Of a stretch of DNA of 64,000 bases, positions 1-64,000 are shown one piece after another (positions within the stretch are counted from its first letter, which is position 1; each line of letters begins with the position of its first letter). The translations under genes and the position numbers were made by a program. Where the stretch lies: positions 217,249-281,248 of the forward strand of contig JAGORR010000001.1 of NCBI GenBank assembly GCA_018062765.1, in the 5' to 3' direction. The notes below the pieces were generated by a model that was not told the DNA's origin, searched no databases, and saw nothing but the letters and a program-made list of their open reading frames with translations. The DNA comes from Minisyncoccota bacterium. Its GTDB lineage: Bacteria > Patescibacteriota > Minisyncoccia > Phycocordibacterales > Phycocordibacteraceae.

Positions 1-269
1 AACATTGTGACCGATGATACGAGTGCAGAAAATTTCTCACGTACGTTTCCTGCGAGCTCTGCTGCTGATGATTCTGAAAGATAGGTCCCCGCAGCCATTG
101 AGAATGCCTCTACAAAAATAAGCACAGTGCCGGTAAGTAAGATGGTCTCAACTGGCACACCTGCGAGTGCGATGCCGGACAGAAGCCCAACCGTGGAGAC
201 GAGGCTATCCTCGACACCGAATATGAAGTTCCTGAAATGCGCGATGGTACGCGCTTCGTGCGTACGCAT
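1..269 (-). CDS. VIT1/CCC1-family Fe/Mn transporter, N-terminal part (gene runs off window start)
   Basis: Minus-strand translation from ATG (complement 267-269): MRTHEARTIAHFRNFIFGVEDSLVSTVGLLSGIALAG...ILLTGTVLIFVEAFSMAAGTYLSESSAAE. The DSLVST and AFSMA.G.Y motifs are typical of the VIT family. Not in the ORF track because it runs off the edge. Confidence 0.55.
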   Translation of the reverse strand, partial: MRTHEARTIAHFRNFIFGVEDSLVSTVGLLSGIALAGVPVETILLTGTVLIFVEAFSMAAGTYLSESSAAELAGNVREKFSALVSSVTM

Positions 270-271
270 AA

Positions 272-493
272 CTAAAGTTTCTCAATCTCCTTTAAGTCCT
301 TATCGGGCAGATAAAGGAGGAGAAGGCCAAGTATGATGCCGCCTATCGCAGTTACCGTATGGTCGCCCGCAAAGAGCCACAGGTCGATGCTGTCCGCCAC
401 ATACCAAATACCACGCCAAATAAGCACAAGGCCTATGGCGATCGGTACGCTTCGAGCCAGCTGCCGAAAAAAAGAATAGTGAGCCTGAGTCAT
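272..493 (-). CDS. small hydrophobic membrane protein, hypothetical
   Basis: 73-aa ORF with two predicted TM helices, directly upstream of and co-oriented with the VIT gene. Confidence 0.35.
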   Translation of the reverse strand: MTQAHYSFFRQLARSVPIAIGLVLIWRGIWYVADSIDLWLFAGDHTVTAIGGIILGLLLLYLPDKDLKEIEKL

Positions 494-495
494 GA

Positions 496-1185
496 TTAGA
501 AATCAGAAAGTTCTCGCAGGGAGCGGTTGCGGTGGATGAGCTCGTCGTTTCGAACGAGCTCGAAGAACTCGTACTCGCTTCTTACGTTCCTTCCGTAGAA
601 GTCGAGGAACTCCGACATAATCGGCCGGTCCTTAAGGGTTTCCTCATTTTGCTCAAGGAACCGAGAGTATTCCTCATACGCGTGGCGCTCGAAGGCATAA
701 TTAAGCTCGTGCGCAGTCTTCCGGGAGAAGAGGTAGATAAGGAAGGTCGCGACGAAGTAGAAGAAGGCAAACAGGAATGGAATCACGGTGTGCCGTACCA
801 CTCCGGCGCAGCGGTACTTACGCACGAGCTGGCTCAACACGACGACGTGCATCGTTTCGTTATCCTGCGCCATACGGCAGAAGGCCCGAGTTTTGGCGAG
901 CTCCATGGCGCGCTTCTCGTTCGTGTAGAAAAGCGTCAGCAGGGTATAGGTCGCGATTTCCCAGGACTGATACGGGACCCGGGCGATGACCTCTATCGCT
1001 TTGAACTTTTCATAGGATGGCCTTCTGCCGTAGAAAACGGTACCCGCAGCAATAAGTAGCCAGCCGAGGGCTCCTGCAACTATGTTTACGCGGTAGTCGT
1101 CATAGGGGCGCGCGTATTCCGTCCTGAGGGCGGGCTCAAGCAGGGTGCGCGCAAGCTCCTCGTGTTCAGCGTAGCTCTCGGTCAT
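496..1185 (-). CDS. alternative oxidase (AOX/PTOX)-like di-iron carboxylate protein
   Basis: Four-helix di-iron ligand pattern in the correct order: IEVIARVPY (E), DNETMHV (ExxH), FERHAYEEY (E/ExxH), RNDELIHRN (ExxH). These resemble AOX LET..VPG, NERMHL, LEEEA, RADEAHH. Confidence 0.55.
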   Translation of the reverse strand: MTESYAEHEELARTLLEPALRTEYARPYDDYRVNIVAGALGWLLIAAGTVFYGRRPSYEKFKAIEVIARVPYQSWEIATYTLLTLFYTNEKRAMELAKTRAFCRMAQDNETMHVVVLSQLVRKYRCAGVVRHTVIPFLFAFFYFVATFLIYLFSRKTAHELNYAFERHAYEEYSRFLEQNEETLKDRPIMSEFLDFYGRNVRSEYEFFELVRNDELIHRNRSLRELSDF

Positions 1186-1304
1186 TTTCTAAAAGCCTAA
1201 CACGGCCGCTCTATAGGCAGTGCCTGCCTATTGACCTTGGCGCCATGAGGAGTAGTTTCCTAAGCAGGGACGCCGTTCCTGGGAAAATCAACAGGGGATT
1301 ACAG

Positions 1305-2015
1305 ATGAAAATGCTCGTCGTAGAACCCGACCGCAGTACGTCGGATAGCATACAGATGTTTCTCTCGTCCGAGGGTTTCGTCGCCGACTTCACAGACCTC
1401 GGGGAAGATGGCATCGATATCGCGAAACGCTATGAATATGATGCCATTGTCCTCGAGCTTCTGCTCCGGGACATGTCAGGATTTGATGTCATCCGCTCGT
1501 TGCGGGCCGGCAAATGTGATACGCCGATCATTGTGCTCACCGGAACCTCGTCCGTGGAGAACAAGGTCAAGGCTCTCCGGCTTGGCGCGGATGACTATCT
1601 CACCAAGCCGTTCCACAAGGACGAGATGGTCGCTCGCATCCATGCCATCGTGCGCCGCGCGAATCGCATGACGCACTCATCGGTCGCTATCGGCAATATG
1701 GTCGTGGATCTCGCGAATCGGTATGTTACGGTCGACGGCGCATTCGTGCGGCTCGCAGGTCTGCAGTACAGCGTCCTCGAGCTCTTGGTGACGCGCATCA
1801 ACCGGCTCGTGAAGAAGGAGCTCGTGATGGATCACCTCTATGGCGGCCGAGCGGATGAGCCCGACGAAAAAATCGTGAGTGTTATCGTCTGCAAGCTGAA
1901 GCAGAAGCTCGAGGAAGCAGGCTTCGATACTCGCGCAATTGTGAACGTTTGGGGACACGGTTACCGACTCGAGCACTCGCTCGTAAACGGCAGCGCCCCC
2001 ATGTTGACGCACTAA
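1305..2015 (+). CDS. OmpR/PhoB-family response regulator, atypical receiver (phospho-acceptor Asp replaced by Glu)
   Basis: Receiver plus winged-helix domains (LTKPF, GHGYRLE). Aligned to PhoB, DLILLDWMLPG corresponds to DAIVLELLLRD here. Thr and Lys of the receiver are conserved. Internal ATG chosen after a GGGGA RBS. Confidence 0.75.
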   Translation: MKMLVVEPDRSTSDSIQMFLSSEGFVADFTDLGEDGIDIAKRYEYDAIVLELLLRDMSGFDVIRSLRAGKCDTPIIVLTGTSSVENKVKALRLGADDYLTKPFHKDEMVARIHAIVRRANRMTHSSVAIGNMVVDLANRYVTVDGAFVRLAGLQYSVLELLVTRINRLVKKELVMDHLYGGRADEPDEKIVSVIVCKLKQKLEEAGFDTRAIVNVWGHGYRLEHSLVNGSAPMLTH

Positions 2016-2080
2016 CGCTTCGACAAGTCCATGAACAAAAGGGTCACGGTTTAACCGTGGCCCGTTCTCTTTTCATGCAG

Positions 2081-3907
2081 CTACTCGACCGTCACAGACT
2101 TTGCGAGGTTCCTGGGCTGGTCTATCGGGAGGTCACGAGCGTGCGCCACATGGTAGGCAAAAAGCTGCACAGGTATCGCCGTCAGGATGGGAAGAAACGC
2201 CTCATGCGTCTTCGGTACTGCGATGATATCGTCAGCAAGTTCTCTGAGATCCTCCTCCTTGCCCTCCGTGGTAATCGCAAGCACCTTACCGCCGCGCGCC
2301 TTTATTTCTTGAATGTTTGATTTCGATTTTTCATACAAAGAATCATCGGGCGCAAGCACAACCGAGAGGAAGGACGGCTCGATAAGCGCAATCGGTCCGT
2401 GTTTCATCTCGCCTGAGGCATACCCCTCCGCATGTATGTAGGAAATTTCCTTGAGCTTTATCGCGCCTTCAAGTGCGATAGGGAATTGGTACTTGCGCCC
2501 TAGGTAGAATGCGTTTTCCGCGTCCTTATATTTTTGCGAAAGCTTCCTGATTTCCTCGCTCTTCTTAAGGATAGAACGCGCAAGGTCTGGAAGTTTTGCG
2601 AGTTCCTCGATACGTTCTTGTCCTTCTCCGACCGACATTCCGCGTCCGCGCGCAAATAGTATGGAAATCATCGCGAATACCGCCATCTGCGAAATCATCG
2701 CTTTTGTCGAAGCGACGCTAATCTCCGGCCCCGCGTGGTTGTAGACGCCCGCATCCGTCTCACGTGCGATAGAAGATCCGACGACGTTGACGACGCCGAG
2801 CGTGGTAACACCATTGCGTTTTGCTTCGCGGATTGCCTCTATGGTGTCGAGCGTTTCTCCTGACTGCGAAACCGCGATAAGTATCGTGTCTGCCGGGTTC
2901 ATTGTGTTCTTGCGGTATCGCAACTCCGACCCAAGCTCAACCTCGGTGGGGATTCCCGCGAACTCCTCGAGCATAAGTTCGCCCACGCGCCCGGCGTAGG
3001 ACGCGCTTCCGCAGCCGGTAATGATGACGCGAGACTTCTCCTGAAGTGTGGGCAGGATGTCGATGAGTCCACCGAGTCGTACCGAGCCCTCCGCCATGAG
3101 GAGTCGACCACGAAGCGTGTTCTCAAGGGCCTCAGGTATCTCCATCATTTCTTTCAGCATGAAATGCTCGTACCCCTTCTTTTGGGCCGCCTCGAGGTCC
3201 CACTCTAGGGTCTCGACCGTGGCACTTCGTGATTCACCCGCCAAGGTGCGGATGTCGTAGCCGTTTTCAGTTAGTACGGCGATATCTCCATCGTCGAGGT
3301 ATACAACGTCTCGCGTATGTCGCAAGACAGGCGTCGCGTCAGACGCAATGTAATACTCACCATCTCCTATCCCGAGCATTACAGGGCTTGAAAATCGCGC
3401 GGCAACGAGTTTCCCTGGCTCACGCACGCTTGCCGCTACGAGTCCGTATGTGCCGCGCACGCGACTAAGTGCTTTAGCGACTGCGTCCTCAAGCAACACT
3501 CCCTCGCCATACTCCGCGTAGATAAGATTCGCGAGTACTTCGGTATCGGTGTCCGAGTGAAAAGCGACGCCGGAGGACGCAAGCTCAGCCTTTAGGTCTG
3601 CGTAATTCTCGATAATGCCATTGTGAACGATCGAGACCGTTCCCGAGGCGTCCGTATGAGGATGCGCGTTCTTCTCGACTGGCGGGCCGTGTGTGGCCCA
3701 GCGTGTATGAGCGATTCCGAGAGTACCTGAGAATCCTTCCGGCACCGCCTCACGCAAGGTTGCCACTTTTCCGGCGCGTCGTACTACACCTTTACCTTCG
3801 ACATAAATACCGGCGGAATCATACCCACGGTATTCGAGCGCCGAGAGCCCATCAAGAAGGAAGGGAGTTGCGTTCCGCGAACCTACGTATCCGACGATGC
3901 CACACAT
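2081..3907 (-). CDS. glmS: glutamine--fructose-6-phosphate aminotransferase
   Basis: N-terminal MCGIVGY Ntn-amidotransferase domain and two SIS domains; 608 aa. Confidence 0.95.
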   Translation of the reverse strand: MCGIVGYVGSRNATPFLLDGLSALEYRGYDSAGIYVEGKGVVRRAGKVATLREAVPEGFSGTLGIAHTRWATHGPPVEKNAHPHTDASGTVSIVHNGIIENYADLKAELASSGVAFHSDTDTEVLANLIYAEYGEGVLLEDAVAKALSRVRGTYGLVAASVREPGKLVAARFSSPVMLGIGDGEYYIASDATPVLRHTRDVVYLDDGDIAVLTENGYDIRTLAGESRSATVETLEWDLEAAQKKGYEHFMLKEMMEIPEALENTLRGRLLMAEGSVRLGGLIDILPTLQEKSRVIITGCGSASYAGRVGELMLEEFAGIPTEVELGSELRYRKNTMNPADTILIAVSQSGETLDTIEAIREAKRNGVTTLGVVNVVGSSIARETDAGVYNHAGPEISVASTKAMISQMAVFAMISILFARGRGMSVGEGQERIEELAKLPDLARSILKKSEEIRKLSQKYKDAENAFYLGRKYQFPIALEGAIKLKEISYIHAEGYASGEMKHGPIALIEPSFLSVVLAPDDSLYEKSKSNIQEIKARGGKVLAITTEGKEEDLRELADDIIAVPKTHEAFLPILTAIPVQLFAYHVAHARDLPIDQPRNLAKSVTVE

Positions 3908-4064
3908 AGTGAGTATGATAACCGTTTGGGCGAGGAAAAGTTGCGTGGTATAAAGGCGTGACCGGACGAGTTGCCGCTGTCAGTTTCTCCTCGCAGACTC
4001 AGAAAACTGCCATCGTGCTCGTTCGGCGCTCGAACTCGTGCCAGCACGGTTCGATGCCTCTCTC

Positions 4065-4318
4065 GCCGATGTAGCTCAGCTGGTAGAGCACGTCCATGGT
4101 GGGTCGCAAAGCCCTGCCCACGTTTTCAGTAATGAGAGCGTGAATCCCGAATTACGGTTAATAGCCCCACAGGCCAAGACCGTGGCGCATAGCGCCCGAA
4201 CGACTGACAAGGGTATCCGTTCCGGATAAAGATACAGTCTAGCCCTCTTTCGCGTGGCAGTTAGGAAAAGAGGTGTAAGCGAAGGACGGGGTCGCCGGTT
4301 CAAGCCCGGCCATCGGCT
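4065..4318 (+). tRNA. tRNA gene interrupted in the anticodon loop by an approximately 180-nt insertion (candidate group I intron); anticodon not confidently assignable (possibly Arg)
   Basis: 5' half GCCGATG-TA-GCTCAGCTGGTAGAGC-A-CGTCC-AT at 4065-4097. 3' half CGAA-GGACG-GGGTC-GCCGG-TTCAAGC-CCGGC-CATCGGC-T ending at 4318. Acceptor (GCCGATG/CATCGGC), D, anticodon (CGTCC/GGACG) and T stems are all perfectly paired. About 181 nt are inserted after U33/N34. Confidence 0.6.
4098..4279 (+). ncRNA. group I-like intron within the tRNA anticodon loop
   Basis: Contains GCCAAGACCGTGG (4171-4183), GAACGACTGACAAGGGTATCC (R-like, 4197-4217) and AAAGATACAGTCTAGCC (S-like, 4228-4245), with a P7-like GACUG/CAGUC pairing. 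These resemble the conserved cores of Tetrahymena, Anabaena tRNA-Leu and Azoarcus tRNA-Ile introns. Exact splice sites are uncertain. Confidence 0.45.
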
Positions 4319-4324
4319 CAGATA

Positions 4325-4526
4325 CACGAGAAACGCGCCCCTGCGGGGCGCGTTTCTCGTGTATCTGAGACCCTATTAAACTCCGTTAGAACCCATTTTG
4401 CAAAGGAGCCCTGATTACTCGCGCCTCGCGGACTCGGCGCTCGCCCCGACCCCTGTCCGCACTAAAATCCTTTTCTTTTTTCGCGGGGGGGGGGGAATCC
4501 AAAAATCCGGGCTCGGAGCGGCAGGG
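4325..4526. repeat. left copy of a ~200-bp near-identical inverted repeat (IR-L)
   Basis: Reverse complement of 9030-9227. Contains a 37-nt perfect palindrome cacgagaaacgcgcccctgcggggcgcgtttctcgtg at its outer end and a G11 homopolymer (G8 in the partner). Confidence 0.85.
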
Positions 4527-4544
4527 AGAGGGTCATAATCCTTA

Positions 4545-4575
4545 TTGACGCAATATACCCCTTAGGGGTATATTG
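4545..4575 (+). promoter_or_regulatory. sigma70-like promoter overlapped by a CsoR-type operator palindrome; the transcript is probably leaderless
   Basis: TTGACG (4545-4550), 18-nt spacer, TATATT (4569-4574). Operator CAATATACCCC-tta-GGGGTATATTG (4551-4575) matches the ATACCC..GGGTAT CsoR consensus. csoR ATG at 4581. Confidence 0.55.
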
Positions 4576-4580
4576 CGTTT

Positions 4581-4847
4581 ATGCAACAAGCTCACAAGAA
4601 AAGTTTGCTCTCCCGGTTGCGCCGGATCGAAGGCCAAGTTCGGGGCCTTATCCGACTGGTTGAGAAGGATACCTACTGCATAGATGTTATTACCCAAACG
4701 TCGGCAATAAAAAGTGCTCTCTCAAGCGTCGAAGATCTCCTTCTAGAAAATCACTTGGAAACGTGCGCATCGAATCAGATCAAGTCGGGGAATATAAAAA
4801 AGGCGAAGCAGGAGATTCTTGCCGTGTATCGGCTTAAGCGCAAATAG
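4581..4847 (+). CDS. csoR: CsoR/RcnR-family copper-sensing transcriptional repressor
   Basis: 88 aa. RIEGQVRGL, the conserved Cys in YCIDV, and the H..E..C metal ligands (LENHLETC). Confidence 0.8.
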
Positions 4848-4848
4848 C

Positions 4849-7143
4849 ATGAACGATCGTCGAACGTATCGAGTAAAGGGCATGCATTGCGCTTCGTGCG
4901 CAAGCATTATTGAGCGCGCGGTCAAGAAAGTCGATGGAGTAGAGCACGTTGAAGTGAACTACGGCACCGAGACAGCAAAAATCGCCTTTGATGAGAGTAA
5001 AACCAACCCTCACCACCTTTCCGAGCAACTCAAGCCACTTGGCTATTCGTTTGTGGTTCCTACGGCAGAGTCGATGGGAATGTCAGCCGAAGAGCATGCC
5101 GCGCATACGGGACTAGGGCAGTCAAAAGCCGAGAAGCTTGCCGAAATAGAAGAGATGCGATGGAGAGTATTTTCGGTGCTTCCGTTAGCTGCGTTTAGTA
5201 TTTTTGTAATGGGCTGGGAGATGTTCGCTCAGTTGGGCACTCTAAGCCCAATACCGGAAATCTGGAATGAATTTTTCCATCACCTTCTGCCGATCTTTGC
5301 CACGTACACGTTCATTGTCGTAGGAAAGCCGTACGCGCTTGGTTTCTACCGCTTTGTCCGCTACGGCAAGGCGAATATGGATACGCTGATCGGGATAGGC
5401 ACTTCCGTAGCCTTCGTGTACAGCTTCATTCTTTCCGCTTTCGAAGAGCCGCTTCGCCCGTTTCTTAATGTTGATCAGACCTATTACGACGTAACTATTG
5501 TCGTGATCGCGTTTATCGCGCTTGGCAAATACCTCGAAGCTCGTTCGAAGCTCAAGACTGGAGATGCAATCGAGAAACTACTCGGTCTTCAAGCAAAAAC
5601 CGCCTTGGTAGTGAAAAACGGAAAAGAGGTGGAGATTCCAGTAGATCAGGTAGCCCATGGCGATCTCATCGTAGTAAAACCGGGCGGCAAGATACCTGTT
5701 GATGGCGTACTCACCGAAGGCAGTTCGTATGTAGACGAGTCGATGGTCACGGGTGAATCTATGGCAGTCGAAAAGAACGTCGGCGATACGGTCGTGGCAG
5801 GAACCATAAACACCAAGGGACATTTCGTATTTAAGGCTACGAAGGTGGGTTCCGAGACCTTGCTTGCACATATCATCAAGATGGTTGGGGAAGCGCAGGG
5901 AAGTAAGGCGCCCATTCAGGGGCTTGCGGACAAGATTTCAAGCGTGTTCGTCCCCATCGTTCTTGTCTTTTCGATTCTCGTATTTGCCGCATGGCTTCTG
6001 TTTGGCATACCGACACTCGGTCTTGCGCAGGCGCTCACGCTCGGCCTAACCTCGTTTGTGGGTATTTTAGTCATTGCGTGTCCGTGTGCTCTTGGTCTTG
6101 CAACGCCGATTGCCGTAATCGTCGGTGTCGGCAAAGGAGCGCAGGAGGGGATTCTCATCAAGGATGCCGCCACTCTCCAAAAGCTCCGAAGCGTCGATAC
6201 GGTAGTGATTGATAAGACCGGCACCATAACGAAAGGCACGCCGGAAGTGATAGAAGTCGTTGTGCAGGGAAATCGCGGCAAGGACGAATTGATTTCCATC
6301 TTGGCCTCGCTTGAAAAGAAGTCCGAACACCCGCTTGCAACTGCAATCCTTGCATACGCTGAACGTAGAAATATATCGCTCAAATCAGTAGAGCATTTCG
6401 AAATGCTTTCCGGAAGAGGTGTGCGAGGAACTATAGAGGGGGTGGAATACCTCGCGGGTAACACAACGCTCATGCAAGAATACTCCGTTGCATTTGATAA
6501 CTCTTCTCTTAAAGAACGAACCGAGAAAGGAAGGACGCCGGTATTTCTTGCTACGAAGAAAAGTGTTGTTGGGATAGTATTTGTGGCCGATGCGGTAAAA
6601 CCTGAAGCCGTCACTGCCATTCAAAAACTTCATAAGATGGGAATCAAAACCGTTATGCTTACCGGCGATAATCGCCAGACAGCGGAATCTATCGCGAAAG
6701 AAGTCGGTATAGACGACGTGGTGGCACAGATGTTGCCTGACGAGAAGCTCAACAAGATCAAAGAACTTCAAGCCGAGGGGCGTGTGGTCGCAATGGCGGG
6801 GGATGGCGTGAATGATGCTCCTGCACTTGCGCAGGCTGATGTGGGTATTGCCATGGGCACCGGAACCGATGTTGCCATAGAAACCGCAGGCATTACGCTT
6901 CTTGGCGGGGATATTGGGAAGGTCGTAAAAGCGATACGGCTTTCGCGCTTTACCATGACCGGCATTAAGCAAAATCTGTTCTGGGCATTCATCTACAATC
7001 TCGTTGGGATACCGATTGCAGCAGGAATTCTTTATCCGTTTACGGGATGGCTTTTGTCGCCCGTTGTCGCAGGTCTTGCAATGGCGTTTTCAAGCGTGTC
7101 GGTGGTACTCAATTCACTGCGACTAAAAGCCGTTAAACTATAA
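4849..7143 (+). CDS. copA: copper-translocating P1B-type ATPase with an N-terminal HMA domain
   Basis: GMHCASCA (CxxC HMA), TGES, CPC ([10 protein letters not shown]), [18 protein letters not shown] at 4849 directly after the csoR stop. Confidence 0.95.
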
Positions 7144-7150
7144 CTAACTC

Positions 7151-8170
7151 ATGAAATCCTACACTTTCCACGTACACGGGATGCACTGCAATTCTTGCGT
7201 GGTGCTTACCGAGGGTGAACTCAAAGACCATGCGTCTGTAGAGCATGCAGTTGCTGACCTAAAGACGTGCTGCGTCGAAGTTCGAGGTGATTTCGGAGAC
7301 AAAAGCCACACGGAAGTCGCGCAGGAACTCTCGCCGCTTCTTGAAAAGCACGGGTACAAACTCTCCACGGAGAAAGAGCAGAAGGGAGTGAAGTGGTCTG
7401 ATTTTGGTATCGCAGTCCCGGCGACGCTCGGGTTCATGGCATTTTTCGTCATATTGCAAAAGCTCGGGCTGGTGAATCTCGTTTCAAGCGGCGAAGTGAA
7501 TTACGGAACAGCATTCCTCATAGGACTTATTGCTTCCGTCTCGACCTGTATGGCGGTTGTGGGGTCGCTTGTCCTTTCGGTTTCGGCGAACTATGCGAAA
7601 GAAGGGGATAAGGTGCGTCCGCAAGTCCTGTTTCATATCGGACGCCTTGCCGCGTTCTTCCTGCTTGGCGGCATTATCGGCGCGGTCGGTTCAGCGTTTC
7701 AGTTGGGGACAGTCGGCATATTTGTGATGACCTTTGTCGTTGCGCTTGTGATGCTCATACTCGGCATCAACCTGCTTGATATCTTTCCGTGGGCGAAGAA
7801 ACTTCAACCGACGTTTCCGAAGTTCATTTCAAATCACCTACTTGAGATTAAAAAAGTAAACCACACGCTCACACCAGTGTTGCTCGGTATCGTCACATTC
7901 GTTCTCCCATGCGGATTCACGCAGTCAATGCAACTCTACTCACTTACGACGGGAAGCTTCTGGGGAGGGGCAACGACGATGTTCGTATTTGCGCTTGGTA
8001 CTTTGCCAGTACTCGCGCTTTTGAGTTTCGGTTCACTAGGAATTCGCGATAAAGCGACATCAAGCGTGTTCTTCAAGACGGCGGGACTGGTCGTGATCAT
8101 ATTCGCCCTCATGAATCTGGTAAATAGCTTCGTGATAATTGGGTTCATACCACCTATCTTTAATTTCTAG
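7151..8170 (+). CDS. HMA metal-binding domain fused to a DsbD_2/CcdA-like two-cysteine transmembrane domain
   Basis: N-terminal GMHCNSC HMA fold. Six or more TM helices, with conserved Cys in the TM segments (ASVSTCMAVVG and VLPCGFTQ). Confidence 0.55.
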   Translation: MKSYTFHVHGMHCNSCVVLTEGELKDHASVEHAVADLKTCCVEVRGDFGDKSHTEVAQELSPLLEKHGYKLSTEKEQKGVKWSDFGIAVPATLGFMAFFVILQKLGLVNLVSSGEVNYGTAFLIGLIASVSTCMAVVGSLVLSVSANYAKEGDKVRPQVLFHIGRLAAFFLLGGIIGAVGSAFQLGTVGIFVMTFVVALVMLILGINLLDIFPWAKKLQPTFPKFISNHLLEIKKVNHTLTPVLLGIVTFVLPCGFTQSMQLYSLTTGSFWGGATTMFVFALGTLPVLALLSFGSLGIRDKATSSVFFKTAGLVVIIFALMNLVNSFVIIGFIPPIFNF

Positions 8171-8174
8171 TACC

Positions 8175-8570
8175 ATGGATACGAGCATGAAAGCGACTAT
8201 TGCGGCAGTTATTTTCGGAGGGCTTTTGATCGGTGGAGCATTGCTTCTCTCGGGTAGTTCCGCTACTGACGCTGTCGAGGGAGTCAATGTGAGCGTAGTT
8301 GATGGGAAACAAATAATCGAAATTGGTGCCAAGGGAGGTTATTCTCCGAGAGAGACTATTGCAAAAGCAGACATCCCAACAGTCCTGCGCGTTGCAACGA
8401 AAGGAACGTTCGATTGTTCGTCGGCACTTACTATCCCGGCGATTGGATATCAAAATAGTCTGCCTCCCTCCGGTACTACCGACATAGAAATTCCTCCACA
8501 AAAACCCGGTACGACTCTCCAGGGACTCTGTGCGATGGGAATGTACAACTTTTCCATTAAATTTAACTAG
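8175..8570 (+). CDS. membrane-anchored cupredoxin-like protein (putative Cu-binding), hypothetical
   Basis: N-terminal TM anchor, beta-rich domain, Cys/Met cluster (FDCSS, GLCAMGMY). Position in the cop operon. Homology is tentative. Confidence 0.35.
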   Translation: MDTSMKATIAAVIFGGLLIGGALLLSGSSATDAVEGVNVSVVDGKQIIEIGAKGGYSPRETIAKADIPTVLRVATKGTFDCSSALTIPAIGYQNSLPPSGTTDIEIPPQKPGTTLQGLCAMGMYNFSIKFN

Positions 8571-8635
8571 GGAGCCCCGCCGCATCCTCGCGGCGGGATA
8601 TGCGCGCACGGGTGGGGGCAAGCATGTATGAATTT

Positions 8636-8936
8636 GCCTCGGGGCTGTTTCCGCTATGAGCGTCCATGGCTAAAGGACGAAGGCCGACGTTCGCCGGAGG
8701 CACTCTCTTCCGAAGCGGAAGCGACACAACGAACACCCGTATGCAATGGAGGATGGGGGTTGTGCGAGGCCGGACTCCGAAGGAACGAGGAGGAGGCCGA
8801 AGCTGGGGGAAGGATTCCTTCCTTCCCCCAAACAAGAGCCGCCCCGAAGCTCCCGCCCCGCAGGGCGGAGAGCAAGGAAAACGGCGGCACAGAGGAATCT
8901 AGGCCTTCGTAGCCATAGCGGAAACAGCCCCGAGGC
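8636..8936. repeat. 301-bp GC-rich element bounded by perfect 23-bp inverted repeats (MITE-like element or highly structured RNA)
   Basis: gcctcggggctgtttccgctatg (8636-8658) is the exact reverse complement of 8914-8936. The interior carries multiple local hairpins (cttccgaagcggaag, gggggaagg...ccttccccc). ORFs occur in all six frames, indicating no coding capacity. Confidence 0.5.
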
Positions 8937-9029
8937 GGATGCCGAGGGGTGAATCTCTTTAGTCAGGGGCGCTTCAAAGCGGATAAAAACAGACACGAGA
9001 CCACTGGGTATTTTGGGCTACCCCCGAGC

Positions 9030-9227
9030 CCTGCCGCTCCGAGCCCGGATTTTTGGATTCCCCCCCCGCGAAAAAAGAAAAGGATTTTAGTGCGGACAGG
9101 GGTCGGGGCGAGCGCCGAGTCCGCGAGGCGCGAGTAATCAGGGCTCCTTTGCAAAATGGGTTCTAACGGAGTTTAATAGGGTCTCAGATACACGAGAAAC
9201 GCGCCCCGCAGGGGCGCGTTTCTCGTG
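9030..9227. repeat. right copy of the ~200-bp inverted repeat (IR-R)
   Basis: Reverse complement of 4325-4526; differs essentially only in poly-G/C tract length. Confidence 0.85.
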
Positions 9228-9241
9228 GTAGATTCTAAGTA

Positions 9242-10240
9242 ATGATGCGTCACTTTCTTGTGCCGACACTGGTGTCGGCGCTCATACTTATAGCGCTTGG
9301 CGTATGGCTTGGGCCCGCGGCGTTCGTCACTGCCGTTCTCCTTGTCATTCTTGAGGTCACGCTTTCCTTTGATAATGCGGTCGTAAACGCCCGCATCCTT
9401 AAGGGTATGACGCCGGTGTGGCAGCGACGCTTCCTGACCTGGGGCATGCTCTTTGCTGTTTTTGGTACACGTCTCGTCCTTCCGATACTCATCGTCGCGG
9501 CTTCTGCATGGATGTCACCTTTGGCGGTTGCCTACATGGCCGGATTCGATCCTGAGGCGTATGCGCATCTTCTAGAGGGAACGAAGCACGCGATATACAG
9601 CTTCGGTGCCGCGTTCCTCCTTATGGTGTCCTTGAAGTATTTCTTCGACCAGGAGAAGGAGCTCCATTGGATAGGAATCATCGAGAAGCATTTGTCCCGC
9701 TGGGGTCGCATCGAGGCTTTGGAAATCGGATTTGGCCTTCTCATTCTCCTCGGGTTCTCATTCCTGGTCCCGTCTGCGGAGCAGGGAATCGTGCTCTCCT
9801 CAGGCATTATCGGCATCGCGCTCTTTATCCTCATGCAGGGTATCGCAAGCTCGTTCGCGGTAGAGACGGACACCATCGCGACGACGGCCGCGGGCGCCGG
9901 CCTCGCGCTCTTCATTTACCTCAACATTCTCGACTCCGCATTCTCCCTTGATAGCGTGGTGGGTGCCTTCGCACTCTCAACCGCCATACCCGTTATCGTC
10001 GCAGGCCTCGGTATTGGCGCCTGGTTCGTGCGTTCTCTCACCATCTACTTCGTGCAGAAGGGAACACTCGACACCCTGCTCTACCTTGAGCACGGCGCGC
10101 ACTGGGCCATCCTTGGTCTCGCCCTCTCGATGTACGCCGGGCTCTTGTTCCATGTACCGGAGACGATTACCGGCACCATAGGACTAGCATTTGTCGTCGC
10201 GGCCTATTATTCGTCGCTTCGCGTGAAGAAACATGCTTGA
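9242..10240 (+). CDS. TerC/DUF475-family integral membrane protein
   Basis: EVTLSFDNAVVNA motif; multi-pass membrane protein; 332 aa. Confidence 0.65.
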   Translation: MMRHFLVPTLVSALILIALGVWLGPAAFVTAVLLVILEVTLSFDNAVVNARILKGMTPVWQRRFLTWGMLFAVFGTRLVLPILIVAASAWMSPLAVAYMAGFDPEAYAHLLEGTKHAIYSFGAAFLLMVSLKYFFDQEKELHWIGIIEKHLSRWGRIEALEIGFGLLILLGFSFLVPSAEQGIVLSSGIIGIALFILMQGIASSFAVETDTIATTAAGAGLALFIYLNILDSAFSLDSVVGAFALSTAIPVIVAGLGIGAWFVRSLTIYFVQKGTLDTLLYLEHGAHWAILGLALSMYAGLLFHVPETITGTIGLAFVVAAYYSSLRVKKHA

Positions 10241-10907
10241 AAAGAACGATAATTTGCCGCCGCTTCCCACAACACGCGAGGTGGTGAAGAACCTATTCAT
10301 CCTTGCGATTGTCATCGTGCTCGCGTATGTCGTCACGGTGGTGATTGGTGTGGAGCGGTTGCGGGAACTTGCGATCACACTCGGTCCTTGGGGCGCGCTC
10401 CTCGTCATCGTAGTCAAAATGACCACCATCATTGTTGTGCCCTTGGGAGGCGGCATCGTCTATCCGATTGCAGGCGCGGTGTACGGATTCTGGTACGGGT
10501 GGGCGCTGACCTTAATTGGGGATTTTTTGGGGTTTGCCACCGCGTTCTACCTATCGCGCGCATTTGGTCGGCCTATCGCGCGCTTCTTTGTTCCGCAGAG
10601 CCAGTGGGGTACCTTCGAGCGCGTACTCGCAAAAAGCTCATCTTGGAAGACCCTCATCAAGGCCCGAATCGCGTTTTCACCCCTACCAGAGCTTTTCGCG
10701 TACGCAGCAGGTCTTACCAAAGTGTCGTTCATCGTGTTCATCACCATCATGATGGTGCTCCAGATTCCAGGCACGGCAATCTTCACCTTATTCGGAGACT
10801 TGCTCCTTGCGGGTGACTTCGTCGCGCTCGCGCTTGCTGGGGTTGTTGGTGCGGTGCTTATGTTCGGCGGTGGCTGGCTTCTCCATAAGGACCTCGCCAA
10901 GGACTGA
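10233..10907 (+). CDS. DedA/SNARE-associated (TVP38/TMEM64) family membrane protein
   Basis: GDFLGFATAFYLSRAFGRP motif region and hydrophobicity pattern typical of DedA. Confidence 0.7.
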   Translation: MLEKNDNLPPLPTTREVVKNLFILAIVIVLAYVVTVVIGVERLRELAITLGPWGALLVIVVKMTTIIVVPLGGGIVYPIAGAVYGFWYGWALTLIGDFLGFATAFYLSRAFGRPIARFFVPQSQWGTFERVLAKSSSWKTLIKARIAFSPLPELFAYAAGLTKVSFIVFITIMMVLQIPGTAIFTLFGDLLLAGDFVALALAGVVGAVLMFGGGWLLHKDLAKD

Positions 10908-11094
10908 CCTTGCGGTACGCGGGACCAAGAGTATAGTCCAGGGACCGGTGCTTCGTCGCTACGAATTTTCACCTCGAAGGCGAAGTAAAGGAGCCACCCG
11001 GGCGTTGCGGTAATGTGAGCCAGACCTTGCGGCCACCCTCCCCACCTCGCCCGGGTGGTTTTTCTTTTGCAGGCGATTCGCGCATACTCTTTTT

Positions 11095-11976
11095 ATGACT
11101 GATGATGCGAGGGAGAAGCGTTTAGAGGAACTCGAGCTTTTGATGGGCACGCCCGATTTCTGGGCCAACAAGGACGAGGCGCAGGCGCGCGTTGCCGAAT
11201 ACCAGGCGCTTAAAGAAGGAGGGTCAGGTGACCCGACGGATGCGGGCGGAGCGACCATCACGATACTTGCCGGCGCCGGAGGGGACGATGCAGAAGATTT
11301 TGCGGCGATGCTTCTCCGGATGTACGAAGGCTACGCGACCAAGAAAGGTTGGAGGTGGCGAGTGCTCGATGATAACGAGAACGATCACGGCGGATACCGC
11401 AACGTTGTTGCGGAAGTCGCGGGGGCGGGGGCGTATGGGCGCGTGAAGCACGAGGCAGGAGTCCATCGTCTGGTACGTATCTCGCCTTTTAACGCGCAGG
11501 ATAAACGGCAGACCTCATTCGCGATGGTCGAGGTCCATCCAGCTCTCGGAAAGCATATGAAGGTGGAACTCAAGCCGGACGACCTGGAGATTACGTTCGC
11601 GAAGGCGGGTGGAGCCGGCGGCCAGAACGTCAACAAGCGCGAGACGGCGGTGCGCATCATTCATAAACCCACTGGGCTTTCCGTGCACGTATCGTCGGAG
11701 CGGAGCCAGCAAGCGAACCGAGAGAAAGGCATGGAGCTTCTTTCTGCAAAGATTCACATGCGAGAAGCGGAGGTGAGGGAGGCTGAGCGCGCAGGGCGTT
11801 CGATATCTGCGACAACCGCCAACGAATGGGGAAGCCAGATACGCTCCTATGTGCTCCATCCCTACAAGATGGTGAAGGATCATCGCACCGAGCATGAGTC
11901 ATCTAACCCCGACAAGGTGCTTGCAGGCGATATCGACGATTTTATAGACGCAGCAGCCGCGAAAACCGTTGCATAA
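11095..11976 (+). CDS. prfB: peptide chain release factor 2 (no programmed frameshift; short N-terminus)
   Basis: SPF tripeptide (RISPFNA), GGQ motif ([11 protein letters not shown]), WGSQIRSYV. No in-frame TGA or CUU-UGA-C frameshift site upstream. Confidence 0.85.
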
Positions 11977-12060
11977 TCCGCTATCCACACGGAAGCGCCT
12001 CGCTCCTCGGCCGATTTCCTAGACGCGCTCTAAGCAGGTGGGGTAGAATAGGCGGGTTAC

Positions 12061-12741
12061 ATGATCTATTTCGACAAGGTCACGAAGCGCTACGGCGACA
12101 ACACTCCAGCCATAGAGGATGTGACCGTCTCCATCGCCCCGAAGGAATTCGTCTCCATCGTCGGGCACTCGGGCGCCGGGAAAACTACCCTCATTAAACT
12201 CCTTCTTGCAGAGGAGCGACCTTCAGACGGCTCAGTATTCTACGAGTCTGTCGACGTACATACGCTCCCCTCAAACGCGCTGTATCACTACCGTCGGAAA
12301 ATCGGCACCGTCTTTCAGGATTTCCGCCTCATCCCGAATAAGACCGCGTACGAGAACATTGCGTTTGCAATGGAGGCCGCAGGACGTCCTGACGATGAGA
12401 TTGCTTCTGACGTGCCGCACATCCTCGAGCTTGTTGACCTCGCGGATAAGGCGAATCACTTCCCTCGGCAGTTATCTGGTGGAGAGCAGCAGAGGGTTGC
12501 TATCGGCCGCGCCATCATCAACCAGCCGGACATCATCATCGCGGACGAGCCTACTGGGAATCTCGACCCTATAAATACGTACGAGGTCGTAGAAATCCTG
12601 AAGAAGATTAACGAGATAGGCACCACGGTCATCATCACGACTCATAACAAGGGTGTCGTTGATGCCATCGGCAAGCGCGTTATCACGATGGACAAGGGCC
12701 GATTGGTGCGCGACGATAGTTCTGGCCACTACCTCCTATGA
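12061..12741 (+). CDS. ftsE: cell-division ABC ATPase FtsE
   Basis: Walker A GHSGAGKTT, LSGGEQQRVAIGRAI, Walker B IIIADEPTGNLD; followed by ftsX with an ATGA overlap. Confidence 0.9.
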   Translation: MIYFDKVTKRYGDNTPAIEDVTVSIAPKEFVSIVGHSGAGKTTLIKLLLAEERPSDGSVFYESVDVHTLPSNALYHYRRKIGTVFQDFRLIPNKTAYENIAFAMEAAGRPDDEIASDVPHILELVDLADKANHFPRQLSGGEQQRVAIGRAIINQPDIIIADEPTGNLDPINTYEVVEILKKINEIGTTVIITTHNKGVVDAIGKRVITMDKGRLVRDDSSGHYLL

Positions 12742-13673
12742 CCAACAATCTCTGGCTTTCCGTACGAAGAGTGATGCAGGGTGGCGCGAAGAATTTCGTG
12801 CGCGGCGGGGCGGTGACGGTGGCGACGATGATTGTGATGACCGTCACTCTCTCCATCATCGGACTCCTCCTTTTCATGTCAGCGCTTCTGACCTTCACCC
12901 TTGAAGCCGTGCGCGAGAAGGTCGATATCAATATCAACTTCCTGACAACCGCCTCAGAAGGAGAGATACTCGCGTTCGCCGATGAGCTCCGGGGACTGCC
13001 TGAAGTGGCAGAAGTCGTATACACCACCCGCGAGCAGGTGCTCGCGGATTTCCGTGCGAGCCATCAGAACGACCAGCTCATTCTCCAGTCCCTCACCGAG
13101 ATTGGAGACAATCCGTTCGGTGCTTCCTTGGGCGTGCGCGCGAAGGATCCTGACCAGTACGAGGCCATCAAGCGCTTCCTCGACGACCAGACCGCGCTCT
13201 CCTCGGAAGGTTCCTCCATTATCTATGACGATAACTTCGATCGTAACCGCGAGACCATTGCCAGGCTTTCTGGCGCCATCACGGCGACTGAGCGTACGGG
13301 ACTTGCCATCGTCATCCTATTCTCTCTTGCGAGCGCCATCATCACCTTCGCGACAATACGGCTTGCTATCTACTCCTCGCGCGACGAAATAGGCGTCATG
13401 CGCCTGGTGGGTGCCTCAAACATGTACATCCGCGGGCCATTCATCATCGCTGGCGTTATCGCCGGAGTCCTCTCGGCGCTCATCACGCTCTTGGCGTTCT
13501 TCCCAATATTCTGGTACCTGGGCCGAATCTCTGAGGATTATCTCGGCGGGTTCAATCTGTTTACGTACTACGCGACGAATTTCCCGTGGATATTCCTTGT
13601 CATCGTCGGTTCAGGCATCTTGCTTGGCGCGGTCGCAAGTTACCTCGCGGTGCGCCGCTACCTCAGAGTCTAG
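12738..13673 (+). CDS. ftsX: cell-division permease FtsX
   Basis: N-terminal TM, periplasmic domain, three C-terminal TMs; position after ftsE. Confidence 0.85.
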   Translation: MTNNLWLSVRRVMQGGAKNFVRGGAVTVATMIVMTVTLSIIGLLLFMSALLTFTLEAVREKVDININFLTTASEGEILAFADELRGLPEVAEVVYTTREQVLADFRASHQNDQLILQSLTEIGDNPFGASLGVRAKDPDQYEAIKRFLDDQTALSSEGSSIIYDDNFDRNRETIARLSGAITATERTGLAIVILFSLASAIITFATIRLAIYSSRDEIGVMRLVGASNMYIRGPFIIAGVIAGVLSALITLLAFFPIFWYLGRISEDYLGGFNLFTYYATNFPWIFLVIVGSGILLGAVASYLAVRRYLRV

Positions 13674-13724
13674 GTATGTCTGAGTACCTAACAGCTAACA
13701 GCTCGCAGCTCGCAGCTTTTTGAT

Positions 13725-15374
13725 ATGGCTAAGGAGGGTCATAAGTACGTCTTCGTCCTCGGGGGCGTCATGAGCGGGGTGGGTAAGGGCGTCGCTTCTT
13801 CCTCAATGGCGCTCATTCTCAAGGAACGCGGCTTCGAAGTGAACCTTGTGAAGATTGATCCGTACCTAAACGTCGATGCAGGTACGATGAATCCGACTGA
13901 GCACGGCGAAGTGTTCGTCCTTGCCTCAGGCCTTGAGACCGATCAGGATATGGGCAACTACGAACGCTTTTTGGGCCGCGACTTGGGGCCTGAGGACTAC
14001 ATGACCTCCGGCATGGTCTATCGCTCCGTTATCGATAAGGAGCGAGCGCTCAAGTACGGAGGGAAGTGTGTCGAGGCCATCCCGCATGTCCGGGACGAGA
14101 TTATCGAGCGCATCGAGGCAGCGGCAAGCCATAATGGCAGCCAGGTATCGGTCATCGAGATAGGCGGTACCGTAGGGGATTTCCAGAACGCGCTTTTTAT
14201 CGAGGCGGCGCGCGTGATGAAGATGCGCCACCCGGACGATGTCATCTTCGTGATGGTCTCCTACATGCCTATTCCCTCCACACTGGGCGAGATGAAGACA
14301 AAGCCAACGCAGAACGCGGTTAGGCAGCTGAACTCGTACGGCGTGCAGCCGGACTTTTTGGTGGCGCGCGCAAAGTTTCCGCTTGACGACAAACGCAAGG
14401 AGAAGCTCGCAATAGCAGTATCGGTACGTGCTGACCGAATCATCTCGGCGCCCGACGTCGATTCCATATACGACGTGCCGCTCAATTTCGAGAAGGACGA
14501 GATCGGTGATGCGCTCCTTAAAGCCCTGTCCCTCGAGCCCAAGAAGGATTCAGAACTCCAGGAGTGGAAAGCGTTCGTGGACGCCGTGAAGGCGGGAGGT
14601 CCGGAAGTCAGGATTGGGATTGTCGGGAAGTATTTCGATACGGGCGATTTCGTCCTTTCTGACGCGTACCTCTCTGTTATCGAGGCTATTAAGTTCTCCG
14701 GAGCGACGGTTGGCGTGCGTCCCATTATCGAGTGGATAAACGCGAAAGATATCGAGCGCGCGGGGAACGCGGACGTGCTCTCGGGCTATCACGGCATCAT
14801 TGTGCCAGGAGGGTTTGGCGAGACCGGTATCGAAGGGAAGATTCTTGCAGCGCGCTACGCGCGAGAGAATAAGGTTCCGTACTTCGGCCTTTGCTACGGC
14901 ATGCACATGCAGGTGATTGAGTACGCGAGGAACGTACTCGGGCTTTCGGGCGCTCATACGGTAGAGATTGATAAAGATGCGCCGCACCCTGTCGTTGACG
15001 TGATGCCAGATCAGAAGGCTCTTATAAAGGAGGGGAAGTACGGCGGCACCATGCGCCTTGGTGTCTACGAGGCGAAGCTCGGCAAGGGGACGATTGCACG
15101 TGAAGCATATGGCGCGGACTCTGTGATGGAGCGCCACCGCCACCGTTACGAAATCAATCCGGAATATATAGAGCGGATAGAGAACGCAGGGCTCGTATTC
15201 TCTGGTCGCTCCCCGGATGGCGTCCTTATGGAAATCGCGGAGCTACCGCGCACCGAGCATCCGTTCTACCTTGGCTGCCAGTTCCATCCGGAACTGCAGG
15301 CGCGCCCATTGTCCCCGCACCCTTTGTTTACGCGGTTTATCGAGGCGGCGCGTGCTCGCGGAGAAACGAAATAG
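13725..15374 (+). CDS. pyrG: CTP synthase
   Basis: N-terminal synthetase domain (VFVLGGVMSGVGKG) and C-terminal glutamine amidotransferase domain (GLCYGMHM, H-E); AAGGAGGG RBS. Confidence 0.95.
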   Translation: MAKEGHKYVFVLGGVMSGVGKGVASSSMALILKERGFEVNLVKIDPYLNVDAGTMNPTEHGEVFVLASGLETDQDMGNYERFLGRDLGPEDYMTSGMVYRSVIDKERALKYGGKCVEAIPHVRDEIIERIEAAASHNGSQVSVIEIGGTVGDFQNALFIEAARVMKMRHPDDVIFVMVSYMPIPSTLGEMKTKPTQNAVRQLNSYGVQPDFLVARAKFPLDDKRKEKLAIAVSVRADRIISAPDVDSIYDVPLNFEKDEIGDALLKALSLEPKKDSELQEWKAFVDAVKAGGPEVRIGIVGKYFDTGDFVLSDAYLSVIEAIKFSGATVGVRPIIEWINAKDIERAGNADVLSGYHGIIVPGGFGETGIEGKILAARYARENKVPYFGLCYGMHMQVIEYARNVLGLSGAHTVEIDKDAPHPVVDVMPDQKALIKEGKYGGTMRLGVYEAKLGKGTIAREAYGADSVMERHRHRYEINPEYIERIENAGLVFSGRSPDGVLMEIAELPRTEHPFYLGCQFHPELQARPLSPHPLFTRFIEAARARGETK

Positions 15375-15452
15375 GCCTAGAGTTGGTTTGTATAAGTAGA
15401 AGCGGTGCCGTAGAGTTGCGGCAGTCAGTCATTTACAAAGAAAGGAGGGCCG

Positions 15453-15785
15453 ATGGCCACCCATGACCATGTCATCATCGACCCTCGGAGCGTCTCCGAG
15501 CTTGGTGAGAGGAATAAGTACGGGCACCACCGGTATGAGTGGAACGCGGACGGAAGGCTTCGTTGGCAAACGCGCAGTCTGTTTGACAACGAACTCTATC
15601 CGCTCACGCATGCGGGATATGAAGTCATCCTCCGCCGCTATGGCCTCGATGACGTCGACCGCGTGAAGCTCGACCGCGACACGCTTTCCATCACTGGGCC
15701 TGAAGCACTCCGGAACTGGAAACGTCGTCCTCTGTGGACACGCATACGCAAAGCGCTTCACCTTGATGAGCCCGAACACGCCTGA
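15453..15785 (+). CDS. hypothetical protein
   Basis: 110-aa ORF with an AAGGAGGG RBS 8 nt upstream and a terminator hairpin immediately downstream. Confidence 0.4.
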   Translation: MATHDHVIIDPRSVSELGERNKYGHHRYEWNADGRLRWQTRSLFDNELYPLTHAGYEVILRRYGLDDVDRVKLDRDTLSITGPEALRNWKRRPLWTRIRKALHLDEPEHA

Positions 15786-15806
15786 GCGCGACCCAAAAGG
15801 TCGCGC
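15786..15806 (+). terminator. rho-independent terminator
   Basis: GCGCGACC-caaaa-GGTCGCGC followed by TCATTGTCTTT. Confidence 0.5.
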
Positions 15807-16076
15807 TCATTGTCTTTAGCGAAGCTAATGCTAGGGTTGTCTCGGGTGTCCAAGCACTGTGGTGGGCTACTAGGGAGGGAACAGTAGGCCAGCCCGAATA
15901 CCCGCGACAGCCAGTGACTTTTGACCGGCTCGGAAGGTCGCTCTAGTCTGCGAAGCAGGCGAAAAGCGTACGCCGCGCACGTCGTCCGTAACGATAACGG
16001 ACCGGTCACTGGGGCTTGGGCGCCTGCTTGATGGCATTTTTTGAGCAACGCCAGGCGAACGTACGGAGGAAGTGAG

Positions 16077-16388
16077 ATGTGCAATCTGAAGGCCGGCGAT
16101 ATGGTCGAGTGCATCTTCGCCGGGAAGATCCATCAGTGGAGCAAGAAGGTAATGCCGGTAGAGGGTCAGCGATACACCGTGGAATCGGTACGACCGCTCG
16201 GAGACGGATACAGCGTGCGGTTGCTTGAGCTGACACCGCACTGCAATGACGACAAGCCGTGCAAGTGCGGCAACTGCGGATGGGATTCGACCCGGTTCCG
16301 CAAAATCAACCCGCCCAAGAAGGAGCTTCCGTCGGTCCTGACCGACCTCCTCCTGGTGCCGGACAGGAAGGTCCTGGAGCCTGTCTGA
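16077..16388 (+). CDS. hypothetical small protein (CxC..C cluster)
   Basis: Internal ATG after a GGAGGAAG RBS. Cys-rich C-terminal half (HCNDDKPCKCGNCGW). Confidence 0.4.
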   Translation: MCNLKAGDMVECIFAGKIHQWSKKVMPVEGQRYTVESVRPLGDGYSVRLLELTPHCNDDKPCKCGNCGWDSTRFRKINPPKKELPSVLTDLLLVPDRKVLEPV

Positions 16389-16478
16389 CTCGGACGCGGG
16401 TTACCTCAAAATTACCGCCCCAGCCTATGCTGGGGCGGCTTTCTTATGTTGCGCCTGCTACCTGAAGTAAGTAGATAC

Positions 16479-16775
16479 TTATCGAATGCGGAGCCTGAAT
16501 GCAACGGTGTCCTCGTCGAGGATGTCCTCGGATTTACGCACCTTTGCTTTTAAGGGAAGGAGATAGGTTCCGGATTTTTTATCAGGGAATATGGAAGTGT
16601 CCCAGGTGGTTTTGCCGACAGTTACCGCCACAGGAAGCGAACCCCAACCCTTAGCAGATTTTCCGTACTTCTCTTTAATCTCGGCTGCTTCTTTCTTGGG
16701 AAGGTAAAGGAAGCGCCACCCGCCCATGCCGAGATATACAACCACTTTTGATTTCAGAGTATAGGTCCTACGCAT
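16479..16775 (-). CDS. DUF1905-family protein
   Basis: GKTTWDTSIFPDKKSGTYLLPLKAKVRK matches the DUF1905 signature. Confidence 0.5.
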   Translation of the reverse strand: MRRTYTLKSKVVVYLGMGGWRFLYLPKKEAAEIKEKYGKSAKGWGSLPVAVTVGKTTWDTSIFPDKKSGTYLLPLKAKVRKSEDILDEDTVAFRLRIR

Positions 16776-16989
16776 CAGCAGGCTTTGCCTCGAACTCGCT
16801 CTGCATACGCGCCATCCACTGCTCTCTATTCTCGCCAGTCCTCTCCTCGAGGCTCATGACATGCGCGGTATGTTCCTGGTCGGTCATGATGTGCCCCATA
16901 CCTTGCTGTACGATTCCGTCGAAGGTGTCGGCCGAGAATGAGGTGTCGCAGATTCCGCCAAGTTCCCGGCAGGTGAAGGTTTTAGTCAT
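16768..16989 (-). CDS. DUF1059-family small protein
   Basis: [25 protein letters not shown]...H...H pattern of DUF1059. Confidence 0.45.
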
Positions 16990-17013
16990 AGGGGCAGTAT
17001 AATCTCCTCAACC

Positions 17014-17385
17014 ATGAAGAAACAAGCAGATGCCGCAAAAAAGCATCGTGTCTACACCATGAGCTTCGCGAGCGTCTACCCGCTTTATGTGAAGAAGGCT
17101 GAAAAGAAGGGGCGCACGAATGCAGAGGTAGACGAAGTTATCGGTTGGCTCACGGGCTACACCAAGAAGGGGCTTGCGGCAGAGCTCAAGAAGGGGACGG
17201 ATATCGAGACGTTCATAAAGAAGGCTCCAAAACTGAACCCTGCTCGAAAACTGATCACGGGTGTCGTTTGCGGCGTGCGCGTAGAGGAGGTCAAGGAAAA
17301 AACGATGCGGGAGATTCGGTACCTGGATAAGCTCGTGGACGAGCTTGCGAAGGGCCGGGCGATGGAAAAAGTTTTGCGGAAGTAA
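17014..17385 (+). CDS. DUF2200-family protein
   Basis: [20 protein letters not shown]...WLTGY signature. Confidence 0.45.
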
Positions 17386-19179
17386 CTACGCATTTTTAAA
17401 CAGGTACACATAGTTGCCGTACCCCTCTTCCTCCATCGACTCCTTAGGAACAAAGCGGAGCGAAGCTGAGTTAGTGCAGAACCGTCTCCCGCCTTCGTCT
17501 ACGGGGCCGTCTTCAAATACGTGTCCGACGTGTCCGGCGTCGCTCCGTATCTCGGTTCGTGTCGTCGAGAGCGAGTTGTCTTCATGCATCGTGACCGAAT
17601 CGTCATCAATGGTGCGCCAGAAGCTCGGCCATCCGGTTCCGGAGTCGTACTTGTGAGTACTTGAAAAGAGCGGCTTGCCCGTCACGATATCGACGTAGAT
17701 TCCTTCTGCCTTATTGTCCCAATACTTGTTATTGAATGGCGACTCGGTGCCGCTCTCTGCAACGACGTGGTAGGCGAGCGGGTCGAGGTGCTTGAGCTTC
17801 TCCACGATTTCCTCGTCGGTATATTCGTACGCGGCGCGCGATTCCGTTGCGGCGGCTTCTTGCTTGGACTCGAGAAACTGTATGGCAGCGTCCTTGGCCC
17901 ATGTCTCCTCAACGAATCCGGCTCTTCCTGATGCCTTCTTGTAGCGTTCGTAGTGGTCAGCTGCTTTCTGATAGTAATCCTGATGGTACGTTTCTGCCTC
18001 AAAGAATGTGGTGAGTGGGATAATTTCGGTGGCGATTGGCGCAGTAAAAAGTCCGCTCTTCTCCAAACGACTTTTTGAATCGAGCGCTGCTTCCTTCTGC
18101 TCGTCGTTTTGATAGAAAATCGCGGTCGTGTACTGGAAGCCCGTGTCAGCAAACTGCCCATCGGTGTCGGTCGGGTCGATGTGTGACCAGTAGATGTCGA
18201 GTATCTCTTCAGTCGTGATGATTTCCGGGTCATAGGTTATCTGCACCGACTCTCGATGCTTGGTCGCTCCCGTCGCAACCGTGATATACGAGGCAGTCAC
18301 TGCATCGCCTCCGGCGTACCCAGAGATCGCACTAACAACACCCGGCTGCTCCTGAAAGTAAGCTTCAGTGCACCAGAAGCATCCTCCGGCAAGGGTAATC
18401 ACTTCATGCACTCCATCTGCGCGCTTCTCATCCTCATTCATGCTGGTGGGAGCGAATCGCTCGATAAGGTTGTTCTCGAGCTGTATCGTCGCGCCGTACC
18501 CAGAATCGAGGATGAATGTCTCTATCTTCTTGTCGAATCCAGTTAGTATCGCGACTCCGACGAGGATAATTAGAACACCGAAGACCTGCTTTATTTTTCC
18601 GGCAGCGTGCATGCGGGAATCAAGTGCGGTAACGATGCGCTGCCCGAAGTACGCGATAGCAAGGAGCGCGAGCGCGAGTCCGAACGTGAAGCCAAGAAGG
18701 TACAGGAGGCCGGTGAGGAAGGTCGCAGGGAGCGCAGTCGCGATGATGAAGAGGTACGTGGGCGAGCAAGTGGTAAACACAGGACCAAGCGCGAGTCCTA
18801 TGAGAGCGTCACCCGCATAACTCTTCTTGCCGTACCCGGCACCTACCGCCTTGTTACTCGCGCGGCTCAACGCGTTCACGAGCGGCACGCGCGCCCAGAG
18901 CGCAGGGAACACAATTGCGATACCTACCAGAATCACGATGCTGCCTGAGAACCAGCTCCAGAATGCGGTTGGGATATCGATAAGAAGCGTCGATGCCTTA
19001 AGTAGCAAGGTGAAGACGATAACCGATACCGAGAGTGAGCCGATGACCACGACGGCGCGCTTCGAGATGTACCGCCCATCGTTCTCCGAGGCACCTATGA
19101 CGACCGGCAAGAAGGGGAGTATGCACGGCGCGAGCACCGTGAATACGCCCGCCAAGATTGATATGCCGAGGAAGATCAT
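17386..19179 (-). CDS. msrAB: CcdA-like thiol-disulfide transmembrane domain fused to MsrA and MsrB
   Basis: N-terminal six-TM CcdA/DsbD domain (APCILPFLP, TTCSPTYL). MsrA domain with GCFWC; MsrB/SelR domain with the GTGWPSF, HxGHVF and RFC motifs. Start chosen at MIFLGISIL, immediately after the upstream gene's stop. Confidence 0.9.
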   Translation of the reverse strand: MIFLGISILAGVFTVLAPCILPFLPVVIGASENDGRYISKRAVVVIGSLSVSVIVFTLLLKASTLLIDIPTAFWSWFSGSIVILVGIAIVFPALWARVPLVNALSRASNKAVGAGYGKKSYAGDALIGLALGPVFTTCSPTYLFIIATALPATFLTGLLYLLGFTFGLALALLAIAYFGQRIVTALDSRMHAAGKIKQVFGVLIILVGVAILTGFDKKIETFILDSGYGATIQLENNLIERFAPTSMNEDEKRADGVHEVITLAGGCFWCTEAYFQEQPGVVSAISGYAGGDAVTASYITVATGATKHRESVQITYDPEIITTEEILDIYWSHIDPTDTDGQFADTGFQYTTAIFYQNDEQKEAALDSKSRLEKSGLFTAPIATEIIPLTTFFEAETYHQDYYQKAADHYERYKKASGRAGFVEETWAKDAAIQFLESKQEAAATESRAAYEYTDEEIVEKLKHLDPLAYHVVAESGTESPFNNKYWDNKAEGIYVDIVTGKPLFSSTHKYDSGTGWPSFWRTIDDDSVTMHEDNSLSTTRTEIRSDAGHVGHVFEDGPVDEGGRRFCTNSASLRFVPKESMEEEGYGNYVYLFKNA

Positions 19180-19180
19180 C

Positions 19181-19678
19181 CTAGATAATTTGGGCGAGTG
19201 CGCCTGCGAGCGTTGGACTGCCGCTCCACTTCTTAATGAGTGTGCCGTCGGCGGCAACCTGCACGAGGGTGTGCTGGTACGTCACGCCATATTTCTTCTT
19301 GAGCTCTGACTCCGTATCGTAGTCAACCTTCAGTATGCTGACCTCTTCCGGTATGGAGTCTCGATTGGCCTCGATATCGGCATTAAGCCCGCGACATGAC
19401 GGGCACCAAGAGGCGTGGAAAAACAGAACGACATCACCGCTCTCCGCGCGAGCAAGTTTTTCAGCCGAGTACGATTCATAGGAGCCTTTCATCATCGACT
19501 CCTTTTCGTCCATCATGCCAGTGTCTTCCTTCATCATCTTGTCTTCTTCCATGCTCGAAGATTCCTGCATCTTCTTATCCATCATTCCGTCCTCAGGCTT
19601 CTGTATGGACGCGTAGGCGACTCCTCCAATCAATACAATGAGTACAAGTCCGATGGCGACTACGATGGTTTTGTTCAT
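19181..19678 (-). CDS. membrane-anchored thioredoxin-like protein with a Met-rich linker
   Basis: TM anchor, a 45-aa segment with 13 Met (MMDKKMQESSSMEEDKMMKEDTGMMDEKESMMK), then a Trx fold with WCPSC. Confidence 0.75.
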   Translation of the reverse strand: MNKTIVVAIGLVLIVLIGGVAYASIQKPEDGMMDKKMQESSSMEEDKMMKEDTGMMDEKESMMKGSYESYSAEKLARAESGDVVLFFHASWCPSCRGLNADIEANRDSIPEEVSILKVDYDTESELKKKYGVTYQHTLVQVAADGTLIKKWSGSPTLAGALAQII

Positions 19679-19783
19679 GGTGAATCAATAAGTACTAATG
19701 CCTTGTATGAAGATAAGTGTAGTAAAGAAAAACGCGCATGTAAAGCATACTTTACATGCGCGTTGTGGATAGAAAGCGCTTCT

Positions 19784-20146
19784 CTACAGGTTTTTATCGG
19801 TCCAGATACGCGTCAGAATCTTTACGATAATCATCGTAATCAGTGTCACTACGAGCCAGGGGTCAACAGAATGCGTGTACCCTTGCACGACTATCGCTAA
19901 CGTTAGTATTCCGGAACCCGCGAGGTATGCATTCCTGCCAGCGAGCGTACGGTGAAGCGCGTCACGCTCATCCGTCATTCGCTCGCGCAGTACGAAACTT
20001 GCGAAAATCCCGAAGAGAGCGAGTGTACAAGCGAGCATCGCGAGCACCATCATGTCCGGCATCCAGAAGTGGAAGGGATTAAGGAGGAGTACGGCGAGCG
20101 CAACCAAGCACAGCGTCACGATAGCTTCTAGAAGATTATTTTTCAT
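19784..20146 (-). CDS. small multi-pass membrane protein, partner of the upstream XRE regulator
   Basis: 120 aa, four predicted TM helices. Overlaps the XRE gene by 11 nt, a typical HTH plus membrane-protein pair. Confidence 0.5.
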   Translation of the reverse strand: MKNNLLEAIVTLCLVALAVLLLNPFHFWMPDMMVLAMLACTLALFGIFASFVLRERMTDERDALHRTLAGRNAYLAGSGILTLAIVVQGYTHSVDPWLVVTLITMIIVKILTRIWTDKNL

Positions 20147-20348
20147 AGGTTACTTTAAACAGCTTTTCGACGGGCAGTTTGAAAAAGCCCGCTATCTTAA
20201 GCGCGAGTAGGATGGATGGCGTGTAGTTGCCCTTCTCAAGAGCGATGATGGTCTGCCGACTCACTCCCGCCTTGGATGCGAGTTCTTCCTGGGTCACGCC
20301 CATCTGATTCCTGTGCTTGCTAACGGTGTTCTCTATCCGCTCCTGCAT
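20136..20348 (-). CDS. XRE-family helix-turn-helix transcriptional regulator
   Basis: LASKAGVSRQTIIALEKG HTH motif; 70 aa. Confidence 0.7.
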   Translation of the reverse strand: MQERIENTVSKHRNQMGVTQEELASKAGVSRQTIIALEKGNYTPSILLALKIAGFFKLPVEKLFKVTYEK

Positions 20349-20620
20349 GGCACCAAGTATAGATGCTCAGTAGGAAGTAGTAAAGTTAACTTTACGTGTA
20401 CGCTAGCGAGACTAGGAGTTTCTCTCACAAAATACTTTCGCCGTCGCAAAGACTAGGATTCTGTCACGGTTTGCGGCTAGATTCGTCCAAGCATTCCGAA
20501 TCTAGCTCGCAACCCCGACCCGGACTCGTCGCTTAACCCTGCCCCGCAGGCGCGACTCCGTCTTTCGAATCCTAGTCTCCCAGACAAGCGAAAGACCGCC
20601 TTTCGGCGGCTTTCGTCTTG

Positions 20621-20691
20621 CTGCGAGACTAGGATTCGAACCTAGATAAACGGATTCAGAGTCCGTTGTCCTACCATTAGACGATCTCGCA
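20621..20691 (-). tRNA. tRNA-Gln (anticodon CUG)
   Basis: Minus-strand sequence TGCGAGA-TC-GTCT-AATGGTA-GGAC-A-ACGGA-CTCTGAA-TCCGT-TTAT-CTAGG-TTCGAAT-CCTAG-TCTCGCA-G. U1-A72 pair is typical of bacterial tRNA-Gln. No encoded CCA. A terminator hairpin lies downstream (20590-20618). Confidence 0.85.
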
Positions 20692-20801
20692 ATGCCTTTG
20701 ATTCTACCAAAGTAGACGACGGCAGAGCCGTCGTGCCCCGAAACGATACGACAAAAGAGGGGAGCGGACAACCCTTGGATACCGGGTGCCTAGGGCAGGA
20801 C

Positions 20802-20830
20802 TTGATTTCTTAATACCTGTGTGCTATAAT
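20802..20830 (+). promoter_or_regulatory. strong sigma70-type promoter with an extended -10
   Basis: TTGATT (20802-20807), 17-nt spacer, TGcTATAAT (20822-20830), 22 nt before the ATG at 20853. Confidence 0.5.
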
Positions 20831-20852
20831 TAATACACGTAATAAATCACCA

Positions 20853-21365
20853 ATGGCTTACTTCAAGAATGACCGTAATGACCGCTTCAAGAAGCCCTCG
20901 TTCAATCGGGGTAATGACCGTCGCGACATGCGCGACGATGGCGCTCCTAAGCAGCTTTTCCAGGCTGAGTGCAGCAACTGCCACGCGGGCTGCGAAGTCC
21001 CGTTCCGCCCAGACGGCGTAAAGCCAGTCTTCTGCCGCAACTGCTTCTCTAAGGGCATGGGCCGCGAGCCGGGCGCGCGCGACACTCGTCCTCCACGCCG
21101 CGAATTCTCACCGCGTCCTTCATATGGCGCACCAGCTCGCGAGTCCTTTGCGCCACGTGCGCAGAGCGCCGCCCCTGCCGCGCCCGACCGCCGCATCGAC
21201 GGACTCGCACGTTCCATCTCAGCGATCGAGCAGAAACTCGACCGCCTCACGGCGCTCGTCGAGAGCACGCGCACTGCCGCTCCTAAGGCAGCAAAGATAA
21301 CGTCTGCAGCAAAGCCCGCTAAGGCACCTGCAAAAAAGGCTGTTACGAAGACAAAGAAGAAGTAA
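20853..21365 (+). CDS. CxxC...CxxC zinc-ribbon protein with a basic N-terminus and an Ala/Lys-rich histone-H1-like tail
   Basis: CSNCHAGCEVPFRPDGVKPVFCRNCF. C-terminus AAKPAKAPAKKAVTKTKKK. A terminator hairpin follows (21379-21408). Confidence 0.5.
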   Translation: MAYFKNDRNDRFKKPSFNRGNDRRDMRDDGAPKQLFQAECSNCHAGCEVPFRPDGVKPVFCRNCFSKGMGREPGARDTRPPRREFSPRPSYGAPARESFAPRAQSAAPAAPDRRIDGLARSISAIEQKLDRLTALVESTRTAAPKAAKITSAAKPAKAPAKKAVTKTKKK

Positions 21366-21460
21366 GACCACATACATAAGAGGAAAAGGCGCGGCTGCGG
21401 CTGCGCCTTTTCGTTTGCCTCGATTGGCCGCCGCTCGCTACAGATGGTAGCGTAGAAGAA

Positions 21461-22948
21461 ATGGCGGACAGGAAGAACCATACGAGCGCGCAACCAGCGC
21501 GCGAGACCCTCATGCGTTTCGATGAGGTGTCTTTCGATTATGGCCCGAAGCACCCGATACTCGACGCTGTGTCTTTCTCCGTTCGTCGGGGGATGAAGGT
21601 GACGCTGATGGGGCAGAATGGCGCCGGGAAGTCGACCCTGTTCAAATTGATATCGGGCGAGCTCACTCCAGAGAGCGGAAAGCTCATCGTAATGCCAGGG
21701 ACTTCTATAGCGATGGCGCGCCAGGTGGTGCCACTCGAGCTTCGTGATAAGACGGTGCGTGCCTTTTTTGAAGCGAGCTTTACCGAGAAAATCTATGACA
21801 TCGACCCGCGCATCGACGAGGTGTTGGAAGTAGTCAATCTCGTCGCTCCCAAGGACCGCATCATTTCTTCTTTCTCAGGCGGTCAGCAGGCGCGCCTCTT
21901 GCTTGCGAGCGCCCTCATTCAGGACCCAGACCTGCTTCTCCTTGACGAGCCCACGAATAATCTCGATAAGGCGGGCATCGAGCACCTGACGGATTTCCTC
22001 AAGGACTATGATAAGAGCTGCCTCGTTATCTCCCACGACGCGGAGTTCTTGAATTCATTTACGGACGGCGTCCTATATCTTGATATCCATACCCGGAAAG
22101 TCGAGCAGTATATTGGTACGTACTTTGACCTGCTGAAGGAAATCACGGCACGTATCGAGCGCGAGAACCGGAAGAACGCGCAGCTTGCCAAAAAGATTCA
22201 GGAGAACAAGGACAAGGTGAACTTCTTTGCGGCCAAGGGAGGGAAGATGCGCCTGGTCGCGAAGCGCATGCGCGACGAGATAGAGGAGATGGAGGAGGAG
22301 AAGGTGGATGTGCGCCGTGAAGACAAAACGATACGGCCGTTTACGATTCCCATTCCTGAAAGTCTGCTCGGAGTGCTTTTGTCCATGGAGTCATACACGA
22401 CGATGGACCCCAAGAAGCACGTGCCGAAGGTGCATAAGAAGAAGCTCGAGATACGTAAGAACACACACCTTCTGTTACGAGGGCCTAACGGTATCGGAAA
22501 GACGACACTTCTCGAATCCTTGGCCAAGGGTACGAGTGAGGGTGCGAAGATTCTCCCGGGGGTCAAGGTTGGGTATTACCGCCAGGATTTCTCCACGTTG
22601 AATTTTGAGCACACCGTGTACGAGTCCTTGATGTCCGCAATGCAAAAGCAGGACGAGGAGGCGATGCGCGCGACCGCAGCAGGGTTCCTGATAACCGGAG
22701 ACGTTATCGGCAAAAAAATCGGTGTGCTTTCAGAAGGGCAGAAGGGGTTGGTCGCGTTCGCGCGCCTCGTCTTGGAACGTCCCGGCATCCTGTTTCTAGA
22801 TGAGCCCACGAATCACATAAACTTCCGCCATCTGCCGATAATCGCAAAAGCCCTGAGCGACTACCAAGGTGCGATGGTGCTCGTCTCCCACGTGCCGGAA
22901 TTCGTAGAGCAGATCCGTATCGACGAGATACTCGACCTCGGGAAATAG
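21461..22948 (+). CDS. ABC-F family ATPase (tandem ABC domains, no TMD)
   Basis: Two NBDs: GQNGAGKST/LSGGQQ/LLLDEPTNNLD and GPNGIGKTT/LSEGQKG/LFLDEPTNHIN, with an inter-domain linker. Start may be the internal ATG at 21512. Confidence 0.9.
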   Translation: MADRKNHTSAQPARETLMRFDEVSFDYGPKHPILDAVSFSVRRGMKVTLMGQNGAGKSTLFKLISGELTPESGKLIVMPGTSIAMARQVVPLELRDKTVRAFFEASFTEKIYDIDPRIDEVLEVVNLVAPKDRIISSFSGGQQARLLLASALIQDPDLLLLDEPTNNLDKAGIEHLTDFLKDYDKSCLVISHDAEFLNSFTDGVLYLDIHTRKVEQYIGTYFDLLKEITARIERENRKNAQLAKKIQENKDKVNFFAAKGGKMRLVAKRMRDEIEEMEEEKVDVRREDKTIRPFTIPIPESLLGVLLSMESYTTMDPKKHVPKVHKKKLEIRKNTHLLLRGPNGIGKTTLLESLAKGTSEGAKILPGVKVGYYRQDFSTLNFEHTVYESLMSAMQKQDEEAMRATAAGFLITGDVIGKKIGVLSEGQKGLVAFARLVLERPGILFLDEPTNHINFRHLPIIAKALSDYQGAMVLVSHVPEFVEQIRIDEILDLGK

Positions 22949-22974
22949 ACGTTTGTTCGCTAAGGCATGAGAAA

Positions 22975-22999
22975 AGGCGGCCCGATAATCGGGCCGCCT
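22975..22999. terminator. bidirectional rho-independent terminator
   Basis: GGCGGCCC-gataatc-GGGCCGCC between convergent genes. Confidence 0.5.
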
Positions 23000-23009
23000 C
23001 GTTGTGTGG

Positions 23010-23441
23010 CTATCCTTCCTTCGCCATCGTGCGGATGAGGTCGAGGACAGCCTGGCGCGATTTCTTCGACATCTTCGCGAACGCGCGGTTGAGGGCGAGG
23101 CCCTCGGGGCTCTGTACGAACTCCATGATGCTGATGCTGGTGTCACCGGCCCGGATTTCGTCCCATGCCGCCTTATTGAGTGCGTCGATGCCCTCAAAGA
23201 AGTACGAGATCGGAACGTCGAGCGCCTTGCCGATTTCCCAGAGCTTCGAGGCCGAGACGCGGTTTGCGCCCCGCTCGTACTTCTGGATTTGCTGGAAGGT
23301 GACGCCGAGCGCTTCCCCGAGCTTCTCCTGGCTCACGCCAAGAAGCATGCGGCGCAGCCGCACCCGCGAGCCGACATGTCCGTCTATAGGCCTTGCGGCG
23401 CGGACAGATATCTTTTTGGGCATCAAGTACTCCTCTGTCAT
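23010..23441 (-). CDS. XRE-family HTH transcriptional regulator
   Basis: [30 protein letters not shown]; 143 aa. Confidence 0.65.
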
Positions 23442-23580
23442 CCCCGGAATAGGGAATCTCTGGTGATTATAACACTATAAATGCATTAAGCAAGGTCTGT
23501 ATCGTTATCCACGTAGCGTTCATAGCGGTAGTTGAAACCTGTCACAATAAAGGGGAACCATTACCCGTTCACCTCTACTC

Positions 23581-23964
23581 ATGGTATCCACCGTATTTCT
23601 CGCATCCCTCTGGGGCCCCGCGATTCTTGCTATCGGCCTTGGCATGATGCTTAACAAGGCGTACTACGTGAAGATTTATCGCGGCATACAAAACGAGATG
23701 CTTGCGGTGCTTATCCTGGGGCTCGGCGGTATTGCTGCTGCTCTTGCGCAGATACAGGCGCACAACGTATGGGGAACGCTTCCGGAGATACTTGTGAGCT
23801 TCCTCGGATGGGGGCTCCTCGTAAAGGGTATCGCCATGGCGGTCTTCCCGAAGTTCGCGGATAAGGGTGGGGACTTTGCGGCAAACACAAAGATTGTGCC
23901 GTCCGTCGCCATCATCCTCATCCTCCTCGGCGTCTATCTCTCCTGGTTCGCCTACCTCGGCTAA
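23581..23964 (+). CDS. hypothetical four-TM membrane protein
   Basis: 127 aa, hydrophobic; no recognisable motif. Confidence 0.4.
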   Translation: MVSTVFLASLWGPAILAIGLGMMLNKAYYVKIYRGIQNEMLAVLILGLGGIAAALAQIQAHNVWGTLPEILVSFLGWGLLVKGIAMAVFPKFADKGGDFAANTKIVPSVAIILILLGVYLSWFAYLG

Positions 23965-24045
23965 GTACCGCGTAGCGGGCCGCAAAACCGGGTGAAAGCC
24001 CGGTTTTGCTATACTTATGTCACGTTGTCCCTAACGCGCATCCCT

Positions 24046-24534
24046 ATGCAAAAGATCATCCCAAATCTCTGGTTCGACGGGAAGGTGGAAGAAGCCGTGG
24101 ATTTCTACATCTCCGTATTCAAGGAGGGAAAGGTCCTCTCAACGCTGCGCTACGGCGCGTCGAGCGCCGAGGTCTCAGGCCAGCCTGAAGGCTCGATACT
24201 CACGATCGAATTCGAGCTCAAGGGGCAGAAGTTCGTCGCGATAAACGGCGGTCCTCTCTTCAAGTTCAGCGAGGCGGTCTCGTTCCAGATTGATTGCGCC
24301 GATCAGGCGGAAGTCGATTACTTCTGGGAGAAATTGACTGCGGACGGCGGAGAAGAGAGCCAGTGCGGCTGGCTCAAGGATAAGTACGGGCTGTCGTGGC
24401 AGGTCGTACCGGTCGGATTTACCGAAATGGTGAACCGGGGCGAGCCCGAGAAGCTCGAGCGGGCGATGAAGGCGATGCTCGAGATGAAGAAGCTCGATCT
24501 CGCCGCGCTTGAAGCTGCGTATAACGGCGCGTAA
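24046..24534 (+). CDS. VOC-superfamily PhnB-like protein (3-demethylubiquinone-9 3-methyltransferase-like domain)
   Basis: IIPNLWFDGKVEEAVDFYISVF...GWLKDKYGLSWQVVP signature. Internal ATG chosen. Confidence 0.65.
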   Translation: MQKIIPNLWFDGKVEEAVDFYISVFKEGKVLSTLRYGASSAEVSGQPEGSILTIEFELKGQKFVAINGGPLFKFSEAVSFQIDCADQAEVDYFWEKLTADGGEESQCGWLKDKYGLSWQVVPVGFTEMVNRGEPEKLERAMKAMLEMKKLDLAALEAAYNGA

Positions 24535-24543
24535 CATACGAGT

Positions 24544-25185
24544 ATGACAATCAAACGAATCCTCATCATTGCCGGCGCGGCCGTCATCATATTCGCCCTC
24601 GCCTGGGTCTTCTTCCTCGCAAAGGTGGTATTCCCGCCAGCCGCATACGACGGCCGCATGGTCTCGTTTATGTATCCGGGAGATCAGGTAGTAAAGGAAT
24701 ACGGTCTTCGCTCTGTCCTTGTAGGTAACGAGAGCCAAGAGACCGGCTTCATGCCGTTTGTGGAGATTGTGGAGTACCGACAGGACCCGAACGCGCCAAC
24801 ACCTACTGACTACGACTATTTCCTCGCTGCACAGATGTTCGCGCTCTGCGGCACGGACTCTCCGGGTGTTACGGTCGTCTGTAACGACACAGAAGTAGAG
24901 CCGTACGAGACGGAGAGCGGAGCAGTGGGTGAGCGCTACTATCTCTCCCTAATCCGAACGAATACGGAAAGCGGCGCGAAGGAGGAGATGCGCTACGGCC
25001 CCATCTACGCGTTCAATCACACGCGTGCGGCAACCGAGCATAACCCTCTTGAATACAAGGCGCTCCTCGTCTATCCGTCTCTCTCCTCGTATCTTGCGGG
25101 AGAGGATGCGGCTGATGTCGTGGAGTACATCATGGATACTCTGGTCGTGAAGGAGGAACAGAGCGAGGTTGTTGAGGAACTCTAG
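24544..25185 (+). CDS. hypothetical membrane-anchored protein
   Basis: N-terminal TM then a soluble domain; 213 aa; followed by a bidirectional terminator. Confidence 0.4.
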   Translation: MTIKRILIIAGAAVIIFALAWVFFLAKVVFPPAAYDGRMVSFMYPGDQVVKEYGLRSVLVGNESQETGFMPFVEIVEYRQDPNAPTPTDYDYFLAAQMFALCGTDSPGVTVVCNDTEVEPYETESGAVGERYYLSLIRTNTESGAKEEMRYGPIYAFNHTRAATEHNPLEYKALLVYPSLSSYLAGEDAADVVEYIMDTLVVKEEQSEVVEEL

Positions 25186-25220
25186 CCAGCGCGAGGTGCA
25201 AACCGGCACCTGACGTGTAA

Positions 25221-25246
25221 AGCCCCGGCCAGTATTGGCCGGGGCT
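25221..25246. terminator. bidirectional rho-independent terminator
   Basis: GCCCCGGCC-agtatt-GGCCGGGGC followed by TTTTGG. Confidence 0.55.
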
Positions 25247-25257
25247 TTTGGTGTGTG

Positions 25258-25641
25258 TCAGAGCGCGAGCTCGCGTTCACCGCGCACTTCGATAACGGGC
25301 TCTGGGGCCGTTTCCGACGCCACAATGTCCGGGAAGACGCCCTTCATCGCGTTTGGAAAATAGCGGAGCGCAGCCGCACGTGGCACCGAGAATTGGAACC
25401 CGCCGCGCCGCAAGTTCTTCGCGAGGTAGAGCTTCGTGTCTCGGACAAAGCATGTACCGCCGAAGAAATTTATACCCTCGCCGTTTACAGCGCGGTACAC
25501 GTTCCGATCTGCCCGGAGTACGTTTGAGACGCGTGGGTAACAGATGGTTCCAATCATCTCGCCGTCGGTTGTGATGGCGATGTGAATCAAAGAGCCGGCC
25601 TGTATCTTCCGGCCGGTTTCGCGGCACATGAGCAAGGCCAT
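25258..25641 (-). CDS. hypothetical protein
   Basis: 127-aa ORF; no confident family assignment. Confidence 0.35.
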   Translation of the reverse strand: MALLMCRETGRKIQAGSLIHIAITTDGEMIGTICYPRVSNVLRADRNVYRAVNGEGINFFGGTCFVRDTKLYLAKNLRRGGFQFSVPRAAALRYFPNAMKGVFPDIVASETAPEPVIEVRGERELAL

Positions 25642-25772
25642 GGCAGTCCTCCATTCGGGTTCAATCTGTTTCTGACTATCTCACTGCCTGAGTCTCGTGC
25701 AAGCGAGACTCGCTTTCTGCATTAAATATGGCATAATGCAGAAAGACACTGAAACAATCTGGGGGATTTGAA

Positions 25773-26270
25773 ATGGGTGATGAAAATGTAATCCGTCCCG
25801 CCTTCGGGAAGGGCGGGTTCAAGCCGAAGGTGGTCGCGAAGGACCCTGAGCCGGTGCGTACGCTCCGGCCGGAATCGAAGTCTGCCGCGAAGACGCCTGA
25901 ACGGGTAATCGATGAGGCGGAGGAATACGAGGAGCCGACCGAAGAGGAGCTGGCTTCTCCCGAATTCCTGCGCGACTTCAAGTTCTGCTTCATGAACATG
26001 GAGATCATGCGTTCGTTCAATGAGCGGGGTACCGAACTGACCGATTTCGTCATCGACGTCCTCGAGTATCCGGGTTTCCGGCAGGAATCGCTCGCGCTCC
26101 GGCGAGGAGTGTTCCGAGAGCACTCTCTGGAGCAGATTTGCGAACTCCTCCTTTGCTCTGGGAAGCCGGAATGGCAAGCGAAGCCTGCCTGGTACGGCGC
26201 CATCTACATCGAGGGGCATATGAGGCAGCGCAAGCTCATCGGCAGCCTGCCGAAGGAGACCTCGGATTAA
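25773..26270 (+). CDS. hypothetical protein (acidic, charged N-terminus)
   Basis: 165 aa; GGGGA RBS; terminator hairpin at about 26296-26325. Confidence 0.4.
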   Translation: MGDENVIRPAFGKGGFKPKVVAKDPEPVRTLRPESKSAAKTPERVIDEAEEYEEPTEEELASPEFLRDFKFCFMNMEIMRSFNERGTELTDFVIDVLEYPGFRQESLALRRGVFREHSLEQICELLLCSGKPEWQAKPAWYGAIYIEGHMRQRKLIGSLPKETSD

Positions 26271-26404
26271 GAGGGGTAGTGTGTGGAAGATAAAGGACCC
26301 TGGGGTTTTGCCCCGGGGTTTTTCGTATGTAGCTGGTCCAGGACGCACCCCTCGACATGGCTACTTAGAGAGGTAGGGGTCGATTTCTAAAAAGAAGTTT
26401 TTGT

Positions 26405-27091
26405 GTGATTATTCAATCAATGGCCCTGGGTAATATAACGAGTCAAGTAATCTCAAAACAACGTGTTTCCGACCATGGTGAGGTACTAACGGCTGAGCGA
26501 GAGGTAAACGCCATGCTCGACATGGTGCGCCATGAGACCGAACGCATTGACTCCCGTTTCCTCGAGCCAGCTTGCGGCACAGGCAATTTCCTAGCTCCAG
26601 TGTACGAAAAAAAGCTTGCCGTCATTAAAAAGCGCTACGGTAAAAGCCAGCTAGAGTTTGAACGCTACGCCGTTACAGGCACAGGCTCCATCTATGGAGT
26701 GGACATTCTTGAGGACAACATAAAACTCTGCCGCAAGCGCCTGTTCGACATCTTTAACGAGCTCTACACGGCGCTCTACAAGAAAAGAAGCAAGGATGCT
26801 GTCCGCAGTGCAGTCCGCTTTGTTCTCAACAGAAACATTTTGTGGGGTGATGCACTTTCTCTTAAAACGGTGTCAAAACAGCCGATGCCCATCGTGTTCT
26901 CCGAGTGGTCTATGGTACGCGGTAGCATGATGAAAAGGCGCGACTTCTCGTTTGAGGAGCTTATGCCCGACAGCGCGGCAAAAGTGAGCCTGTTCAAGCA
27001 AGCAGAAATATCCGATCTTGGGACACCAGCGTTCATACCGACCCCTGTAAAAGAGTACCCACTTACTCATTTCCTTTCACTACACGTATGA
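26405..27091 (+). CDS. Eco57I/gamma-class N6-adenine DNA methyltransferase homolog lacking catalytic motif IV (SAM-binding pseudo-methyltransferase?)
   Basis: Motif X-like HGEVLTAEREV and a canonical motif I FLEPACGTGNFL. The expected (D/N)PP(Y/F) position reads NRNILWGD. 228 aa; may start at the internal ATG at 26420. Confidence 0.55.
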   Translation: MIIQSMALGNITSQVISKQRVSDHGEVLTAEREVNAMLDMVRHETERIDSRFLEPACGTGNFLAPVYEKKLAVIKKRYGKSQLEFERYAVTGTGSIYGVDILEDNIKLCRKRLFDIFNELYTALYKKRSKDAVRSAVRFVLNRNILWGDALSLKTVSKQPMPIVFSEWSMVRGSMMKRRDFSFEELMPDSAAKVSLFKQAEISDLGTPAFIPTPVKEYPLTHFLSLHV

Positions 27092-28578
27092 AAGTTCCGA
27101 CGAGCTACAACCCCGATGTTCTTACGTGTCTTGCCAACCTTAGCAACGACGAGGTGTTCACACCGCCAGCGTTGGTGAACCAAATACTCGACACCTTGCC
27201 GTCCGAAATTTGGCGAGACAAAACTGCCACTTTTCTTGATCCAGTCTCTAAGACAGGTGTTTTTCTGCGCGAAATAGTCCGCCGCCTCAATGATGGTCTG
27301 GTCAAAGAAATCCCCGACGCACAAGCACGGCTCGATCATATTTACACCAAGCAGGTGTTCGGCATCGCCATCACCGAGCTCACGGCACTGCTCTCGCGAC
27401 GCTCGCTTTACTGCTCGAAAGACGCAAGCGGCAAGTATTCAGTAAGTGAGGCGTTCAAAAGTGCTGACGGCAATGTACGCTTCGAGCGCACCGAGCATAG
27501 CTGGAAAGACGGTAAATGTGCCTTCTGTGGTGCAGGCCAGGCCGAGTATGATCGCGCCGAGGCGCTTGAGACCCATGCTTACCAGTTTATTCACACCGAC
27601 AACCCTAGTACACTGTTTAATAATATGAAGTTTGATGTAATTGTCGGCAATCCACCATATCAGTTGAGCGATGCTGGCGATAGCACGGGCGCATCGCCGA
27701 TATATCAACTCTTTGTTGAGCAAGCAAAGAAACTTCAACCACGCTTTTTGACAATGATTATTCCGTCGCGTTGGTTTGCAGGAGGGAAAGGGCTTGAGGG
27801 TTTTCGTGAAGATATGTTGAACGACGGACGAATCTCACATTTGGTGGACCATCCAATCGCGTCAGATGTTTTCCCCGGTATCAAATTGAATGGTGGTGCT
27901 TGCTATTTCCTATGGAATCGCGAATATCAGGGAGAATGCGAAGTAACCATAAAGATGAGCGGCATGGAGGATACAACAAAACGGCGACTCAATCAGTTCG
28001 ATACATTTGTTCGTTTCAACAAGGCAATCTCAATTTTGGATAAGGTGCAGTCGAAAAAGTATTCATCGTTGAGTGAGCTGGTATCACGACAAAAGCCGTT
28101 TGGACTCCGTACTTTTGAGCGTCCAACAGGAAAGGGTACTGTAAAGCTATACGCGAACAAAACCATTGGAAAGATTGAAAAGTCTGCAATAACCGTCGGG
28201 TTCGATATGTTGGATTCGTGGAAAGTATTTATTTCGATGGGCTATGGTGAAGGTGGCGAGGCGCGCGAATATCCGCGCATGATTTTGGGTAAACCCATCG
28301 TTGCTGCCCCGGGAATTGCATGTACAGAGACATATATTGTTGTTGGGAAATATAAGACAGAAAAAGAGGCAGAAAATCTTGCTAAATATTTACAAACGAA
28401 GTTCTTGCGATTCTTGGTCGCTCTTCGTAAAAACACGCAACACGTTACTAGAGATCGGTTTTTATTTGTGCCCGATTTGCCAATGAAAGAAGAATGGACA
28501 GACGAAAAGCTTAACAAGCTTTTCCGTCTGACAAAAGAGGAGATCGAATTCATTGACATGATCGTTCGTCCCATATAG
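27088..28578 (+). CDS. N6-adenine DNA methyltransferase, gamma class (Eco57I family)
   Basis: Motif X DEVFTPPALV, motif I region LDPVSKTGVFL (non-canonical), motif IV VIVGNPPYQ; 496 aa; start overlaps the upstream stop (ATGA). Confidence 0.8.
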   Translation: MKVPTSYNPDVLTCLANLSNDEVFTPPALVNQILDTLPSEIWRDKTATFLDPVSKTGVFLREIVRRLNDGLVKEIPDAQARLDHIYTKQVFGIAITELTALLSRRSLYCSKDASGKYSVSEAFKSADGNVRFERTEHSWKDGKCAFCGAGQAEYDRAEALETHAYQFIHTDNPSTLFNNMKFDVIVGNPPYQLSDAGDSTGASPIYQLFVEQAKKLQPRFLTMIIPSRWFAGGKGLEGFREDMLNDGRISHLVDHPIASDVFPGIKLNGGACYFLWNREYQGECEVTIKMSGMEDTTKRRLNQFDTFVRFNKAISILDKVQSKKYSSLSELVSRQKPFGLRTFERPTGKGTVKLYANKTIGKIEKSAITVGFDMLDSWKVFISMGYGEGGEAREYPRMILGKPIVAAPGIACTETYIVVGKYKTEKEAENLAKYLQTKFLRFLVALRKNTQHVTRDRFLFVPDLPMKEEWTDEKLNKLFRLTKEEIEFIDMIVRPI

Positions 28579-28580
28579 CT

Positions 28581-31094
28581 ATGGCCGATTTTTTTCCGCC
28601 ACGGCCGGAGGCAAAGCCTACTATCTACGCCTACAAGCTCAAAGGTGTGGAAACGCATGCTCATCTCCTCAAGGTGGGCTACACGACGCGCGATGCGCAA
28701 AGCCGCATTGCCGAACAGCTCACCACCGCGCGTTTGCAATACGAAATTGTTTTTGAAGAACCGGCTATGCGTGCCGATGGTTCGACATTTACAGATACCG
28801 ACGTGCATCGCCACTTGCGCGGAAAGCGCATCACGAATCCGGAAGGAGAGTGGTTTGAGTGTGGAGTGAAAGACGTGCGAGCAGCGTACGTTGCCATACG
28901 AGAGGGTGTGTTCAACGAAGAAAACCGCACACAAACATTCGGAATGCGCCCAGAGCAAGCCGATGCTGTGGTAAAAACCGCCGCGTATTTTACCGAGGCG
29001 CATGCTGACGGCAAGCAAACACCGCATTTTTTATGGAATGCCAAAATGCGCTTCGGGAAAACATTCACCACGTACCAGCTCGCCAAAAAGATGGGATGGA
29101 GGAGGGTGTTAGTGCTCACCTTTAAGCCCGCCGTGCACAATTCCTGGCACGAGGATTTGATGAACCATGTAGATTTTGAGGGATGGCAGTTTGTCTCGCG
29201 ACGGGGGAATACGCTCAATCATGCTGACATTGATGAAAAGAAACCATTTGTCGTATTTGGTTCGTTCCAGGATTTTCTCGGAAAAAACAGCGCAGGCGGG
29301 ATAAAAGCAAAGAATGAGTGGGTACACGAGACAACATGGGATGCTGTCGTCTTTGATGAATACCACTATGGTGCGTGGCGCGAGAGCGCGAAGGATTTGT
29401 TTGTCGGTGAGGAAAAAGACGTACGCAAGGACGAAGAGGGTGAGGCGTTGGAGTACTTTGACGAGCGCGCAGTGCCGATAAAGACCGGCGCGTATCTCTA
29501 CCTTTCGGGTACCCCATTTCGGGCTATTGCGAGCGGAGAATTTATCGAAGAGCAGATTTTCAACTGGACGTACAGTGACGAACAGCGGGCAAAAGAAGAG
29601 TGGGACAGTGCGAAGGGACCCAACCCATATGCGTCGTTGCCACGGATGGTGATGCTCACCTATCAGTTACCTGATGCTATACGTGAAGTGGCGATGGGTG
29701 GGGAGTTCAATCAGTTTGATTTGAGCCAGTTTTTTGCTGCAGAAGGAAAGGGCAAGAGCGCGAAATTTTTGTATAAAGACGAAGTGCAAAAGTGGCTGGA
29801 TTTGATTCGCGGTGCGTTTGCTGAAACTACCGTAGACAATTTGAAGCTGGGAGCGAAGAAGCCTGCGTTGCCGTTTTCTGACACGCGGCTTTTGAATGTG
29901 CTATCGCACACGTTTTGGTTTTTGCCGAGTGTAGCGGCCTGTCATGCTATGGCGAATTTGCTCAAGCAACGACAGAACAAGTTTTTTAACGAGTACGAGG
30001 TGATTGTGGCAGCGGGTACGGCGGCGGGAATTGGCGTGGCGGCGCTTGAGCCTGTGCTGAGGAAGATGGGCGAGCCCTTGAAGACGCGCACAATTACGCT
30101 TTCGTGCGGCAAACTGACGACGGGTGTATCCGTGAAGCCATGGACAGGTATTTTTATGCTGCGCAATGTAGCGAGCCCCGAGACATATTTTCAGGCGGCT
30201 TTTCGCGTGCAGACACCGTGGACTGTGCCGAATCCGGAGGGCAACGCGCCAAATCGTGAAGAAATCATCAAGCAGGAATGCTATGTTTTCGATTTTGCTC
30301 CGGATCGCGCTTTGCGACAGATTGCCGAGTATAGTTCTAGACTCAATTTGGATGATTCGGTCAGTCCCGAGAAAAAGGTGGAGGAGTTTATTCACTTCTT
30401 GCCGGTCTTGGCCTATGACGGAAGCGCGATGAATCAGATAGACGCGGCGGGAATTTTGGATATGGCGATGAGCGGGACCACTGCCACGTTGCTTGCGCGG
30501 CGTTGGGAGAGTGCGCTTTTGGTGAATGTCGACAACTATACTCTGGCGCGCTTGATGAACAGTGATGAAGCGATGCAGGCATTGATGAGTATTGAAGGCT
30601 TTCGTGCTCTGAATCAAGATATTGAGACTATCATCAACAAGTCCGGTGTGGTGGAGAAACTGAAAAAAGAAGCGAACGATCGGACGTTGACGAAGAAAGA
30701 AACAGAGTCATTGAGCGACGCCGAAAAAGAATTGAAGGGCAAGCGTAAGCAGGTGCAGGAAAAGCTCATCAAATTTGCAACTCGCATTCCGGTGTTTATG
30801 TATCTCACCGACTACCGCGAGCATACTTTGAAGGACGTAATCAATGAGCTTGAGCCGGACTTGTTTAAACGCGTTACCGGTCTTACTAAAAAGGACTTCG
30901 AGCTCTTGGTGAGCTTAGGTGTATTCAACGATTCGTTGATGAACGACGCGGTTTACAAATTCCGTCGATATGAGGATGCGAGTTTGGCGTACACCGGCAT
31001 AAACAGGCACGAAGGGGAGAATGTTGGTCTTTTTAGCACAGTCCTTTCTGTAAAAGAATACGACCAAACATTCATAAATACTCCAGAAGAGTAG
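28581..31094 (+). CDS. GIY-YIG (T5orf172-like) nuclease domain fused to an SF2 (SNF2/ResIII-like) helicase
   Basis: N-terminus TIYAYKLKGVETHAHLLKVGYTTRD...EGEWFE. Helicase motifs: Q-like TFGMRPEQADAV, I NAKMRFGKTFT, II VVFDEYHYG, III LSGTPF, V LTTGVSV, VI QAAFRVQTP. 837 aa. Confidence 0.6.
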   Translation: MADFFPPRPEAKPTIYAYKLKGVETHAHLLKVGYTTRDAQSRIAEQLTTARLQYEIVFEEPAMRADGSTFTDTDVHRHLRGKRITNPEGEWFECGVKDVRAAYVAIREGVFNEENRTQTFGMRPEQADAVVKTAAYFTEAHADGKQTPHFLWNAKMRFGKTFTTYQLAKKMGWRRVLVLTFKPAVHNSWHEDLMNHVDFEGWQFVSRRGNTLNHADIDEKKPFVVFGSFQDFLGKNSAGGIKAKNEWVHETTWDAVVFDEYHYGAWRESAKDLFVGEEKDVRKDEEGEALEYFDERAVPIKTGAYLYLSGTPFRAIASGEFIEEQIFNWTYSDEQRAKEEWDSAKGPNPYASLPRMVMLTYQLPDAIREVAMGGEFNQFDLSQFFAAEGKGKSAKFLYKDEVQKWLDLIRGAFAETTVDNLKLGAKKPALPFSDTRLLNVLSHTFWFLPSVAACHAMANLLKQRQNKFFNEYEVIVAAGTAAGIGVAALEPVLRKMGEPLKTRTITLSCGKLTTGVSVKPWTGIFMLRNVASPETYFQAAFRVQTPWTVPNPEGNAPNREEIIKQECYVFDFAPDRALRQIAEYSSRLNLDDSVSPEKKVEEFIHFLPVLAYDGSAMNQIDAAGILDMAMSGTTATLLARRWESALLVNVDNYTLARLMNSDEAMQALMSIEGFRALNQDIETIINKSGVVEKLKKEANDRTLTKKETESLSDAEKELKGKRKQVQEKLIKFATRIPVFMYLTDYREHTLKDVINELEPDLFKRVTGLTKKDFELLVSLGVFNDSLMNDAVYKFRRYEDASLAYTGINRHEGENVGLFSTVLSVKEYDQTFINTPEE

Positions 31095-31103
31095 TAAAAA
31101 TCT

Positions 31104-31991
31104 ATGGCACTTTTTCAATCAAAAAACGATAAGGTTACACAGGTCGGTATAGACCTGTCGCAATTTAGAAACGAGGCTGCCCTACGAGATTTTTTTGCTG
31201 GAAATCTTGAGGAACTTTTAGGACTTCGATTTCTTGCGAATGAATACAGAACCACAGATGGGCGTATAGACACCTTGGCAATTGATGAGGTGGGTACTCC
31301 GGTAATAATTGAGTACAAATGGGATGAGAACGATGCTATTCTCCCGCAAGGCTTGTCCTACATGGCTTGGCTAAAAGACAATAAACGTTTATACGATTTG
31401 CTCGTATCAGATAGACTAGGGAAAGATATCAAAGTGTTTTGGGACATTCCGCGTCTCATTCTTGTAGCACAGCGCTTTGATCGTCGCACGCTCGCTGCCG
31501 CCGGAGAAGCGAAAAATAGTGTTGAACTCATTAAATATACACCTTACGACTCGGGCATATTACATCTTGAAACAGTTTACGGTTCTGAAAAAGTAAGAAC
31601 AGTTTCAGAAACAGTAGCTAAATTGTCATCAAAAGGTGTCAAATATTCTCTCGACCATCATTTAAATAGGGTAAACGAGGATGTTAAGCAGATGTTCTAC
31701 GCTCTTCAAGCAGAAATTCTTAAATGGACAAACGTAGACGAGAGGATCGATCAAAAAGTAGGGATAACGTATCGTACGACCAAGAGTTTCGTCCGTTTCG
31801 AGTTCGGTAAGAGCTATGTGAATGTTTTGGTACGAGACCCACGCTACGATCACAAAATTGACCCGAAAGGTCTATTGAAGGATGTGTCCTCGTTCGGCTG
31901 GGGTTATAAGGGGGTTGCTAAATTGAAATCGAAAGAGGATGTACAGGATGTTCTTGAGTTAGTGCGGGCATCGTACGAATCTACCCTATAA
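31104..31991 (+). CDS. PD-(D/E)xK (NucS/DUF91-like) nuclease domain plus a DUF5655-like C-terminal domain protein
   Basis: GRIDTLAIDEVGTPVIIEYKWDE fits a D...(E/D)xK core. C-terminal region resembles DUF5655. 295 aa. Confidence 0.45.
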   Translation: MALFQSKNDKVTQVGIDLSQFRNEAALRDFFAGNLEELLGLRFLANEYRTTDGRIDTLAIDEVGTPVIIEYKWDENDAILPQGLSYMAWLKDNKRLYDLLVSDRLGKDIKVFWDIPRLILVAQRFDRRTLAAAGEAKNSVELIKYTPYDSGILHLETVYGSEKVRTVSETVAKLSSKGVKYSLDHHLNRVNEDVKQMFYALQAEILKWTNVDERIDQKVGITYRTTKSFVRFEFGKSYVNVLVRDPRYDHKIDPKGLLKDVSSFGWGYKGVAKLKSKEDVQDVLELVRASYESTL

Positions 31992-32147
31992 CGAGAGGCA
32001 ATTTATATTGCATGTTGCTAAACCTAGTTCTAAGCAGGTGCTAGTTTCAATCAATAGATAAGCGATATTTTTGGCTATTTACATGACAAATGGCTGTGAG
32101 ACAATTATTGGGAATCGGCGTAAGAAACCGCTCCTCACATCGTCTTC

Positions 32148-33518
32148 ATGCAAGTGTCTGTCATTTTCCGCGCTCTTGGTGCTTTCATAGCGCTTTTGGG
32201 ACTTCTCCTTACCCCGTACTCCGCATTCGCCTCACTTAACGGCGATGCGGGCGTATACGCGGACGCTTCTGATCGCCGCGGGCTTTCTGTCTCAGCGTCT
32301 ACCGCCATCGATGGTCTTGGTACTAGCCCCGCATCTGTCGTACCCATGCCGATTCTTTTCGGCGTTTCGGTAGCGAATGTAAAGTCGGATTTCGGGGACC
32401 CGCGCGGCGGGGGAACGCGCACGCACGAGGGCCAGGACTTTATGGCACCTTCCGGGACGCCTATCGTCTCTCCAACTGATGCCGTAGTGCTTAAAACCGG
32501 CTCTGGTCCGACCTCAGGCAAGTACGTCTACACCGCAAACCCGGGCGGGGAGACCTTCGTTTACATGCACCTCTCCGAGATTGCGACTATCGCGGCCGGA
32601 CAGAAGCTTGAGGCGGGGGACGTCATCGGGTACGTAGGGGACACGGGGAACGCAAAGGGTGCTGGCGCGCACCTTCACTTTGAGATTCGTAAGAACCGCG
32701 TGCCGCAGGACCCGTACCCGCGCCTTGCCGACGAGTTTTCTATAGAAGAGAAAATGGAATTTCTCGCAGGTGTGTTTAAGGATTCGGACAACGACACGAG
32801 GCTCGCGGAGCTTCTGGTTGAGACGAGCCGAGGCGAGTTCCTACTAGCGAAGAAAGAGGGTATCGATATTCCAAGCTCGATAGAAGTCGCGCTTGGAGGT
32901 ACGCCAACCAAGAAAGTTGCGGAGGCTGACGATGAAGAGCTTTCGAATGCATCTTCCGTCACTACATCCGTTGGAACTTCTGACCTCGAGCTTGAGGACG
33001 AGGGCCCTGAAGTGGTTGCGATGCAGAAGCTTCTTATTGCGGCAGGAACGGGCCCTGCAGCTAAAGCGCTCGCGGAGGCGGGCGCGACCGGATTCTTTGG
33101 CCCGGCAACCGAGAAGGCACTCATCGAATACCAAAAGACTACAGGGATAAGTCCTGCAGCCGGGTACTTTGGAGCAAAGACGCGCGCAGCGCTTGCGCAT
33201 GGCGCGCCAGCAAAAGCCGCAACTGTCGCCGCTGCAACTCCATCTCCCAAGCCCGCAGCAGACGCATCTGTCGCGAGGGTACTTCCAAATGTTGACCTAG
33301 AAGCGGGTGCTTCCGGTTCCGAGGTGAAGGCTCTTCAGAACGTCATAATTTCGCTGGCAGCAGGAGAGAAAGCAGCGGCACTTAAGGAGGCGGGAGCGAC
33401 CGGATACTTCGGCCCTGCAACGCGCGAGGCACTTGTTGAGCTTCAGAAAGCGAGGGGTATCGCGCCAGCCACAGGGTACTTCGGCAGCCTGACCCGTAAT
33501 ACGCTCGCGGCAAAATAG
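32148..33518 (+). CDS. secreted M23/LytM-family metallopeptidase with two C-terminal peptidoglycan-binding (PG_binding_1) domains
   Basis: Signal peptide. HEGQDF...GDTGNAKGAGAHLHFEI (HxxxD / HxH). Two repeats of G.EV.A.Q..L...G.....G..GFFGPAT..AL..YQ. Confidence 0.85.
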   Translation: MQVSVIFRALGAFIALLGLLLTPYSAFASLNGDAGVYADASDRRGLSVSASTAIDGLGTSPASVVPMPILFGVSVANVKSDFGDPRGGGTRTHEGQDFMAPSGTPIVSPTDAVVLKTGSGPTSGKYVYTANPGGETFVYMHLSEIATIAAGQKLEAGDVIGYVGDTGNAKGAGAHLHFEIRKNRVPQDPYPRLADEFSIEEKMEFLAGVFKDSDNDTRLAELLVETSRGEFLLAKKEGIDIPSSIEVALGGTPTKKVAEADDEELSNASSVTTSVGTSDLELEDEGPEVVAMQKLLIAAGTGPAAKALAEAGATGFFGPATEKALIEYQKTTGISPAAGYFGAKTRAALAHGAPAKAATVAAATPSPKPAADASVARVLPNVDLEAGASGSEVKALQNVIISLAAGEKAAALKEAGATGYFGPATREALVELQKARGIAPATGYFGSLTRNTLAAK

Positions 33519-33540
33519 ATTTTCATATACATAGTTGAAA

Positions 33541-33568
33541 AGGCCCTTCGTAAGAAGGGCCTTTTGTG
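33541..33568. terminator. bidirectional terminator
   Basis: AAAAGGCCCTTC-gtaa-GAAGGGCCTTTT. Confidence 0.5.
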
Positions 33569-33892
33569 TCAGGAGGTTGGTAGCTCGAATTTCTCGCGGA
33601 GCAGGTGGGCGATTCCCGCGATCATCAGGCGCCGCGTCAGTGGCGATGGTATGGGACCATTCGCAAGCCAGTTATCGATGGTTACAGGCGCCGTGCCAAG
33701 CTCTCTGTTGAGTTCCTCGTACGTGACGCCGTACGCGAGCGCGAGTCGGATGGTGGTGAGCCAGGCTTCGCTCTGCGCCTCGGACTCGGTCCACCAGCCG
33801 TCCGCTTGCTCCTCAAGCATCTTCACGAACGCCGGAATTGACGCGCGCACGAAGCTCGTAACCGCCTCGGGCAAATCAGGTACTTTGGACAT
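33569..33892 (-). CDS. hypothetical HTH-containing protein
   Basis: GVTYEELNRELGTAPVTIDNWLANG HTH-like segment; 107 aa. Confidence 0.4.
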   Translation of the reverse strand: MSKVPDLPEAVTSFVRASIPAFVKMLEEQADGWWTESEAQSEAWLTTIRLALAYGVTYEELNRELGTAPVTIDNWLANGPIPSPLTRRLMIAGIAHLLREKFELPTS

Positions 33893-34333
33893 CTAGATTC
33901 TCCGCTTTATGTCTGTCGGCACGCTACCACAGCGCGGCTTGCCGCGCGAGGCAGTGAAGCGTACGCTCGGGGCAGGCAGTACAGGAGGGAATTATGTATG
34001 ACGCGATACTCGTTGCCTCGGTAAACGAGGCACTGCGCGCGGGAATCTTATTTCCCGCGATTGCTATCCCGTTTGGGGCTGGCGACGGAGAACTCTGTTA
34101 CTGCTTTCGGGAATCGGGCGAGATGACGGATGAGGCGGTCGAGGACCTGCTTTCGCGCTCGGTGGTCCATAAGGGCCGGGGTGAGCGAGTCTTTCATCTG
34201 CAGCACATGGCGTCGTCCTCGAATAATCCGCTCCCGTTTGGTCTCACGTTCCTCTACTTCGCGACCTGACGCGGCAGCCCATGGCTGCCGCGTTTTCATT
34301 GCGCGCCACTCCTGACGCGCATAGTATAAGACC

Positions 34334-34699
34334 ATGCATACACACCTATATATCGTTGCTGGACTTGCGCTGGTTATTGGATTTGCAGGAGGGCATTATT
34401 TCGGGAACAAGGGCTCGTATATGGAGGAGAGAAAGGAGCACAGAAGCGGAGAGTACAGCATGCACGGGCAGATGGATGATATGACTGCCTCCTTGTCAGG
34501 AAAAACGGGTGACGAATTCGACAAAGCCTTTCTCGAAGAGATGATTGTGCACCACGAGGGTGCGGTCGACATGGCGAATATGGCGCTTGCGAGCGCCGGA
34601 CACGAAGAAATCAAGGCCATGTCGCGCGATATTATCGACGCGCAGACCAAGGAGATTGCAACAATGAAGGAATGGCTGAATACCTGGTACGCTGAGTGA
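34334..34699 (+). CDS. DUF305-family (CopM-like) metal-binding protein
   Basis: DxxFLEEMIVHHEGAVDMA....HEE...SRDIIDAQTKEIATMKEWL pattern of DUF305. N-terminal TM. His/Met-rich segment. Confidence 0.7.
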   Translation: MHTHLYIVAGLALVIGFAGGHYFGNKGSYMEERKEHRSGEYSMHGQMDDMTASLSGKTGDEFDKAFLEEMIVHHEGAVDMANMALASAGHEEIKAMSRDIIDAQTKEIATMKEWLNTWYAE

Positions 34700-34700
34700 T

Positions 34701-35087
34701 ATGAAAATTGATGCTATCGGAGTGACGAGCCGGAACCTAGTGAAATCGGTCGCGTTCTATACGGTTCTCGGGTTCAAGTTCCGGAAGCCCAAAGTTGATG
34801 ACCTCCATATTGAAGCGAAGCGGCGCGCAGGTGAGCCGCGCTTCATGATAGACAGTGCAAAACTTATGACCGAGATTATCGGAGCGCCCTCGCGCCCTGC
34901 AAACCACGCAGCGTTCGCACTCCTCTGTAAGAATGCGAAGGAAGTAGACGCGGTAGCGGCAAAGGTAAAGAAGGCGGGTTTCAAAATCGAGAAAAAGCCG
35001 TGGGACGCGGTATGGGGCCAGCGCTACGCTGTCGTCCGTGACCCGGACGGCTATTTGGTCGACCTCTTCGCGCCCCTCAAGAAATAG
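34701..35087 (+). CDS. VOC/glyoxalase-bleomycin-resistance family protein
   Basis: 128 aa; beta-alpha-beta-beta-beta module pattern (ALLCKNAKEVDAVAAKV...RDPDGYLVDL). Confidence 0.65.
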   Translation: MKIDAIGVTSRNLVKSVAFYTVLGFKFRKPKVDDLHIEAKRRAGEPRFMIDSAKLMTEIIGAPSRPANHAAFALLCKNAKEVDAVAAKVKKAGFKIEKKPWDAVWGQRYAVVRDPDGYLVDLFAPLKK

Positions 35088-35092
35088 CCGCA

Positions 35093-35584
35093 ATGGACGT
35101 TGTCGAGGGCAAGTCGAAAATCAAAGGCGGCGGGCTGTTCGCCGCACGCGCCTTTCGGCGCGGTGGGCGCATCATCAGGATGAGCGGGAAGCGCATGAGC
35201 GAGCGACAGATCGACAAACTCATCGAACGTGGGAAGTTGCGACTCGATGATCCGTTTGAGATTAGTAACGGCCGGTACATTGTGCTGGACCCGTTACCGC
35301 TTCTCGCCAATCACTCCTGTAACCCGAACGCCGGCGTACGCGGCATTGACGAACTTGTCGCGCTCCGCGCTATCAAGAAGGGCGAAGAGATTACCTACGA
35401 CTACTCCACGATGGTGGGGGACACGGCGCCCCACGAAACTCCTTGGACGATGCGTTGCCGCTGCGGAGGAAAAACATGCCGCACGAAGGTGGGCAATTGG
35501 CGCACTATCCCACCCGCGCGCCTCGCGCACTATAAGCGCCAAGATGCGCTTCCGACTTTCGTACAGAAGCTCGCCAATGGGTAA
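35093..35584 (+). CDS. SET-domain protein (putative protein lysine methyltransferase)
   Basis: GGGLFAARAF, NHSCNPN, ELVALRAIKKGEEITYDY and a post-SET Cys cluster CRCGGKTC. Confidence 0.8.
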   Translation: MDVVEGKSKIKGGGLFAARAFRRGGRIIRMSGKRMSERQIDKLIERGKLRLDDPFEISNGRYIVLDPLPLLANHSCNPNAGVRGIDELVALRAIKKGEEITYDYSTMVGDTAPHETPWTMRCRCGGKTCRTKVGNWRTIPPARLAHYKRQDALPTFVQKLANG

Positions 35585-35599
35585 GTTAGCAAGAACACC

Positions 35600-36133
35600 T
35601 CACGCAACTCGTAGGAACGTTCTCTTTGCGATAAGAAACGCGACGTAGCCAGTTGCGACACCAATTATGATTCCGCCCAAGATATCGGTCGGGTAGTGGA
35701 CGCTTGCAGCAATACGCGAAATGACGATGAGCGCGGAGCCCGCGAACATGAGCGCCCCGAGCCGCTTGTCGTATAAGTAGATAACGGTCGAGAACGCGAA
35801 CATGAATGTGGAGTGTCCGGACGGAAACGATGGCGCGTCGACGAAGAGGAGCTGATTCACATCATGCGAGAGGAACGGGCGAGGCCGCTCATAGAGCCGC
35901 CATATGACGCCCGTAATCGCGAAGCGTGCGAAGGTGGCCGTCGCTATCGCGAATAGGAGGACGTATATACGCTGCCGCAAGGGCTTCTGGTGACGAATTA
36001 AGAGGAGGTGCCCGAGGATAAGTATCAAGAGATAGGGCAGGGTTTCCGCAAAGAAGACGATGAACCAGTCGAGGGCGGGCCCCCGCCCGGCAAGGCCGTT
36101 CACGAGCATGAATAGGGCAAGGTCAAACGACAT
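35600..36133 (-). CDS. PAP2-family phosphatase (undecaprenyl-diphosphatase-like)
   Basis: KX6RP-like, PSGHS, SRIAASVHYPTDILGG motifs. Internal ATG (MSFDLALF) chosen. Confidence 0.75.
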   Translation of the reverse strand: MSFDLALFMLVNGLAGRGPALDWFIVFFAETLPYLLILILGHLLLIRHQKPLRQRIYVLLFAIATATFARFAITGVIWRLYERPRPFLSHDVNQLLFVDAPSFPSGHSTFMFAFSTVIYLYDKRLGALMFAGSALIVISRIAASVHYPTDILGGIIIGVATGYVAFLIAKRTFLRVA

Positions 36134-36156
36134 CACGCTATTATACTGAAAACCCC

Positions 36157-36399
36157 ATGGCGTATTACGTGTACATGCTCGAATGCCGCGACGGCTCCTT
36201 ATATACCGGCATCGCCACCGATGTATCACGGCGGGTCAAGGAGCATAACGAGTCTCCACGGGCGGCGAAATATACGAGGAGCCGCAGGCCCGTGAAGCTC
36301 CTGCGCAAGGAGCGCTTCATGTCGCGCGGGAAGGCGCTTTCGCGGGAAGCGGCCATAAAGCGTCTCCCCAGGTCGGCGAAGCTGGCTCTGATAGGATAA
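36157..36399 (+). CDS. stand-alone GIY-YIG nuclease-domain protein (YhbQ-like)
   Basis: YYVYMLECRDGSLYTGIATDVSRRVKEHN; 80 aa. Confidence 0.8.
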   Translation: MAYYVYMLECRDGSLYTGIATDVSRRVKEHNESPRAAKYTRSRRPVKLLRKERFMSRGKALSREAAIKRLPRSAKLALIG

Positions 36400-36692
36400 T
36401 GCGTATGCAAGGAAACGAAGAAGAGCCGGTCATCGTTGCGACTGTGGACGAAGGGAAGGAGGAGCTTGAGAAGCTTACCGAGATCTCCAACGAGCTCGAG
36501 GAGATTAAGCACAAGGTAGCGCCCACGCGCTGGCGGGTTCTTCGTAACGGCCTCTATCAGGGCGCGGGCGTCGTCCTCGGAGGCGCAATCGCGGTCGTCC
36601 TTATCGGATGGCTCCTCGCGTTCCTGGGAGTCATCCCTGGCTTTCATGACACTGCAGAGTACTTGCGGGGCATCGTAGAGACACGCCGCTAG
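36399..36692 (+). CDS. hypothetical membrane-anchored protein
   Basis: Acidic N-terminus, one TM; 97 aa. Confidence 0.4.
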   Translation: MRMQGNEEEPVIVATVDEGKEELEKLTEISNELEEIKHKVAPTRWRVLRNGLYQGAGVVLGGAIAVVLIGWLLAFLGVIPGFHDTAEYLRGIVETRR

Positions 36693-36693
36693 T

Positions 36694-37116
36694 ATGTGGA
36701 TGATCTATGCTGGCGGGTCTGCGGTCGCAGCGGCCTTGGTCGCGATATTCGGGAAGATAGGACTCAAGGACGTCGACCCCACGCAAGCGACCGTGGTGCG
36801 CGGCGTCATCATGGCGGCCATACTCGTGCTGTCCGCGCTCGCGTTCCGGAAGTTCGATGGGTTCTCGCTCGAGACATTCGGCTCGAAGGCATGGCTCTTC
36901 ATCGTGCTTTCCGCGGCTGCTGGTGCATTATCGTGGCTGTTGTACTTTATCGCGCTTCGCGAAGGGCCCGCAGGGGCGGTCGCGGTCCTCGATAAGATGA
37001 GCGTGGTATTCGTCATCCTCTTGGCGGCCCTGTTCTTGGGGGAGGCACTGACCTGGAAGAGCGTGCTCGGACTCGTTCTGACCGTGGCCGGCACCCTCCT
37101 CATCCTCTTCAAGTAG
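36694..37116 (+). CDS. EamA/DMT-family small transporter (single EamA domain)
   Basis: Four TM helices, 140 aa, EamA-like pattern. Confidence 0.6.
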   Translation: MWMIYAGGSAVAAALVAIFGKIGLKDVDPTQATVVRGVIMAAILVLSALAFRKFDGFSLETFGSKAWLFIVLSAAAGALSWLLYFIALREGPAGAVAVLDKMSVVFVILLAALFLGEALTWKSVLGLVLTVAGTLLILFK

Positions 37117-37148
37117 TTCTACAAGCTAATCGCTAAAAGCTCTCATAT

Positions 37149-37544
37149 ATGGCCGGATACACCACCAACATCGAACGTGACACCCTGGAGAACGAGGCAT
37201 TCCGTAAAGTCCTCTATACCGGCTCATACTTGCAGCTCGTCCTTATGAGTGTCGCTGCCGGGGATGAGATAGGCGAGGAGGTTCACGGGCAGGATCAATT
37301 CATTCGTGTCGAGGAGGGGGAAGGCAAGGCAGTGCTCGACGGCGAGGAGCACGCTCTCTCTGACGGATTCGTGGTTGTGATTCCTGCCGGGACGAAGCAC
37401 AACATCATAAACACCTCCGCATCAGATGCATTGAAGCTCTACACCATATACGCGCCACCTCACCACGCAGACGGCACGGTGCACCAGACGAAGGCGGAGG
37501 CGGATAAGGCTGAGGAGGAATTCCACGGCGACACCTCGGAATAG
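37149..37544 (+). CDS. cupin-domain protein
   Basis: G(x)5HxH...E..G.G....P.G..H motif arrangement (EEVHGQDQF ... IPAGTKHNI). Confidence 0.6.
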   Translation: MAGYTTNIERDTLENEAFRKVLYTGSYLQLVLMSVAAGDEIGEEVHGQDQFIRVEEGEGKAVLDGEEHALSDGFVVVIPAGTKHNIINTSASDALKLYTIYAPPHHADGTVHQTKAEADKAEEEFHGDTSE

Positions 37545-37803
37545 TTACGGAGTTTCCGACTGCAGGTAGTAGTAGGAAGGCTCTGGCTCATCTTCTAGAT
37601 AGGAGATAACGACAGGGATCGCGATAGCTGCCAGGATAACTACGACGAGCAGTAAGTAATTGCGGTTGAAAAGTCCGCGAACGAACGTCTCGATGTCGTT
37701 GTATGTCATGGCCAAAGTATGCCACGGGCTTGCGTAGCTACTGCTGGACAGCCGGGCCTCGGGTGGTAGGTTGGAGCCAGCCTGAACATTAAAGGAGGGT
37801 CTG

Positions 37804-38178
37804 ATGACGCCTGCCACGATAGAGTTCTCGTTTCTTACTTCCGCAAAAGGCGAGCCGCGCACATTCGAAAACTGGTGGTTTCCGGATTTCGAGGGCCAGC
37901 TCATTGCTGTTCGGTACGAAGCGCTCCAGAGAAAAAGCATCACCTGGGCATTCTTCGGGCTTTACCTCACCCTCCTCGAATACGACCTCAAGGAGTTGTG
38001 CCTTACGAGGCTCCGCGTCCTGATGAAGGAGGGCGGACTGATAGGGAGGCCGCGTCTCGGAGGGTCCCCGATTCCCATTCCGCCAAAGGAGCTTGCAGAG
38101 GGGTATGAGCGCGCGAAGCGCACGCATCCGCACGACATCCGCATCCGCCTGCTGCGGCCGCTCTTCCCGAACGGCTAG
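37804..38178 (+). CDS. hypothetical protein
   Basis: Strong AAAGGAGGG RBS 6 nt upstream. A terminator hairpin follows (38179-38212). Confidence 0.45.
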   Translation: MTPATIEFSFLTSAKGEPRTFENWWFPDFEGQLIAVRYEALQRKSITWAFFGLYLTLLEYDLKELCLTRLRVLMKEGGLIGRPRLGGSPIPIPPKELAEGYERAKRTHPHDIRIRLLRPLFPNG

Positions 38179-38292
38179 ACCTTCAAATCCCCGGCACTCA
38201 CGTGCCGGGGATTTCGCTATAGGGATTGCTAACTGACAAATTAATGGCATTATAATCCACAGAACGAACCTTAGAGACGGGGGAGCAACAAC

Positions 38293-38745
38293 ATGGAGCG
38301 TACCGGACTGCCGTGCCAAATCGACGTGAAGTGCGTGCTGCCGGTCGGCAGCGTTGAAATTCATCCGGCGATTCGATTCACCGACTTTCCCGACCGCAGA
38401 ATCGAGAGTGCTGTCGATTTCTACGCATCACATCCTATGCGCATGATTCCGACTGGCGACGCGCTCATGCAAGCTGAGGACGAGCGCCGCAGGTTGTACC
38501 AATTCGCGGTGACGTGGCTTCGGAAGGCCATCCAGGAATGCGTTCACGCATCCTTGCTCGGTCCTCATCCTGAGGCGGTGTACTGGGAGATGCGTGACGG
38601 ATCGTTTCGGGTGGTGCAATCAGGGGAGTATCGACCGCTCGCAAGGTACCTCGACCGCGTCACGAAGTTCAGGCTCGAGCTCACTCGCTACGTCTACAAC
38701 GGTCGCGAAGCGACCCCCTGCCTGTTCTACTCATGCGAATTCTGA
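38293..38745 (+). CDS. hypothetical protein
   Basis: 150 aa; a terminator hairpin follows (38750-38785). Confidence 0.4.
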   Translation: MERTGLPCQIDVKCVLPVGSVEIHPAIRFTDFPDRRIESAVDFYASHPMRMIPTGDALMQAEDERRRLYQFAVTWLRKAIQECVHASLLGPHPEAVYWEMRDGSFRVVQSGEYRPLARYLDRVTKFRLELTRYVYNGREATPCLFYSCEF

Positions 38746-38949
38746 CTCAAAGGACCCCGGCCAAACGGCTCGGGGTCCTTCTGTATTCATAATTCATAAG
38801 CTTTTCATCTTGAATACGTCACTCTTTCATTAGAAATCAATAGGGGACAAGGAGTTCTTGACGCTCAATGGACAGAGTTCATAGTACAAGTGTAGTCCAA
38901 GGGGGCTCAGGGGACGCTTACTACGTTTGATCCGTTTATCTTAATACGT

Positions 38950-41900
38950 ATGACTCATATTACTTTCGCTTCGCGATCGGCTATCGCCCGATTCGCAAGC
39001 GCGCTCACGGTGTTCGCGCTCGTCGCGACACCGTTCATGACTCTTATTCCTGCATCGGCGCATGCGACCGCGCCGACACCAGCAAGCATTTCGATTGATA
39101 CTGTCGAAGATGATAATGGCTCATATACTTCGCCTTTTGATTTCTCATGCCCTGTAGATGGTAATGAAGGAGAAATAACCATCTACGGTAGCGGAGCGAG
39201 CGCAAGCAACTCCCCGGGGCAGATTGAAGACTATGCCGTTGCAATAGATTGGGGAGATGGGAGCGCAACAACCACAGATCTTGGCACGTTCACTCCTCCT
39301 TCAGGGACGTCTACGTTCACGTACGAATTCACAGCTTCCCATTCGTATTCCTCCTACGGACCAAAAACTGTCACTGCATACCTTTACCATGGAAGCCTAA
39401 ATGGAAACGATGGTGATGCTGTGGCGACAATCACTTTATCTCCTTGCAGCACCGATCCGGGTGTGACCACCGACGCTGCAGACAACATCAGCCACACGGA
39501 CGCTACTATGCACGGTACCAACGGGCCTGTAGCAGCGACAAACTCCTCGTACTGGGTCTCCCTTGCGCCGATTGATACCGGCTCGTCCTCCATTCCGCCA
39601 GGCGTCTACTCAACCCCGACTCAGGGAGCGGTAGCTGCTAATGGCGCCCTTGCCGGGACGCCCCTTTCTTCTGTCGCGACTTCCGGCATCCCAGGAAACA
39701 TCCCAGGCGGTATACAACCAGATACCACGTACTACTTCGTTGCGTGGATCGAAGTCGGCGGAGACTGGTATCCGGGCGAAGTCCTCTCTGTCACGACCCT
39801 CCCTGATCCTGAAGTACCGCCGGCCTGCGGAATCATGGATAACACCACGTTCGACGGATTCTCTCTCGGCAGCGTAAACGGCCAGGGCGGATGGGGTATA
39901 ACCGGTCCCTACGACCACGCTATCGTCGATAACACCTACGGCTTCCCAACTTTCGGTTGTAAGACGCTTCGTATCTCGAACGCCGTAACCGCTGGTTCGT
40001 TCGGTGACCAAATCTTCTCCTACTCAGTCGCCAACGAGGCAGGTGAGACTGTTGCTGAGAATAACGGCATGTCAGGGGGTACTCGCCAGGAGCGCTTCGA
40101 GGCAGAGTTCGATATCGCCTCCGCTGATGCAGACGTTTACCAGCCGGGCCTCGCTGTCACTGTCTCTCCCGACCGGGGTGATGGCGCTCGCATGAGCTAT
40201 CTTCGCTTCGAGGATTCCCCGGACGGTATCGATGTCTATTTCTACGACGTGCAGAGCTCGACTGATCCTGCGAACTTCGTCCAGACCCAGATCGCAAATG
40301 ATCTTCCGCGCACCTCGCCGCACACGGTGAAGCTCGTCATGGATTTCGTTGACGGCCCGGTAAGTCCGGCAGCGCTCCCTGCGAACGATGTCGTCGAAGT
40401 CTTCATCGACGGCGTCTCCGAGCATATCGGGACAAGCTGGGAAAACTATTACCGCTACGATAATGAGTCGAACCCTGGCCTTATCGACACGAGCCGCACC
40501 GTCGACTCGCTCCTCTTCCGTGTCGCTGGCACGGCTGCTCCGGAAACGGATGAGGAGGGCTTCCTCTTCGACAATGTCTCCATAGAGACCGGCCCTACAC
40601 CAGGCCCTGTCGTAGAGACCTCGACCGTGACCCTCTGTAAGTACGCAGACACGTACCCCGAGGAGACTCCACTCCCAGGATGGACGCTCACTCTTACCGG
40701 CGACACCGTACAGGAAAGTTTCGCCGTCCCTGTTGCAGACCCTGTAGGTGTTAACTCAAATCCTCTCGTAGCCGGAGTTTCCTACGTGGCAACGGCGATG
40801 GGTACTTGGCTCAATGACCGGCCAGATGATGCGCCTGAAGGAAACGATGTCGACGCTGAGTACTCGACGATCGACGAGTGGGTAACCCAGATGGACGGCT
40901 ACGACGGATTCGGTACCAATATCCTTGAGCTCGAGATCAATGAGACCGATGGCGAGTGGGGTACATACAACAGCAGCCATACGTACGCACAGGCCTTCAC
41001 CGTTGCTGCTGACGGCCCTGCGAACTTCCGGATCTTCGATGGCGACGGTGCGCATGTTCAGCAGCCAAGCTGGTTTGCCGACAACAAAGACAGCACGCTC
41101 GAAGTAGAGATCTCCGAAGGATATGCCGGCGTAACTGGAGAGAACGGCTGCGTAACGTTCGAAGATGTGCCATTCGGTAGCTACGAAGTAGGCGAGGTCA
41201 TGCAGGACGGCTGGGAGAACGAATCCGGACTTGGCGAGGTAACGGTGGATGAGGAGGAAATGGTCTTCGATGTCGTCAATCATAACGACGACTTCGGCAA
41301 TGATTCCTGCATGCTCGTAAGCGACACAACGACCCTCGAGGGTGGTACTGCTTCCGACCTCGTGCCGGAGCCGCATCATGAATCATGGACCGCCGTAGTA
41401 GACATGCTCGCGATGTGGATCTGGGGAGATGAGGAAGTCACTGATCCGACTGGTGAGGAGACTCAGGTCTTCACGAAGACGTTCTGGCTTGAGTCCGTAC
41501 CAGCGTCTGACGCGACCCTGGTCATCGGAGCCGATAACTCGTACGAAGTCGAACTCAATGGCACTCCAGTGGGTAACGATGCCAACGAGGACAACTACAC
41601 TAACGCTGAAAAGGACACGATTACGATTCCTATGGCGGACTTCGAGCTCGGTGCGAACACGCTCGTCTTCACGGTGAAGAACATCGCGTTTGGCGGCGGC
41701 ACGCAGGAGACGAATCCGGCCGGACTCATCTACAAGCTCACTATCCCAGGAACGGAGTGTCAGCAGACGCCTCCTGACCAGGCGGAGCTACAGGTCCACA
41801 TCTACAAGTACATCCAGGATGAGAACGATGCTATAGCGCTCGCAACCGAGGGAAGCTTCCCAATGAGCGCGACCTGGGACGCTGCCAACATCGGCGCGGG

Positions 41901-43257
41901 CTCCGGCAACTACGCGCTTAACGCGGGGAACAGCTATCACGCTGCAACGAGCCCGATGTCACAGCAGGCCGACTACAGCACCTACGAAGTCACGGATGGA
42001 AATCCTGTCATGCCTGCGGACAGTAATAGCTGTCCGGCGGATAAGTACCGACTCGTAGGCTACAAGACCGGAGATACGCTCATCGAAGCTGAGAACGACG
42101 CAATAGACGACGACTTCCCGGTCTTCGATAGTCTCGACGCTGATAAGTATGTAATCGTAGTCAACGAAGATTGTGATGACCTTGATATCCCACCTACCGA
42201 GCAGGTGAAGGTTCACATCTACAAGTACCTCGAGGATGAAAACGATGTAGCGACGCAGATTCCTGACAATGCGGAGATAGCGCCGTTTGCGATGACGGCG
42301 ACATGGACCGCAGATAACCTAAATAGCGGGACCGAGTCTTCCGGTGAGTATGTCCTCGGTAACAATCACGGCGGAACATCGCTTACGTACGCTGCGGATA
42401 CATCACCGATGGATGTCGGCGCTGATTACACGACTTCGGAGATTACCGGCGAGAACGGTGTCCTTCCGGTTGGTGGTGAGTGCGTTGAGGGTGCGTATCG
42501 CCTCGTGGGCTACAAGTCGGGCACGACCCTTGAAGAGGCAGAAGGCGGCGTCGTAACAGCAGCCGCACCAATCTTCACCGACCTCCAAACTGACCAGCAC
42601 GTTATCGTCGTCAACGAGGACTGCGATGACGTATTCGACGACAGTACTCCATCCGAAGAGCAGTTCACTATCACCTCGACGGTTGAAGGAGATGGAACGG
42701 TGACCCCGTTAGGCGCAATCGTCGTTAATGAGGGTGACAATCAGATGTTCACTTTTACTGACGGTGGCCAGTCGCTCGTCGAAGTTCTGATAGACGGCGT
42801 CGATATCGGAAGTCCTGCTGATTACACCTTCTCCAGTGTTAACGCGAACCATACGGTGCACGCACGATTCGCAACGAATGGAGGTGGCGGTGGTGGAGGA
42901 GGCGGAAACAATAACGGTGGTCAGGTTCTCGGTGCATCCACCGACGACATGTGCATCCCGCTCCTCCATACGTATATGCGCATGGGTATAGTGAACGACG
43001 CACAAGAGGTTATGGACCTTAAGGGCTTCCTTAACGAGGAAATGGGACTGACGCTTCCGATTGACTCGAACTTCGACGCAGCGACGGATGCTGCGGTGCG
43101 TGCATTCCAGACGAAGTACAAGACCGAAGTGCTTGATCCGTGGACACCGTTTGGCTTCAATGATCAGCCGACCGGCTACGTGTTCAAGCTGACCCAGTGG
43201 AAGGTAAACTCAATCCACTGTGCTCCAACGATTTATCCGTTCCCAGCGCTCCCATAA
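38950..43257 (+). CDS. giant (1435 aa) secreted cell-surface protein with tandem ~130-aa domain repeats, poly-Gly linker and C-terminal peptidoglycan-binding domain
   Basis: Signal peptide. Internal duplicated module (VHIYKY[IL][QE]DENDA...YRLVGYK[TS]G.TL.EAE...HVIVVNEDCDD, twice). GGGGGGGGGNNNGG linker. C-terminal PG_binding_1-like domain (AVRAFQTKY). Confidence 0.8.
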   Translation: MTHITFASRSAIARFASALTVFALVATPFMTLIPASAHATAPTPASISIDTVEDDNGSYTSPFDFSCPVDGNEGEITIYGSGASASNSPGQIEDYAVAIDWGDGSATTTDLGTFTPPSGTSTFTYEFTASHSYSSYGPKTVTAYLYHGSLNGNDGDAVATITLSPCSTDPGVTTDAADNISHTDATMHGTNGPVAATNSSYWVSLAPIDTGSSSIPPGVYSTPTQGAVAANGALAGTPLSSVATSGIPGNIPGGIQPDTTYYFVAWIEVGGDWYPGEVLSVTTLPDPEVPPACGIMDNTTFDGFSLGSVNGQGGWGITGPYDHAIVDNTYGFPTFGCKTLRISNAVTAGSFGDQIFSYSVANEAGETVAENNGMSGGTRQERFEAEFDIASADADVYQPGLAVTVSPDRGDGARMSYLRFEDSPDGIDVYFYDVQSSTDPANFVQTQIANDLPRTSPHTVKLVMDFVDGPVSPAALPANDVVEVFIDGVSEHIGTSWENYYRYDNESNPGLIDTSRTVDSLLFRVAGTAAPETDEEGFLFDNVSIETGPTPGPVVETSTVTLCKYADTYPEETPLPGWTLTLTGDTVQESFAVPVADPVGVNSNPLVAGVSYVATAMGTWLNDRPDDAPEGNDVDAEYSTIDEWVTQMDGYDGFGTNILELEINETDGEWGTYNSSHTYAQAFTVAADGPANFRIFDGDGAHVQQPSWFADNKDSTLEVEISEGYAGVTGENGCVTFEDVPFGSYEVGEVMQDGWENESGLGEVTVDEEEMVFDVVNHNDDFGNDSCMLVSDTTTLEGGTASDLVPEPHHESWTAVVDMLAMWIWGDEEVTDPTGEETQVFTKTFWLESVPASDATLVIGADNSYEVELNGTPVGNDANEDNYTNAEKDTITIPMADFELGANTLVFTVKNIAFGGGTQETNPAGLIYKLTIPGTECQQTPPDQAELQVHIYKYIQDENDAIALATEGSFPMSATWDAANIGAGSGNYALNAGNSYHAATSPMSQQADYSTYEVTDGNPVMPADSNSCPADKYRLVGYKTGDTLIEAENDAIDDDFPVFDSLDADKYVIVVNEDCDDLDIPPTEQVKVHIYKYLEDENDVATQIPDNAEIAPFAMTATWTADNLNSGTESSGEYVLGNNHGGTSLTYAADTSPMDVGADYTTSEITGENGVLPVGGECVEGAYRLVGYKSGTTLEEAEGGVVTAAAPIFTDLQTDQHVIVVNEDCDDVFDDSTPSEEQFTITSTVEGDGTVTPLGAIVVNEGDNQMFTFTDGGQSLVEVLIDGVDIGSPADYTFSSVNANHTVHARFATNGGGGGGGGGNNNGGQVLGASTDDMCIPLLHTYMRMGIVNDAQEVMDLKGFLNEEMGLTLPIDSNFDAATDAAVRAFQTKYKTEVLDPWTPFGFNDQPTGYVFKLTQWKVNSIHCAPTIYPFPALP

Positions 43258-43275
43258 AGACCTAGCGTCTTAGCA

Positions 43276-43303
43276 AAAAGCCCGCCCACAAGGCGGGCTT
43301 TTT
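43276..43303 (+). terminator. rho-independent terminator
   Basis: AAAAGCCCGCC-cacaa-GGCGGGCTTTTT. Confidence 0.55.
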
Positions 43304-43332
43304 GCTATCTGGTGGCTGCTATCATGGAGTGA

Positions 43333-44382
43333 ATGGCGAAGAAGGTCTTAAAACGAGTAGCGCCGCCGCGTGTCAGGAAGCGGCGGAAGCACGGTGTGAC
43401 GCTGTGGCTTTATGACCACTTCGTCCCGCACGCTGGGAACGGACATGAGCCCCACTACTTCCGCACGGGTTCCCTTATCGCGCTCGCACTCGGGGTCCTT
43501 ATGCTCCAGGGCCTTTATCTGGGAGCGACTAAGTTCGTATTCCTCCAGACGAATTTCCTCGCATCCGTCCTTCCTGGCGTCCTCGTCTCCTTAGCAAATG
43601 AGGACCGTGCCGAGAATGGGGTAGGAGCGCTTGAGGAGGACCCTGAGCTTTCTGCAGCAGCGCAGGTGAAGGCGAATGATATGGCAGCACGCGGGTACTT
43701 CTCCCACGCAACCCCTGAGGGGCAGCCGCCCTGGTACTGGTTCCGGCTTGCCGGATACGAGTATGCGCACGCGGGAGAGAACCTTGCGGTGAATTTCACC
43801 GATTCGATAGATGTGCAGGAAGCGTGGATGGAGTCCCCGACCCATCGTGCGAACATAGTGAAGCCTGTGTATACGAAGGTCGGGATAGGTGTCGCCGAAG
43901 GCACTTTTGAGGGGAAGCGGGCGACGTTTGTCGTGCAATTTTTTGCGACGCCACCGGCGGCGCCTATACCCGCGCCAGCCGAAAGTCGGCTTGCGGTCAC
44001 GGTCGCGGAGCCTGTTCCTGAAACGGAGCCTGTTGTCGCATCCGCGCCACCTGCTGCGACTGAAGTCCTGGGAACGGAGGCAGCTACGCCTGCGCCGACT
44101 ACGCGTCAGACGACTAGCTTCTGGCAGAAGTTTATGACCGAGATTACGAGCCCGACTGCGCTCCTTGTCTCAGCACTTACCGGATTCCTCTCGCTCACCA
44201 TCGTCGCCTTGCTTGCCATTATGCTCGTGCACTTCCGTATCCCACACCCGCGCGTCGTTCTGGGGAGTGCGGCGCTCACCGTCCTCTTCCTCGTAGCGCT
44301 CTACATGAACGCCTCGGCTATCATCCCGGTCACGCTGCCTGAGGACGCAGGGGTTGCTAACGCGATATCCGCGACTAGATAG
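43333..44382 (+). CDS. membrane-anchored CAP/SCP/PR-1-like domain protein
   Basis: GYFSH..P.G, GENLA, WMESPTHRANI, KVGIGV CAP signatures. N-terminal and C-terminal TM helices. Confidence 0.75.
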   Translation: MAKKVLKRVAPPRVRKRRKHGVTLWLYDHFVPHAGNGHEPHYFRTGSLIALALGVLMLQGLYLGATKFVFLQTNFLASVLPGVLVSLANEDRAENGVGALEEDPELSAAAQVKANDMAARGYFSHATPEGQPPWYWFRLAGYEYAHAGENLAVNFTDSIDVQEAWMESPTHRANIVKPVYTKVGIGVAEGTFEGKRATFVVQFFATPPAAPIPAPAESRLAVTVAEPVPETEPVVASAPPAATEVLGTEAATPAPTTRQTTSFWQKFMTEITSPTALLVSALTGFLSLTIVALLAIMLVHFRIPHPRVVLGSAALTVLFLVALYMNASAIIPVTLPEDAGVANAISATR

Positions 44383-44439
44383 ACGAGATGCAAAAACCGC
44401 CACAGCCCGTAGGGGCTGCGGCGGTTTTGCTTGTGAACG

Positions 44440-44787
44440 CTAGTATCCGAGCTCGCGGTCTAATTCCGCCATATCAGCGTCGAACGATTCGAGGTCAGCC
44501 TCGTTGAGGTCGGACTCGATATCCGCTTCGGCGGTCGAAGTGCTATCAGCAGACAGAGTGTTGAGACGCTCTTCGGTAGTGGCAGTCGACTCCATAACTG
44601 CAGCATCGCGTTCCTCTTCGCTTACGGCGCTAAAGAATCCCTGATCCCACGCGAACCAGCCGACAGCGGGAAGAATCGCAATGAGGAGGATAACAACGAG
44701 CGCAGGCAACATACCCTGTTTTTTGGGTGGCATCACCGGCGCAGGGGCAACTGGTGCCTGGGGAACCTGATTCTGGTCTTCATTCAT
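44440..44787 (-). CDS. hypothetical membrane-anchored acidic protein
   Basis: Pro-rich N-terminus, one TM, acidic tail; 115 aa. Confidence 0.4.
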   Translation of the reverse strand: MNEDQNQVPQAPVAPAPVMPPKKQGMLPALVVILLIAILPAVGWFAWDQGFFSAVSEEERDAAVMESTATTEERLNTLSADSTSTAEADIESDLNEADLESFDADMAELDRELGY

Positions 44788-44797
44788 AGTCGTGAGA

Positions 44798-45616
44798 TTA
44801 GATTACTGGCTCTACGGCAGGCTCCGTCTCTGGCTCCGTTTCCTCCTCATCCGGCTCTACTTCGGGACGAGAAGCCTTAAGTGCAGTAATCGCACTTCGG
44901 AGTGCTTCGCCCGCTGCCTTTACAGATTCATGGGCTGTCTTTGCAGCTGCGCGGAACGAATCGCGCTCACTGGCTGGGTCCTCGCTTTCCTTGAGCGCTG
45001 CTGCAGCTGCCTTCGCGCTTCCAATCGCACCTACGGCGTCTGCAATCTTTCCTTCAGCGTCAGCAAGCGCCGCAGAAGCTTCCGACATATCCGCACCCCT
45101 GCCTTCAAGCTCGTCGATGCGGGAGGCGACGCGGTCTGCGATTCCTTCGAGGAAGGTGACGCGTGCTGCAAGCAGGCGTAGGATGTTATCGGTAAAGACA
45201 CCCACGCGCTCCTTCACCGCTTCAGTGAAATTCACCTTGCGCACCTGGCGAGACTCACCTAGTGCTGCTTTCTGTTCCTCTATCTTTGCTTTTATCTCCT
45301 CAGGGGTTGCTCCAGACTCACGGAGTGCCTGCACTTCTGCTTTTGCAGCTTCGCGTGCCTCCATGGCGCCCTTGCGCGCCTCCATCATATCGGCGCGGAA
45401 TTCGCCGCGCGTCGTCGATGCATTCTCGCGTATGTCTTTGCGAGCTTCTATCAGATTTTCGCGAACCTCCTTTCGGGCTTCTGCGCGCGGCGCTACTGGG
45501 CGCTCCCGAGGGAACTCGGGCTTAGTGGGAGTAGTCGTATTCTCCTCGGCAGAAACGCTTGCGGAGCCTAGCAAAAGAAGGGTCGCAAGGCCGATAGTGA
45601 TGAGACGGATATGCAT
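44798..45616 (-). CDS. secreted alpha-helical (coiled-coil-like) protein, hypothetical
   Basis: Internal start at MHIRLITIGLATLLLLGSASVSA (signal peptide). Repetitive EARK/EAR heptad-like segments. Confidence 0.45.
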   Translation of the reverse strand: MHIRLITIGLATLLLLGSASVSAEENTTTPTKPEFPRERPVAPRAEARKEVRENLIEARKDIRENASTTRGEFRADMMEARKGAMEAREAAKAEVQALRESGATPEEIKAKIEEQKAALGESRQVRKVNFTEAVKERVGVFTDNILRLLAARVTFLEGIADRVASRIDELEGRGADMSEASAALADAEGKIADAVGAIGSAKAAAAALKESEDPASERDSFRAAAKTAHESVKAAGEALRSAITALKASRPEVEPDEEETEPETEPAVEPVI

Positions 45617-45731
45617 AGCGAGATAAAGTATGAGTGATAGACGAACGAGCGTTCGTACTTCTCTAGGATAGCTTGAGATTACCCAGTGTGGCTCCTCGAG
45701 TAGGGGATTACGTCGCGTCTTGCGTGTCGAT

Positions 45732-45759
45732 TTGTTAAATTTAAGAGCCATGGTATAAT
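45732..45759 (+). promoter_or_regulatory. sigma70-like promoter with an extended -10
   Basis: TTGTTA, 16-nt spacer, TGgTATAAT, about 35 nt before the ATG at 45794. Confidence 0.4.
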
Positions 45760-45793
45760 ATTCATCAGACAAGGTTTTTTGGAGGGCTAAGGA

Positions 45794-46339
45794 ATGACTG
45801 CGTTATCACACTCTGCGGTGCGGCCATCGAATCCGCTTACATCGCTTGAGACGCCACTCACCTACGTTGCGGCGTCAGACGATATGGTCGTTGTCGACGA
45901 CCTCATCGGGAAGCGGCGGCGCTTTGGGAATGCCACAGTGCACGCGGGAGTCGGATTCGTTCGCGCGTTCGCGGGATTCATCGCACGGAACCCCACAAGC
46001 GGCGTCATCGACTTCTTCAAGGTCGGAAGCGACGACTTCCGACCGAAGCGGCACGACGCGAAGGACCTTCTGCCGCATCTTGTGGCGTTCGACTCGATGC
46101 CGCTTGCGGGACTCGAGGCTGCGGTCGCGTGGCACCTTTCACCCGGAACCCTCAACAGGTACCACGGCTTCACGGCGTTCATCATGAACCACCGGAGGGA
46201 GCTCTGGGCGGTGAGGGCATCGTGTCACTTCATGAAATTCGCGGCCGTGCAGGAATGCACACTCGACGCGATGCCAGCAACCGACGGCTTCTACAGCGGC
46301 CCCGATTGCTTGCTCCGATTCAGACCGGTGCGCTCCTGA
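45794..46339 (+). CDS. hypothetical protein
   Basis: 181 aa; a terminator-like hairpin follows (46344-46370). Confidence 0.35.
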   Translation: MTALSHSAVRPSNPLTSLETPLTYVAASDDMVVVDDLIGKRRRFGNATVHAGVGFVRAFAGFIARNPTSGVIDFFKVGSDDFRPKRHDAKDLLPHLVAFDSMPLAGLEAAVAWHLSPGTLNRYHGFTAFIMNHRRELWAVRASCHFMKFAAVQECTLDAMPATDGFYSGPDCLLRFRPVRS

Positions 46340-46410
46340 ACATGCGACCCGGCGCTACGCGCCGGGTTTTCTGTTTTCCATACTTCATCCACCCCGTTAT
46401 ACTGGAGCAA

Positions 46411-47793
46411 ATGATTGAGAACCGTTCGCCTTGGCTCCATCAATTGAATCGTAAGCGCCCCGTCGTCGCTATCGATTCGCATCACGCGGCGGACCTTGCG
46501 ATTGTTGGTGGCGGCATCGCGGGGGTGGCGACCGCGTATTTTGCGCTCCGGGACACTAAAGAGACTGTGGTGATGCTTGAGGCGGACAAAGTCGCCCATG
46601 GGGCCACCGGCCACAACGCGGGTCAGATTGCGAGCTACTTCGAGCGCCCGTTGTCGTCCTTAGCAAAGGAATTTGGCGAGGAGAAAGCTGCGGCAGCGCA
46701 GAAATCGGTCGAAAGCGCATGGCTTTTGATAGACGAGATACTTGCTGAGACGAGGCTTACCACTCCAGTGTATCGATTCACTGGCTACGCGGGTGTCTCT
46801 TGCCTCAATCACGTCATCACGCGCCTTAACGATAACCGCATCCGCACCAAGGGAGGACTCGCACCAGAAAGTCTTATGGTTTCCGAGGAGTGGGCGGACC
46901 GGGCGAAGATTCCTCACGAATATGCGGAGGAATACTCGGTAGTGCCGCATAAGGACATCATGGCGCTTCTCGACGCTTCTAACCCCGACTACATCGCGGC
47001 GAGTTCCTACCAGAAGGGGTGCACCAATAGCGCACTGCTTTGTGAAGAGATTATCGCGTACCTGCTTGCGACGTATCCGGAGCGATTCACGCTCCGGGAG
47101 GGGAGTCCGGTTACCCGTGTGAAGCTTTCTGCTGCGGACGTCACCCTCATCGTAAAAGAGCACGAAGTGAAGGTGAGTCGCGTGGTACTCGCGACAAATG
47201 GATTCGAGAATTTTCATATCTTTCATGAGTCCGGGCCCCAAATCGATACGACTTTCCATCACGACGTCACCGGACGCATCGGCTACATGGCCGCATATGT
47301 TGAACCCTTATCGAATCCACCTACCGCGATAAGTTATTTCCCAAAGGGTGCCGACATGACCGGAGACCCAACCGGCGAGAGCTACTTCTACCTCACTCGT
47401 CGCCCACACGAAGCTGAAGGAATGCCTACGACTAACCTGGTATGTGTGGGTGGCCCCGACATGCCGCTTCCAAACCAGGCGCTCTATGTCCGCGATGAGG
47501 TATCGCAGGACCATATACCTGGGGTTATAGACCAGTTCATGCGCGAGAATTACCGACTCTACCCGGTAGACAAGCCAGAGTACCCGTATCACTGGAACGG
47601 GCTCATGGGCTACACGCCGGGCGGCGTGCGGCGCGTAGGGCCCGAGCCCGTGAATCCGCGTCTTTTATATAATCTCGGCTGCAACGGCGTCGGTATTCTG
47701 CCGTCCATATGGGGCGGGAAGCGTATCTCGGAGTTTCTCCTTGGAGGCGCTGTAGAACCCTCTCTTTTTGACCCTCGCGATCAGCGTTCATAA
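46411..47793 (+). CDS. FAD-dependent oxidoreductase (DAO/glycine-oxidase-like)
   Basis: DLAIVGGGIAGVATAY Rossmann dinucleotide motif. Internal ATG after a GGAG RBS. Confidence 0.7.
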   Translation: MIENRSPWLHQLNRKRPVVAIDSHHAADLAIVGGGIAGVATAYFALRDTKETVVMLEADKVAHGATGHNAGQIASYFERPLSSLAKEFGEEKAAAAQKSVESAWLLIDEILAETRLTTPVYRFTGYAGVSCLNHVITRLNDNRIRTKGGLAPESLMVSEEWADRAKIPHEYAEEYSVVPHKDIMALLDASNPDYIAASSYQKGCTNSALLCEEIIAYLLATYPERFTLREGSPVTRVKLSAADVTLIVKEHEVKVSRVVLATNGFENFHIFHESGPQIDTTFHHDVTGRIGYMAAYVEPLSNPPTAISYFPKGADMTGDPTGESYFYLTRRPHEAEGMPTTNLVCVGGPDMPLPNQALYVRDEVSQDHIPGVIDQFMRENYRLYPVDKPEYPYHWNGLMGYTPGGVRRVGPEPVNPRLLYNLGCNGVGILPSIWGGKRISEFLLGGAVEPSLFDPRDQRS

Positions 47794-47831
47794 CCCCATC
47801 CACACCAGGGGAACACTACTTGCGTGCTACG

Positions 47832-49391
47832 ATGATATTCATGAAGATTTCATCGAAAATCTTCGGCGTTCTTGCTACCCGGGTGTTCGCAGGAATATTC
47901 ATCGCAGGCATTGCCGGCGTGCTTTTCTTCGGTAATTTCTTTACCACACGAGGTCCGGTCGAGGCATCCGCCGACACGTACTACCCAACGTTCTGTCTTG
48001 GCGGCTGGGAGAATCCGAAGCTCGCAAGTGAGAAGCCAGCGATAAATCCTAAGGATCTCGGTGCCTTTACGCCAGAGAACTCCGCATTCCTTGCGGATGA
48101 TATTTCCGCACAGATATTTTGCGGATACTTTCCCGTCGTTGGGCGCGACAAACTCCCCATGTCTGCGCGCGTGTCGTTCAACTGGCTGCTTGTTGGCGAG
48201 CCGATTGCGCCTGTTGTTGAGGAAGCTCCGGCAGAGGAGGCTCCGATAGAGAGCGGTGAAGGAGAGGTGCTTGGCGAGGAAACTCAAACTGGTGATACTC
48301 CCGCTGACGTACCGGAGCCCGCACCAGACACCACACCCGCGCCGTCTGATACCACTCCGACTGAGTCGGAGTCACCTGCGCCAGCGTCCGACGCGCCCTC
48401 TGGTGACACAGGCGAAAGTTCTGGTGGAGAATCGTCGAGTGAGTCTGGCGGAGATAGTGGCGGAGGTGATTCTGGTGCCGGAGACTCGGGCGGAGGAGAT
48501 GGAGGAGGCGATTCCGGTGGCGGCGATAGTGGCGGTGATGCTGGCGGCGGGGACTCGGGGGGAGGGGACTCGTCTGCGTCCAGTGTTTTCGATGAGCTTG
48601 CGTCGCTCGTACGCTCGCGCGCGAGCGCCGCGTTTGCGGAAGACGCCCCATCGATTGGTAACGATCTGCTCGATGTGAGCTACAGCTTCGATGGCGTGCG
48701 GTGGCAGTCTGCGGGGCGGGTCGGCAGGGATAACTGGCGCGATTTCAGCATACTCATTCCTGCGACCTCGTGGCAGGAACTTCAGAACCTACAGGTCATG
48801 GTTTCCGCGCTTCCGACCCTCGATACGCGCCCGGCGATTTACCTCGAGTCGATGATGCTGCGTGTCTCGGTGGATCGTACTTTTGCGGAGCTTGCTACCG
48901 ACAGTTTTGCGGCAGTGGGAGATGTCGTCGAAGGACTTTTCACTCTGCCTGCGCCCGTAGCTGCTGTAGTCGAGGCACCCGTCTATCAAGCGCCACCAGC
49001 TAAAGAGAAAAAGCTTTCATTCCGAGTTGCCGGAAGTCCGCTCGATACGCTCGGGAAGAACTTGCCCGCACCAAATGTTTCTGCGAGCGGCGACGGACTT
49101 AGCCTTACCGTTTCCGGGAAGTGCAGTATGCCGTACTTTGTGGTGCTGACCTACCGTAGTCGAGAAGATTTCGAGAAGCGTCCGCGCCAGTTCGCCTCTA
49201 ATTATGCGGGCCCTTGTAAGGGTGGGTCGTTTACGTACGACATGGAGCACCTTCCGACTGATACCCCGGAGGACGTGTACTACCTTGTTGTGGGCGAGCA
49301 GAGCGACACAGAGCCATGGCGGGCAACCACCGAGCTCGTGCCGGTCGAGGTGCGTACGGTAGAGATAACGCCAGGGTCCCTCGACGAGTAG
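47832..49391 (+). CDS. membrane-anchored surface protein with a (G/D/S)-rich low-complexity tract
   Basis: TM anchor. GGDSGGGDSGAGDSGGGDGGGDSGGGDSGGDAGGGDSGGGDS repeat tract. No known domain. Confidence 0.45.
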   Translation: MIFMKISSKIFGVLATRVFAGIFIAGIAGVLFFGNFFTTRGPVEASADTYYPTFCLGGWENPKLASEKPAINPKDLGAFTPENSAFLADDISAQIFCGYFPVVGRDKLPMSARVSFNWLLVGEPIAPVVEEAPAEEAPIESGEGEVLGEETQTGDTPADVPEPAPDTTPAPSDTTPTESESPAPASDAPSGDTGESSGGESSSESGGDSGGGDSGAGDSGGGDGGGDSGGGDSGGDAGGGDSGGGDSSASSVFDELASLVRSRASAAFAEDAPSIGNDLLDVSYSFDGVRWQSAGRVGRDNWRDFSILIPATSWQELQNLQVMVSALPTLDTRPAIYLESMMLRVSVDRTFAELATDSFAAVGDVVEGLFTLPAPVAAVVEAPVYQAPPAKEKKLSFRVAGSPLDTLGKNLPAPNVSASGDGLSLTVSGKCSMPYFVVLTYRSREDFEKRPRQFASNYAGPCKGGSFTYDMEHLPTDTPEDVYYLVVGEQSDTEPWRATTELVPVEVRTVEITPGSLDE

Positions 49392-49392
49392 T

Positions 49393-50016
49393 ATGGCAAT
49401 AGTTGCGCGCATACTCGAGAACACGACTGCCGTCGCCGTAGCGGCGCAGCCGCCCTTAAAGACACCGGAGCCGACGGCCGTATTCGCGCTATTTGCTCCT
49501 GAGGAGCAGTCAGGTGCGCGTTTTTTTGACGACACTGCGCTTGGGGTACGCTCCTTCACTCTTCCTGCGTTGGACCTCCGACTTATCTTCGAGCCTACGC
49601 GCGTCAGGCTCGAGGCAACCGCGCCTAAGCCGGTCGATGTGCTTCCGTTGGGTACACGCCTAGCAAATGTCGTCGCGGCCATATATCCCAATGTTCCGTT
49701 TCTTCGCTATGGATTCAACTACGACCGCACGTTCCAATACGACGCCGTCATCCCACAGCGCCACATCATGGAGGCGTTCATGGACGCGGAGGCCGTGAAT
49801 GCGATGACGCATTTTGGCTGGCAGTGCACCTTGCAGAAAGAGAAGGGTAAGCGGAAGGAAACCTACTTCTTCAAGGTCGTCTCGCCGCTTGAGATACGAA
49901 TCCTCGCGAATATCGAGTTCGATCGGGTACTTCCAGAAGCAGGCAAGTGCCAGACAGAGTTCGCGCAGTGCGCGGATGACGCGATGCATATCGTCGAACG
50001 TCTCCGTTTTTCCTAA
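49393..50016 (+). CDS. hypothetical protein
   Basis: 207 aa, translationally coupled to its neighbours. Confidence 0.4.
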   Translation: MAIVARILENTTAVAVAAQPPLKTPEPTAVFALFAPEEQSGARFFDDTALGVRSFTLPALDLRLIFEPTRVRLEATAPKPVDVLPLGTRLANVVAAIYPNVPFLRYGFNYDRTFQYDAVIPQRHIMEAFMDAEAVNAMTHFGWQCTLQKEKGKRKETYFFKVVSPLEIRILANIEFDRVLPEAGKCQTEFAQCADDAMHIVERLRFS

Positions 50017-50017
50017 C

Positions 50018-51484
50018 ATGACCGTAACCCGCAACGGCGTACGACTTACGAGGCGGAGCAAGCGCTGGTGGCGGCTTGCGTTCATACTTGCTGCCGAGGG
50101 TGTGCTTTCCGCGTTCGTCTACATGTCCTTGGCGGCGCATATCCTCTGGCCAGAAGACTCTAAAGCTGCCACCGGCGTCTCCGCGATGCTCTCCTATGAG
50201 GGAAGGCTTATGGACGCGTCGGGGAACCCGCTTGGCGGCACCGGCACCCCATACTGCTTCCGCTACTCCATATACGACGCAGCCTCGGGTGGCACGAAGC
50301 TCTGGCCCGCAGGCACCCCTAATACATCGCTCGCCACTTCTACCGACGGCGTGTTCTCGTCCCTCATTGGCCAGGCGGATGCGCTTACCTATAACTTTTT
50401 TGATAGCGATACTGTCTACCTCAACGTCGATGTGTACACGGTGGCAGCGTCTGGAGGCACCTGCTCGGGCGGTTCGTGGGAGAGTCTCACGCCCCGTCAG
50501 CAGATTGCCTCAACCGGCTACGCGCAGACCGCAAAAAACACCTACGGCGGCTCGATACAGGTGGGTGACGGCGCCGGCGTAACGCTCAATTATCTTGCGC
50601 TCGACGTGAAGAATACGGACGACTACATCGGTCAGTCCTGCACCACAAGCGGCACCGTGTGGTACAACTCCGCGATATCAAAGACACTCGTCTGCGAGAA
50701 CTCGGTCATACAGGCGATTTCGAATGCGTCTGCGACGACGACGATTGCGGGCATCACAACGAACACTGCCGCTGCAGCATCTACCGGTACCATCGTTTTC
50801 AGTAACGCAAACGGCGTTACCTTCGGCATCAACGGACAGACCATCACTGCTTCTGTTGCCGCCGCTGGCGGCGGCATCACCTACAGCGGATATGCACCTG
50901 ATCATTTGGGTAAGGAGCTCGTCGCGGGTCAACAGGGACAAGGGACCTTCTTTGTTCAGCCGATGTGGAACGCTCCCTCGTTCCAGTTCGATAGACTCGT
51001 TTTGCCCATCAACTTCTCCAACACCTCAAACCTTTCGGGAAGCGGCACCGTCTCGTTCTGGATTGGCATTTACAGCAGAAACGTATCGTCGCTTTCGCTC
51101 GTGATGAGCACTTCCATATCAACGAACGTCACGATGTCTGGGACGGTCGGTAGCTATTCGCTCTACGCTGGACCGAGAAACCTTGCTATTCCATGGACGA
51201 GCACCGTATCCGGAAGCGACTACTGGATTGGCATCGGCTCTCGTACGACCACGGGCGGCGCCGCGATGTCGATCTCACAATTCCTGGCTTCACAACCGAA
51301 CTCAAACTATTCGGGAAATTTCGGTTCAGCGAACAATGCCACCAAAGGAATGATTATGGGACAAGGTTTCTATAGTGCTACGACATCAGCAGTCCCGGCT
51401 TCGATCGCCTTCACGCAAATCAATGGAACGGGTTCGCTCAATAGGCGCCCCCCAGTGTATTACTTCATGAGCGGTACGATATGA
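50018..51484 (+). CDS. membrane-anchored Ser/Thr/Gly-rich surface protein, hypothetical
   Basis: Internal ATG one nt after the upstream stop. N-terminal TM. Long S/T/G/N-rich beta-rich region. Confidence 0.45.
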   Translation: MTVTRNGVRLTRRSKRWWRLAFILAAEGVLSAFVYMSLAAHILWPEDSKAATGVSAMLSYEGRLMDASGNPLGGTGTPYCFRYSIYDAASGGTKLWPAGTPNTSLATSTDGVFSSLIGQADALTYNFFDSDTVYLNVDVYTVAASGGTCSGGSWESLTPRQQIASTGYAQTAKNTYGGSIQVGDGAGVTLNYLALDVKNTDDYIGQSCTTSGTVWYNSAISKTLVCENSVIQAISNASATTTIAGITTNTAAAASTGTIVFSNANGVTFGINGQTITASVAAAGGGITYSGYAPDHLGKELVAGQQGQGTFFVQPMWNAPSFQFDRLVLPINFSNTSNLSGSGTVSFWIGIYSRNVSSLSLVMSTSISTNVTMSGTVGSYSLYAGPRNLAIPWTSTVSGSDYWIGIGSRTTTGGAAMSISQFLASQPNSNYSGNFGSANNATKGMIMGQGFYSATTSAVPASIAFTQINGTGSLNRRPPVYYFMSGTI

Positions 51485-52209
51485 AATCGGGCGTTATTTT
51501 TGAGAACCTCAATCTGGGTCTGCATAACGCAGACTTGGAGGCGACGGTCGCGCGTCTTGAGCAGGGGAAGTCGTACCGCGACCTTTCCACCATTATCATC
51601 TGTCCGACTCGCGGCATGATACCGGACCGTGTGGTCCAGAGTTGGATGGGGCTTATACGCCCCATGAATCAGAAGGTCATCGGCCCCATCTTCTTTCGCG
51701 GGTATGAAGTTGGGGAAGCGTACACGATGGCAATCGATTTCGTTCTTTCGAATCCAGAGCTTTCCACTTGGAAATACATACTGACGATAGAGGAGGATAA
51801 CCTCCCGCCGCCTGATGGGCTTCTGAAGCTCTATGAGAGCATGGACACGTATGATGTCGTCGGTGGCCTCTACTGGACCAAGGGCGAGGGAGGGCAGCCC
51901 ATGATCTACGGCGACCCAAAGGTTGCGCCCTTAAACTTCATTCCCCAGAAGCCAGTTGCCGATACCGTGCAACCTGCAAACGGACTTGGCATGGGCTTCA
52001 ATCTGTTCAAAATCGAGATGTTCAAGGATGAGCGTCTGCGCAAGCCCTGGTTCAAGACCCTACAGGGCGTAGTGCCTGGCGAAGGACCCAAGCTCTATAC
52101 GCAGGATTTGTATTTTTTCGAGGATGCAGGCAAACTCGGGTACAAGTTCGCCTGCGACACGCGCGTCAAGGTCGGGCACCTAGACCCATCAACCGACGTA
52201 ATCTGGTAG
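51481..52209 (+). CDS. putative GT-A-fold glycosyltransferase
   Basis: ICPTRG...YILTIEEDN (DxD-like)...QDLYFFEDA pattern resembling the GT2 family; tentative. Confidence 0.35.
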   Translation: MKSGVIFENLNLGLHNADLEATVARLEQGKSYRDLSTIIICPTRGMIPDRVVQSWMGLIRPMNQKVIGPIFFRGYEVGEAYTMAIDFVLSNPELSTWKYILTIEEDNLPPPDGLLKLYESMDTYDVVGGLYWTKGEGGQPMIYGDPKVAPLNFIPQKPVADTVQPANGLGMGFNLFKIEMFKDERLRKPWFKTLQGVVPGEGPKLYTQDLYFFEDAGKLGYKFACDTRVKVGHLDPSTDVIW

Positions 52210-52218
52210 CTGGCACCC

Positions 52219-53184
52219 ATGAAATACTTCATTTTCGTCCTTAGTTTGCTCCTCATCGGCGGAGCCGGCTGGTATTTCGGGAGCGTTTCGAACGTTGCCG
52301 AGGGTATCCGAGCTTCAGTAGTGCAGGATGATTCAAGTCTTACGTCTGGCAACTACCCACTCATCAATGAGACGGTTACCTCCGGCCTCGGGAAGCACTA
52401 CATCATCAATATGCAGCCGCTCAGGGAAAGGTTGGTTGCGATAGCGGAGGAGTATAGCTACAAGAAGCATGTCTATTTCGCCTACCTGAATAACGACTCC
52501 TGGATTGGTATCAACGAGCGCGAGTACTTCACTGCCGCATCGACCATCAAGGTGCCGCTTGCGATGAGTATTATGCACGCGGTCGAGGAGCGAAAAATAT
52601 CTCTTGATGATACGTACACCGTACAGAGCGAGGATTTGGATGATAACTTCGGTGAGCTCTACAAGACTGCTGAGGGTAAGACATTCACGATACGGGAGCT
52701 GATGAAGATTACGCTCGAGGAGTCCGATAACACAGCCTCGTCCGCTCTCTTCCATGCACTTCAGGAAATTGGCATCCAAGATCCATTTTCAAATGTGTAC
52801 ACATTCATGGGATGGGACAACTATCCCGGTGTTGGAGAGTCGCCAGAATACTTCGATGTCAATCTTAAGATTCTCTCGAACATGTTTCTCGCGCTCTACA
52901 ACGCAAAGTATGTCGATGTCGATTCATCACAGGAGATTCTCGACTATCTCGATAACGAGAATTTCAATGAGCAGATAGTGGCCGGCGTCCCGGACGGGAT
53001 CCCTGTCGCGCACAAAAGCGGCGTACAGACAGAATCAGACTCGTATTCAGATTGCGGAATCGTATATGCTCCGAACCGTCACTACCTGCTCTGCATAGGC
53101 TCCGAGGGCGCACCAAAACCAGTGGCAGATGCATTCATGAAGGAAATTTCTAAAACGGTGTACGATTACATCATCAATAACTAG
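52219..53184 (+). CDS. class A beta-lactamase-family serine hydrolase, membrane-anchored
   Basis: S-x-x-K (ASTIKV), SDN (ESDNTAS), KSG (HKSGV) motifs; N-terminal TM. Confidence 0.75.
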   Translation: MKYFIFVLSLLLIGGAGWYFGSVSNVAEGIRASVVQDDSSLTSGNYPLINETVTSGLGKHYIINMQPLRERLVAIAEEYSYKKHVYFAYLNNDSWIGINEREYFTAASTIKVPLAMSIMHAVEERKISLDDTYTVQSEDLDDNFGELYKTAEGKTFTIRELMKITLEESDNTASSALFHALQEIGIQDPFSNVYTFMGWDNYPGVGESPEYFDVNLKILSNMFLALYNAKYVDVDSSQEILDYLDNENFNEQIVAGVPDGIPVAHKSGVQTESDSYSDCGIVYAPNRHYLLCIGSEGAPKPVADAFMKEISKTVYDYIINN

Positions 53185-53276
53185 GCGGGGCGTATGAAAC
53201 TAGATATCGTGTGGGGTCCCCGGTACCATAAGCCTCTTACACGGCTTAGCTACGGGGCTGGCGACATAAGAGAAAT

Positions 53277-53783
53277 ATGAAATTAGACATAGCATGCGGA
53301 CAGAACAAACGTCCTGGCTTCGTTGGGATTGATATTGCGCCTGGTGAAGGTGTCGATATCGTGCATGACCTTGAGGTATACCCGTGGCCCATCAAAGACC
53401 ACTCGGTTTCAGAAATGCATGTGTCGCATTACGTCGAGCATGTAAAGGACCTCATGAATTTCATGAACGAGTGCCATCGAATAGGGGAGAATGGCGCGAA
53501 ACTCACCATCATCGGTCCCTATTACACCTCCATACGCGCGTGGCAGGATCCGACTCATGTGCGTGCCTTGTCGGAGGCGACGTGGATGTACTTCAATAAG
53601 GCGTGGCGCGAAACGAACAAACTCGCTCATTATCCCATCACGTGCGATTTCGATATCACGAACATGGTCGTGTTCTTCAATGAGCCGTGGAATCAGAAGT
53701 CAGAGGAGGCACGACAGTTTGCGCAGAAACACTATTTTAATGTTGTATCGGACATCATGGCGGAGCTTACGGTACGCAAATGA
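53277..53783 (+). CDS. small class I SAM-dependent methyltransferase
   Basis: LDIACGQN motif I-like G-loop; 168 aa. Confidence 0.55.
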   Translation: MKLDIACGQNKRPGFVGIDIAPGEGVDIVHDLEVYPWPIKDHSVSEMHVSHYVEHVKDLMNFMNECHRIGENGAKLTIIGPYYTSIRAWQDPTHVRALSEATWMYFNKAWRETNKLAHYPITCDFDITNMVVFFNEPWNQKSEEARQFAQKHYFNVVSDIMAELTVRK

Positions 53784-54265
53784 TGACGAGGCCGGAGCAA
53801 AAGCACATCGTTCGCGTTGCTGCGTTTGCCACCATTCTCCTTACTTCTCTCGGAGCATTCTTTTTCCTGCGCACATCCGATACGAGTGACACGCCGGTAG
53901 AGGAGTGGCAAGTTGTGGAGAGCACAGCCCCCGGATCAGTTACCTCCGAGCCGGGAGTGCGCGCACCGCACCTGCGAGAGTACCCAGAGCCTGACTCATT
54001 TGCGCACTTTTCCTTTTCAGGTGATGAATCTCGGACCGTTACTGGGGAGTGCAAGGATGCGTATTTCACCGTGCTCATATATCCGGTCGACGTAGATTAT
54101 CGAGAGAATCCACGCGCCGCGTTCCATAATAAAGCAGAGCCTTGCGTGAGGGGAGAATTCTCGGTATCGGTGCCGACACCGTCGCCTCCCTACGTCATCG
54201 GGAGCGAATACTATGTGATTCGCGCGCATCAAGCACTCGACCGTGAGTGGTATGATGCCTATTAG
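53780..54265 (+). CDS. hypothetical membrane-anchored protein
   Basis: 161 aa, N-terminal TM. Confidence 0.4.
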   Translation: MMTRPEQKHIVRVAAFATILLTSLGAFFFLRTSDTSDTPVEEWQVVESTAPGSVTSEPGVRAPHLREYPEPDSFAHFSFSGDESRTVTGECKDAYFTVLIYPVDVDYRENPRAAFHNKAEPCVRGEFSVSVPTPSPPYVIGSEYYVIRAHQALDREWYDAY

Positions 54266-54268
54266 CCT

Positions 54269-54697
54269 ATGCCCATCATCGATATTCCGGCCATGCAGCA
54301 ACGCCGCCAAGGCTATCGCGTCACGTGGCGCACGTTCGTAATCCCCCTAATTGCGTTCGCTGTTGTCCTCGCGCTCTGGGGCTCGTCGCTTGCGTCGTTC
54401 TTCACGCTCCACATCGCGCAGTACACCGACGACCGCTACGCGTTCTACCTTGATACGGGGAATGTGTTCTATGGAAAGGTGATGGCGGCGGGCCCCGGAA
54501 GCGTGACTTTGACCGACGCGTACACGTTCCAGGCAGTCTCTGTAGGGGAGACCTCGACGAATAATCTCCAGGCGCAAACGGGGAATCCGCTGACGCTTCC
54601 GGAGAACTGGGTCACCCTCAACTGGGAGCACGTGATCTTCTATGAGCGCATCGGGGAGGAGGCCTCGGTGCAGAAGCTCATCCGGCAGGGACGATAA
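54269..54697 (+). CDS. hypothetical membrane-anchored protein
   Basis: 142 aa, N-terminal TM. Confidence 0.4.
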   Translation: MPIIDIPAMQQRRQGYRVTWRTFVIPLIAFAVVLALWGSSLASFFTLHIAQYTDDRYAFYLDTGNVFYGKVMAAGPGSVTLTDAYTFQAVSVGETSTNNLQAQTGNPLTLPENWVTLNWEHVIFYERIGEEASVQKLIRQGR

Positions 54698-54702
54698 TCG
54701 GT

Positions 54703-56070
54703 ATGAAGCGGCTCCTTCCGCTCATCCTCCTCGGGCTTATCCCAACCGCGGCTTTTGCATGGAATGCTACTTCGACGTCCTTTTACGTACGTCAGAATAT
54801 CCAATCGATTTCAGGGGGTAACGCGACCTCCTCCTACAGCACCTCGACATCGTTCATGCTGCTTTCTGCGGGCGGACAGACGGCCGTCGGCACCTCGTCA
54901 CCTGGAGCGACCTATAGCCTTGGGAGCGGGATACTGCAGAACTTGAATGAGAGCGTGCGTCCGGAGTACACGCTTGCTCACTACCATTGGCGGCAAGATG
55001 ATGGTAACGAAGCAGCCGCGACTTCCGCGACCGGAAGCGAGGATACGCCTAACTCGACCATTACCAAGCTCGCGACCGCGCGTCTGCGCATCGCGGTCTC
55101 TAACGAGGGCGGGACCGAGGCAGCGTACGCTGCGCAGACACTCCGTCTTGAATACGGAGTCAAGGCGACGACCTGTGCGGATATCGTGAGCTGGACGGAC
55201 GTAGGGGAGAATGGCGGCCACTGGGATATGTCGGACTCTGCGAATCTCACGAACGGCGCGAACACCACGAATATCGCAACCGCAACTGGCGGTGTCTCAG
55301 ACCCAAATCACACATTCATCTCTTCTAACGCAGGCGTGCGCGATACCGGAAGCTCCTTGGGTGCGCTCTCTATATCAAGCGATTCATTTGTTGAAGCGGA
55401 ATTTTCAATCGAGGCGACGTCGTCTGCGACGGATGATGGTGATTATTGCTTCCGGGTCACGAACGCAGGGTCGACCACCGACTTCGTGTATGAAGAATAT
55501 CCGGAAGCGACGATATCAGTCGCAATGTCTTTCTCCACTACGCATACGAATTTCCCTTCAATCACTCCTGGGATACCCACTTTTGCCACAACCACGCTTT
55601 CGGTCTCAACCAGCAACTCCTCGGGCTGGAACGTTATCCTTTCAGGTGACGATCAGGGGCCGTCGGACACGGTAATGGACCTTACGACTGACGCCGCGGT
55701 GGGTATCGCGGACCAACTCGAGTGGATACCGGGCGCGGCGACCACCTCCGCCGGAAACGCGGTCCGCATAAACTCCTTCGATAACTCGGGCGACGTCCTT
55801 GCGTTTCGCGTTATGACAGCGTCAGGAACGACTGCATTTCGCGCTTCTTCCTGGTGGGGAAGCACGGACTCGTATGTGGATTCCGCGACAACACTTTGGG
55901 CTGGCATCGCTTCCTCGACCGCAACCAACAAGAAAATCGGTAACACTAACGTTTCGTCAGGCGGCAGTCCCGTCCTCTCCTCTGTGGTGTATTACCTTGA
56001 TGTCCCGGCAAACCAGCAGCAGGGCAGCTACTCGGGAGACATAACCTACACCGCAAGTGCGAACCCATAA
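54703..56070 (+). CDS. secreted WxL-like domain surface protein (paralog A)
   Basis: Signal peptide. C-terminal ~190 aa paralogous to the next gene. SGWNVILSGDDQG and terminal YSGDITYTASANP resemble WxL motifs (G.W.L.... / GdYtstltWtLtdaP). Confidence 0.5.
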   Translation: MKRLLPLILLGLIPTAAFAWNATSTSFYVRQNIQSISGGNATSSYSTSTSFMLLSAGGQTAVGTSSPGATYSLGSGILQNLNESVRPEYTLAHYHWRQDDGNEAAATSATGSEDTPNSTITKLATARLRIAVSNEGGTEAAYAAQTLRLEYGVKATTCADIVSWTDVGENGGHWDMSDSANLTNGANTTNIATATGGVSDPNHTFISSNAGVRDTGSSLGALSISSDSFVEAEFSIEATSSATDDGDYCFRVTNAGSTTDFVYEEYPEATISVAMSFSTTHTNFPSITPGIPTFATTTLSVSTSNSSGWNVILSGDDQGPSDTVMDLTTDAAVGIADQLEWIPGAATTSAGNAVRINSFDNSGDVLAFRVMTASGTTAFRASSWWGSTDSYVDSATTLWAGIASSTATNKKIGNTNVSSGGSPVLSSVVYYLDVPANQQQGSYSGDITYTASANP

Positions 56071-56123
56071 TGGGGATAACCAGTGTCTAGACATGGCGAG
56101 GGTAAGGTAATATGGATTTCATG

Positions 56124-56801
56124 AAGATTTCATCTGACTCCTTGGAGACTATTAAGACCGGGTCTGCAGCGCTTCTTATTGCTACCTTCGTCTTCTCCTC
56201 TTTCTACGCGTACCGAGCGCACGGCGAGGCCGTTTCGCTTTCGGTCTCCGTCGCTTCCGCACTCACCTTTACTACGACTACAGACCAGTTCGGTACCCTT
56301 ACCCCAGGAACCTATAAAATCGCAACCACGACGCTTTCGGTAACCACGAACAATACCGCAGGGTGGAATATCACTCTGTACGGAGATGATCAGGGATCTT
56401 CAGACACGGTCCTCGACCTCACAACTGACGCTGCGGTTGGTATCACGGACCAGACTGAGTGGGTACCTGGAGGCGCGACAACTTCCGGAGGTAATGCTGT
56501 CGTTCGTGGTTCACTCGATAGTTCCGGTGACGTGCTTGCGTTCCGTGTGATGAGTGCATCCTCCTCAAACGGTACACCATTCCTTTCAACCGGGTGGTGG
56601 GGAACTTCAGACGCCGACGGCACGGCTAAGTTCGCCGGCATCGCTTCCTCCACTGTCGGTCGCCAGATTGGTAACGCGGGTACAGGCTCCTATAGCGCCA
56701 CGGCGCACCTTAACACCGTCCAGTACTACCTGGACGTCCCAGCCTCCCAGCAGACCGGTTCTTACGACGGCGGGCTTACCTACACAGCAACGGCCAACTA
56801 G
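56124..56801 (+). CDS. secreted WxL-like domain surface protein (paralog B)
   Basis: AGWNITLYGDDQG ... YDGGLTYTATAN. Shares 60-70% identity over about 190 aa with the C-terminus of the upstream gene. Confidence 0.5.
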   Translation, partial: KISSDSLETIKTGSAALLIATFVFSSFYAYRAHGEAVSLSVSVASALTFTTTTDQFGTLTPGTYKIATTTLSVTTNNTAGWNITLYGDDQGSSDTVLDLTTDAAVGITDQTEWVPGGATTSGGNAVVRGSLDSSGDVLAFRVMSASSSNGTPFLSTGWWGTSDADGTAKFAGIASSTVGRQIGNAGTGSYSATAHLNTVQYYLDVPASQQTGSYDGGLTYTATAN

Positions 56802-56818
56802 GGTAGGATAGGCGCACC

Positions 56819-57730
56819 ATGAATACAGCGAGGATCCTTGGCACTCTCGCTCTCTCGATACTATTCGCCGCTAGCCCCGTCGGAGCGTATGCCGCCTCGA
56901 CCGGACTCACCATACAGCCGATAAAGGCGTCTTACACGCTTGCTCCTGGGGCAAGCGTGTCGGGCGCTATATCGCTTACTAACGCGTCGACAAACGCGGC
57001 CGTACAAGTCGAGCTTAAGGTAGAAGACTTCATTCCGCTTGCCGGGAGCGACCAGTTGCAATTCGTCTCGCGCGCACCAGGCGTCACGACCGTGCGCGAT
57101 TGGGTAACCCTTAATGGGGGCGAGCATGTTATTCGGCTTGAGAAGGGGGAGAGTATCGCGGTTCCGTTTACCATCACGGCGCCCGCGGACGCGGAGCCGG
57201 GAAGCCACTTTGGTGCTGCCTTCTTTAAGGCGATAGATATTGCTGATGTTGATAAGCAGCTCAAGGTCGGCACACAGGTCGGCATGCTCATGTTCGTCAC
57301 GGTTCCTGGAAATTACGCGCAGAAGGGAGAAATTACGTCGTTTACTGCGCCTCGGTTCGTGCAGCGTACCCCGTTCGATTTCAAGATTGGCTTTACGAAC
57401 ACCGGTACCGTGCACTTTGAGCCCAAGGGATCAGTCACGGTACGTAACATTTTTGGTTCGGTAGTCGCTGAGGTGCCGGTCGAAGGACAGGTGGTACTCC
57501 CGACTGGCTCTAAGGAACTCACTGCGCGCTTTGCAACCGACAGCTTCCTTTTAGGTAGGTACGCTGCCATCGTGCATCTTGCTGACGGTGAAGGGAACCC
57601 GCTGACGTCTGAGGAGCGCACCTTCTACGTATTTCCGGTGTGGTACACGCTCGGCTTCATCCTTTTCGCACTCTTCCTATTCTTCGGGCTTCGCTTCCTC
57701 AAGCGGCGCGTGCGCATCAGCCTAAAATAA
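56819..57730 (+). CDS. DUF916/DUF3324-like cell-surface protein with a C-terminal TM anchor (WxL-locus partner)
   Basis: Signal peptide, two Ig-like beta domains, C-terminal TM plus RRVR stop-transfer. Architecture matches the membrane partner of WxL operons. Confidence 0.45.
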   Translation: MNTARILGTLALSILFAASPVGAYAASTGLTIQPIKASYTLAPGASVSGAISLTNASTNAAVQVELKVEDFIPLAGSDQLQFVSRAPGVTTVRDWVTLNGGEHVIRLEKGESIAVPFTITAPADAEPGSHFGAAFFKAIDIADVDKQLKVGTQVGMLMFVTVPGNYAQKGEITSFTAPRFVQRTPFDFKIGFTNTGTVHFEPKGSVTVRNIFGSVVAEVPVEGQVVLPTGSKELTARFATDSFLLGRYAAIVHLADGEGNPLTSEERTFYVFPVWYTLGFILFALFLFFGLRFLKRRVRISLK

Positions 57731-57733
57731 TGA

Positions 57734-58744
57734 ATGACGCGCTACCTTGCCACCCTTCTCGGGTTTCTTGCGCTCCTTACGCCATTCTCAGCGTACGCTG
57801 ACCTTGTCGGCTCTTCCGAAGTGAACTTGTCAGTGACCGTTGCTGCGCTCGCCGCATGTCAGGACGGTATCGACAACGATAGCGACCTCTTGATCGACTA
57901 CCCCGACGATACGGGGTGTTCAAGCGCAACTGATACGACCGAGACAGTCGAATCTTCCGGAGGTGGTGGAGGCGGCGGAGGCGGGGGTGGAGGCGGCGGG
58001 GGAGGTGGATCGGGGAGTACACAAGCGGTGTTTCGTGGCCGCGCGTACCCGGGCAGCAAGGTGACCGTGCTTAAGGACGCCCGCATCATCGTCTCCACCG
58101 TCGCCTCTCCTGACGGTACCTTCGATGTCACCGCTAAGAAAATCACGCCAGGAACGTATACCTTCAGCGTCTACGGTACTGACAAGCGCGGTGTGCAGTC
58201 TGCAACGCATGCATTTACGGTTGCGATGACGGCGAATGTGACCAATATCGTGAGCGGTATCTTTTTGCCGCCCACCATGACCATCGACAAAAAGGAGGTG
58301 CGCTGGGGAGAGGTGCTCGTTACTATCGGGCAGACGAACCCGTCGTCTGAGGTGACTATCTTCGTCAATTCCGAACGCGAAGTGGTGAAGAAGGTGTTCG
58401 CTTCTGCTGACGGCTCATGGCTTCTAAATTTCGATACGACCGAGATTGAACGCGGCAACCACAGCACACAGTCGCGTGCCGCAAAGCAGGGGGAGATAAG
58501 CCCCTTATCAAAGCCGCTTTCATTTAAGGTGGGCGACCGCACGGTGTATGCGGAAAGCGAGAGCGAGTCACAGGCGACAAGTAAGGGAGACGTAAACGGG
58601 GACAGTCGCGTGAACCTTGTCGACTTCTCGGTTGTAGCGTATTGGTTTAAGCGCGCGAACCCCCCGGCAACCGCTGACCTTAACGGGGACGGGCAGGTGA
58701 CGCTGGTGGACTTTTCGATACTTGCCTATAACTGGAACGGTTGA
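57734..58744 (+). CDS. secreted protein with poly-Gly linker, Ig-like domains and a C-terminal type-I dockerin
   Basis: GDVNGDSRVNLVDFSVVAYWF ... ADLNGDGQVTLVDFSILAYNW are the two Ca-binding dockerin repeats. G17 linker. Confidence 0.75.
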   Translation: MTRYLATLLGFLALLTPFSAYADLVGSSEVNLSVTVAALAACQDGIDNDSDLLIDYPDDTGCSSATDTTETVESSGGGGGGGGGGGGGGGGGSGSTQAVFRGRAYPGSKVTVLKDARIIVSTVASPDGTFDVTAKKITPGTYTFSVYGTDKRGVQSATHAFTVAMTANVTNIVSGIFLPPTMTIDKKEVRWGEVLVTIGQTNPSSEVTIFVNSEREVVKKVFASADGSWLLNFDTTEIERGNHSTQSRAAKQGEISPLSKPLSFKVGDRTVYAESESESQATSKGDVNGDSRVNLVDFSVVAYWFKRANPPATADLNGDGQVTLVDFSILAYNWNG

Positions 58745-58745
58745 T

Positions 58746-59729
58746 ATGGACGATTCACGTGAAAATCGCGAGCTGCAGCGTTACGGGTCCCTCCGCTCCG
58801 CTCCGCCGTATAGCCTATACGTCTACGCGAAGCTTAGTCCCGCGCCTGGCATCTCATCGATTTTCACGCGAATCGTAGTGGCTGCGATGTGCGCGCTACC
58901 CCTTCTGTCGATACCAGCATTGGTGGAAGCTGCGGAGATACATTTCAATCCTCAGGACAGCTCGATTGGTACCGAGGGGGAATTCCTGGTCGGAGTTAAT
59001 CTCACGTCCGAAGAGCGGGTTAACGCCATTTCACTCGTGCTTCCTATTCCGACAGGGCTCCGGCTCATGGGCGTGTCTGACGGCAACTCCATTGTCACTC
59101 TTTTCGTAGAGTCGCCTGCGTTTGATGAGGACGAGCGAAGCCTCTCGTTCTCAGGAGTCATTCCTAATGGATTTTCTGGAGAGGAGGGGCGGCTCGTGAC
59201 ACTCACGTTTGCGCCTGAGAAGCGCGTAGGGTCCGCCACGTTCGTCCTCGACCCGGGAAGCGAGGCGTACGCCAAGGAGGGTGAGCCAGTCGCTTTGTAC
59301 GGACGTGCGCTCACCCTTCCGTTTGCCGCAGGGAAGCGCAACCTGCAGGACTTTCCGCCAGACCGCGATCCTCCGGAGGAGTTCGATCCCGTTCTCATAC
59401 CTGATCCGTCGCCGCAAGGAAGCGGTCTCCTTATCGCATTCTCTACAGTAGACAAAGCCTCCGGCATCGAACGCTACGAGGTGAAGGAAAGTGTTTGGGG
59501 AAATTGGTTCCCGTCATACGGATGGCAAGAGACAACGAGTCCACATCGCTTAACGGATGCAACGCGCACGAGTTGGGTGTATGTGCGCGCGACTGATGAG
59601 GCGGGTAACAGTTATGTTGCGATGATTCCGCCGGAGCGCTCACCGTTTGTTGTATACATCCCAATCTTGCTTGGAATCATCGTGCTACTCTTTATCGTAT
59701 ATGCACGTTACGCGCGTAGGTCGCGCTAG
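58746..59729 (+). CDS. membrane-anchored cohesin-like domain protein
   Basis: GEFLVGVNLTSEERVNAISLVLPIP.GLRLMGV ... GRLVTLTFAPEKRVGSATFVLD cohesin-like beta-sandwich pattern. C-terminal TM. Confidence 0.5.
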   Translation: MDDSRENRELQRYGSLRSAPPYSLYVYAKLSPAPGISSIFTRIVVAAMCALPLLSIPALVEAAEIHFNPQDSSIGTEGEFLVGVNLTSEERVNAISLVLPIPTGLRLMGVSDGNSIVTLFVESPAFDEDERSLSFSGVIPNGFSGEEGRLVTLTFAPEKRVGSATFVLDPGSEAYAKEGEPVALYGRALTLPFAAGKRNLQDFPPDRDPPEEFDPVLIPDPSPQGSGLLIAFSTVDKASGIERYEVKESVWGNWFPSYGWQETTSPHRLTDATRTSWVYVRATDEAGNSYVAMIPPERSPFVVYIPILLGIIVLLFIVYARYARRSR

Positions 59730-61521
59730 CGCCGTTCTCATTCTTTTTTTCGCACTCACTGGGAGTGCTTCGGCAGCAACGCTGTCCGTGGGTTCTGTCT
59801 CTGGCACAGTAGGGCAGACGGTGTCGGTACCGGTCACTGTCTCTGCTGGGTCTGGTGAATCTCTGAACGCCGTTTCAGTAAACATATCGTTCCCGACCGA
59901 TAAGCTCTCTCTCACCTCGATATCAAAAGCTTCATCGATAATCAGTTTGTGGGCGCAAGAGCCTGTCTATTCAAACGTTAACGGCACTGCGGCGCTTGAG
60001 GGCATTATCCCGAACCCTGGGTACTCAGGCTCCTCAGGGCGAGTCGCGCTTCTGACTTTTACGATAAAGGCAGCGGGAAGCGCGACCGTTTCTTTTTCAA
60101 GCGCTTCGGTGCTTGCAAATGACGGCCAAGGCACCAACATCCTACGCTCGAGCAATCCAGGAACGATAACCGGCTCTGCAGGAGCCGCGCCAGCTCCCAC
60201 GCCTGCACCGGCTGCGCCTTCCTCTACGGAGCCGGCTGAAGAATCCGAGGACGAGTCAGTCGAATCAGATGAGGGGCTACCAAAATCCGCGTTTACTATC
60301 ACAAGCAAGACTCATCCTGAACAGCTTTCGTGGTATCGCGCAGACACCGGTACCTTCTCGTGGCCAGTGCCGCCAGGCGCCTCTGCTACGCGCCTCTTGT
60401 TGAGTCAGTCTGCGTCAGCAATTCCATCGGTGGCGTACCCAAACGCGATAGGGGAAAAGACGATTGACGAGCTTCCTGAGGGCACGAGCTACCTTGCGGT
60501 GCAGCATCAGGTGGGTGGCGTCTGGGGTGAGGTGGGGCGCTATCGCGTGAATGTGGACACGACGCCACCTCGCTCATTCCGTATAACGTTCCCGCACGGC
60601 TCGGAAGGATTCAACCCGCAACCGATTATCCTTTTCAATACGCTCGATGGGGAGTCGGGCATCGATCACTACGACGTGCGCGTTGGCGCGGGCGACCTCC
60701 TGCGGAAGACGGCGGCGGCTGACTCAAACCCATACATGTTGCCGATGCTTGAGCCTGGCACCCATACCGTGCGTGTTACCGCGTACGACCGCGCTGGTAA
60801 TGAGACTTCGGATGAGGCGTCAGTAGAGGTCGAAGGAATCGAAGCACCTCGCTTCACCCACTACGAGGAGGTGGTCACGACTGCTGATAATCTCAAGCTC
60901 CGCGGCATCACCTATGAGAATGCGGATGTAAATGTTCATATCTACGACGAGGATGGCGTCCTGGTGACCGAGGAATTCACCCGCTCCAACACACTCGGAG
61001 ACTTCGCCGTTCTTATCTCGAAGCACCTATCTGCGGGCGAATACACCGTAACTGCTCGCGTGACCGATGATCGTGGCGCACGCAGTCTCGAATCCAGTCC
61101 GCTACCGTTTACCATAGAGGGCCGGTTCTTTACGATACTTCAGGAACTCCTCTACGATTACTTGGCGCCTCTCATCGTCTTCGTCACCGCGGTTGGCGGA
61201 GCGCTTTACGTACTCTTCATTGCCGCTGAGCGCCTATTGCGCAGTATGAAGGGCCTCAACGCTCTTGGACTTACTGTGCGTCGCGAGCCGAGCCCGGAGG
61301 ACACAACTCACAAAGCGTTCATGCTCCTCAAGCAGGACCTCGCATCCTACCGTCGCATTCTTGCCGCCGCTAAAAAGCATCGAGAGCTTACCGGCGAGGA
61401 GGAAGCATTCCTCGAGCGATTCAAGGAAGACCTTACGGACGCGGAGTCCGTGATAACCGAGACCATCAAGAAGCGACGTGCGCCGCGACGTGTGAAGAAA
61501 CTCGAGGTTACTGAGGAGTAG
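59701..61521 (+). CDS. membrane-anchored cohesin-domain protein with additional Ig-like domains
   Basis: ATLSVGSVSGTVGQTVSVPVTVSAGSGESLNAVSVNISFPTDKLSLTSI...GRVALLTFTIKAAGSATVSFSSASVLANDGQG is a close match to the cohesin consensus. C-terminal TM plus charged tail. Confidence 0.7.
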   Translation: MHVTRVGRASAVLILFFALTGSASAATLSVGSVSGTVGQTVSVPVTVSAGSGESLNAVSVNISFPTDKLSLTSISKASSIISLWAQEPVYSNVNGTAALEGIIPNPGYSGSSGRVALLTFTIKAAGSATVSFSSASVLANDGQGTNILRSSNPGTITGSAGAAPAPTPAPAAPSSTEPAEESEDESVESDEGLPKSAFTITSKTHPEQLSWYRADTGTFSWPVPPGASATRLLLSQSASAIPSVAYPNAIGEKTIDELPEGTSYLAVQHQVGGVWGEVGRYRVNVDTTPPRSFRITFPHGSEGFNPQPIILFNTLDGESGIDHYDVRVGAGDLLRKTAAADSNPYMLPMLEPGTHTVRVTAYDRAGNETSDEASVEVEGIEAPRFTHYEEVVTTADNLKLRGITYENADVNVHIYDEDGVLVTEEFTRSNTLGDFAVLISKHLSAGEYTVTARVTDDRGARSLESSPLPFTIEGRFFTILQELLYDYLAPLIVFVTAVGGALYVLFIAAERLLRSMKGLNALGLTVRREPSPEDTTHKAFMLLKQDLASYRRILAAAKKHRELTGEEEAFLERFKEDLTDAESVITETIKKRRAPRRVKKLEVTEE

Positions 61522-61620
61522 GTACGGAGCGAATATAAAAGTTATGCACCCAACTTCTGCCACAGGAGCAGGGAGGTGCTACGCTCTAGGTATTAGCCAC
61601 TGGTTCTTAAACGCAATCCA

Positions 61621-62007
61621 ATGACCACGCTTTTTCTCGCACAGCTGTTCGGACTCTACTTCATTCTTATAGGTCTTGTCGTTCTCTTGCGCCGAGGTTC
61701 TATCCTTCCGACCATCCGGGAGATTATTTCCAACCGCGCGCTTCTCTTCGTGGTTGCGGTTATCGAGCTTGCTGCGGGTCTCGCGCTCACCCTGTCGTAC
61801 CCGTCAATCATGCTTTCAGTCGAGGGTGTCCTTTCCTTGATCGGTTGGATGCTCATCGTCGAAGGAGTCCTCTACATGCTTCTTCCGGTGAAGGATGTGA
61901 AGAAGATGGTGAACTCCTTTAATAAGCCTTCTTGGTATCTTTCGGGAGCGGTATTGTCCGTCCTCATAGGTTGTTACCTTGCAGCCACGGGGTTTGCGCT
62001 GATATAG
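61621..62007 (+). CDS. hypothetical four-TM membrane protein
   Basis: 128 aa, hydrophobic. Confidence 0.4.
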   Translation: MTTLFLAQLFGLYFILIGLVVLLRRGSILPTIREIISNRALLFVVAVIELAAGLALTLSYPSIMLSVEGVLSLIGWMLIVEGVLYMLLPVKDVKKMVNSFNKPSWYLSGAVLSVLIGCYLAATGFALI

Positions 62008-62189
62008 CCGGTTAAAAGGCCCGTCTGCATCGTTGCGGAGTCCACCCGATAGCCTTCACCGTATACCCATACGGCTTAGGCTATCTTAGCTCCTCGCCTT
62101 GCATACGGGCCTTTTCTCGCGGCTCTATCGCTGGTTAAATGGAGCAGGAAGGTCAGGGCACATCGGGTTACTCACTTATTTTTGGAACT

Positions 62190-62750
62190 ATGCATTCACA
62201 GAAAGGATTCGCAGTAGCAGCGTGGATTGCGATTGCGGCGGTCGTGCTTATTGGCGGTGGGGCATACATCTACACGAACCCGGAGGTATTCTCCGGAATG
62301 AAGGCAGATACCGAGACGGGCGACGAGAGCGAAACGGGCGCTTCTCTCGACGCGAACTTCGAGGGCTCCCTCACTGCAGAGGAGCTGCTTTCGCGTGGCC
62401 AGAACGTTACCTGCACCTATGCATTCTCTGGAGGTGACTCGGAGACCACTGGTACTGTCTTTGTTGCAGACGGCAAGTTGCGCAGCGATTCGCGCACGAT
62501 CGCTGGCGGCGATACGTACCTATCGCACGTCATCATCCGTGACGGTAAGGCCAATATGTGGACAGATGGCATGACGATGGGCTTCACTTCGTCTATCTCT
62601 GGGGCCGTATCAAGCGGATCCTCTGACCAAGCACCAGACCTCAACTCCAAGCTCGACTACACGTGTGTGCCTTGGACTGCGGACGACTCGAAGTTCGAGC
62701 TTCCTGCAAGCGTGAATTTCCAGGCAATCGTCGTGCCTTCAGCGTCGTAA
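62190..62750 (+). CDS. hypothetical membrane-anchored protein
   Basis: Internal start (MHSQKGF...) chosen. N-terminal TM. A terminator follows (62776-62806). Confidence 0.35.
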   Translation: MHSQKGFAVAAWIAIAAVVLIGGGAYIYTNPEVFSGMKADTETGDESETGASLDANFEGSLTAEELLSRGQNVTCTYAFSGGDSETTGTVFVADGKLRSDSRTIAGGDTYLSHVIIRDGKANMWTDGMTMGFTSSISGAVSSGSSDQAPDLNSKLDYTCVPWTADDSKFELPASVNFQAIVVPSAS

Positions 62751-62869
62751 CTCTTCGCGAAGCGAAAGAAAACCGCGCGGCCAGTGGCCGCGCGGTTTTG
62801 CTTTGGAACGAGGGTGATTGGGTATCGACTGTAAGACCCGGGCCAACCGGCTCGGAGGGTAGGAGATTC

Positions 62870-64000
62870 CTAATCACCCGAGTGATGATCCCAACCTTTC
62901 CCGGGCCAGCGGTGGTAGAGAACTGGGATGAGAATAAGGGTCAGCACCATGGACCACGCGAGGCCGAACATGATGGAGAAGGCGAGAGGTCCCCAGAGAC
63001 TCGAAGCGAACGAGAGCGGAATCATGCCGACCACGGTCACAACGGTGGTGAGGATGATTGGGCGGAAGCGCACCGAGGCTGCCTCGACGACGACGTCGGT
63101 CGTGGAGAGCTCCGGACGGTTTCGATGGATATGCGCGATTGAGTCCATGAGGATAATCGCATGGTTGATTATGACGCCGGCGAGTGCGATGACACCGAGC
63201 ATTGATGGGAAGGAAAGCGGCGCGCCCGTTATCATGAGCCCCACCAGGACGCCGATAAGGGAGAGCGGAATGATGGAAAGTAGGTAGAAGGAGTAGCGGA
63301 AGGAATTGAACTCAAGGACGAGGATGGCAAGCATGAGGGCTGCGCCCGCAAGCAAGGCGATTCCCATTTCCGCAAATGACTGATTCACATCCTCGCTCTC
63401 GCCACCGGTAGAAAGGAATACGCCTTCCGGAAGCGCCTGTGCCTCCATGTGAGAGAGGAATTCATTCGTCGCCTCGATAGCGGTCGTCTCCGGAGACACA
63501 TCTGCGGAGATGGTCGCGATGCGCTTGCCGTCTTCATGGCGTATGACGCTTTCGGCAGACTCATAGGTAACGGATGCGATAGAGGAGAGCGGAACAGGGC
63601 CCTTGCTGCCGGTAACCGTAAGCTCCTGCACTGCCTCGATAGTGGCGCGGGTCACTTCCGAAGGGTCGCGATACTCAGGGTTGAGATCAAGCAGTGTGCG
63701 CACCTCTATTTCATCCTCGCCCGTGCGAATGTCGAGAGCTTTGGCGCCAAAGAGCGCGGTGCGCAGTGTGTCCGCCGCGATAAGTGGAGAGACGCCGCGA
63801 TCAACCGCCTTCGCGGCGTCAATGCGGATGACAAACTCGGTGCCGTCATCCTTCGTTGAGGTCTGTACGTTTACTACGCCTGGCATCGAAGCGAGCACCA
63901 ATGCTCCCTGATTTACTGCCTCTGAAAGCTTACCGAGGTCTTCGCCCGTAAAGGTCGCAGCGATGGCGGTACCCGTAGGAGGGCCCCCCGAGGGCTCCGT
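62870..64000 (-). CDS. RND-superfamily (AcrB/HAE-like) transporter, C-terminal part (gene continues beyond window end)
   Basis: C-terminal TM bundle (GVIINHAIILMDSI...RFRPIILTTVVTVVGMIPL). The reading frame remains open to position 64000 upstream of the first TTG reported by the ORF track. Confidence 0.8.
   Translation of the reverse strand, partial: TEPSGGPPTGTAIAATFTGEDLGKLSEAVNQGALVLASMPGVVNVQTSTKDDGTEFVIRIDAAKAVDRGVSPLIAADTLRTALFGAKALDIRTGEDEIEVRTLLDLNPEYRDPSEVTRATIEAVQELTVTGSKGPVPLSSIASVTYESAESVIRHEDGKRIATISADVSPETTAIEATNEFLSHMEAQALPEGVFLSTGGESEDVNQSFAEMGIALLAGAALMLAILVLEFNSFRYSFYLLSIIPLSLIGVLVGLMITGAPLSFPSMLGVIALAGVIINHAIILMDSIAHIHRNRPELSTTDVVVEAASVRFRPIILTTVVTVVGMIPLSFASSLWGPLAFSIMFGLAWSMVLTLILIPVLYHRWPGKGWDHHSGD

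Follow-up and report, generated by a model that had tools for sequence, protein, structure and literature searches.

The closest described relatives of the locus reported here are the DrdVI-type "split methylase" systems, a Type IIG-like restriction-modification (R-M) family listed in REBASE and described in the literature (PMC6430315, PMC4996451, PMC10113651). NEB cloned the M1 and M2 genes together and termed them a split methylase, m6A methylation with M1-M2 pairs has been reported from cloning and SMRT sequencing for DrdVI (GCAGCC) and MaeIV (GCACY), and PMC4996451 presents DrdVI itself as an REase that bears a GIY-YIG domain and is fused to a translocase. The IIG label in REBASE is a bookkeeping class and not a demonstrated mechanism; the literature that we searched reports no restriction activity, ATP dependence or position of cleavage for any DrdVI-family member, nor does it give a cleavage mechanism or a structure for the family. 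[quoted passage not shown] OspHL35III and DnmA-YeeB-YeeC (PMC4752239, PMC9973331) encode in one operon a single-chain, single-TRD m6A MTase of the MmeI family, with the SF2 helicase and the T5orf172/GIY-YIG nuclease as separate proteins. The PDC families, a set of 145 candidate systems, were defined by their embedding in BREX, DISARM or Type I R-M operons (Payne et al., bioRxiv 10.1101/2024.01.29.577857).

We analyzed a 64,000-nucleotide stretch of DNA from a Minisyncoccota bacterium (the window), in which ORF calling places four co-directional, tightly spaced plus-strand genes at 26405-31991 (Table 1). All four ORFs listed in a first-pass annotation of the window exist; the 4-nt overlap that it gave for genes 1 and 2 is correct, and its gaps of 3 and 10 nt measure 2 nt (genes 2/3) and 9 nt (genes 3/4), a trivial difference. 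It had also described this island as AT-richer than its flanks, in agreement with a GC content of 0.479 vs. 0.556 in the rest of the window, the minimum among all same-length segments of the window (474 non-overlapping windows: mean 0.555, SD 0.015, minimum 0.517). Gene 4 has a GC content of 0.422, below that of genes 1-3 (0.47-0.50). The flanks consist of housekeeping genes, and the island, as the lowest-GC segment between them, is foreign DNA with a defense role. At its left edge a terminator-like hairpin closes the upstream gene (25773-26270); this hairpin is missing from the output of a consensus terminator scan.

Table 1. Coordinates of genes, domains and motifs in and beside the island, counted from the first letter of the window
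Feature	Position	Strand	Details and basis
Terminator-like GC hairpin followed by a T-run	26298..26323	+	Read from sequence: CCCTGGGG-TTTTG-CCCCGGGG-TTTTT
Gene 1 ORF (GTG start)	26405-27091	+	228 aa; NCBI gene call: ATG at 26420, 223 aa
M1 subunit (gene 1)	26420..27091	+	223 aa (228 aa from alternative GTG at 26405); 39% identity to M1.DrdVI gene
M1 motif I (FLEPACGTGNFL), canonical AdoMet-binding loop	26558..26593	+	Family alignment, 64 members
Gene 2 ORF: M2 subunit, Eco57I-family gamma-class N6-adenine DNA MTase with C-terminal TRD	27088..28578	+	496 aa; Pfam, PADLOC, pDrdVI identity
M2 non-canonical motif I (FLDPVSKTGVFL)	27232..27267	+	Lys55 in place of first Gly of GxG loop
M2 catalytic motif IV (NPPY)	27649..27660	+	N-P-P-Y-Q invariant 69/69; preceding Gly 67/69
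M2 TRD, residues ~276-475	27913..28512	+	Family identity comparison
Gene 3 ORF: R subunit, N-terminal T5orf172 (GIY-YIG superfamily) nuclease fused to SF2 helicase-like translocase	28581..31094	+	837 aa; Pfam, PADLOC, pDrdVI identity
T5orf172 nuclease domain of R, residues 16-103	28626..28889	+	Pfam coordinates
SF2 motor core of R	28926..30380	+	Motif I GKT (159-161), motif II DEYH (259-262; nt 29355-29366), motif III SGTP, motif VI QAAFRVQT
Gene 4 ORF: PDC-S18-type protein, RecB/NucS-like PD-(D/E)xK domain then DUF5655	31104..31991	+	295 aa; PADLOC PDC-S18, Pfam DUF5655
PD-(D/E)xK nuclease core of gene 4: E24, D56, E70-x-K72, Q82-x3-Y86	31161..31388	+	51 diverse representatives
DUF5655 domain of gene 4, residues 184-293	31653..31982	+	Pfam PF18899, 34.1 bits vs. 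cut-off 24 (3e-8)

Genes 1-3 are full-length homologues of M1.DrdVI, M2.DrdVI and DrdVI, which are consecutive on pDrdVI (CP031164) of Deinococcus wulumuqiensis NEB 479, with identities of 39, 48 and 57% over residues 9-222, 8-496 and 1-825, respectively. We conclude, with a probability of roughly 85%, that 26420-31094 encodes a horizontally acquired, ATP-dependent R-M system of the DrdVI split-methylase, Type IIG-like kind, and that gene 4 is a separate passenger. The trio has the same three genes, order and sizes as DrdVI and M1-M2.MaeIV (Methanococcus aeolicus), likewise combining an R protein that is a GIY-YIG(T5orf172)-translocase fusion with an Eco57I-type gamma m6A MTase bearing a single TRD; the window copy differs from plasmid-borne DrdVI in being chromosomal and in having a PDC-S18 gene appended. 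The first-pass annotation had taken the cluster for a candidate undescribed system, a view superseded by the presence of this family in REBASE and in print. The cluster also falls under existing named entries at the level of HMMs, which is the level of our PADLOC and DefenseFinder assignments: the PADLOC RM model PDLC03626 (REase_MTase_IIG) matches both gene 3 (positions 152-827, 7e-32) and gene 2 (7e-38).

The trio recurs as a unit well beyond this organism. We sampled synteny in 84 DrdVI-like loci anchored on gene 3, the incomplete ones being cut by contig ends, and found M1 complete in 63/84, M2 in 68/84 and all three genes complete in 63/84. The co-directional order M1-M2-R is kept wherever the sequence of a related locus extends far enough upstream. 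The family extends to most bacterial phyla and some archaea, is also found on Rhizobium and Sphingopyxis plasmids, and comprises at least 8000 clusters at 90% identity; a scan of one-genome-per-species contigs gave at least 586 confirmed matches, and R identity is about 70% from Bacteroidota to archaea.

The two methylase subunits carry complementary sets of motifs. Gene 1 gives only weak matches to N-terminal MTase profiles in Pfam (MmeI_Mtase, N6_Mtase), and M1 is a SAM-binding module of half-Rossmann type (motif I, EPACGTGNFL). The family keeps motifs X, I, II and III in 64/64 members and lacks the catalytic motif IV, there being no NPPY in the window copy or in its relatives. Its cofactor motifs are strictly kept: EPACGxGNFL and the motif II Asp/Glu are invariant in 64/64 members, and 11 of the 12 motif I positions are identical in at least 62/64 members (9 of those in 64/64), the twelfth being T, N or D. 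The AF2 model of M1 (pLDDT 80.8) shows a beta1-alphaA-beta2-alphaB-beta3 arrangement plus a hairpin, and its Foldseek matches are to the N-terminal parts only of CamA, MmeI and LlaGI. Gene 2 matches Pfam Eco57I (5e-38) and PADLOC MTase_II (1e-47), and the AF2 model of M2 matches CamA (E ~1e-15), BrxX/PglX, M.TaqI, BpuSI and LlaBIII (4xqk, E=2e-9) over both the MTase and the TRD. By hhalign, residues 10-106 of M1 are homologous to residues 11-105 of M2 (95.6%), M1 being modeled as a half-Rossmann fold and M2 as a full gamma-MTase fold, and motif loss between the two subunits is reciprocal: M1 is without motif IV, and M2 is without the GxG glycine and the motif II acid, having Lys55 in 69/69 family members and A, G or S at the motif II position, which is acidic in 0/69. 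The TRD is the most variable part of the trio (mean family identity 38% vs. 65% in the catalytic half), a divergence that, from the alignments, appears to be specificity diversification across the family; since the TRD of M2 is only 35% identical to that of M2.DrdVI (catalytic half, 60%), the recognition site is probably not GCAGCC.

In gene 3, Pfam finds T5orf172 (2e-8), MUG113 and ResIII (5e-6). The nuclease residues Y16-x-Y18, K31-x-G33-x-T35, R42, H76 and E90-W91 are at least 95% conserved among 82 sequences, the motor motifs are all invariant in the family, with no deviation in the window copy, and the C-terminal region is highly conserved as well. Several first-pass gene descriptions need adjusting and others hold. 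The T5orf172-SF2 helicase fusion with DEYH was correctly read. Gene 1 does lack NPPY, and its label of pseudo-MTase has to give way to that of a conserved M1 subunit, with invariant SAM motifs, found in 63 related loci. Gene 2, first read as a complete gamma MTase, matches Eco57I and has GNPPYQ but is not fully canonical, its motifs I and II being altered family-wide. The DUF5655 domain of gene 4 was recovered, with NucS_C below threshold. The proposed Type III/ISP-like logic also fits, in that the island pairs modification of adenine with an ATP-dependent SF2 motor and a nuclease, all built from other parts.

On these grounds we propose how the system would work, drawing on homology, synteny, motif conservation and folds for its components, and for methylation on the homologous M1-M2 pairs in the literature. 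With its C-terminal TRD, M2 would recognize a short, asymmetric site and, together with M1, methylate one adenine (m6A) on one strand, marking self DNA. M1 most likely supplies the competent AdoMet-binding half-domain and M2 the NPPY loop and DNA recognition, a division of labor that we infer from the motifs. R would associate with the methylase and, on unmodified DNA, its SF2 motor would translocate and its N-terminal T5orf172/GIY-YIG nuclease would cut, as Type ISP and Type III enzymes do; the restriction half, including translocation-coupled cleavage that the trio likely has in common with Type ISP, is drawn by analogy. In Enterococcus plasmids, and among relatives only there, a single polypeptide (for example pDY28-optrA WP_096710548.1, 1456 aa; PDLC03626) combines R and M2 in the order T5orf172-helicase-MTase-TRD, which is physical coupling of R and M2; this variant has the same domains and a separate upstream M1, whereas in the window R and M2 are separate genes with M2 before R.

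The same comparison separates the trio from its neighbors among R-M systems. Membership in Type ISP is rejected: the window has three polypeptides from three separate ORFs, a nuclease that is T5orf172/GIY-YIG-like and not of the Mrr type, and an extra M1 half-domain. OspHL35III and DnmA-YeeB-YeeC share its single-TRD m6A MTase, SF2 helicase and T5orf172/GIY-YIG nuclease in one operon, but in the window one protein combines nuclease and helicase, and the MTase is divided between two, M1 and M2. A Type III pair, in which Res joins an SF2 helicase to a C-terminal PD-ExK endonuclease and Mod is a beta-class N6_N4 MTase, was also considered and set aside, gene 3 having no RE_endonuc match and gene 2 no N6_N4_Mtase match; L086, which has a gene 4 homologue, contains a genuine pair. 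For BREX (core genes PglZ, BrxC, BrxL) and DISARM (DrmA, DrmB, DrmC), genes 1 and 2 give only weak partial PglX matches (E 0.0007-0.02), other core matches are absent and the neighbors are housekeeping genes. Profile searches of the island return no HsdS, Res-type nuclease or BREX or DISARM core, in line with the first reading of the sequence.

How M1 and M2 share the work admits another explanation, in which M2 alone is a complete, active MTase and M1 a pseudo-enzyme partner with a regulatory or structural role, such as a methylation/restriction switch or a bridge to R. M.TaqI, too, has an imperfect GxG and copes with a non-GxG motif I, and M2 might likewise bind AdoMet unaided; the M2 model has the full gamma-MTase fold including its own beta1/motif I region, of which M1 is a paralogue and not a missing piece, and the fusion of R with M2, where it occurs, leaves M1 a separate protein. 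Against this, the motif I lysine and the missing motif II acid of M2 are family-wide, M1 strictly keeps both elements, and NEB cloned M1 and M2 jointly as a split methylase. We regard an autonomous M2 as possible though somewhat doubtful. Another proposal is that the trio has become an inactive relic, with the methylase persisting as an orphan or an epigenetic regulator. There are precedents: the related three-gene system DnmA-YeeB-YeeC of B. subtilis did not protect against phage and was considered a relic (PMC9973331), and DrdVI-like genes of Bibersteinia trehalosi are fragmented, frameshifted and inactive (PMC4996451). The window trio, in contrast, has full-length ORFs with intact nuclease, helicase and MTase motifs, preserves its tight gene coupling, and keeps 53/58 (M1), 117/118 (M2) and 387/398 (R) of the family-invariant columns, making decay very improbable here and leaving the split, ATP-dependent R-M system as the preferred reading.

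Gene 4 matches the PADLOC PDC-S18 models over its full length (PDLC04946, 1.7e-61, residues 2-293; PDLC04945, 2.6e-42). In its nuclease core, D56, K72, Q82 and Y86 do not vary among 51 representatives, and E24 and E70 reach at least 90% conservation; the DUF5655 domain is almost without invariant residues across the family. An assignment to NucS/EndoMS was rejected (NucS_C, 19.1 bits vs. cut-off 24 over 36 residues only; NCBIfam NucS, 23.4 vs. 216), and gene 4 shares with NucS only the RecB-like nuclease core. In Acinetobacter and Cupriavidus its homologues occupy the space between hsdS and hsdR, in Rhizobium they adjoin hsdMSR, and in L086 they come after the Type III Res; the closest relatives (72% identity) follow Type III R-M, and others in Staphylococcus, Streptomyces and Lichenicola have no R-M nearby. 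Gene 4 thus resembles PDC-S18 also in sitting in or beside R-M operons; its host here is DrdVI-like (Type III in L086), in contrast to the BREX, DISARM and Type I R-M hosts of the PDC families. The literature that we searched holds no experimental report on PDC-S18 or DUF5655 and does not mention PDC-S18.

The position of gene 4 bears on whether the island is one system or two. In the first-pass annotation the quartet was a single unit, and one could take all four genes as one integrated, undescribed defense system with the NucS-like/DUF5655 protein as its dedicated or second nuclease: genes 3 and 4 share a strand across a 9-nt gap, no terminator-like site was found between them by scan or in the sequence, all four genes lie within one low-GC island, and the identical arrangement occurs in four contigs. 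The proteins of these contigs are 100% identical, so they represent the same organism, to which co-occurrence of the quartet elsewhere is limited; gene 4 adjoins the trio in 0/84 loci, its closest relatives stand behind Type III R-M, its GC content is distinctly below that of the trio, and R has its own conserved nuclease domain. Synteny largely refutes the integrated reading, to which we give almost no credence, and the named-entry HMM matches together with the lack of independent co-occurrence essentially dispose of the first-pass proposal. Gene 4 is, from sequence comparison, a separate, interchangeable passenger and candidate defense nuclease outside the conserved trio; because the trio is a known system and gene 4 a separate candidate, the island is a two-system mini defense island and not an undescribed four-gene system. 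Gene 4 is probably co-transcribed with R, and the 9-nt gap and shared strand leave room for a functional link to R-M in this organism, any activity of its product being a prediction. It might be a PrrC-like guard, a latent nuclease that the R-M complex restrains until a phage inhibits restriction and so sets it free. Its relatives are repeatedly nested in R-M operons of three types with overlapping or near-zero gaps, the family conserves catalytic residues and varies its second domain, and PrrC (reviewed in PMC12707154) is likewise an accessory nuclease gene inside an R-M operon, the Type IC EcoprrI locus. PrrC is an ABC-ATPase-type tRNA nuclease with no sequence or domain similarity to the RecB/NucS-like PD-(D/E)xK protein of gene 4. 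Many gene 4 homologues stand alone, and embedding is common for unrelated, independently acting defense genes such as BrxU, so that a guard role seems unlikely; we retain the independent passenger.

The window itself is of little import, adding one more intact member to a catalogued R-M family, followed by a hitchhiker of known type. The DrdVI-type family is among the most widespread and best conserved R-M modules in this analysis and merits more attention, and the reciprocal degeneration of motifs in M1 and M2 provides a concrete, testable model for how a split methylase works. A broader and rather speculative picture would have PDC-S18-type nucleases docking as PrrC-like guards on Type I, Type III and DrdVI-like complexes and firing when a phage disables restriction and, independently, M1/M2 as a DNA MTase with its cofactor and catalytic sites on different polypeptides, M2 keeping a degenerate cofactor half. 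In addition, candidate defense genes settle repeatedly in the DrdVI-type operon: elsewhere, its positions between M2 and R and behind R are taken by PDC-S13, PDC-S02, PDC-S05, SoFic, HEC-01 or GmrSD-like genes. The operon is hence a useful anchor with which to extend guilt-by-embedding searches past Type I, BREX and DISARM.

We identify genes 1-3 of the island, here called M1, M2, and R, as a new copy within the already known DrdVI-type family of "split methylase" Type IIG-like restriction-modification (R-M) systems, based on sequence comparison. The domain search agrees with the domain content initially read for all four genes: gene 1 has a perfect motif I, only weak MTase N-terminal matches and no NPPY, gene 2 contains an Eco57I MTase domain (5e-38) and GNPPYQ, and gene 3 combines T5orf172 and ResIII domains with GKT and DEYH motifs. 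PADLOC model PDLC03626 ("REase_MTase_IIG", 1359 positions) spans gene 3 (152-827, 7e-32) and gene 2 (1006-1316, 7e-38). A tblastn search of plasmids with gene 3 retrieved 81 records, and gene order is identical in Rhizobium phaseoli pRphaN671a, Sphingopyxis plasmid 4, and pDrdVI of Deinococcus wulumuqiensis NEB 479, the type locus of the catalogued system (Blow et al.): an "N-6 DNA methylase" of ~210 aa, an Eco57I-domain methylase of ~530 aa, and a GIY-YIG/DEAD-box protein of ~845 aa. In Enterococcus plasmids the small methylase precedes a single 1456-aa protein that fuses the Eco57I methylase and the GIY-YIG/DEAD-box protein. In full-length alignments with their pDrdVI counterparts, genes 1, 2, and 3 are 39%, 48%, and 57% identical, and they carry every feature of DrdVI-type membership that can be tested in sequence. 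A sequence search of all PDB chains with genes 2, 3, and 4 and the family profiles of genes 1 and 2 returned only marginal matches to the MTase motif I region.

Features of the island and its surroundings (window coordinates)
Feature	Position	Strand	Description
GC hairpin + T-run	26298-26323		closes upstream gene just ahead of island
Gene 1 (M1)	26405-27091	+	228 aa from GTG start
Gene 2 (M2)	27088-28578	+	496 aa
M2 Cys/His cluster	27410-27530		residues about 109-147
Gene 3 (R)	28581-31094	+	837 aa
Gene 4	31104-31991	+	295 aa
Second low-GC patch	19000-20700		GC 0.485-0.51
tRNA-Gln	20620-20691	-	window's only tRNA
SET-domain protein	35093-35584	+	163 aa, bacterial
GIY-YIG domain protein	36157-36399	+	80 aa, free-standing
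Long ORF	38950-43257	+	1435 aa

Scanning one-genome-per-species contigs with gene 3 gave at least 599 matching stretches, at least 586 of which were confirmed, and genes 1, 2, and 3 each have at least 8000 homologous 90%-identity clusters. The best 80 of the at least 586 loci (L005-L084) are 67-73% identical throughout and come from Bacteroidota, Planctomycetota, Cyanobacteria, Chloroflexota, Verrucomicrobiota, Proteobacteria, CPR/Patescibacteria, Thermoplasmata (e.g., L046), and Woesearchaeota (L052). Almost every bacterial phylum is represented, as are CPR lineages and some archaea. Such identity in R is unusually high for a component of an R-M system and implies that horizontal transfer is very frequent. 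Of 84 loci anchored on gene 3 (80 genomes and 4 plasmids), 63 encode a complete gene 1 homologue and 68 a complete gene 2 homologue, every one of them upstream of gene 3 with the order unchanged; the loci without one or the other are cut off by contig ends. None of the 84 contains a gene 4 homologue, and the conserved unit is therefore the trio, not the quartet. The first-pass annotation had proposed an undescribed four-gene module, which is not supported: by HMM match, genes 2 and 3 and gene 4 fall under existing entries (PDLC03626 and PDC-S18), and the quartet recurs in none of the 84 loci. The interest lies in the DrdVI-type family rather than in the window locus, the family being extremely widespread and the complementarity of M1 and M2 clear and testable.

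Motif conservation across the family shows reciprocal degeneration of the two methylase genes. M1 has motif X (G-E-V-x-T), motif I (E-P-A-C-G-x-G-N-F-L), and the acidic residue of motif II (Asp or Glu) in 64/64 members and retains G-D-A-L at motif III, with no motif IV and no TRD family-wide. M2 has motif IV (N-P-P-Y-Q) in 69/69, preceded by Gly in 67/69, and keeps a C-terminal TRD; Lys replaces the first Gly of its motif I in 69/69, and Ala, Gly, or Ser takes the acidic position of motif II (acidic in 0/69). In profile-profile comparison, M1 residues 10-106 align with M2 residues 11-105 (probability 95.6%, E=1.2e-8), so that M1 is a paralogue of the M2 N-terminal subdomain and not simply a cut-off piece; a truncated pseudogene was likewise rejected for gene 1, given its family-wide conservation. 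The AlphaFold model of M1 (pLDDT 80.8) consists of beta1-alphaA-beta2-alphaB-beta3 plus a hairpin, half a Rossmann fold, and its matches are limited to the N-terminal parts of CamA, MmeI, and LlaGI. That of M2 (pLDDT 78) matches whole gamma-class enzymes, TRDs included, led by CamA (E about 1e-15) and followed by BrxX/PglX, M.TaqI, BpuSI, and LlaBIII. We infer that the competent AdoMet-binding half would come from M1, with M2 responsible for DNA recognition and catalysis. The whole-enzyme matches of M2 would also suit a working methylase that acts alone, with M1 as a regulatory partner, a reading we hold to be less likely beside the altered motifs I and II of M2 and the invariance of the same motifs in M1.

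M2 varies most in its TRD (residues about 276-475), with a family mean of 38% identity vs 65% for the catalytic half, the pattern expected of diversifying specificity. The window TRD is 35% identical to that of M2.DrdVI, and the comparison suggests a recognition site other than GCAGCC. A conserved cluster (C109, H137, W139, C144, C147) lies between beta2 and the NPPY strand and could be a zinc site, in a region where the AF2 model has low confidence. The phage family phrog_11371 (383 positions, function unannotated), compared with window positions 26405-28578, matches the C-terminal end of M2 with profile positions 192-245 and, further along, the N-terminal half of M1 with profile positions 278-368, which suggests phage proteins in which M1/M2 pieces are permuted or in tandem.

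The N-terminal T5orf172 domain of R conserves the GIY-YIG-like residues Y16-x-Y18, K31-x-G33-x-T35, R42, H76, and E90 at ≥95%, and R also has a complete SF2 motor (GKT, DEYH, SGTP, QxxFRxQT) and a C-terminal region that is very highly conserved. Natural R-M2 fusions have the domain order nuclease-motor-MTase-TRD, the same as in Type ISP enzymes, which argues that R and M2 act as a single complex. By analogy, the most likely mechanism is that M2 would recognise the site, R would move along DNA driven by ATP, and the T5orf172 nuclease would cut unmodified DNA; we found no cleavage data for DrdVI-type family members in the literature searched, and no published restriction mechanism or structure for the family. 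Both characterised family motifs, GCAGCC and GCACY, are asymmetric. Since only one GCAGCC strand has an adenine, modification is hemi-methylation, as it likewise is in Type III (reviewed in PMC12707154), Type ISP, and Type IIL systems. The trio would resemble Type ISP or Type III enzymes in how it works, and the functional intuition of the first-pass annotation was sound in this respect, yet it falls outside both classes: Type ISP membership needs a single polypeptide and an Mrr nuclease, and Type III membership a Res C-terminal PD-ExK nuclease and a beta-class Mod. It also differs from the OspHL35III/DnmA-YeeB-YeeC type, in which helicase and T5orf172 are separate proteins alongside an MmeI-family MTase. 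The window copies keep 53/58 (M1), 117/118 (M2), and 387/398 (R) family-invariant positions and all motifs; they appear intact, which speaks against a relic like DnmA-YeeB-YeeC of B. subtilis.

Gene 4 matches the PADLOC single-gene candidate PDC-S18 over its whole length (1.7e-61) and contains a DUF5655 domain and a sub-threshold NucS_C match; NucS itself was rejected, as the scores fall far short of both family thresholds. At 50% identity, exhaustive search gave 1379 clusters with E≤1e-3 (631 with E≤1e-10), mostly ~300-aa proteins sharing the two-domain layout. Across 51 diverse representatives the RecB/NucS-type nuclease signature (E24, D56, E70-x-K72, Q82-x3-Y86) is conserved, and the DUF5655 half has almost no invariant residues. 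A metagenome scan gave 5 loci only, and the phage collection only partial N-terminal matches; the literature searched held no mention of PDC-S18 and, for DUF5655, one unrelated genome report. PDC families (145 candidates) were defined by their embedding in operons of BREX, DISARM, or Type I R-M systems (bioRxiv 10.1101/2024.01.29.577857), and gene 4 relatives show this behaviour in their contexts. Among 15 Acinetobacter plasmid records, a relative lies between hsdS and hsdR in 3/3 inspected; Cupriavidus has hsdM-hsdS-DUF5655-hsdR; in Rhizobium BG4 the relative adjoins hsdMSR; and in a metagenomic contig (L086, 3651-10528) a 72%-identical homologue comes directly after a Type III Mod-Res pair and ahead of an OLD-family (AAA_15 + TOPRIM) nuclease gene, the four genes forming a tightly coupled operon. 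In one of the three inspected Acinetobacter plasmids, Acinetobacter towneri pNDM_SCLZS30 (L102, 1399-9970), the hsdS-hsdR interval of the Type I R-M operon contains an HNH endonuclease, the DUF5655 protein, and a PD-(D/E)XK nuclease. Such placements would also fit a PrrC-like gene functionally coupled to its host R-M system, which we think improbable, and relatives in Staphylococcus, Streptomyces, and Lichenicola have no R-M genes nearby. Gene 4 is a PDC-S18 member and a candidate defence nuclease, and its GC content (42.2%, below the island value) suggests that it was acquired separately from the trio.

Other DrdVI-like operons also carry cargo. Between M2 and R we find PDC-S13 (Bro-N, 6 loci), PDC-S02 (DUF1016/YhcG, 4), PDC-S05 (RhuM, 2), and HEC-01 (1), while SoFic occurs in 2 loci, once at this junction and once after R; GmrSD-like genes (6), a NACHT protein, and an AAA_5 ATPase also follow R. 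A same-strand ORF stands closely behind R in 42/71 loci with enough downstream DNA, the families being nearly all different. The M2-R junction is a cargo hotspot, and the DrdVI-like operon a hotspot for candidate defence cargo. Together with the contexts of its relatives, this varied cargo leads us to regard gene 4 as one interchangeable passenger. About 20 operons have a 0.3-2.8 kb insert between M2 and R (PDC-S13, PDC-S02 nuclease, PDC-S05, SoFic, or HEC-01 ATPase; L009, L016, L036, L054, L069, L081; L032, L038, L039; L040; L047; L065), and L009 has three cargo genes in a row there.

The four ORFs and the AT-richness of the island were confirmed, at 47.9% GC vs 55.6% in the remaining window, a value below that of every other stretch of equal length (474 non-overlapping windows: mean 0.555, sd 0.015, minimum 0.517). 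Genes 1 and 2 overlap by 4 nt, and gaps of 2 nt and 9 nt separate genes 2/3 and 3/4; for an identical protein NCBI starts gene 1 at an ATG at 26420, giving 223 aa. Promoter and terminator consensus sites are no more frequent than in shuffled sequence, and these scans thus provide no operon evidence. The repeat search (25200-32600) found no transposon- or integration-like direct or inverted repeats flanking the island, neighbouring genes include no integrase or transposase, and megablast against E. coli genomes gave no match. Prophage origin was rejected, as the flanks are chromosomal housekeeping genes (ABC-F ATPase, M23 peptidase, CTP synthase, GlmS, MsrAB). The milder low-GC patch adjoins the tRNA-Gln gene and may represent a further site of insertion. 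The SET-domain and GIY-YIG proteins are encoded a few kb past the downstream end of the island, and the long ORF is without Pfam or PHROG match at the thresholds used. Identical proteins occur in GCA_017991435.1 (JAGOQO010000002.1), labelled a "Candidatus Pacebacteria" MAG by NCBI; given the 55% GC and broad housekeeping gene set of the window, and a 638-kb contig carrying identical proteins, the taxonomy of that bin may be wrong.

Follow-up and report, generated by a model that had tools for sequence, protein, structure and literature searches.

A probable DrdVI-type restriction-modification system with the SAM-binding and catalytic motifs of its methyltransferase on separate polypeptides

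A three-gene locus related to DrdVI

Within the window analyzed here, a stretch of 64,000 nucleotides from contig JAGORR010000001.1, three consecutive genes on the forward strand, ORFs A, B and C (26420–31094), very probably encode a DrdVI-type split-methylase restriction-modification system, in which the SAM-binding and catalytic motifs of the methyltransferase are divided between the first two proteins. ORF A (26420–27091; 223 aa) was 40% identical to M1.DrdVI over 212 aa (E = 4e-51), ORF B (27088–28578; 496 aa) was 48% identical to M2.DrdVI over 520 aligned positions (E = 1e-179), and ORF C (28581–31094; 837 aa) was 57% identical to the DrdVI restriction subunit over 848 aligned positions. 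The DrdVI genes used for comparison were those of plasmid pDrdVI (NZ_CP031164) from Deinococcus wulumuqiensis NEB 479. The gene order A–B–C corresponds to M1–M2–R in a single operon, as in the three-gene DrdVI system, and the gene set appears intact. The TGA stop codon of ORF A and the ATG of ORF B overlap in the sequence ATGA. The database protein for ORF A begins at the ATG at 26420, from which its residues are numbered here; there is an alternative GTG start at 26405. The 5′ boundary of the operon is marked by a terminator-like hairpin with a T-run on the forward strand (26293–26323; 14-bp stem, −23.2 kcal/mol, z = −3.87 relative to shuffles), placed 3′ of the upstream ORF at 25773–26270.

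Pfam identified a T5orf172 (GIY-YIG-like) nuclease domain at the N-terminus of ORF C (residues 16–103) and, from residue 121, an SF2 ResIII helicase/translocase with GKT and DEYH motifs. The DrdVI R protein likewise has a GIY-YIG-type domain and a helicase. The initial annotation had included neither this three-gene, ATP-dependent restriction context nor the fact that the DrdVI family is already catalogued. Because of the latter, the window adds only a new member of the family, from a candidate-phyla-radiation bacterium.

In the literature, methylation by the family is documented for two systems only: clones carrying M1 plus M2 of DrdVI, or of MaeIV from Methanococcus aeolicus, the second close known system, modify a specific sequence in E. 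coli, with m6A in GCAGCC for M1-2.DrdVI and GCACY for M1-M2.MaeIV, in both cases on a single strand of a short, asymmetric site (PMC6430315, PMC10113651). The two homologous proteins carry the names M1 and M2 of a “split methylase”, and New England Biolabs classes the family as Type IIG (PMC6430315, PMC10113651). REBASE classes the family as Type IIG-like, and its layout resembles that of Type ISP or Type III systems. In the searchable literature, we found no test of M1 or M2 alone and no study of the DrdVI mechanism. The “split DNA methyltransferases” of PMC4335053 belong to a different family and were rejected as a relevant precedent.

Complementary motifs in ORFs A and B

ORF A carries motifs of the canonical SAM-binding type. 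Motif X reads HGEVLT (residues 19–24) and is followed by motif I, FLEPACGTGNFL (residues 47–58; 26558–26593), by motif II, YGVDILEDN (residues 92–100; 26693–26719), with its canonical acid at D95, and by motif III, NILWGDAL, on β3 (residues 139–146; 26834–26857). On these motifs, ORF A is predicted to correspond to the N-terminal, SAM-binding lobe of an N6-adenine methyltransferase of the gamma class. Motif I was constant in 81 of 81 A-family sequences, except at position 54, and the motif II acid was Asp in 79 and Glu in the other two. Motifs IV–VIII and a target recognition domain (TRD) are missing, and a search of ORF A for [NDS]PP[YFW] found none. Downstream of motif III lie the family-specific PIVFSEWS...KRRDF and a C-terminal tail. 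The segment PIVFSEWSMVRGSMMKRRDF (residues 157–176; 26888–26947), which is specific to ORF A, is predicted to form a β-hairpin, corresponding to residues 159–177 in an AlphaFold2 model; F160, W163, K172, R173 and D175 were invariant in the 81 sequences. This model was of moderate confidence (pLDDT 76) and β1 was not formed. A sequence search of the PDB with ORF A yielded nothing useful. The initial annotation had placed NRNILWGD at the position of motif IV. However, this is motif III; single-chain relatives have the NI..GD motif and then, ≈15 to 95 residues further on, FDVIIGNPPYQ.

ORF B consists of an N-terminal lobe, denoted N′ (residues 1–175; 27088–27612), a catalytic half (residues 176–270; 27613–27897) recognized from PADLOC matches and motif conservation, and a C-terminal region presumed to be the TRD (residues 271–496; 27898–28575). 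The catalytic motif, FDVIVGNPPYQ, is found at residues 182–192 (27631–27663). Pfam Eco57I matched ORF B with an E-value of 5e-38, and PADLOC profiles PDLC03375 and PDLC03626 matched only from residue 176–180 on. The N′ lobe has a fully canonical motif X, DEVFTPP (residues 21–27). In its motif I, FLDPVSKTGVFL (residues 49–60), the first Gly of the loop is replaced by Lys, and the motif II region, FGIAITE (residues 91–97), has Ala where the acid would be. Residues ≈110–165 form an insertion that holds a CxxC (residues 144–147). Among 61 B-family sequences, K55, G57 and NPPY were each present in all 61, whereas the acidic position of motif II was Ala in 55 and Asp or Glu in none; Glu or Asp occurred at +3 from this position in all 61. 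The invariance of the Lys in the Gly loop and the consistent lack of an acid in motif II are new observations. DrdVI has the same pattern, with FLEPACGSGNFL and no NPPY in M1, and FLDPCTKSGVFL together with GNPPYQ in M2. N′ was the most conserved part of ORF B and the TRD region the most variable, with a mean conservation of 0.53–0.56 compared to 0.77–0.79 elsewhere and a mean pairwise distance of 0.56–0.59. Since the TRD has diverged from that of DrdVI, the recognition site is probably different in the present system.

The N-terminal regions of A and B are homologous, with N′ as a diverged paralogue of the A lobe: hhalign matched residues 18–106 of A to residues 19–105 of B (probability 95.6%, E = 1.2e-8), and pairwise BLASTP gave 26% identity (E = 0.012). 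The alignments agree with the paralogy proposed in the initial annotation, and its description of the motifs also held up: a motif X in both proteins, motif I but no NPPY in A, and GNPPYQ with an atypical motif I in B. The complete gamma-class set (X, I–III, IV–VIII and TRD) was found only in A and B jointly, and in neither protein alone. In an AlphaFold2 model of ORF B alone (pLDDT 76, pTM 0.78), β1 (residues 49–54) and β2 (residues 90–94) of N′ are present beside the NPPY strand (residues 184–187). As judged without coordinates, this suggests that N′, rather than A, may be on the cofactor side in B. The best Foldseek matches to the ORF B model were CamA, BrxX/PglX, DrdV and LlaBIII, and the LlaBIII methyltransferase domain matched A as well as B in structure. 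A sequence search of the PDB with ORF B gave no match.

Conservation of A–B–C and alternative architectures

Homologue searches gave at least 8000 matches for ORF A (E ≤ 0.001) and at least 8000 for ORF B, and the two families extend over many phyla and occur on plasmids and on some phage contigs. A was upstream of B in all 76 informative B-seeded metagenome loci, and of 80 genome loci, drawn from many phyla, nearly all kept the A–B–C order. When A-seeded loci had downstream DNA, B followed A in nearly all, usually with the stop of A overlapping the start of B. (In both sets of loci the called A and B ORFs mostly overlap, although the called starts make the overlaps look larger.) A is a conserved, obligatory partner of B, and the reciprocal motif content characterizes the family as a whole rather than just the copy studied here.

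ORF A ends where a full enzyme would go on into NPPY, and fused, full-length relatives exist, as might be expected if A were the N-terminal part left over from a full-length methyltransferase gene broken by a frameshift or undergoing decay. Such an origin is scarcely credible. The A homologues have a typical length of ≈222–227 aa; the best 120 of them are almost all 216–252 aa long and strongly conserved to the C-terminus, and a library at 50% identity contained 780 A clusters at E ≤ 1e-30, mostly of 210–240 aa. No NPPY-like motif was seen in any of the 80 homologues examined, and the stop of A overlaps the start of B. This family-wide conservation of length and sequence refutes a fragment or frameshift, in agreement with the initial annotation, which had argued that the pattern was not gene decay; A is not a broken fragment.

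In six proteins (P0307, P0308, P0315, P0333, P0341 and P0350), an A-type lobe, 38–61% identical to ORF A, is fused directly to an NPPY half and a TRD, with the junction motif FDV(I/V)(I/V)GNPPY(Q/H). These proteins have no separate A gene and no second, N′-type lobe. P0308 is followed by a C homologue (50% identical), which weakens the notion that N′ occurs only together with the helicase; the contig ends before the C-terminus of this homologue, so an N′ may exist there. In Arthrobacter, Treponema and Bifidobacterium plasmids, N′ forms the C-terminus of the helicase protein and stops ≈60–70 residues past motif II′. Arthrobacter and Treponema have a separate protein of 344 aa that begins at (K)FD..IGNPPY. 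The early end of the helicase-borne lobe and the start point of the 344-aa protein mean that the small, A-like protein is the sole carrier of motif III in Arthrobacter. A further arrangement, on Enterococcus and Lactococcus plasmids, has an A-like gene upstream of a 1462-aa helicase–N′–NPPY fusion, in which N′ reads ILEINSKTGLY and VIAKT; a PDB sequence search with the Enterococcus fusion gave no match. The single chains that lack N′ and the helicase-borne N′ are likewise new observations. In the comparative pattern, a canonical SAM lobe is never missing, whether as a protein of its own or joined to the NPPY half, while the degenerate paralogous lobe travels with the catalytic half or with the helicase, and single-chain forms that lack the degenerate lobe occur naturally.

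The pairwise distances of A and N′ were correlated (Spearman r = 0.57–0.61), compared to r = 0.29 for N′ and its own catalytic half and r = 0.02–0.07 for A and the TRD. On these correlations, A and N′ descend together as one block, while the TRD is shuffled. When inter-protein co-variation was calculated from 128 A–B pairs (mutual information with APC), 91 of the top 100 position pairs fell in N′, and only two of the 100 strongest involved the TRD. The co-variation between A and N′ is confounded by common ancestry and by the overlapping reading frames, and the top pairs include the overlapping codons at the end of A and the start of B; it was therefore set aside as evidence for contact.

Division of labor and comparison with other systems

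We consider the best explanation overall, and a probable one, to be a DrdVI-family m6A methyltransferase built from two polypeptides, with the SAM lobe A supplied in trans. Our preference for the specific division of labor that follows is slight. B would contribute the half of the Rossmann fold that carries the catalytic NPPY, together with the domain for DNA recognition, and A the sole canonical SAM-binding half (motifs X, I, II and III). SAM would be bound by A, which would dock on the NPPY strand of B during methylation, and either protein alone would be inactive. N′, now without a Gly-rich loop or a ribose-binding acid, would no longer be a cofactor site and may be a structural or coupling module that joins the methylase to the translocase. 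C would combine an ATP-dependent translocase with a GIY-YIG-type (T5orf172) nuclease in one protein. This split model is supported by the relationship to DrdVI, the A–B–C linkage, the reciprocal motifs, the A–NPPY single chains and the helicase-borne N′; the closer correlation of N′ with A than with its own catalytic half, though confounded, also speaks for it. The two-protein arrangement envisaged in the initial annotation stands, in that A and B are obligate partners (76/76 loci) and carry M1/M2 names in the known systems. Of the two roles it offered for A, SAM sensing is possible, yet not the best reading, and target recognition is improbable for the reasons given below.

Alternatively, B may be self-sufficient, with N′ binding SAM in a non-canonical manner and A serving as an accessory SAM-binding sensor or allosteric regulator. 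A could then gate restriction versus modification by SAM supply, or stimulate B, as DNMT3L does DNMT3A. We regard this as rather unlikely. It would account for the N′ strands beside the NPPY strand in the model of B alone, and for the presence in A of all SAM-binding motifs and no catalytic motif, as in a pure cofactor-binding module. The N′ lobe is highly conserved, and may still bind SAM or another ligand, since motif X, D51, G57, F59 and the acid at +3 (E97) are kept. Furthermore, M.TaqI is functional with an Ala-His-Gly loop, so the loss of a single Gly in N′ is no proof of inactivity. However, no B-type protein without A was found in the 76 informative loci, and the canonical acid is missing from N′ in every sequence; in M2.DrdVI, which reads GIGITQ, the acid is absent at +3 as well (Gln). 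The N′ lobe on the helicase stops after motif II′, without motif III, and natural A–NPPY fusions do without N′, one of them while keeping its nuclease–helicase partner. A distinctly unlikely possibility is a three-lobe device, in which the NPPY–TRD module pairs either with SAM-loaded A, giving the methylation-competent state, or with N′ as a cofactor-free pseudo-lobe attached to, or communicating with, the translocase–nuclease. If so, exchange of the A and N′ lobes would be a switch between modification and restriction, a self/non-self decision mechanism not described in any restriction-modification class, and the enzyme would be a natural Rossmann fold completed in trans with a decoy half retained.

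The remaining readings give A a function of its own. A contribution to DNA target recognition, like that of a specificity subunit, is very unlikely: a DNA contact is conceivable for the basic KRRD hairpin and for the conserved tail, but A is uniformly conserved, while specificity modules vary, and neither its divergence nor its co-variation tracks the TRD. It is extremely unlikely that A is an independent methyltransferase that uses SEW for NPP and acts on the second strand or on another substrate. PIVFSEWS is the most conserved segment past motif III and lies on a β-strand, as does motif IV. However, the ≈65 residues that follow motif III leave no room for β5–β7 or a TRD, and only one motif each has been assigned to M1-2.DrdVI and M1-M2.MaeIV. 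FSEW was rejected as a substitute for motif IV, because in the single-chain relatives FSEW is present and an NPPY still follows it.

The Type ISP enzymes LlaGI and LlaBIII, like A–B–C, comprise a nuclease, an SF2 translocase, a gamma-class m6A methyltransferase and one TRD, and the Enterococcus and Lactococcus relatives resemble them in being single helicase–methylase–TRD polypeptides of ≈1460 aa. However, a Type ISP enzyme carries its Mrr-type nuclease, helicase, coupler, methyltransferase and TRD on one polypeptide, and its methyltransferase is self-contained, whereas the present system always has a separate SAM-binding lobe. It is not of Type ISP, having three polypeptides and T5orf172 and no Mrr-type nuclease; only the methyltransferase fold matches, and a PDB search found no sequence match to the LlaGI or LlaBIII chains. 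Nor is A–B–C of Type III, in which a beta-class Mod (Mod2) is combined with a Res that has a PD-(D/E)XK nuclease, rather than gamma class and T5orf172; the two are alike only in having mod before res and in the ResIII helicase. The gamma class follows from the motif order X-I-...-IV-TRD and the Eco57I match. The DnmA-YeeB-YeeC (OspHL35III-like, Type IIG-like) systems of defence islands similarly combine an m6A methyltransferase, a helicase and a T5orf172/GIY-YIG protein. However, their methyltransferase is an MmeI-family single chain, the helicase and T5orf172 are on separate proteins, and there is no small subunit of the M1 type.

One Rossmann-fold methyltransferase is formed by two polypeptides, each inactive alone, in M.AquI alpha/beta and in engineered split M.HhaI and M.SssI. 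Those are simple bisections of cytosine-5 enzymes, whereas the present case is an N6-adenine, gamma-class enzyme whose catalytic partner B keeps a degenerate copy of the missing half. METTL3-METTL14 and DNMT3A-DNMT3L also divide functions between paralogous methyltransferase folds, but there SAM binding and catalysis stay together on one subunit and are both lost from its partner, while here the SAM-binding and catalytic motifs are on different polypeptides. If the SAM-binding half acts in trans, the family would represent a natural two-component adenine methyltransferase, which would bear on the balance between modification and cleavage in ATP-dependent restriction enzymes and might be useful for the design of split, targetable m6A methyltransferases.

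Unlike DrdVI, the present system comes from a Candidatus Pacebacteria MAG and has a PDC-S18-like gene 3′ of the operon. This gene, ORF D (31104–31991, forward strand; 295 aa; GC 0.42), encodes a NucS-like N-terminal region and DUF5655, and matched the PADLOC candidate PDC-S18 with an E-value of 1.7e-61. A D-like match was present in just one of the 80 genome loci; ORF D adjoins the system and is not a conserved part of A–B–C.

A split-methylase locus of the DrdVI family

Four closely packed genes, denoted A to D, occupy 26.4–32.0 kb of the window on the forward strand. The stop codon of A (26420–27091, 223 aa; GTG at 26405 may be the start instead) and the start codon of B (27088–28578, 496 aa) overlap in the sequence ATGA, and gaps of 2 nt and 9 nt separate B from C (28581–31094, 837 aa) and C from D (31104–31991, 295 aa). 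A strong terminator-like hairpin followed by a T-run (26293–26323, forward strand, −23 kcal/mol, z −3.9) lies between A and an upstream hypothetical gene (25773–26270) and sets the cluster apart from that gene, although it was not among the sites listed by a consensus terminator scan. The GC content is ≈0.56 in the flanks versus 0.42–0.50 over 27–32 kb, as expected for acquired DNA. The same DNA is present in a Candidatus Pacebacteria MAG (GCA_017991435.1). The sole tRNA gene of the window, tRNA-Gln(CTG) (20620–20691, reverse strand), is ≈6 kb upstream of the R-M island.

A tblastn search matched plasmid pDrdVI from Deinococcus wulumuqiensis NEB 479, on which A, B and C all have counterparts: A is 40% identical to a 212-aa “DNA methyltransferase”, B is 48% identical to an Eco57I-domain protein, and C is 57% identical to a DEAD/DEAH helicase protein. 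The system in the window is a new member of this already named and catalogued family of “split methylase” R-M systems (M1, M2 and R). The nearest solved structures to B are CamA, BrxX/PglX, DrdV and LlaBIII, all single-chain gamma-class m6A enzymes. Our literature search found no paper that tested M1 and M2 separately or accounted for the split.

A search seeded with an alignment of A, limited to one genome per species, yielded 80 loci; these span many bacterial phyla and include one archaeal MAG. Where downstream DNA was available, A was followed by homologues of B and then C, except in a few loci damaged by IS elements or frameshifts, and the called A and B ORFs overlap in most loci. Among metagenome loci seeded with B, A was found upstream on the same strand in 76/76 with enough upstream DNA, a count that leaves out four loci with <160 nt upstream. 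A D-like match occurred in only one of the 80 loci, placing D outside the conserved set. D combines a NucS-like PD-(D/E)XK N-terminal region with DUF5655, and its match to the PADLOC candidate defence family PDC-S18 is strong (E = 1.7e-61). Its GC content (0.42) is the lowest of the window, and it probably represents a defence gene in its own right that became docked onto the operon.

Guest genes (Bro-N, YhcG/DUF1016 PDDEXK nuclease, PDDEXK_3, Fic) sit between A, B and C in many related loci, and in some the system is followed by a GmrSD Type IV enzyme (examples of either kind: L006, 5657–6556; L043, 3354–4592; L057, 9697–10209; L072, 11345–12436; L056, 13688–16180). Type I R-M operons often hold similar passenger genes. 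A-type proteins (44–50% identical) are also encoded on two human-gut phage contigs (MT835565.1, 26451–27131; PV036449.1, 15476–16024), so the module is carried by phage genomes as well.

Reciprocal motifs in A and B

The initial annotation had described adjacent paralogous methyltransferase genes (26405–28578) with reciprocal motif degeneration. Motifs X (HGEVLT), I (the textbook FLEPACGTGNFL), II (YGVDILEDN) and III (NILWGDAL) are all present in A, which has no [NDS]PP[YFW]. B has DEVFTPP, the unusual FLDPVSKTGVFL and FDVIVGNPPYQ. Pfam gave A only sub-threshold methyltransferase matches, confined to its first half, and gave B a clear Eco57I domain. Profile-profile comparison aligned A 18–106 with B 19–105 at 95.6% probability; the N-terminal lobes are therefore paralogous. 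NILWGD had been mistaken for the motif IV site: it belongs to motif III, and in single-chain relatives FDVIIGNPPYQ occurs further on.

The reciprocal pattern itself is real and characterises the two families. Motif I is invariant across 81 A-type sequences, all of which have D or E as the motif II acid, and an NPPY-like motif was found in none of 80 A homologues. In 61 B-type sequences, K55, G57 (B numbering) and NPPY are invariant, while Ala replaces the equivalent of the motif II acid in 55 and no sequence has an acidic residue there. In the experimentally active M2.DrdVI, the corresponding stretch (motif II') is GIGITQ, with no acid at the canonical position or at +3. A is not a fragment, and the earlier reading of a two-subunit arrangement rather than decay was essentially right.

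Module arrangements in related systems

We divided the system into four modules: A, a canonical SAM lobe; N' (B 1–175), the paralogous N-terminal lobe of B; Cat-TRD (B 176–496, from FDVIVGNPPYQ), which includes the target recognition domain; and Nuc-Hel (C). PADLOC profiles already hint at such a division, since the 348-position “MTase_II” and 1359-position “Type IIG” models matched B only from residue 176–180 onward; the latter model matches C too.

The window and DrdVI share the order A / N'-Cat / Nuc-Hel. Enterococcus and Lactococcus plasmids have A / Hel-N'-Cat, in which a single 1462-aa protein carries the N' signature (ILEINSKTGLY, VIAKT). A third architecture, A / Hel-N' / Cat, is found in Arthrobacter, where Cat is 344 aa long and begins MTKKFDVVIGNPPY; the order is Cat / Hel-N' in Treponema and likewise in Bifidobacterium, whose Cat gene abuts IS256 and is without the NPPY start. 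In all three genera, N' lacks motif III and stops ≈60–70 residues past motif II'. N' is separable from Cat and can be joined to the helicase. In the fourth architecture, single chains (P0307, P0308, P0315, P0333, P0341 and P0350) run from an A-type lobe, 38–61% identical to A, directly into FDV(I/V)(I/V)GNPPY(Q/H) and the TRD, and both a separate A gene and a second, N'-type lobe are absent. Downstream of P0308 lies a C homologue (50% identity); for three other single chains, no helicase was found in the flanking DNA recovered. P0350 (L092) is followed by a 226-aa protein (8668–9348) with no Pfam match, which could be a Type II endonuclease partner that has gone unrecognised.

Every architecture that could be assessed includes an A-type lobe, either as a free protein or joined to Cat, with a distant analogue in Pediococcus and Bifidobacterium. 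The only cases of N' seen without an A-type lobe were remnants disrupted by IS elements, for example on E. faecalis pTEF3. Remnants broken by IS256 and IS1216 occur in L089 (E. faecalis V583 pTEF3), where a B-type gene remains without A or C, and in L090 and L091 (B. longum), where IS256 separates a small M-like gene from the NPPY gene.

The analogue is a second clade of small N-lobe-only proteins (306–328 aa), encoded on Pediococcus and Bifidobacterium plasmids beside helicase-N'-NPPY genes in place of the A-type protein (pRS5, L088, 2188–3108; B. longum p1, L091, 6747–7733). Its motifs are AEVFTP, LEITCGEAP(F/Y) (motif I), YGFE(W/Y) and (Q)MDGL, and it shows only marginal similarity to A (E = 2e-4 and 0.32). 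Given its position beside helicase-methylase genes, the “free SAM-lobe” arrangement may be more general.

Proposed division of labour between A and B

In a set of 128 A-B pairs, the pairwise distances for A tracked those for N' (r = 0.61) and for an insertion within N' (r = 0.57), whereas their correlation was weak with Cat (r = 0.28) and absent with the TRD (r = 0.02–0.07). N' and Cat correlated at only r = 0.29. These values place an evolutionary seam inside gene B, at the N'/Cat boundary that is also the split point in other architectures. The TRD diverges most of all (mean pairwise distance 0.56–0.59), in keeping with varied specificities. In a mutual-information scan, 91 of the 100 top A-B pairs fell in N', a result that we regard as confounded by shared ancestry and overlapping reading frames.

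In the best-supported division of labour, A would contribute motifs X and I–III in trans as the functional half for SAM binding, B would provide DNA site recognition and the catalytic NPPY half, C would act as an ATP-driven translocase-nuclease, and N' would be a degenerate paralogue kept as a structural or coupling module. Since methyl transfer needs a SAM pocket beside the NPPY loop, this model requires β1/motif I of A to pack on β4 of B, as must occur in cis in the single chains. The main evidence against it is the AlphaFold2 prediction for B alone (pTM 0.78), in which N' strands β1 (49–54) and β2 (90–94) lie alongside the NPPY strand β4 (184–187). The same prediction favors the chief rival explanation, in which B works by itself and A serves as an accessory or sensor that binds SAM. 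So does the conservation of N', which is the best-conserved part of B and has a perfect motif X, suggesting that it may still bind a ligand.

The N' insertion (27412–27582, B ≈109–165) contains invariant C109, C144, C147 and H137 (C-x2-C plus Cys/His). It co-varies with A, was modeled by AlphaFold2 with low to moderate confidence, and may form a small zinc-binding element.

Follow-up and report, generated by a model that had tools for sequence, protein, structure and literature searches.

The M1-M2-R operon and its setting

The window, a 64,000-nucleotide stretch from a Candidatus Pacebacteria metagenome-assembled genome, contains a compact operon M1-M2-R in which the predicted restriction gene is the last one (Table 1). 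M1 and M2 overlap by 4 nt and a gap of 2 nt separates the M2 stop from the R start. All three reading frames are intact within the window; for M1 an alternative ATG start is present at 26420.

Table 1. Coordinates of the M1-M2-R genes and of the regions recognized in R, as positions in the window
Feature	Position	Strand	Description
M1	26405..27091	+	Small methylase-like subunit, 228 aa, GTG start at 26405
M2	27088..28578	+	Eco57I-family N6-adenine methylase subunit, 496 aa
R	28581..31094	+	Predicted restriction subunit, 837 aa, ATG start, 0 internal stops
T5orf172/GIY-YIG domain of R	28626..28889	+	Residues 16-103; Pfam T5orf172 and MUG113
SF2 translocase core of R	28941..30350	+	Residues ~121-590
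C-terminal region of R	30351..31091	+	Residues ~591-837; mostly helical, conserved, no family assignment

The operon is chromosomal, no phage or plasmid genes occur among its neighbours, and the other large open reading frames of the window encode housekeeping proteins (GlmS, Cu-ATPase, CTP synthase, MsrAB, ABC-F). A phage or prophage origin was rejected in view of these surroundings and of a megablast search of positions 26000-34000 against 50,697 phage records, which gave 0 matches. The GC content is lower over the operon (0.47-0.53) than in the flanks (0.54-0.59), which together with the existence of plasmid-borne relatives fits mobile defence genes. Promoter and terminator scans of the region gave signals no better than those of shuffled sequence. 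A PD-(D/E)xK-like gene of the DUF5655/PDC-S18 type starts 9 nt downstream of R. It was rejected as a fourth component of the system because it adjoins R in 0 of 84 related loci, where the downstream genes are mutually unrelated and no conserved gene follows R.

The exact R protein is already present in public databases, from a Candidatus Pacebacteria MAG, and more than 8000 close homologues exist; with the intact motifs and the good structural model described below, this places the R gene far beyond chance. The family comprises 4152 clusters at 50% identity, spread over more than 20 phyla, and its members are common on plasmids (23 predicted conjugative, 22 mobilizable). Gene order was compared in 60 testable loci, each with more than 2.6 kb of sequence upstream of R. 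M2 lies upstream of R in 59 of them, and both M1 and M2 do so in 56, with strand and order maintained. In 13 loci other genes separate M2 from R; these are mostly unrelated singletons and were rejected as parts of the system. There are also single-chain forms, proteins of 1319-1464 aa that join T5orf172, ResIII and Eco57I and have M1 encoded directly before them; such forms are present on Lactobacillales plasmids, and the existence of these fusions argues that the parts act together.

Domains of R and of the methylase subunits

The original prediction placed a GIY-YIG (T5orf172-like) domain in front of an SF2 translocase in R, and this arrangement is borne out by Pfam matches and motifs. T5orf172 (PF10544) matches residues 16-103 (E 2.4e-8, 34.8 bits, cut-off 20), MUG113 (PF13455) residues 30-102 (E 1.3e-6, 29.3 bits, cut-off 22.3) and ResIII (PF04851) residues 121-271 (E 5e-6), all above the gathering scores. 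T5orf172 is also matched by 25 out of 25 diverse N-domains of the family, with a best E-value of 7e-15, and no PD-(D/E)xK family of Pfam matches the N-domain of R. Both T5orf172 and MUG113 are families of the GIY-YIG clan, and T5orf172 is assigned to the GIY-YIG superfamily (PMC8263062).

From the conservation pattern a putative active site can be proposed that consists of Y16 (the 'GIY' tyrosine), K31-V-G33, R42, H76 and E90, the latter in an EWF motif. Y16 is kept in 76 of 77 homologues, R42 and E90 in all 77, and K31, G33, T35, D72 and W91 are likewise unchanged in 76-77. The catalytic Tyr, Arg and Glu are also invariant in a separate alignment of diverse N-domains. Position 76 is His or Arg, the latter in 22 of 77 sequences. 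The 'YIG' position is occupied by K31-V-G33, in which an invariant Lys replaces the second Tyr; Hpy188I also has a Lys at this position. The spacing between R42 and E90 is 48 residues, equal to that between R27 and E75 of I-TevI, whose sequence was validated against 1MK0. Of the catalytic residues whose conservation was to be checked, Arg42 and Glu90 are conserved, but the Asn is absent: the N-domain alignments contain no conserved Asn after E90. This Asn motif is not universal across the GIY-YIG superfamily and some families lack it (PMC1564403).

In the AlphaFold2 model the N-domain has pLDDT values of 86-93 and the element order b-b-a-b-a-(b)-a. An hhalign comparison of the N-domain with one I-TevI sequence yielded no signal, and no GIY-YIG entry came up when PDB sequences were searched with a profile. 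A profile search of a large protein database with the N-domain recovered nothing but short fragments of its own family and so is uninformative about other contexts. The proposed tie of the N-domain to canonical GIY-YIG nucleases rests on Pfam membership, the conserved residues and the predicted order of secondary-structure elements.

The helicase motifs named in the original prediction were found. They include Q126, motif I with G159-K160-T161 (Walker A, nt 29055-29063), motif II D259-E260-Y261-H262 (DEYH, nt 29355-29366), motif III S309-G310-T311 (in LSGTPF) and motif VI with Q538, R542 and Q544. These ATPase motifs do not vary in an alignment of 53 sequences reaching down to 30% identity, and are unchanged in 76-77 of the 77 genomic homologues. 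A model of R built from these 53 diverse sequences has a mean pLDDT of 82.8 and a pTM of 0.73; an earlier AlphaFold model from 18 sequences of about 74% identity, with a pLDDT of 50 outside the N-domain, was set aside. In structure searches the model comes closest to Snf2 remodellers and to the dsDNA translocases that serve restriction enzymes, and the motor resembles HsdR, LlaBIII, EcoP15I Res and Snf2 translocases; these searches are dominated by the helicase part. At the sequence level, neither R nor M1 or M2 gave a significant match in the PDB. The PADLOC profile REase_MTase_IIG (PDLC03626), which models the single-chain form, matches R up to residue 784 (E 7e-32), and no other PADLOC match was obtained for R. 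The C-terminal region is strongly conserved in the family and helical in the model, with pLDDT values of about 67-88. By analogy with the coupler domain of Type ISP enzymes, we infer that it may be the part that docks onto M1 and M2.

The two methylase subunits have complementary motifs. In M1 the SAM-binding motif I is canonical (E54-PACGTGN-F62, nt 26564-26590) and motifs II and III are present, whereas FSEW (165-168) occupies the position of NPPY, so that M1 lacks the catalytic motif IV. In M2 the catalytic motif N188-P-P-Y191 (nt 27649-27660) is present and motif I is a variant, D51-P-V-S-K55-T-G-V-F59, with Lys for Gly. M1 matches PADLOC MTase_II (PDLC03313, E 2.5e-9) and a PHROG DNA methyltransferase (E 1e-10), and M2 matches Pfam Eco57I (PF07669) at residues 88-262 (E 5e-38). 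M1 is paralogous to the N-terminus of M2 (hhalign probability 97.6%). M2 further has a conserved Cys/His cluster (C109, H137, C144, C147). Its residues ~281-400 are poorly conserved across the family and probably form the target-recognition region; the recognition sequence therefore probably differs from that of DrdVI.

Relation to known restriction-modification systems

The closest known counterpart is the DrdVI system of Deinococcus wulumuqiensis NEB 479 (pDrdVI, CP031164), whose three genes correspond one by one to those of the window, in order as well as in orientation. Identities are 40% for M1 (full length, E 4e-51), 48% for M2 (full length, E 1e-179) and 57% for R over 848 aligned columns, the DrdVI R protein being 851 aa long. 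DrdVI R combines T5orf172 with a translocase as R of the window does, and the motif split between M1 and M2 is also alike. Host and replicon differ, with a Candidatus Pacebacteria MAG chromosome here and a Deinococcus plasmid for DrdVI. REBASE lists M1.DrdVI, M2.DrdVI and DrdVI, typed 'IIG', with site GCAGCC and m6A modification. M1-2.DrdVI cloned in E. coli gave m6A methylation of GCAGCC (PMC6430315), and New England Biolabs authors attributed 'a GIY-YIG endonuclease domain' to DrdVI, calling it 'a fused translocase and REase' (PMC4996451). A second named member is MaeIV (site GCACY) from Methanococcus aeolicus, a 'split methylase/RM' likened to DrdVI (PMC10113651). Cloning and SMRT sequencing established that M1 plus M2 of DrdVI and MaeIV form an m6A methylase whose short asymmetric target is modified on one strand. 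Methylase activity alone has been demonstrated for this family, and the literature, in which DrdVI is mentioned by only three papers, gave no published data on DNA cleavage or phage restriction by DrdVI or close relatives.

The single-chain enzymes are more distant. An example is the 1456 aa 'Eco57I restriction-modification methylase domain-containing protein' of Enterococcus faecium pDY28-optrA, which has homologous T5orf172, helicase and M2-type parts. In these forms nuclease, helicase and methylase are joined, in this order, in one polypeptide, whereas in the window M2 is separate and precedes R. Identity between the window proteins and the single-chain forms is only about 25-32%, with M2 aligning to the C-terminal ~500 aa. 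The Enterococcus form has a homologous M1 gene directly upstream, annotated 'N-6 DNA methylase', to which M1 of the window is 31% identical (E 8e-31). None of the four Cys/His residues of the window's M2 is matched in its alignment with the Enterococcus form.

A nuclease at the N-terminus had been regarded as an unusual effector arrangement, in the belief that Type ISP enzymes carry theirs at the C-terminus. In Type I HsdR the nuclease is located N-terminal to the motor. The same order is found in Type ISP enzymes (PMC7049714), so the belief was mistaken, and because both classes share it the arrangement in R is the usual one; only the nuclease fold differs, and even this had been in REBASE with DrdVI by 2016 and is now represented by thousands of copies. 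The Type ISP enzymes LlaGI and LlaBIII have an Mrr/PD-(D/E)xK nuclease where R has T5orf172. They are single chains of nuclease, ATPase, methylase and target-recognition domain without an M1-like partner, whereas the window has three reading frames, and no sequence similarity between LlaGI or LlaBIII and R was detected in a phmmer search of the PDB. On these three grounds (three reading frames, no Mrr-type nuclease, no homology to LlaGI/LlaBIII) membership of Type ISP was rejected. The nucleases of HsdR (Type I) and Res (Type III) are of the PD-(D/E)xK kind, C-terminal in Res, and Type I systems also depend on a distinct specificity subunit, HsdS, and on bipartite sites.

In systems of the YeeA(DnmA)-YeeB-YeeC or OspHL35III type, described as 'Type IIG-like', a protein for methylation and recognition is paired with both an SF2 helicase and a nuclease of the T5orf172/GIY-YIG kind, as is the case here (PMC2731913, PMC4752239, PMC9973331). 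By their description they are set apart by separate helicase and GIY-YIG proteins, a large MmeI-like methylase and the lack of an M1/M2 pair. The window system, with helicase and GIY-YIG in one chain and M1 and M2 of 228 and 496 aa, does not belong to this type. The unfused version (YeeB/YeeC) was predicted in 2009 (PMC2731913). Membership of BREX, DISARM, Hma or MADS was rejected since PADLOC matches were only marginal (PglX, E 6.6e-4; mad2, E 2.4e-7 (M1)); the NCBIfam MAD2 score is 19.5 against a cut-off of 720.

Possible mechanism and alternative explanations

Taken as a whole, the operon most probably (about 0.75) represents an intact, horizontally acquired restriction-modification system of the DrdVI family that acts like a three-chain Type ISP enzyme with a GIY-YIG nuclease. 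The methylase operon, the orthology to DrdVI and the invariant Tyr, Arg and Glu support the reading of R as a helicase-driven, methylation-sensitive nuclease that the original prediction had put forward, and point to ATP-dependent cutting of unmodified DNA by R as its most likely activity. In such a mechanism the M1-M2 complex would modify a single strand of its short, asymmetric site with m6A, as in the relatives. At an unmethylated site R would dock onto M1/M2 through its C-terminal helical region, and the HsdR/Snf2-like motor could then pull dsDNA with ATP hydrolysis. The N-terminal GIY-YIG domain would nick the DNA. A double-strand break could arise where two enzymes, each coming from its own unmodified site, run into each other, as happens in Type ISP and Type III systems; with a single GIY-YIG active site and methylation of one strand, two converging enzymes are most likely needed for it. 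We infer both this requirement for collision of enzymes from two sites and the contacts of R with M1/M2.

A more far-reaching proposal is that DrdVI-type systems form a mechanistically distinct ATP-dependent class, in which a monomeric GIY-YIG nickase on an HsdR/Snf2-like motor cuts only upon collision and M1 switches the system between methylation and restriction depending on SAM. The latter role might follow from the nature of M1 as a paralogous half-methylase with the sole canonical SAM-binding loop. As a whole we regard this proposal as speculative and rather unlikely.

Three other explanations have to be weighed against a functional restriction system. The restriction arm could be inactive or repurposed, leaving an orphan m6A methylase with a relic or repair-type helicase-nuclease. 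This was concluded for DnmA-YeeB-YeeC of B. subtilis, which restricts neither phage nor DNA uptake (PMC9973331), and would agree with the DrdVI-like copies in Bibersteinia, which are frameshifted, decayed and silent (PMC4996451), as well as with the lack of published cleavage data noted above. However, all three reading frames of the window are intact with every nuclease and ATPase motif residue present, and the strict residue conservation over more than 20 phyla, the horizontal spread and the carriage on plasmids are not features of relics. Moreover, the unfused analogue yeeAB made Vibrio crassostreae resistant to one group of phages (bioRxiv 10.1101/2021.05.05.442762). We consider an inactive arm improbable. 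It is quite improbable, too, that T5orf172 is a DNA-binding or regulatory module, so that the system blocks without cutting, like BREX, or recruits a nuclease such as the neighbouring DUF5655 protein. The missing canonical Asn and second Tyr, the proximity of that PD-(D/E)xK-like gene and contextual links from which one T5orf172 family was earlier proposed to act in recombination rather than restriction would speak for this. Yet the residues that are invariant are precisely the GIY-YIG catalytic Tyr, Arg and Glu at an I-TevI-like spacing, Odn is a T5orf172 protein and a proven nuclease (PMC8263062), and the DUF5655 gene stands beside R in none of the related loci, where downstream conservation is nil.

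Methylase-helicase combinations also occur in anti-restriction factors, and the proteins could protect the DNA of a mobile element in the manner of DarB of phage P1. The frequent plasmid location of the relatives would suit such a role, but the operon of the window lies on a chromosome among housekeeping genes without phage or plasmid genes, an invariant nuclease active site has no protective role, and PADLOC as well as the REBASE curators class the family as restriction enzymes. A protective function is therefore very hard to credit. The functional restriction-modification system remains the preferred reading.

For the window itself the result is annotation and not discovery, since the DrdVI kind was already catalogued by New England Biolabs researchers. 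It adds another intact copy of a very widespread but little-studied family, here in a genome of the candidate phyla radiation (Pacebacteria); for this family a REBASE name and methylase activity are on record, and an account of how it cuts DNA was not found in the literature. The comparison also indicates that translocating restriction enzymes can exchange their nuclease module, which is GIY-YIG here, PD-(D/E)xK in enzymes of Types I, ISP and III, and PLD in others. The family is common on plasmids of Enterococcus and Lactococcus and may influence both phage resistance and gene transfer there.

The DrdVI-type operon and its surroundings

The open reading frame predicted for R was correctly placed, and its gene comes last in a compact run of three, after those of M1 and M2 (see table). 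A tblastn search of plasmids revealed a relative of R on the 15.5-kb pDrdVI of Deinococcus wulumuqiensis NEB 479, where it follows genes for a 212-aa 'DNA methyltransferase' and a 539-aa Eco57I-domain methylase. Over their full lengths, M1, M2 and R share 40% (E 4e-51), 48% (E 1e-179) and 57% identity with their pDrdVI counterparts. The site of 'M1-2.DrdVI', typed IIG, was assigned as GCAGCC (m6A) by cloning in E. coli (PMC6430315), and DrdVI has been described as 'a fused translocase and REase' with 'a GIY-YIG endonuclease domain', M1.DrdVI and M2.DrdVI being the methylase parts (PMC4996451). Morgan et al. (2009) had predicted that nuclease-less MmeI-like methylases cooperate with a neighbouring helicase and GIY-YIG protein, YeeB and YeeC (PMC2731913), and Blow et al. 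(2016) described 'Type IIG-like' systems in which endonuclease, methylase and translocase modules are permuted (PMC4752239). The arrangement, which the original prediction thought unusual, is thus real but already catalogued, and the operon is a further member of the DrdVI family, not a novel arrangement. A single PADLOC model of 1359 positions (PDLC03626, 'Type IIG restriction enzyme-methyltransferase') is matched by both R (model positions 152–827) and M2 (1006–1316), a sign that fused relatives are known.

Features of the operon and its surroundings
Feature	Position	Strand	Length	Remarks
tRNA-Gln(CTG)	20620..20691	-		About 6 kb upstream of operon; not adjoining island
ABC-F ATPase	21461..22948	+		Two ABC_tran domains, E 7e-48; not adjoining island
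Low-complexity ORFs	25200..26400			About 1.2 kb upstream of M1; overlapping, several frames, no family matches
M1	26405..27091		228 aa	4-nt overlap with M2
M2	27088..28578		496 aa	Stop 2 nt before R
M2, N-terminus	27088..27330			Paralogous to M1
M2, Cys/His cluster	~27412..27528			Between motif III and NPPY
R	28581..31094	+	837 aa	ATG start
DUF5655 protein	31104..31991	+	295 aa	Start 9 nt past R stop
ORF	38950..43257	+	1435 aa	No Pfam match at E<=1e-5
ORF	47820..49391			No Pfam match at E<=1e-5
ORF	49814..51484			No Pfam match at E<=1e-5
ORF	54703..56070			No Pfam match at E<=1e-5
Cohesin/Big_13 protein	59647..61521

The GC content over the operon is 0.47–0.53, against about 0.54–0.59 in the flanks. 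The remaining window is ordinary chromosome (GlmS, Cu-ATPase, CTP synthase, MsrAB, ABC-F, M23 peptidase), and no similarity to phage genomes was found. The low-complexity stretch upstream of M1 may be non-coding or the junction of an acquired island. The gene downstream of R has the lowest GC of the region (0.42) and encodes a protein with an N-terminal PD-(D/E)xK-like motif (D55...E69-Y-K71), weak NucS_C matches and a C-terminal DUF5655; it matches the PADLOC candidate defence family PDC-S18 (E 1.7e-61). Such a gene stood beside R in none of 84 related loci, and in two of the loci compared (L003 and L004) an Mrr-type gene holds the same position. The protein is probably a defence nuclease in its own right, carried on the same island. 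The four unmatched ORFs and the cohesin/Big_13 protein might be large surface proteins of the host, a CPR bacterium.

Nuclease and motor domains of R

The predicted fusion of an N-terminal GIY-YIG/T5orf172 domain to an SF2 helicase is borne out by Pfam matches that all exceed the curated cut-offs: T5orf172 at residues 16–103 (E 2.4e-8), an overlapping MUG113 match, and the ResIII helicase N-lobe at 121–271. The helicase motifs (Q126; GKT 159–161; DEYH 259–262; SGT 309–311; Q538/R542/Q544) lie where they were predicted and are unchanged across a 53-sequence alignment, down to 30% identity, and 77 homologues from genome assemblies. No sequence-level similarity of R to any solved protein was found. 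The best matches of an AlphaFold model of R (pLDDT 82.8, pTM 0.73) are dsDNA translocases, and Foldseek agrees, with ZorD among its matches.

When diverse N-domains are aligned, Y16, K31, G33, R42, D72 and E90 are invariant and T35 nearly so; of 77 sequences, 55 have His at position 76 and the other 22 Arg. Read against I-TevI (sequence verified against PDB 1MK0), Y16 corresponds to the 'GIY' tyrosine and the 'YIG' position is filled by K31-V-G33. R42 lies 9 residues past the Gly (8 in I-TevI), and the 48 residues from R42 to E90 are identical in number to those from R27 to E75. The putative catalytic Arg and Glu, which the original prediction proposed to check, are invariant, but a conserved Asn after E90 is absent from these alignments; the Asn motif is not universal in the GIY-YIG superfamily (PMC1564403). 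No direct structural or profile match of the domain to a solved GIY-YIG protein was obtained. In the AlphaFold model of R the domain is confidently predicted (pLDDT 86–93), with the order strand-strand-helix-strand-helix-helix.

The methylase pair

M2 is an Eco57I-family N6-adenine methylase (PF07669, E 5e-38; GNPPY at 187–191), and the similarity of M1 to DNA methylases is confined to their N-terminal, SAM-binding part (PADLOC MTase_II, E 2.5e-9; PHROG DNA methyltransferase, E 1e-10). In M1, motif I is canonical (EPACGxGNF) and motifs II/III are present, with 'FSEW' where NPPY is expected; in M2, NPPY is retained and motif I takes the form DPxxK(S/T)GVF, in which the Lys is invariant. Over their first ~60 residues M1 and M2 are homologous (hhalign probability 97.6%, E 4.7e-12), so M2 is more than the C-terminal portion of a gene that was cut in two. 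Judged by its motifs, M1 is a paralogous half-methylase, the predicted source of the sole standard SAM loop. 'Split methylase' may understate its role, since the GxG loop lies in M1 and NPPY in its paralogue. The cluster C109, H137, C144 and C147, invariant in M2, is probably a zinc knuckle; a fused Enterococcus form, when aligned with M2, has no counterpart to any of the four. The weakly conserved residues 281–400 of M2 are the obvious candidate for a target-recognition region.

Family distribution and possible mechanism

A word-indexed search with R gave at least 8000 matches, the best 120 of which are all 830–848 aa long and 72–75% identical, save one exact match, a protein from a Candidatus Pacebacteria MAG. 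An exhaustive search of 50%-identity representatives gave 4152 clusters at E<=1e-3 and 1101 at E<=1e-30. The 80 loci from named genomes cover Bacteroidota, Bacillota, Actinomycetota, several proteobacterial classes, Planctomycetota, Verrucomicrobiota, Chloroflexota, Cyanobacteria, Patescibacteria and others. A 3.4-kb contig from a Candidatus Heimdallarchaeota bin (L014, JAMOVR010000074.1) carries a copy of R that is 68% identical; the gene may have been transferred to archaea, or the contig may have been misbinned. Archaeal members of the family are known, as MaeIV in Methanococcus shows. Among the 60 loci with sufficient upstream sequence, M2 precedes R in 59 and M1 and M2 in 56, in the same order and strand. 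Since no gene downstream of R is conserved across related loci and the occasional insertions between M2 and R are mutually unrelated, the core consists of three genes. Single-chain forms of 1319–1464 aa, common on plasmids of Enterococcus, Lactococcus and other Lactobacillales, unite the T5orf172, ResIII and Eco57I domains, and they too have an M1 homologue directly upstream.

Orthology with DrdVI is established, the nuclease and ATPase motifs are intact and selected, and methylation by M1 and M2 (m6A, at asymmetric sites) has been demonstrated in two relatives. In the proposed mechanism R would dock onto M1/M2 at an unmethylated site, translocate along DNA at the expense of ATP, and then nick through its GIY-YIG domain. 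GCAGCC carries adenine on one strand only, so just one strand per site is open to methylation, which poses the same self/non-self problem as for Type III and Type ISP enzymes; these overcome it by needing two enzymes to converge (PMC7049714), a scheme that a nickase with a single active site would fit. The Type ISP nuclease, wrongly taken to be C-terminal in the original prediction, is N-terminal to the ATPase (PMC7049714). The domain order of R is thus standard, and the fold of its nuclease is all that differs. A literature search found no published cleavage data for the DrdVI family. A helicase-driven GIY-YIG restriction enzyme is supported as the inferred function.
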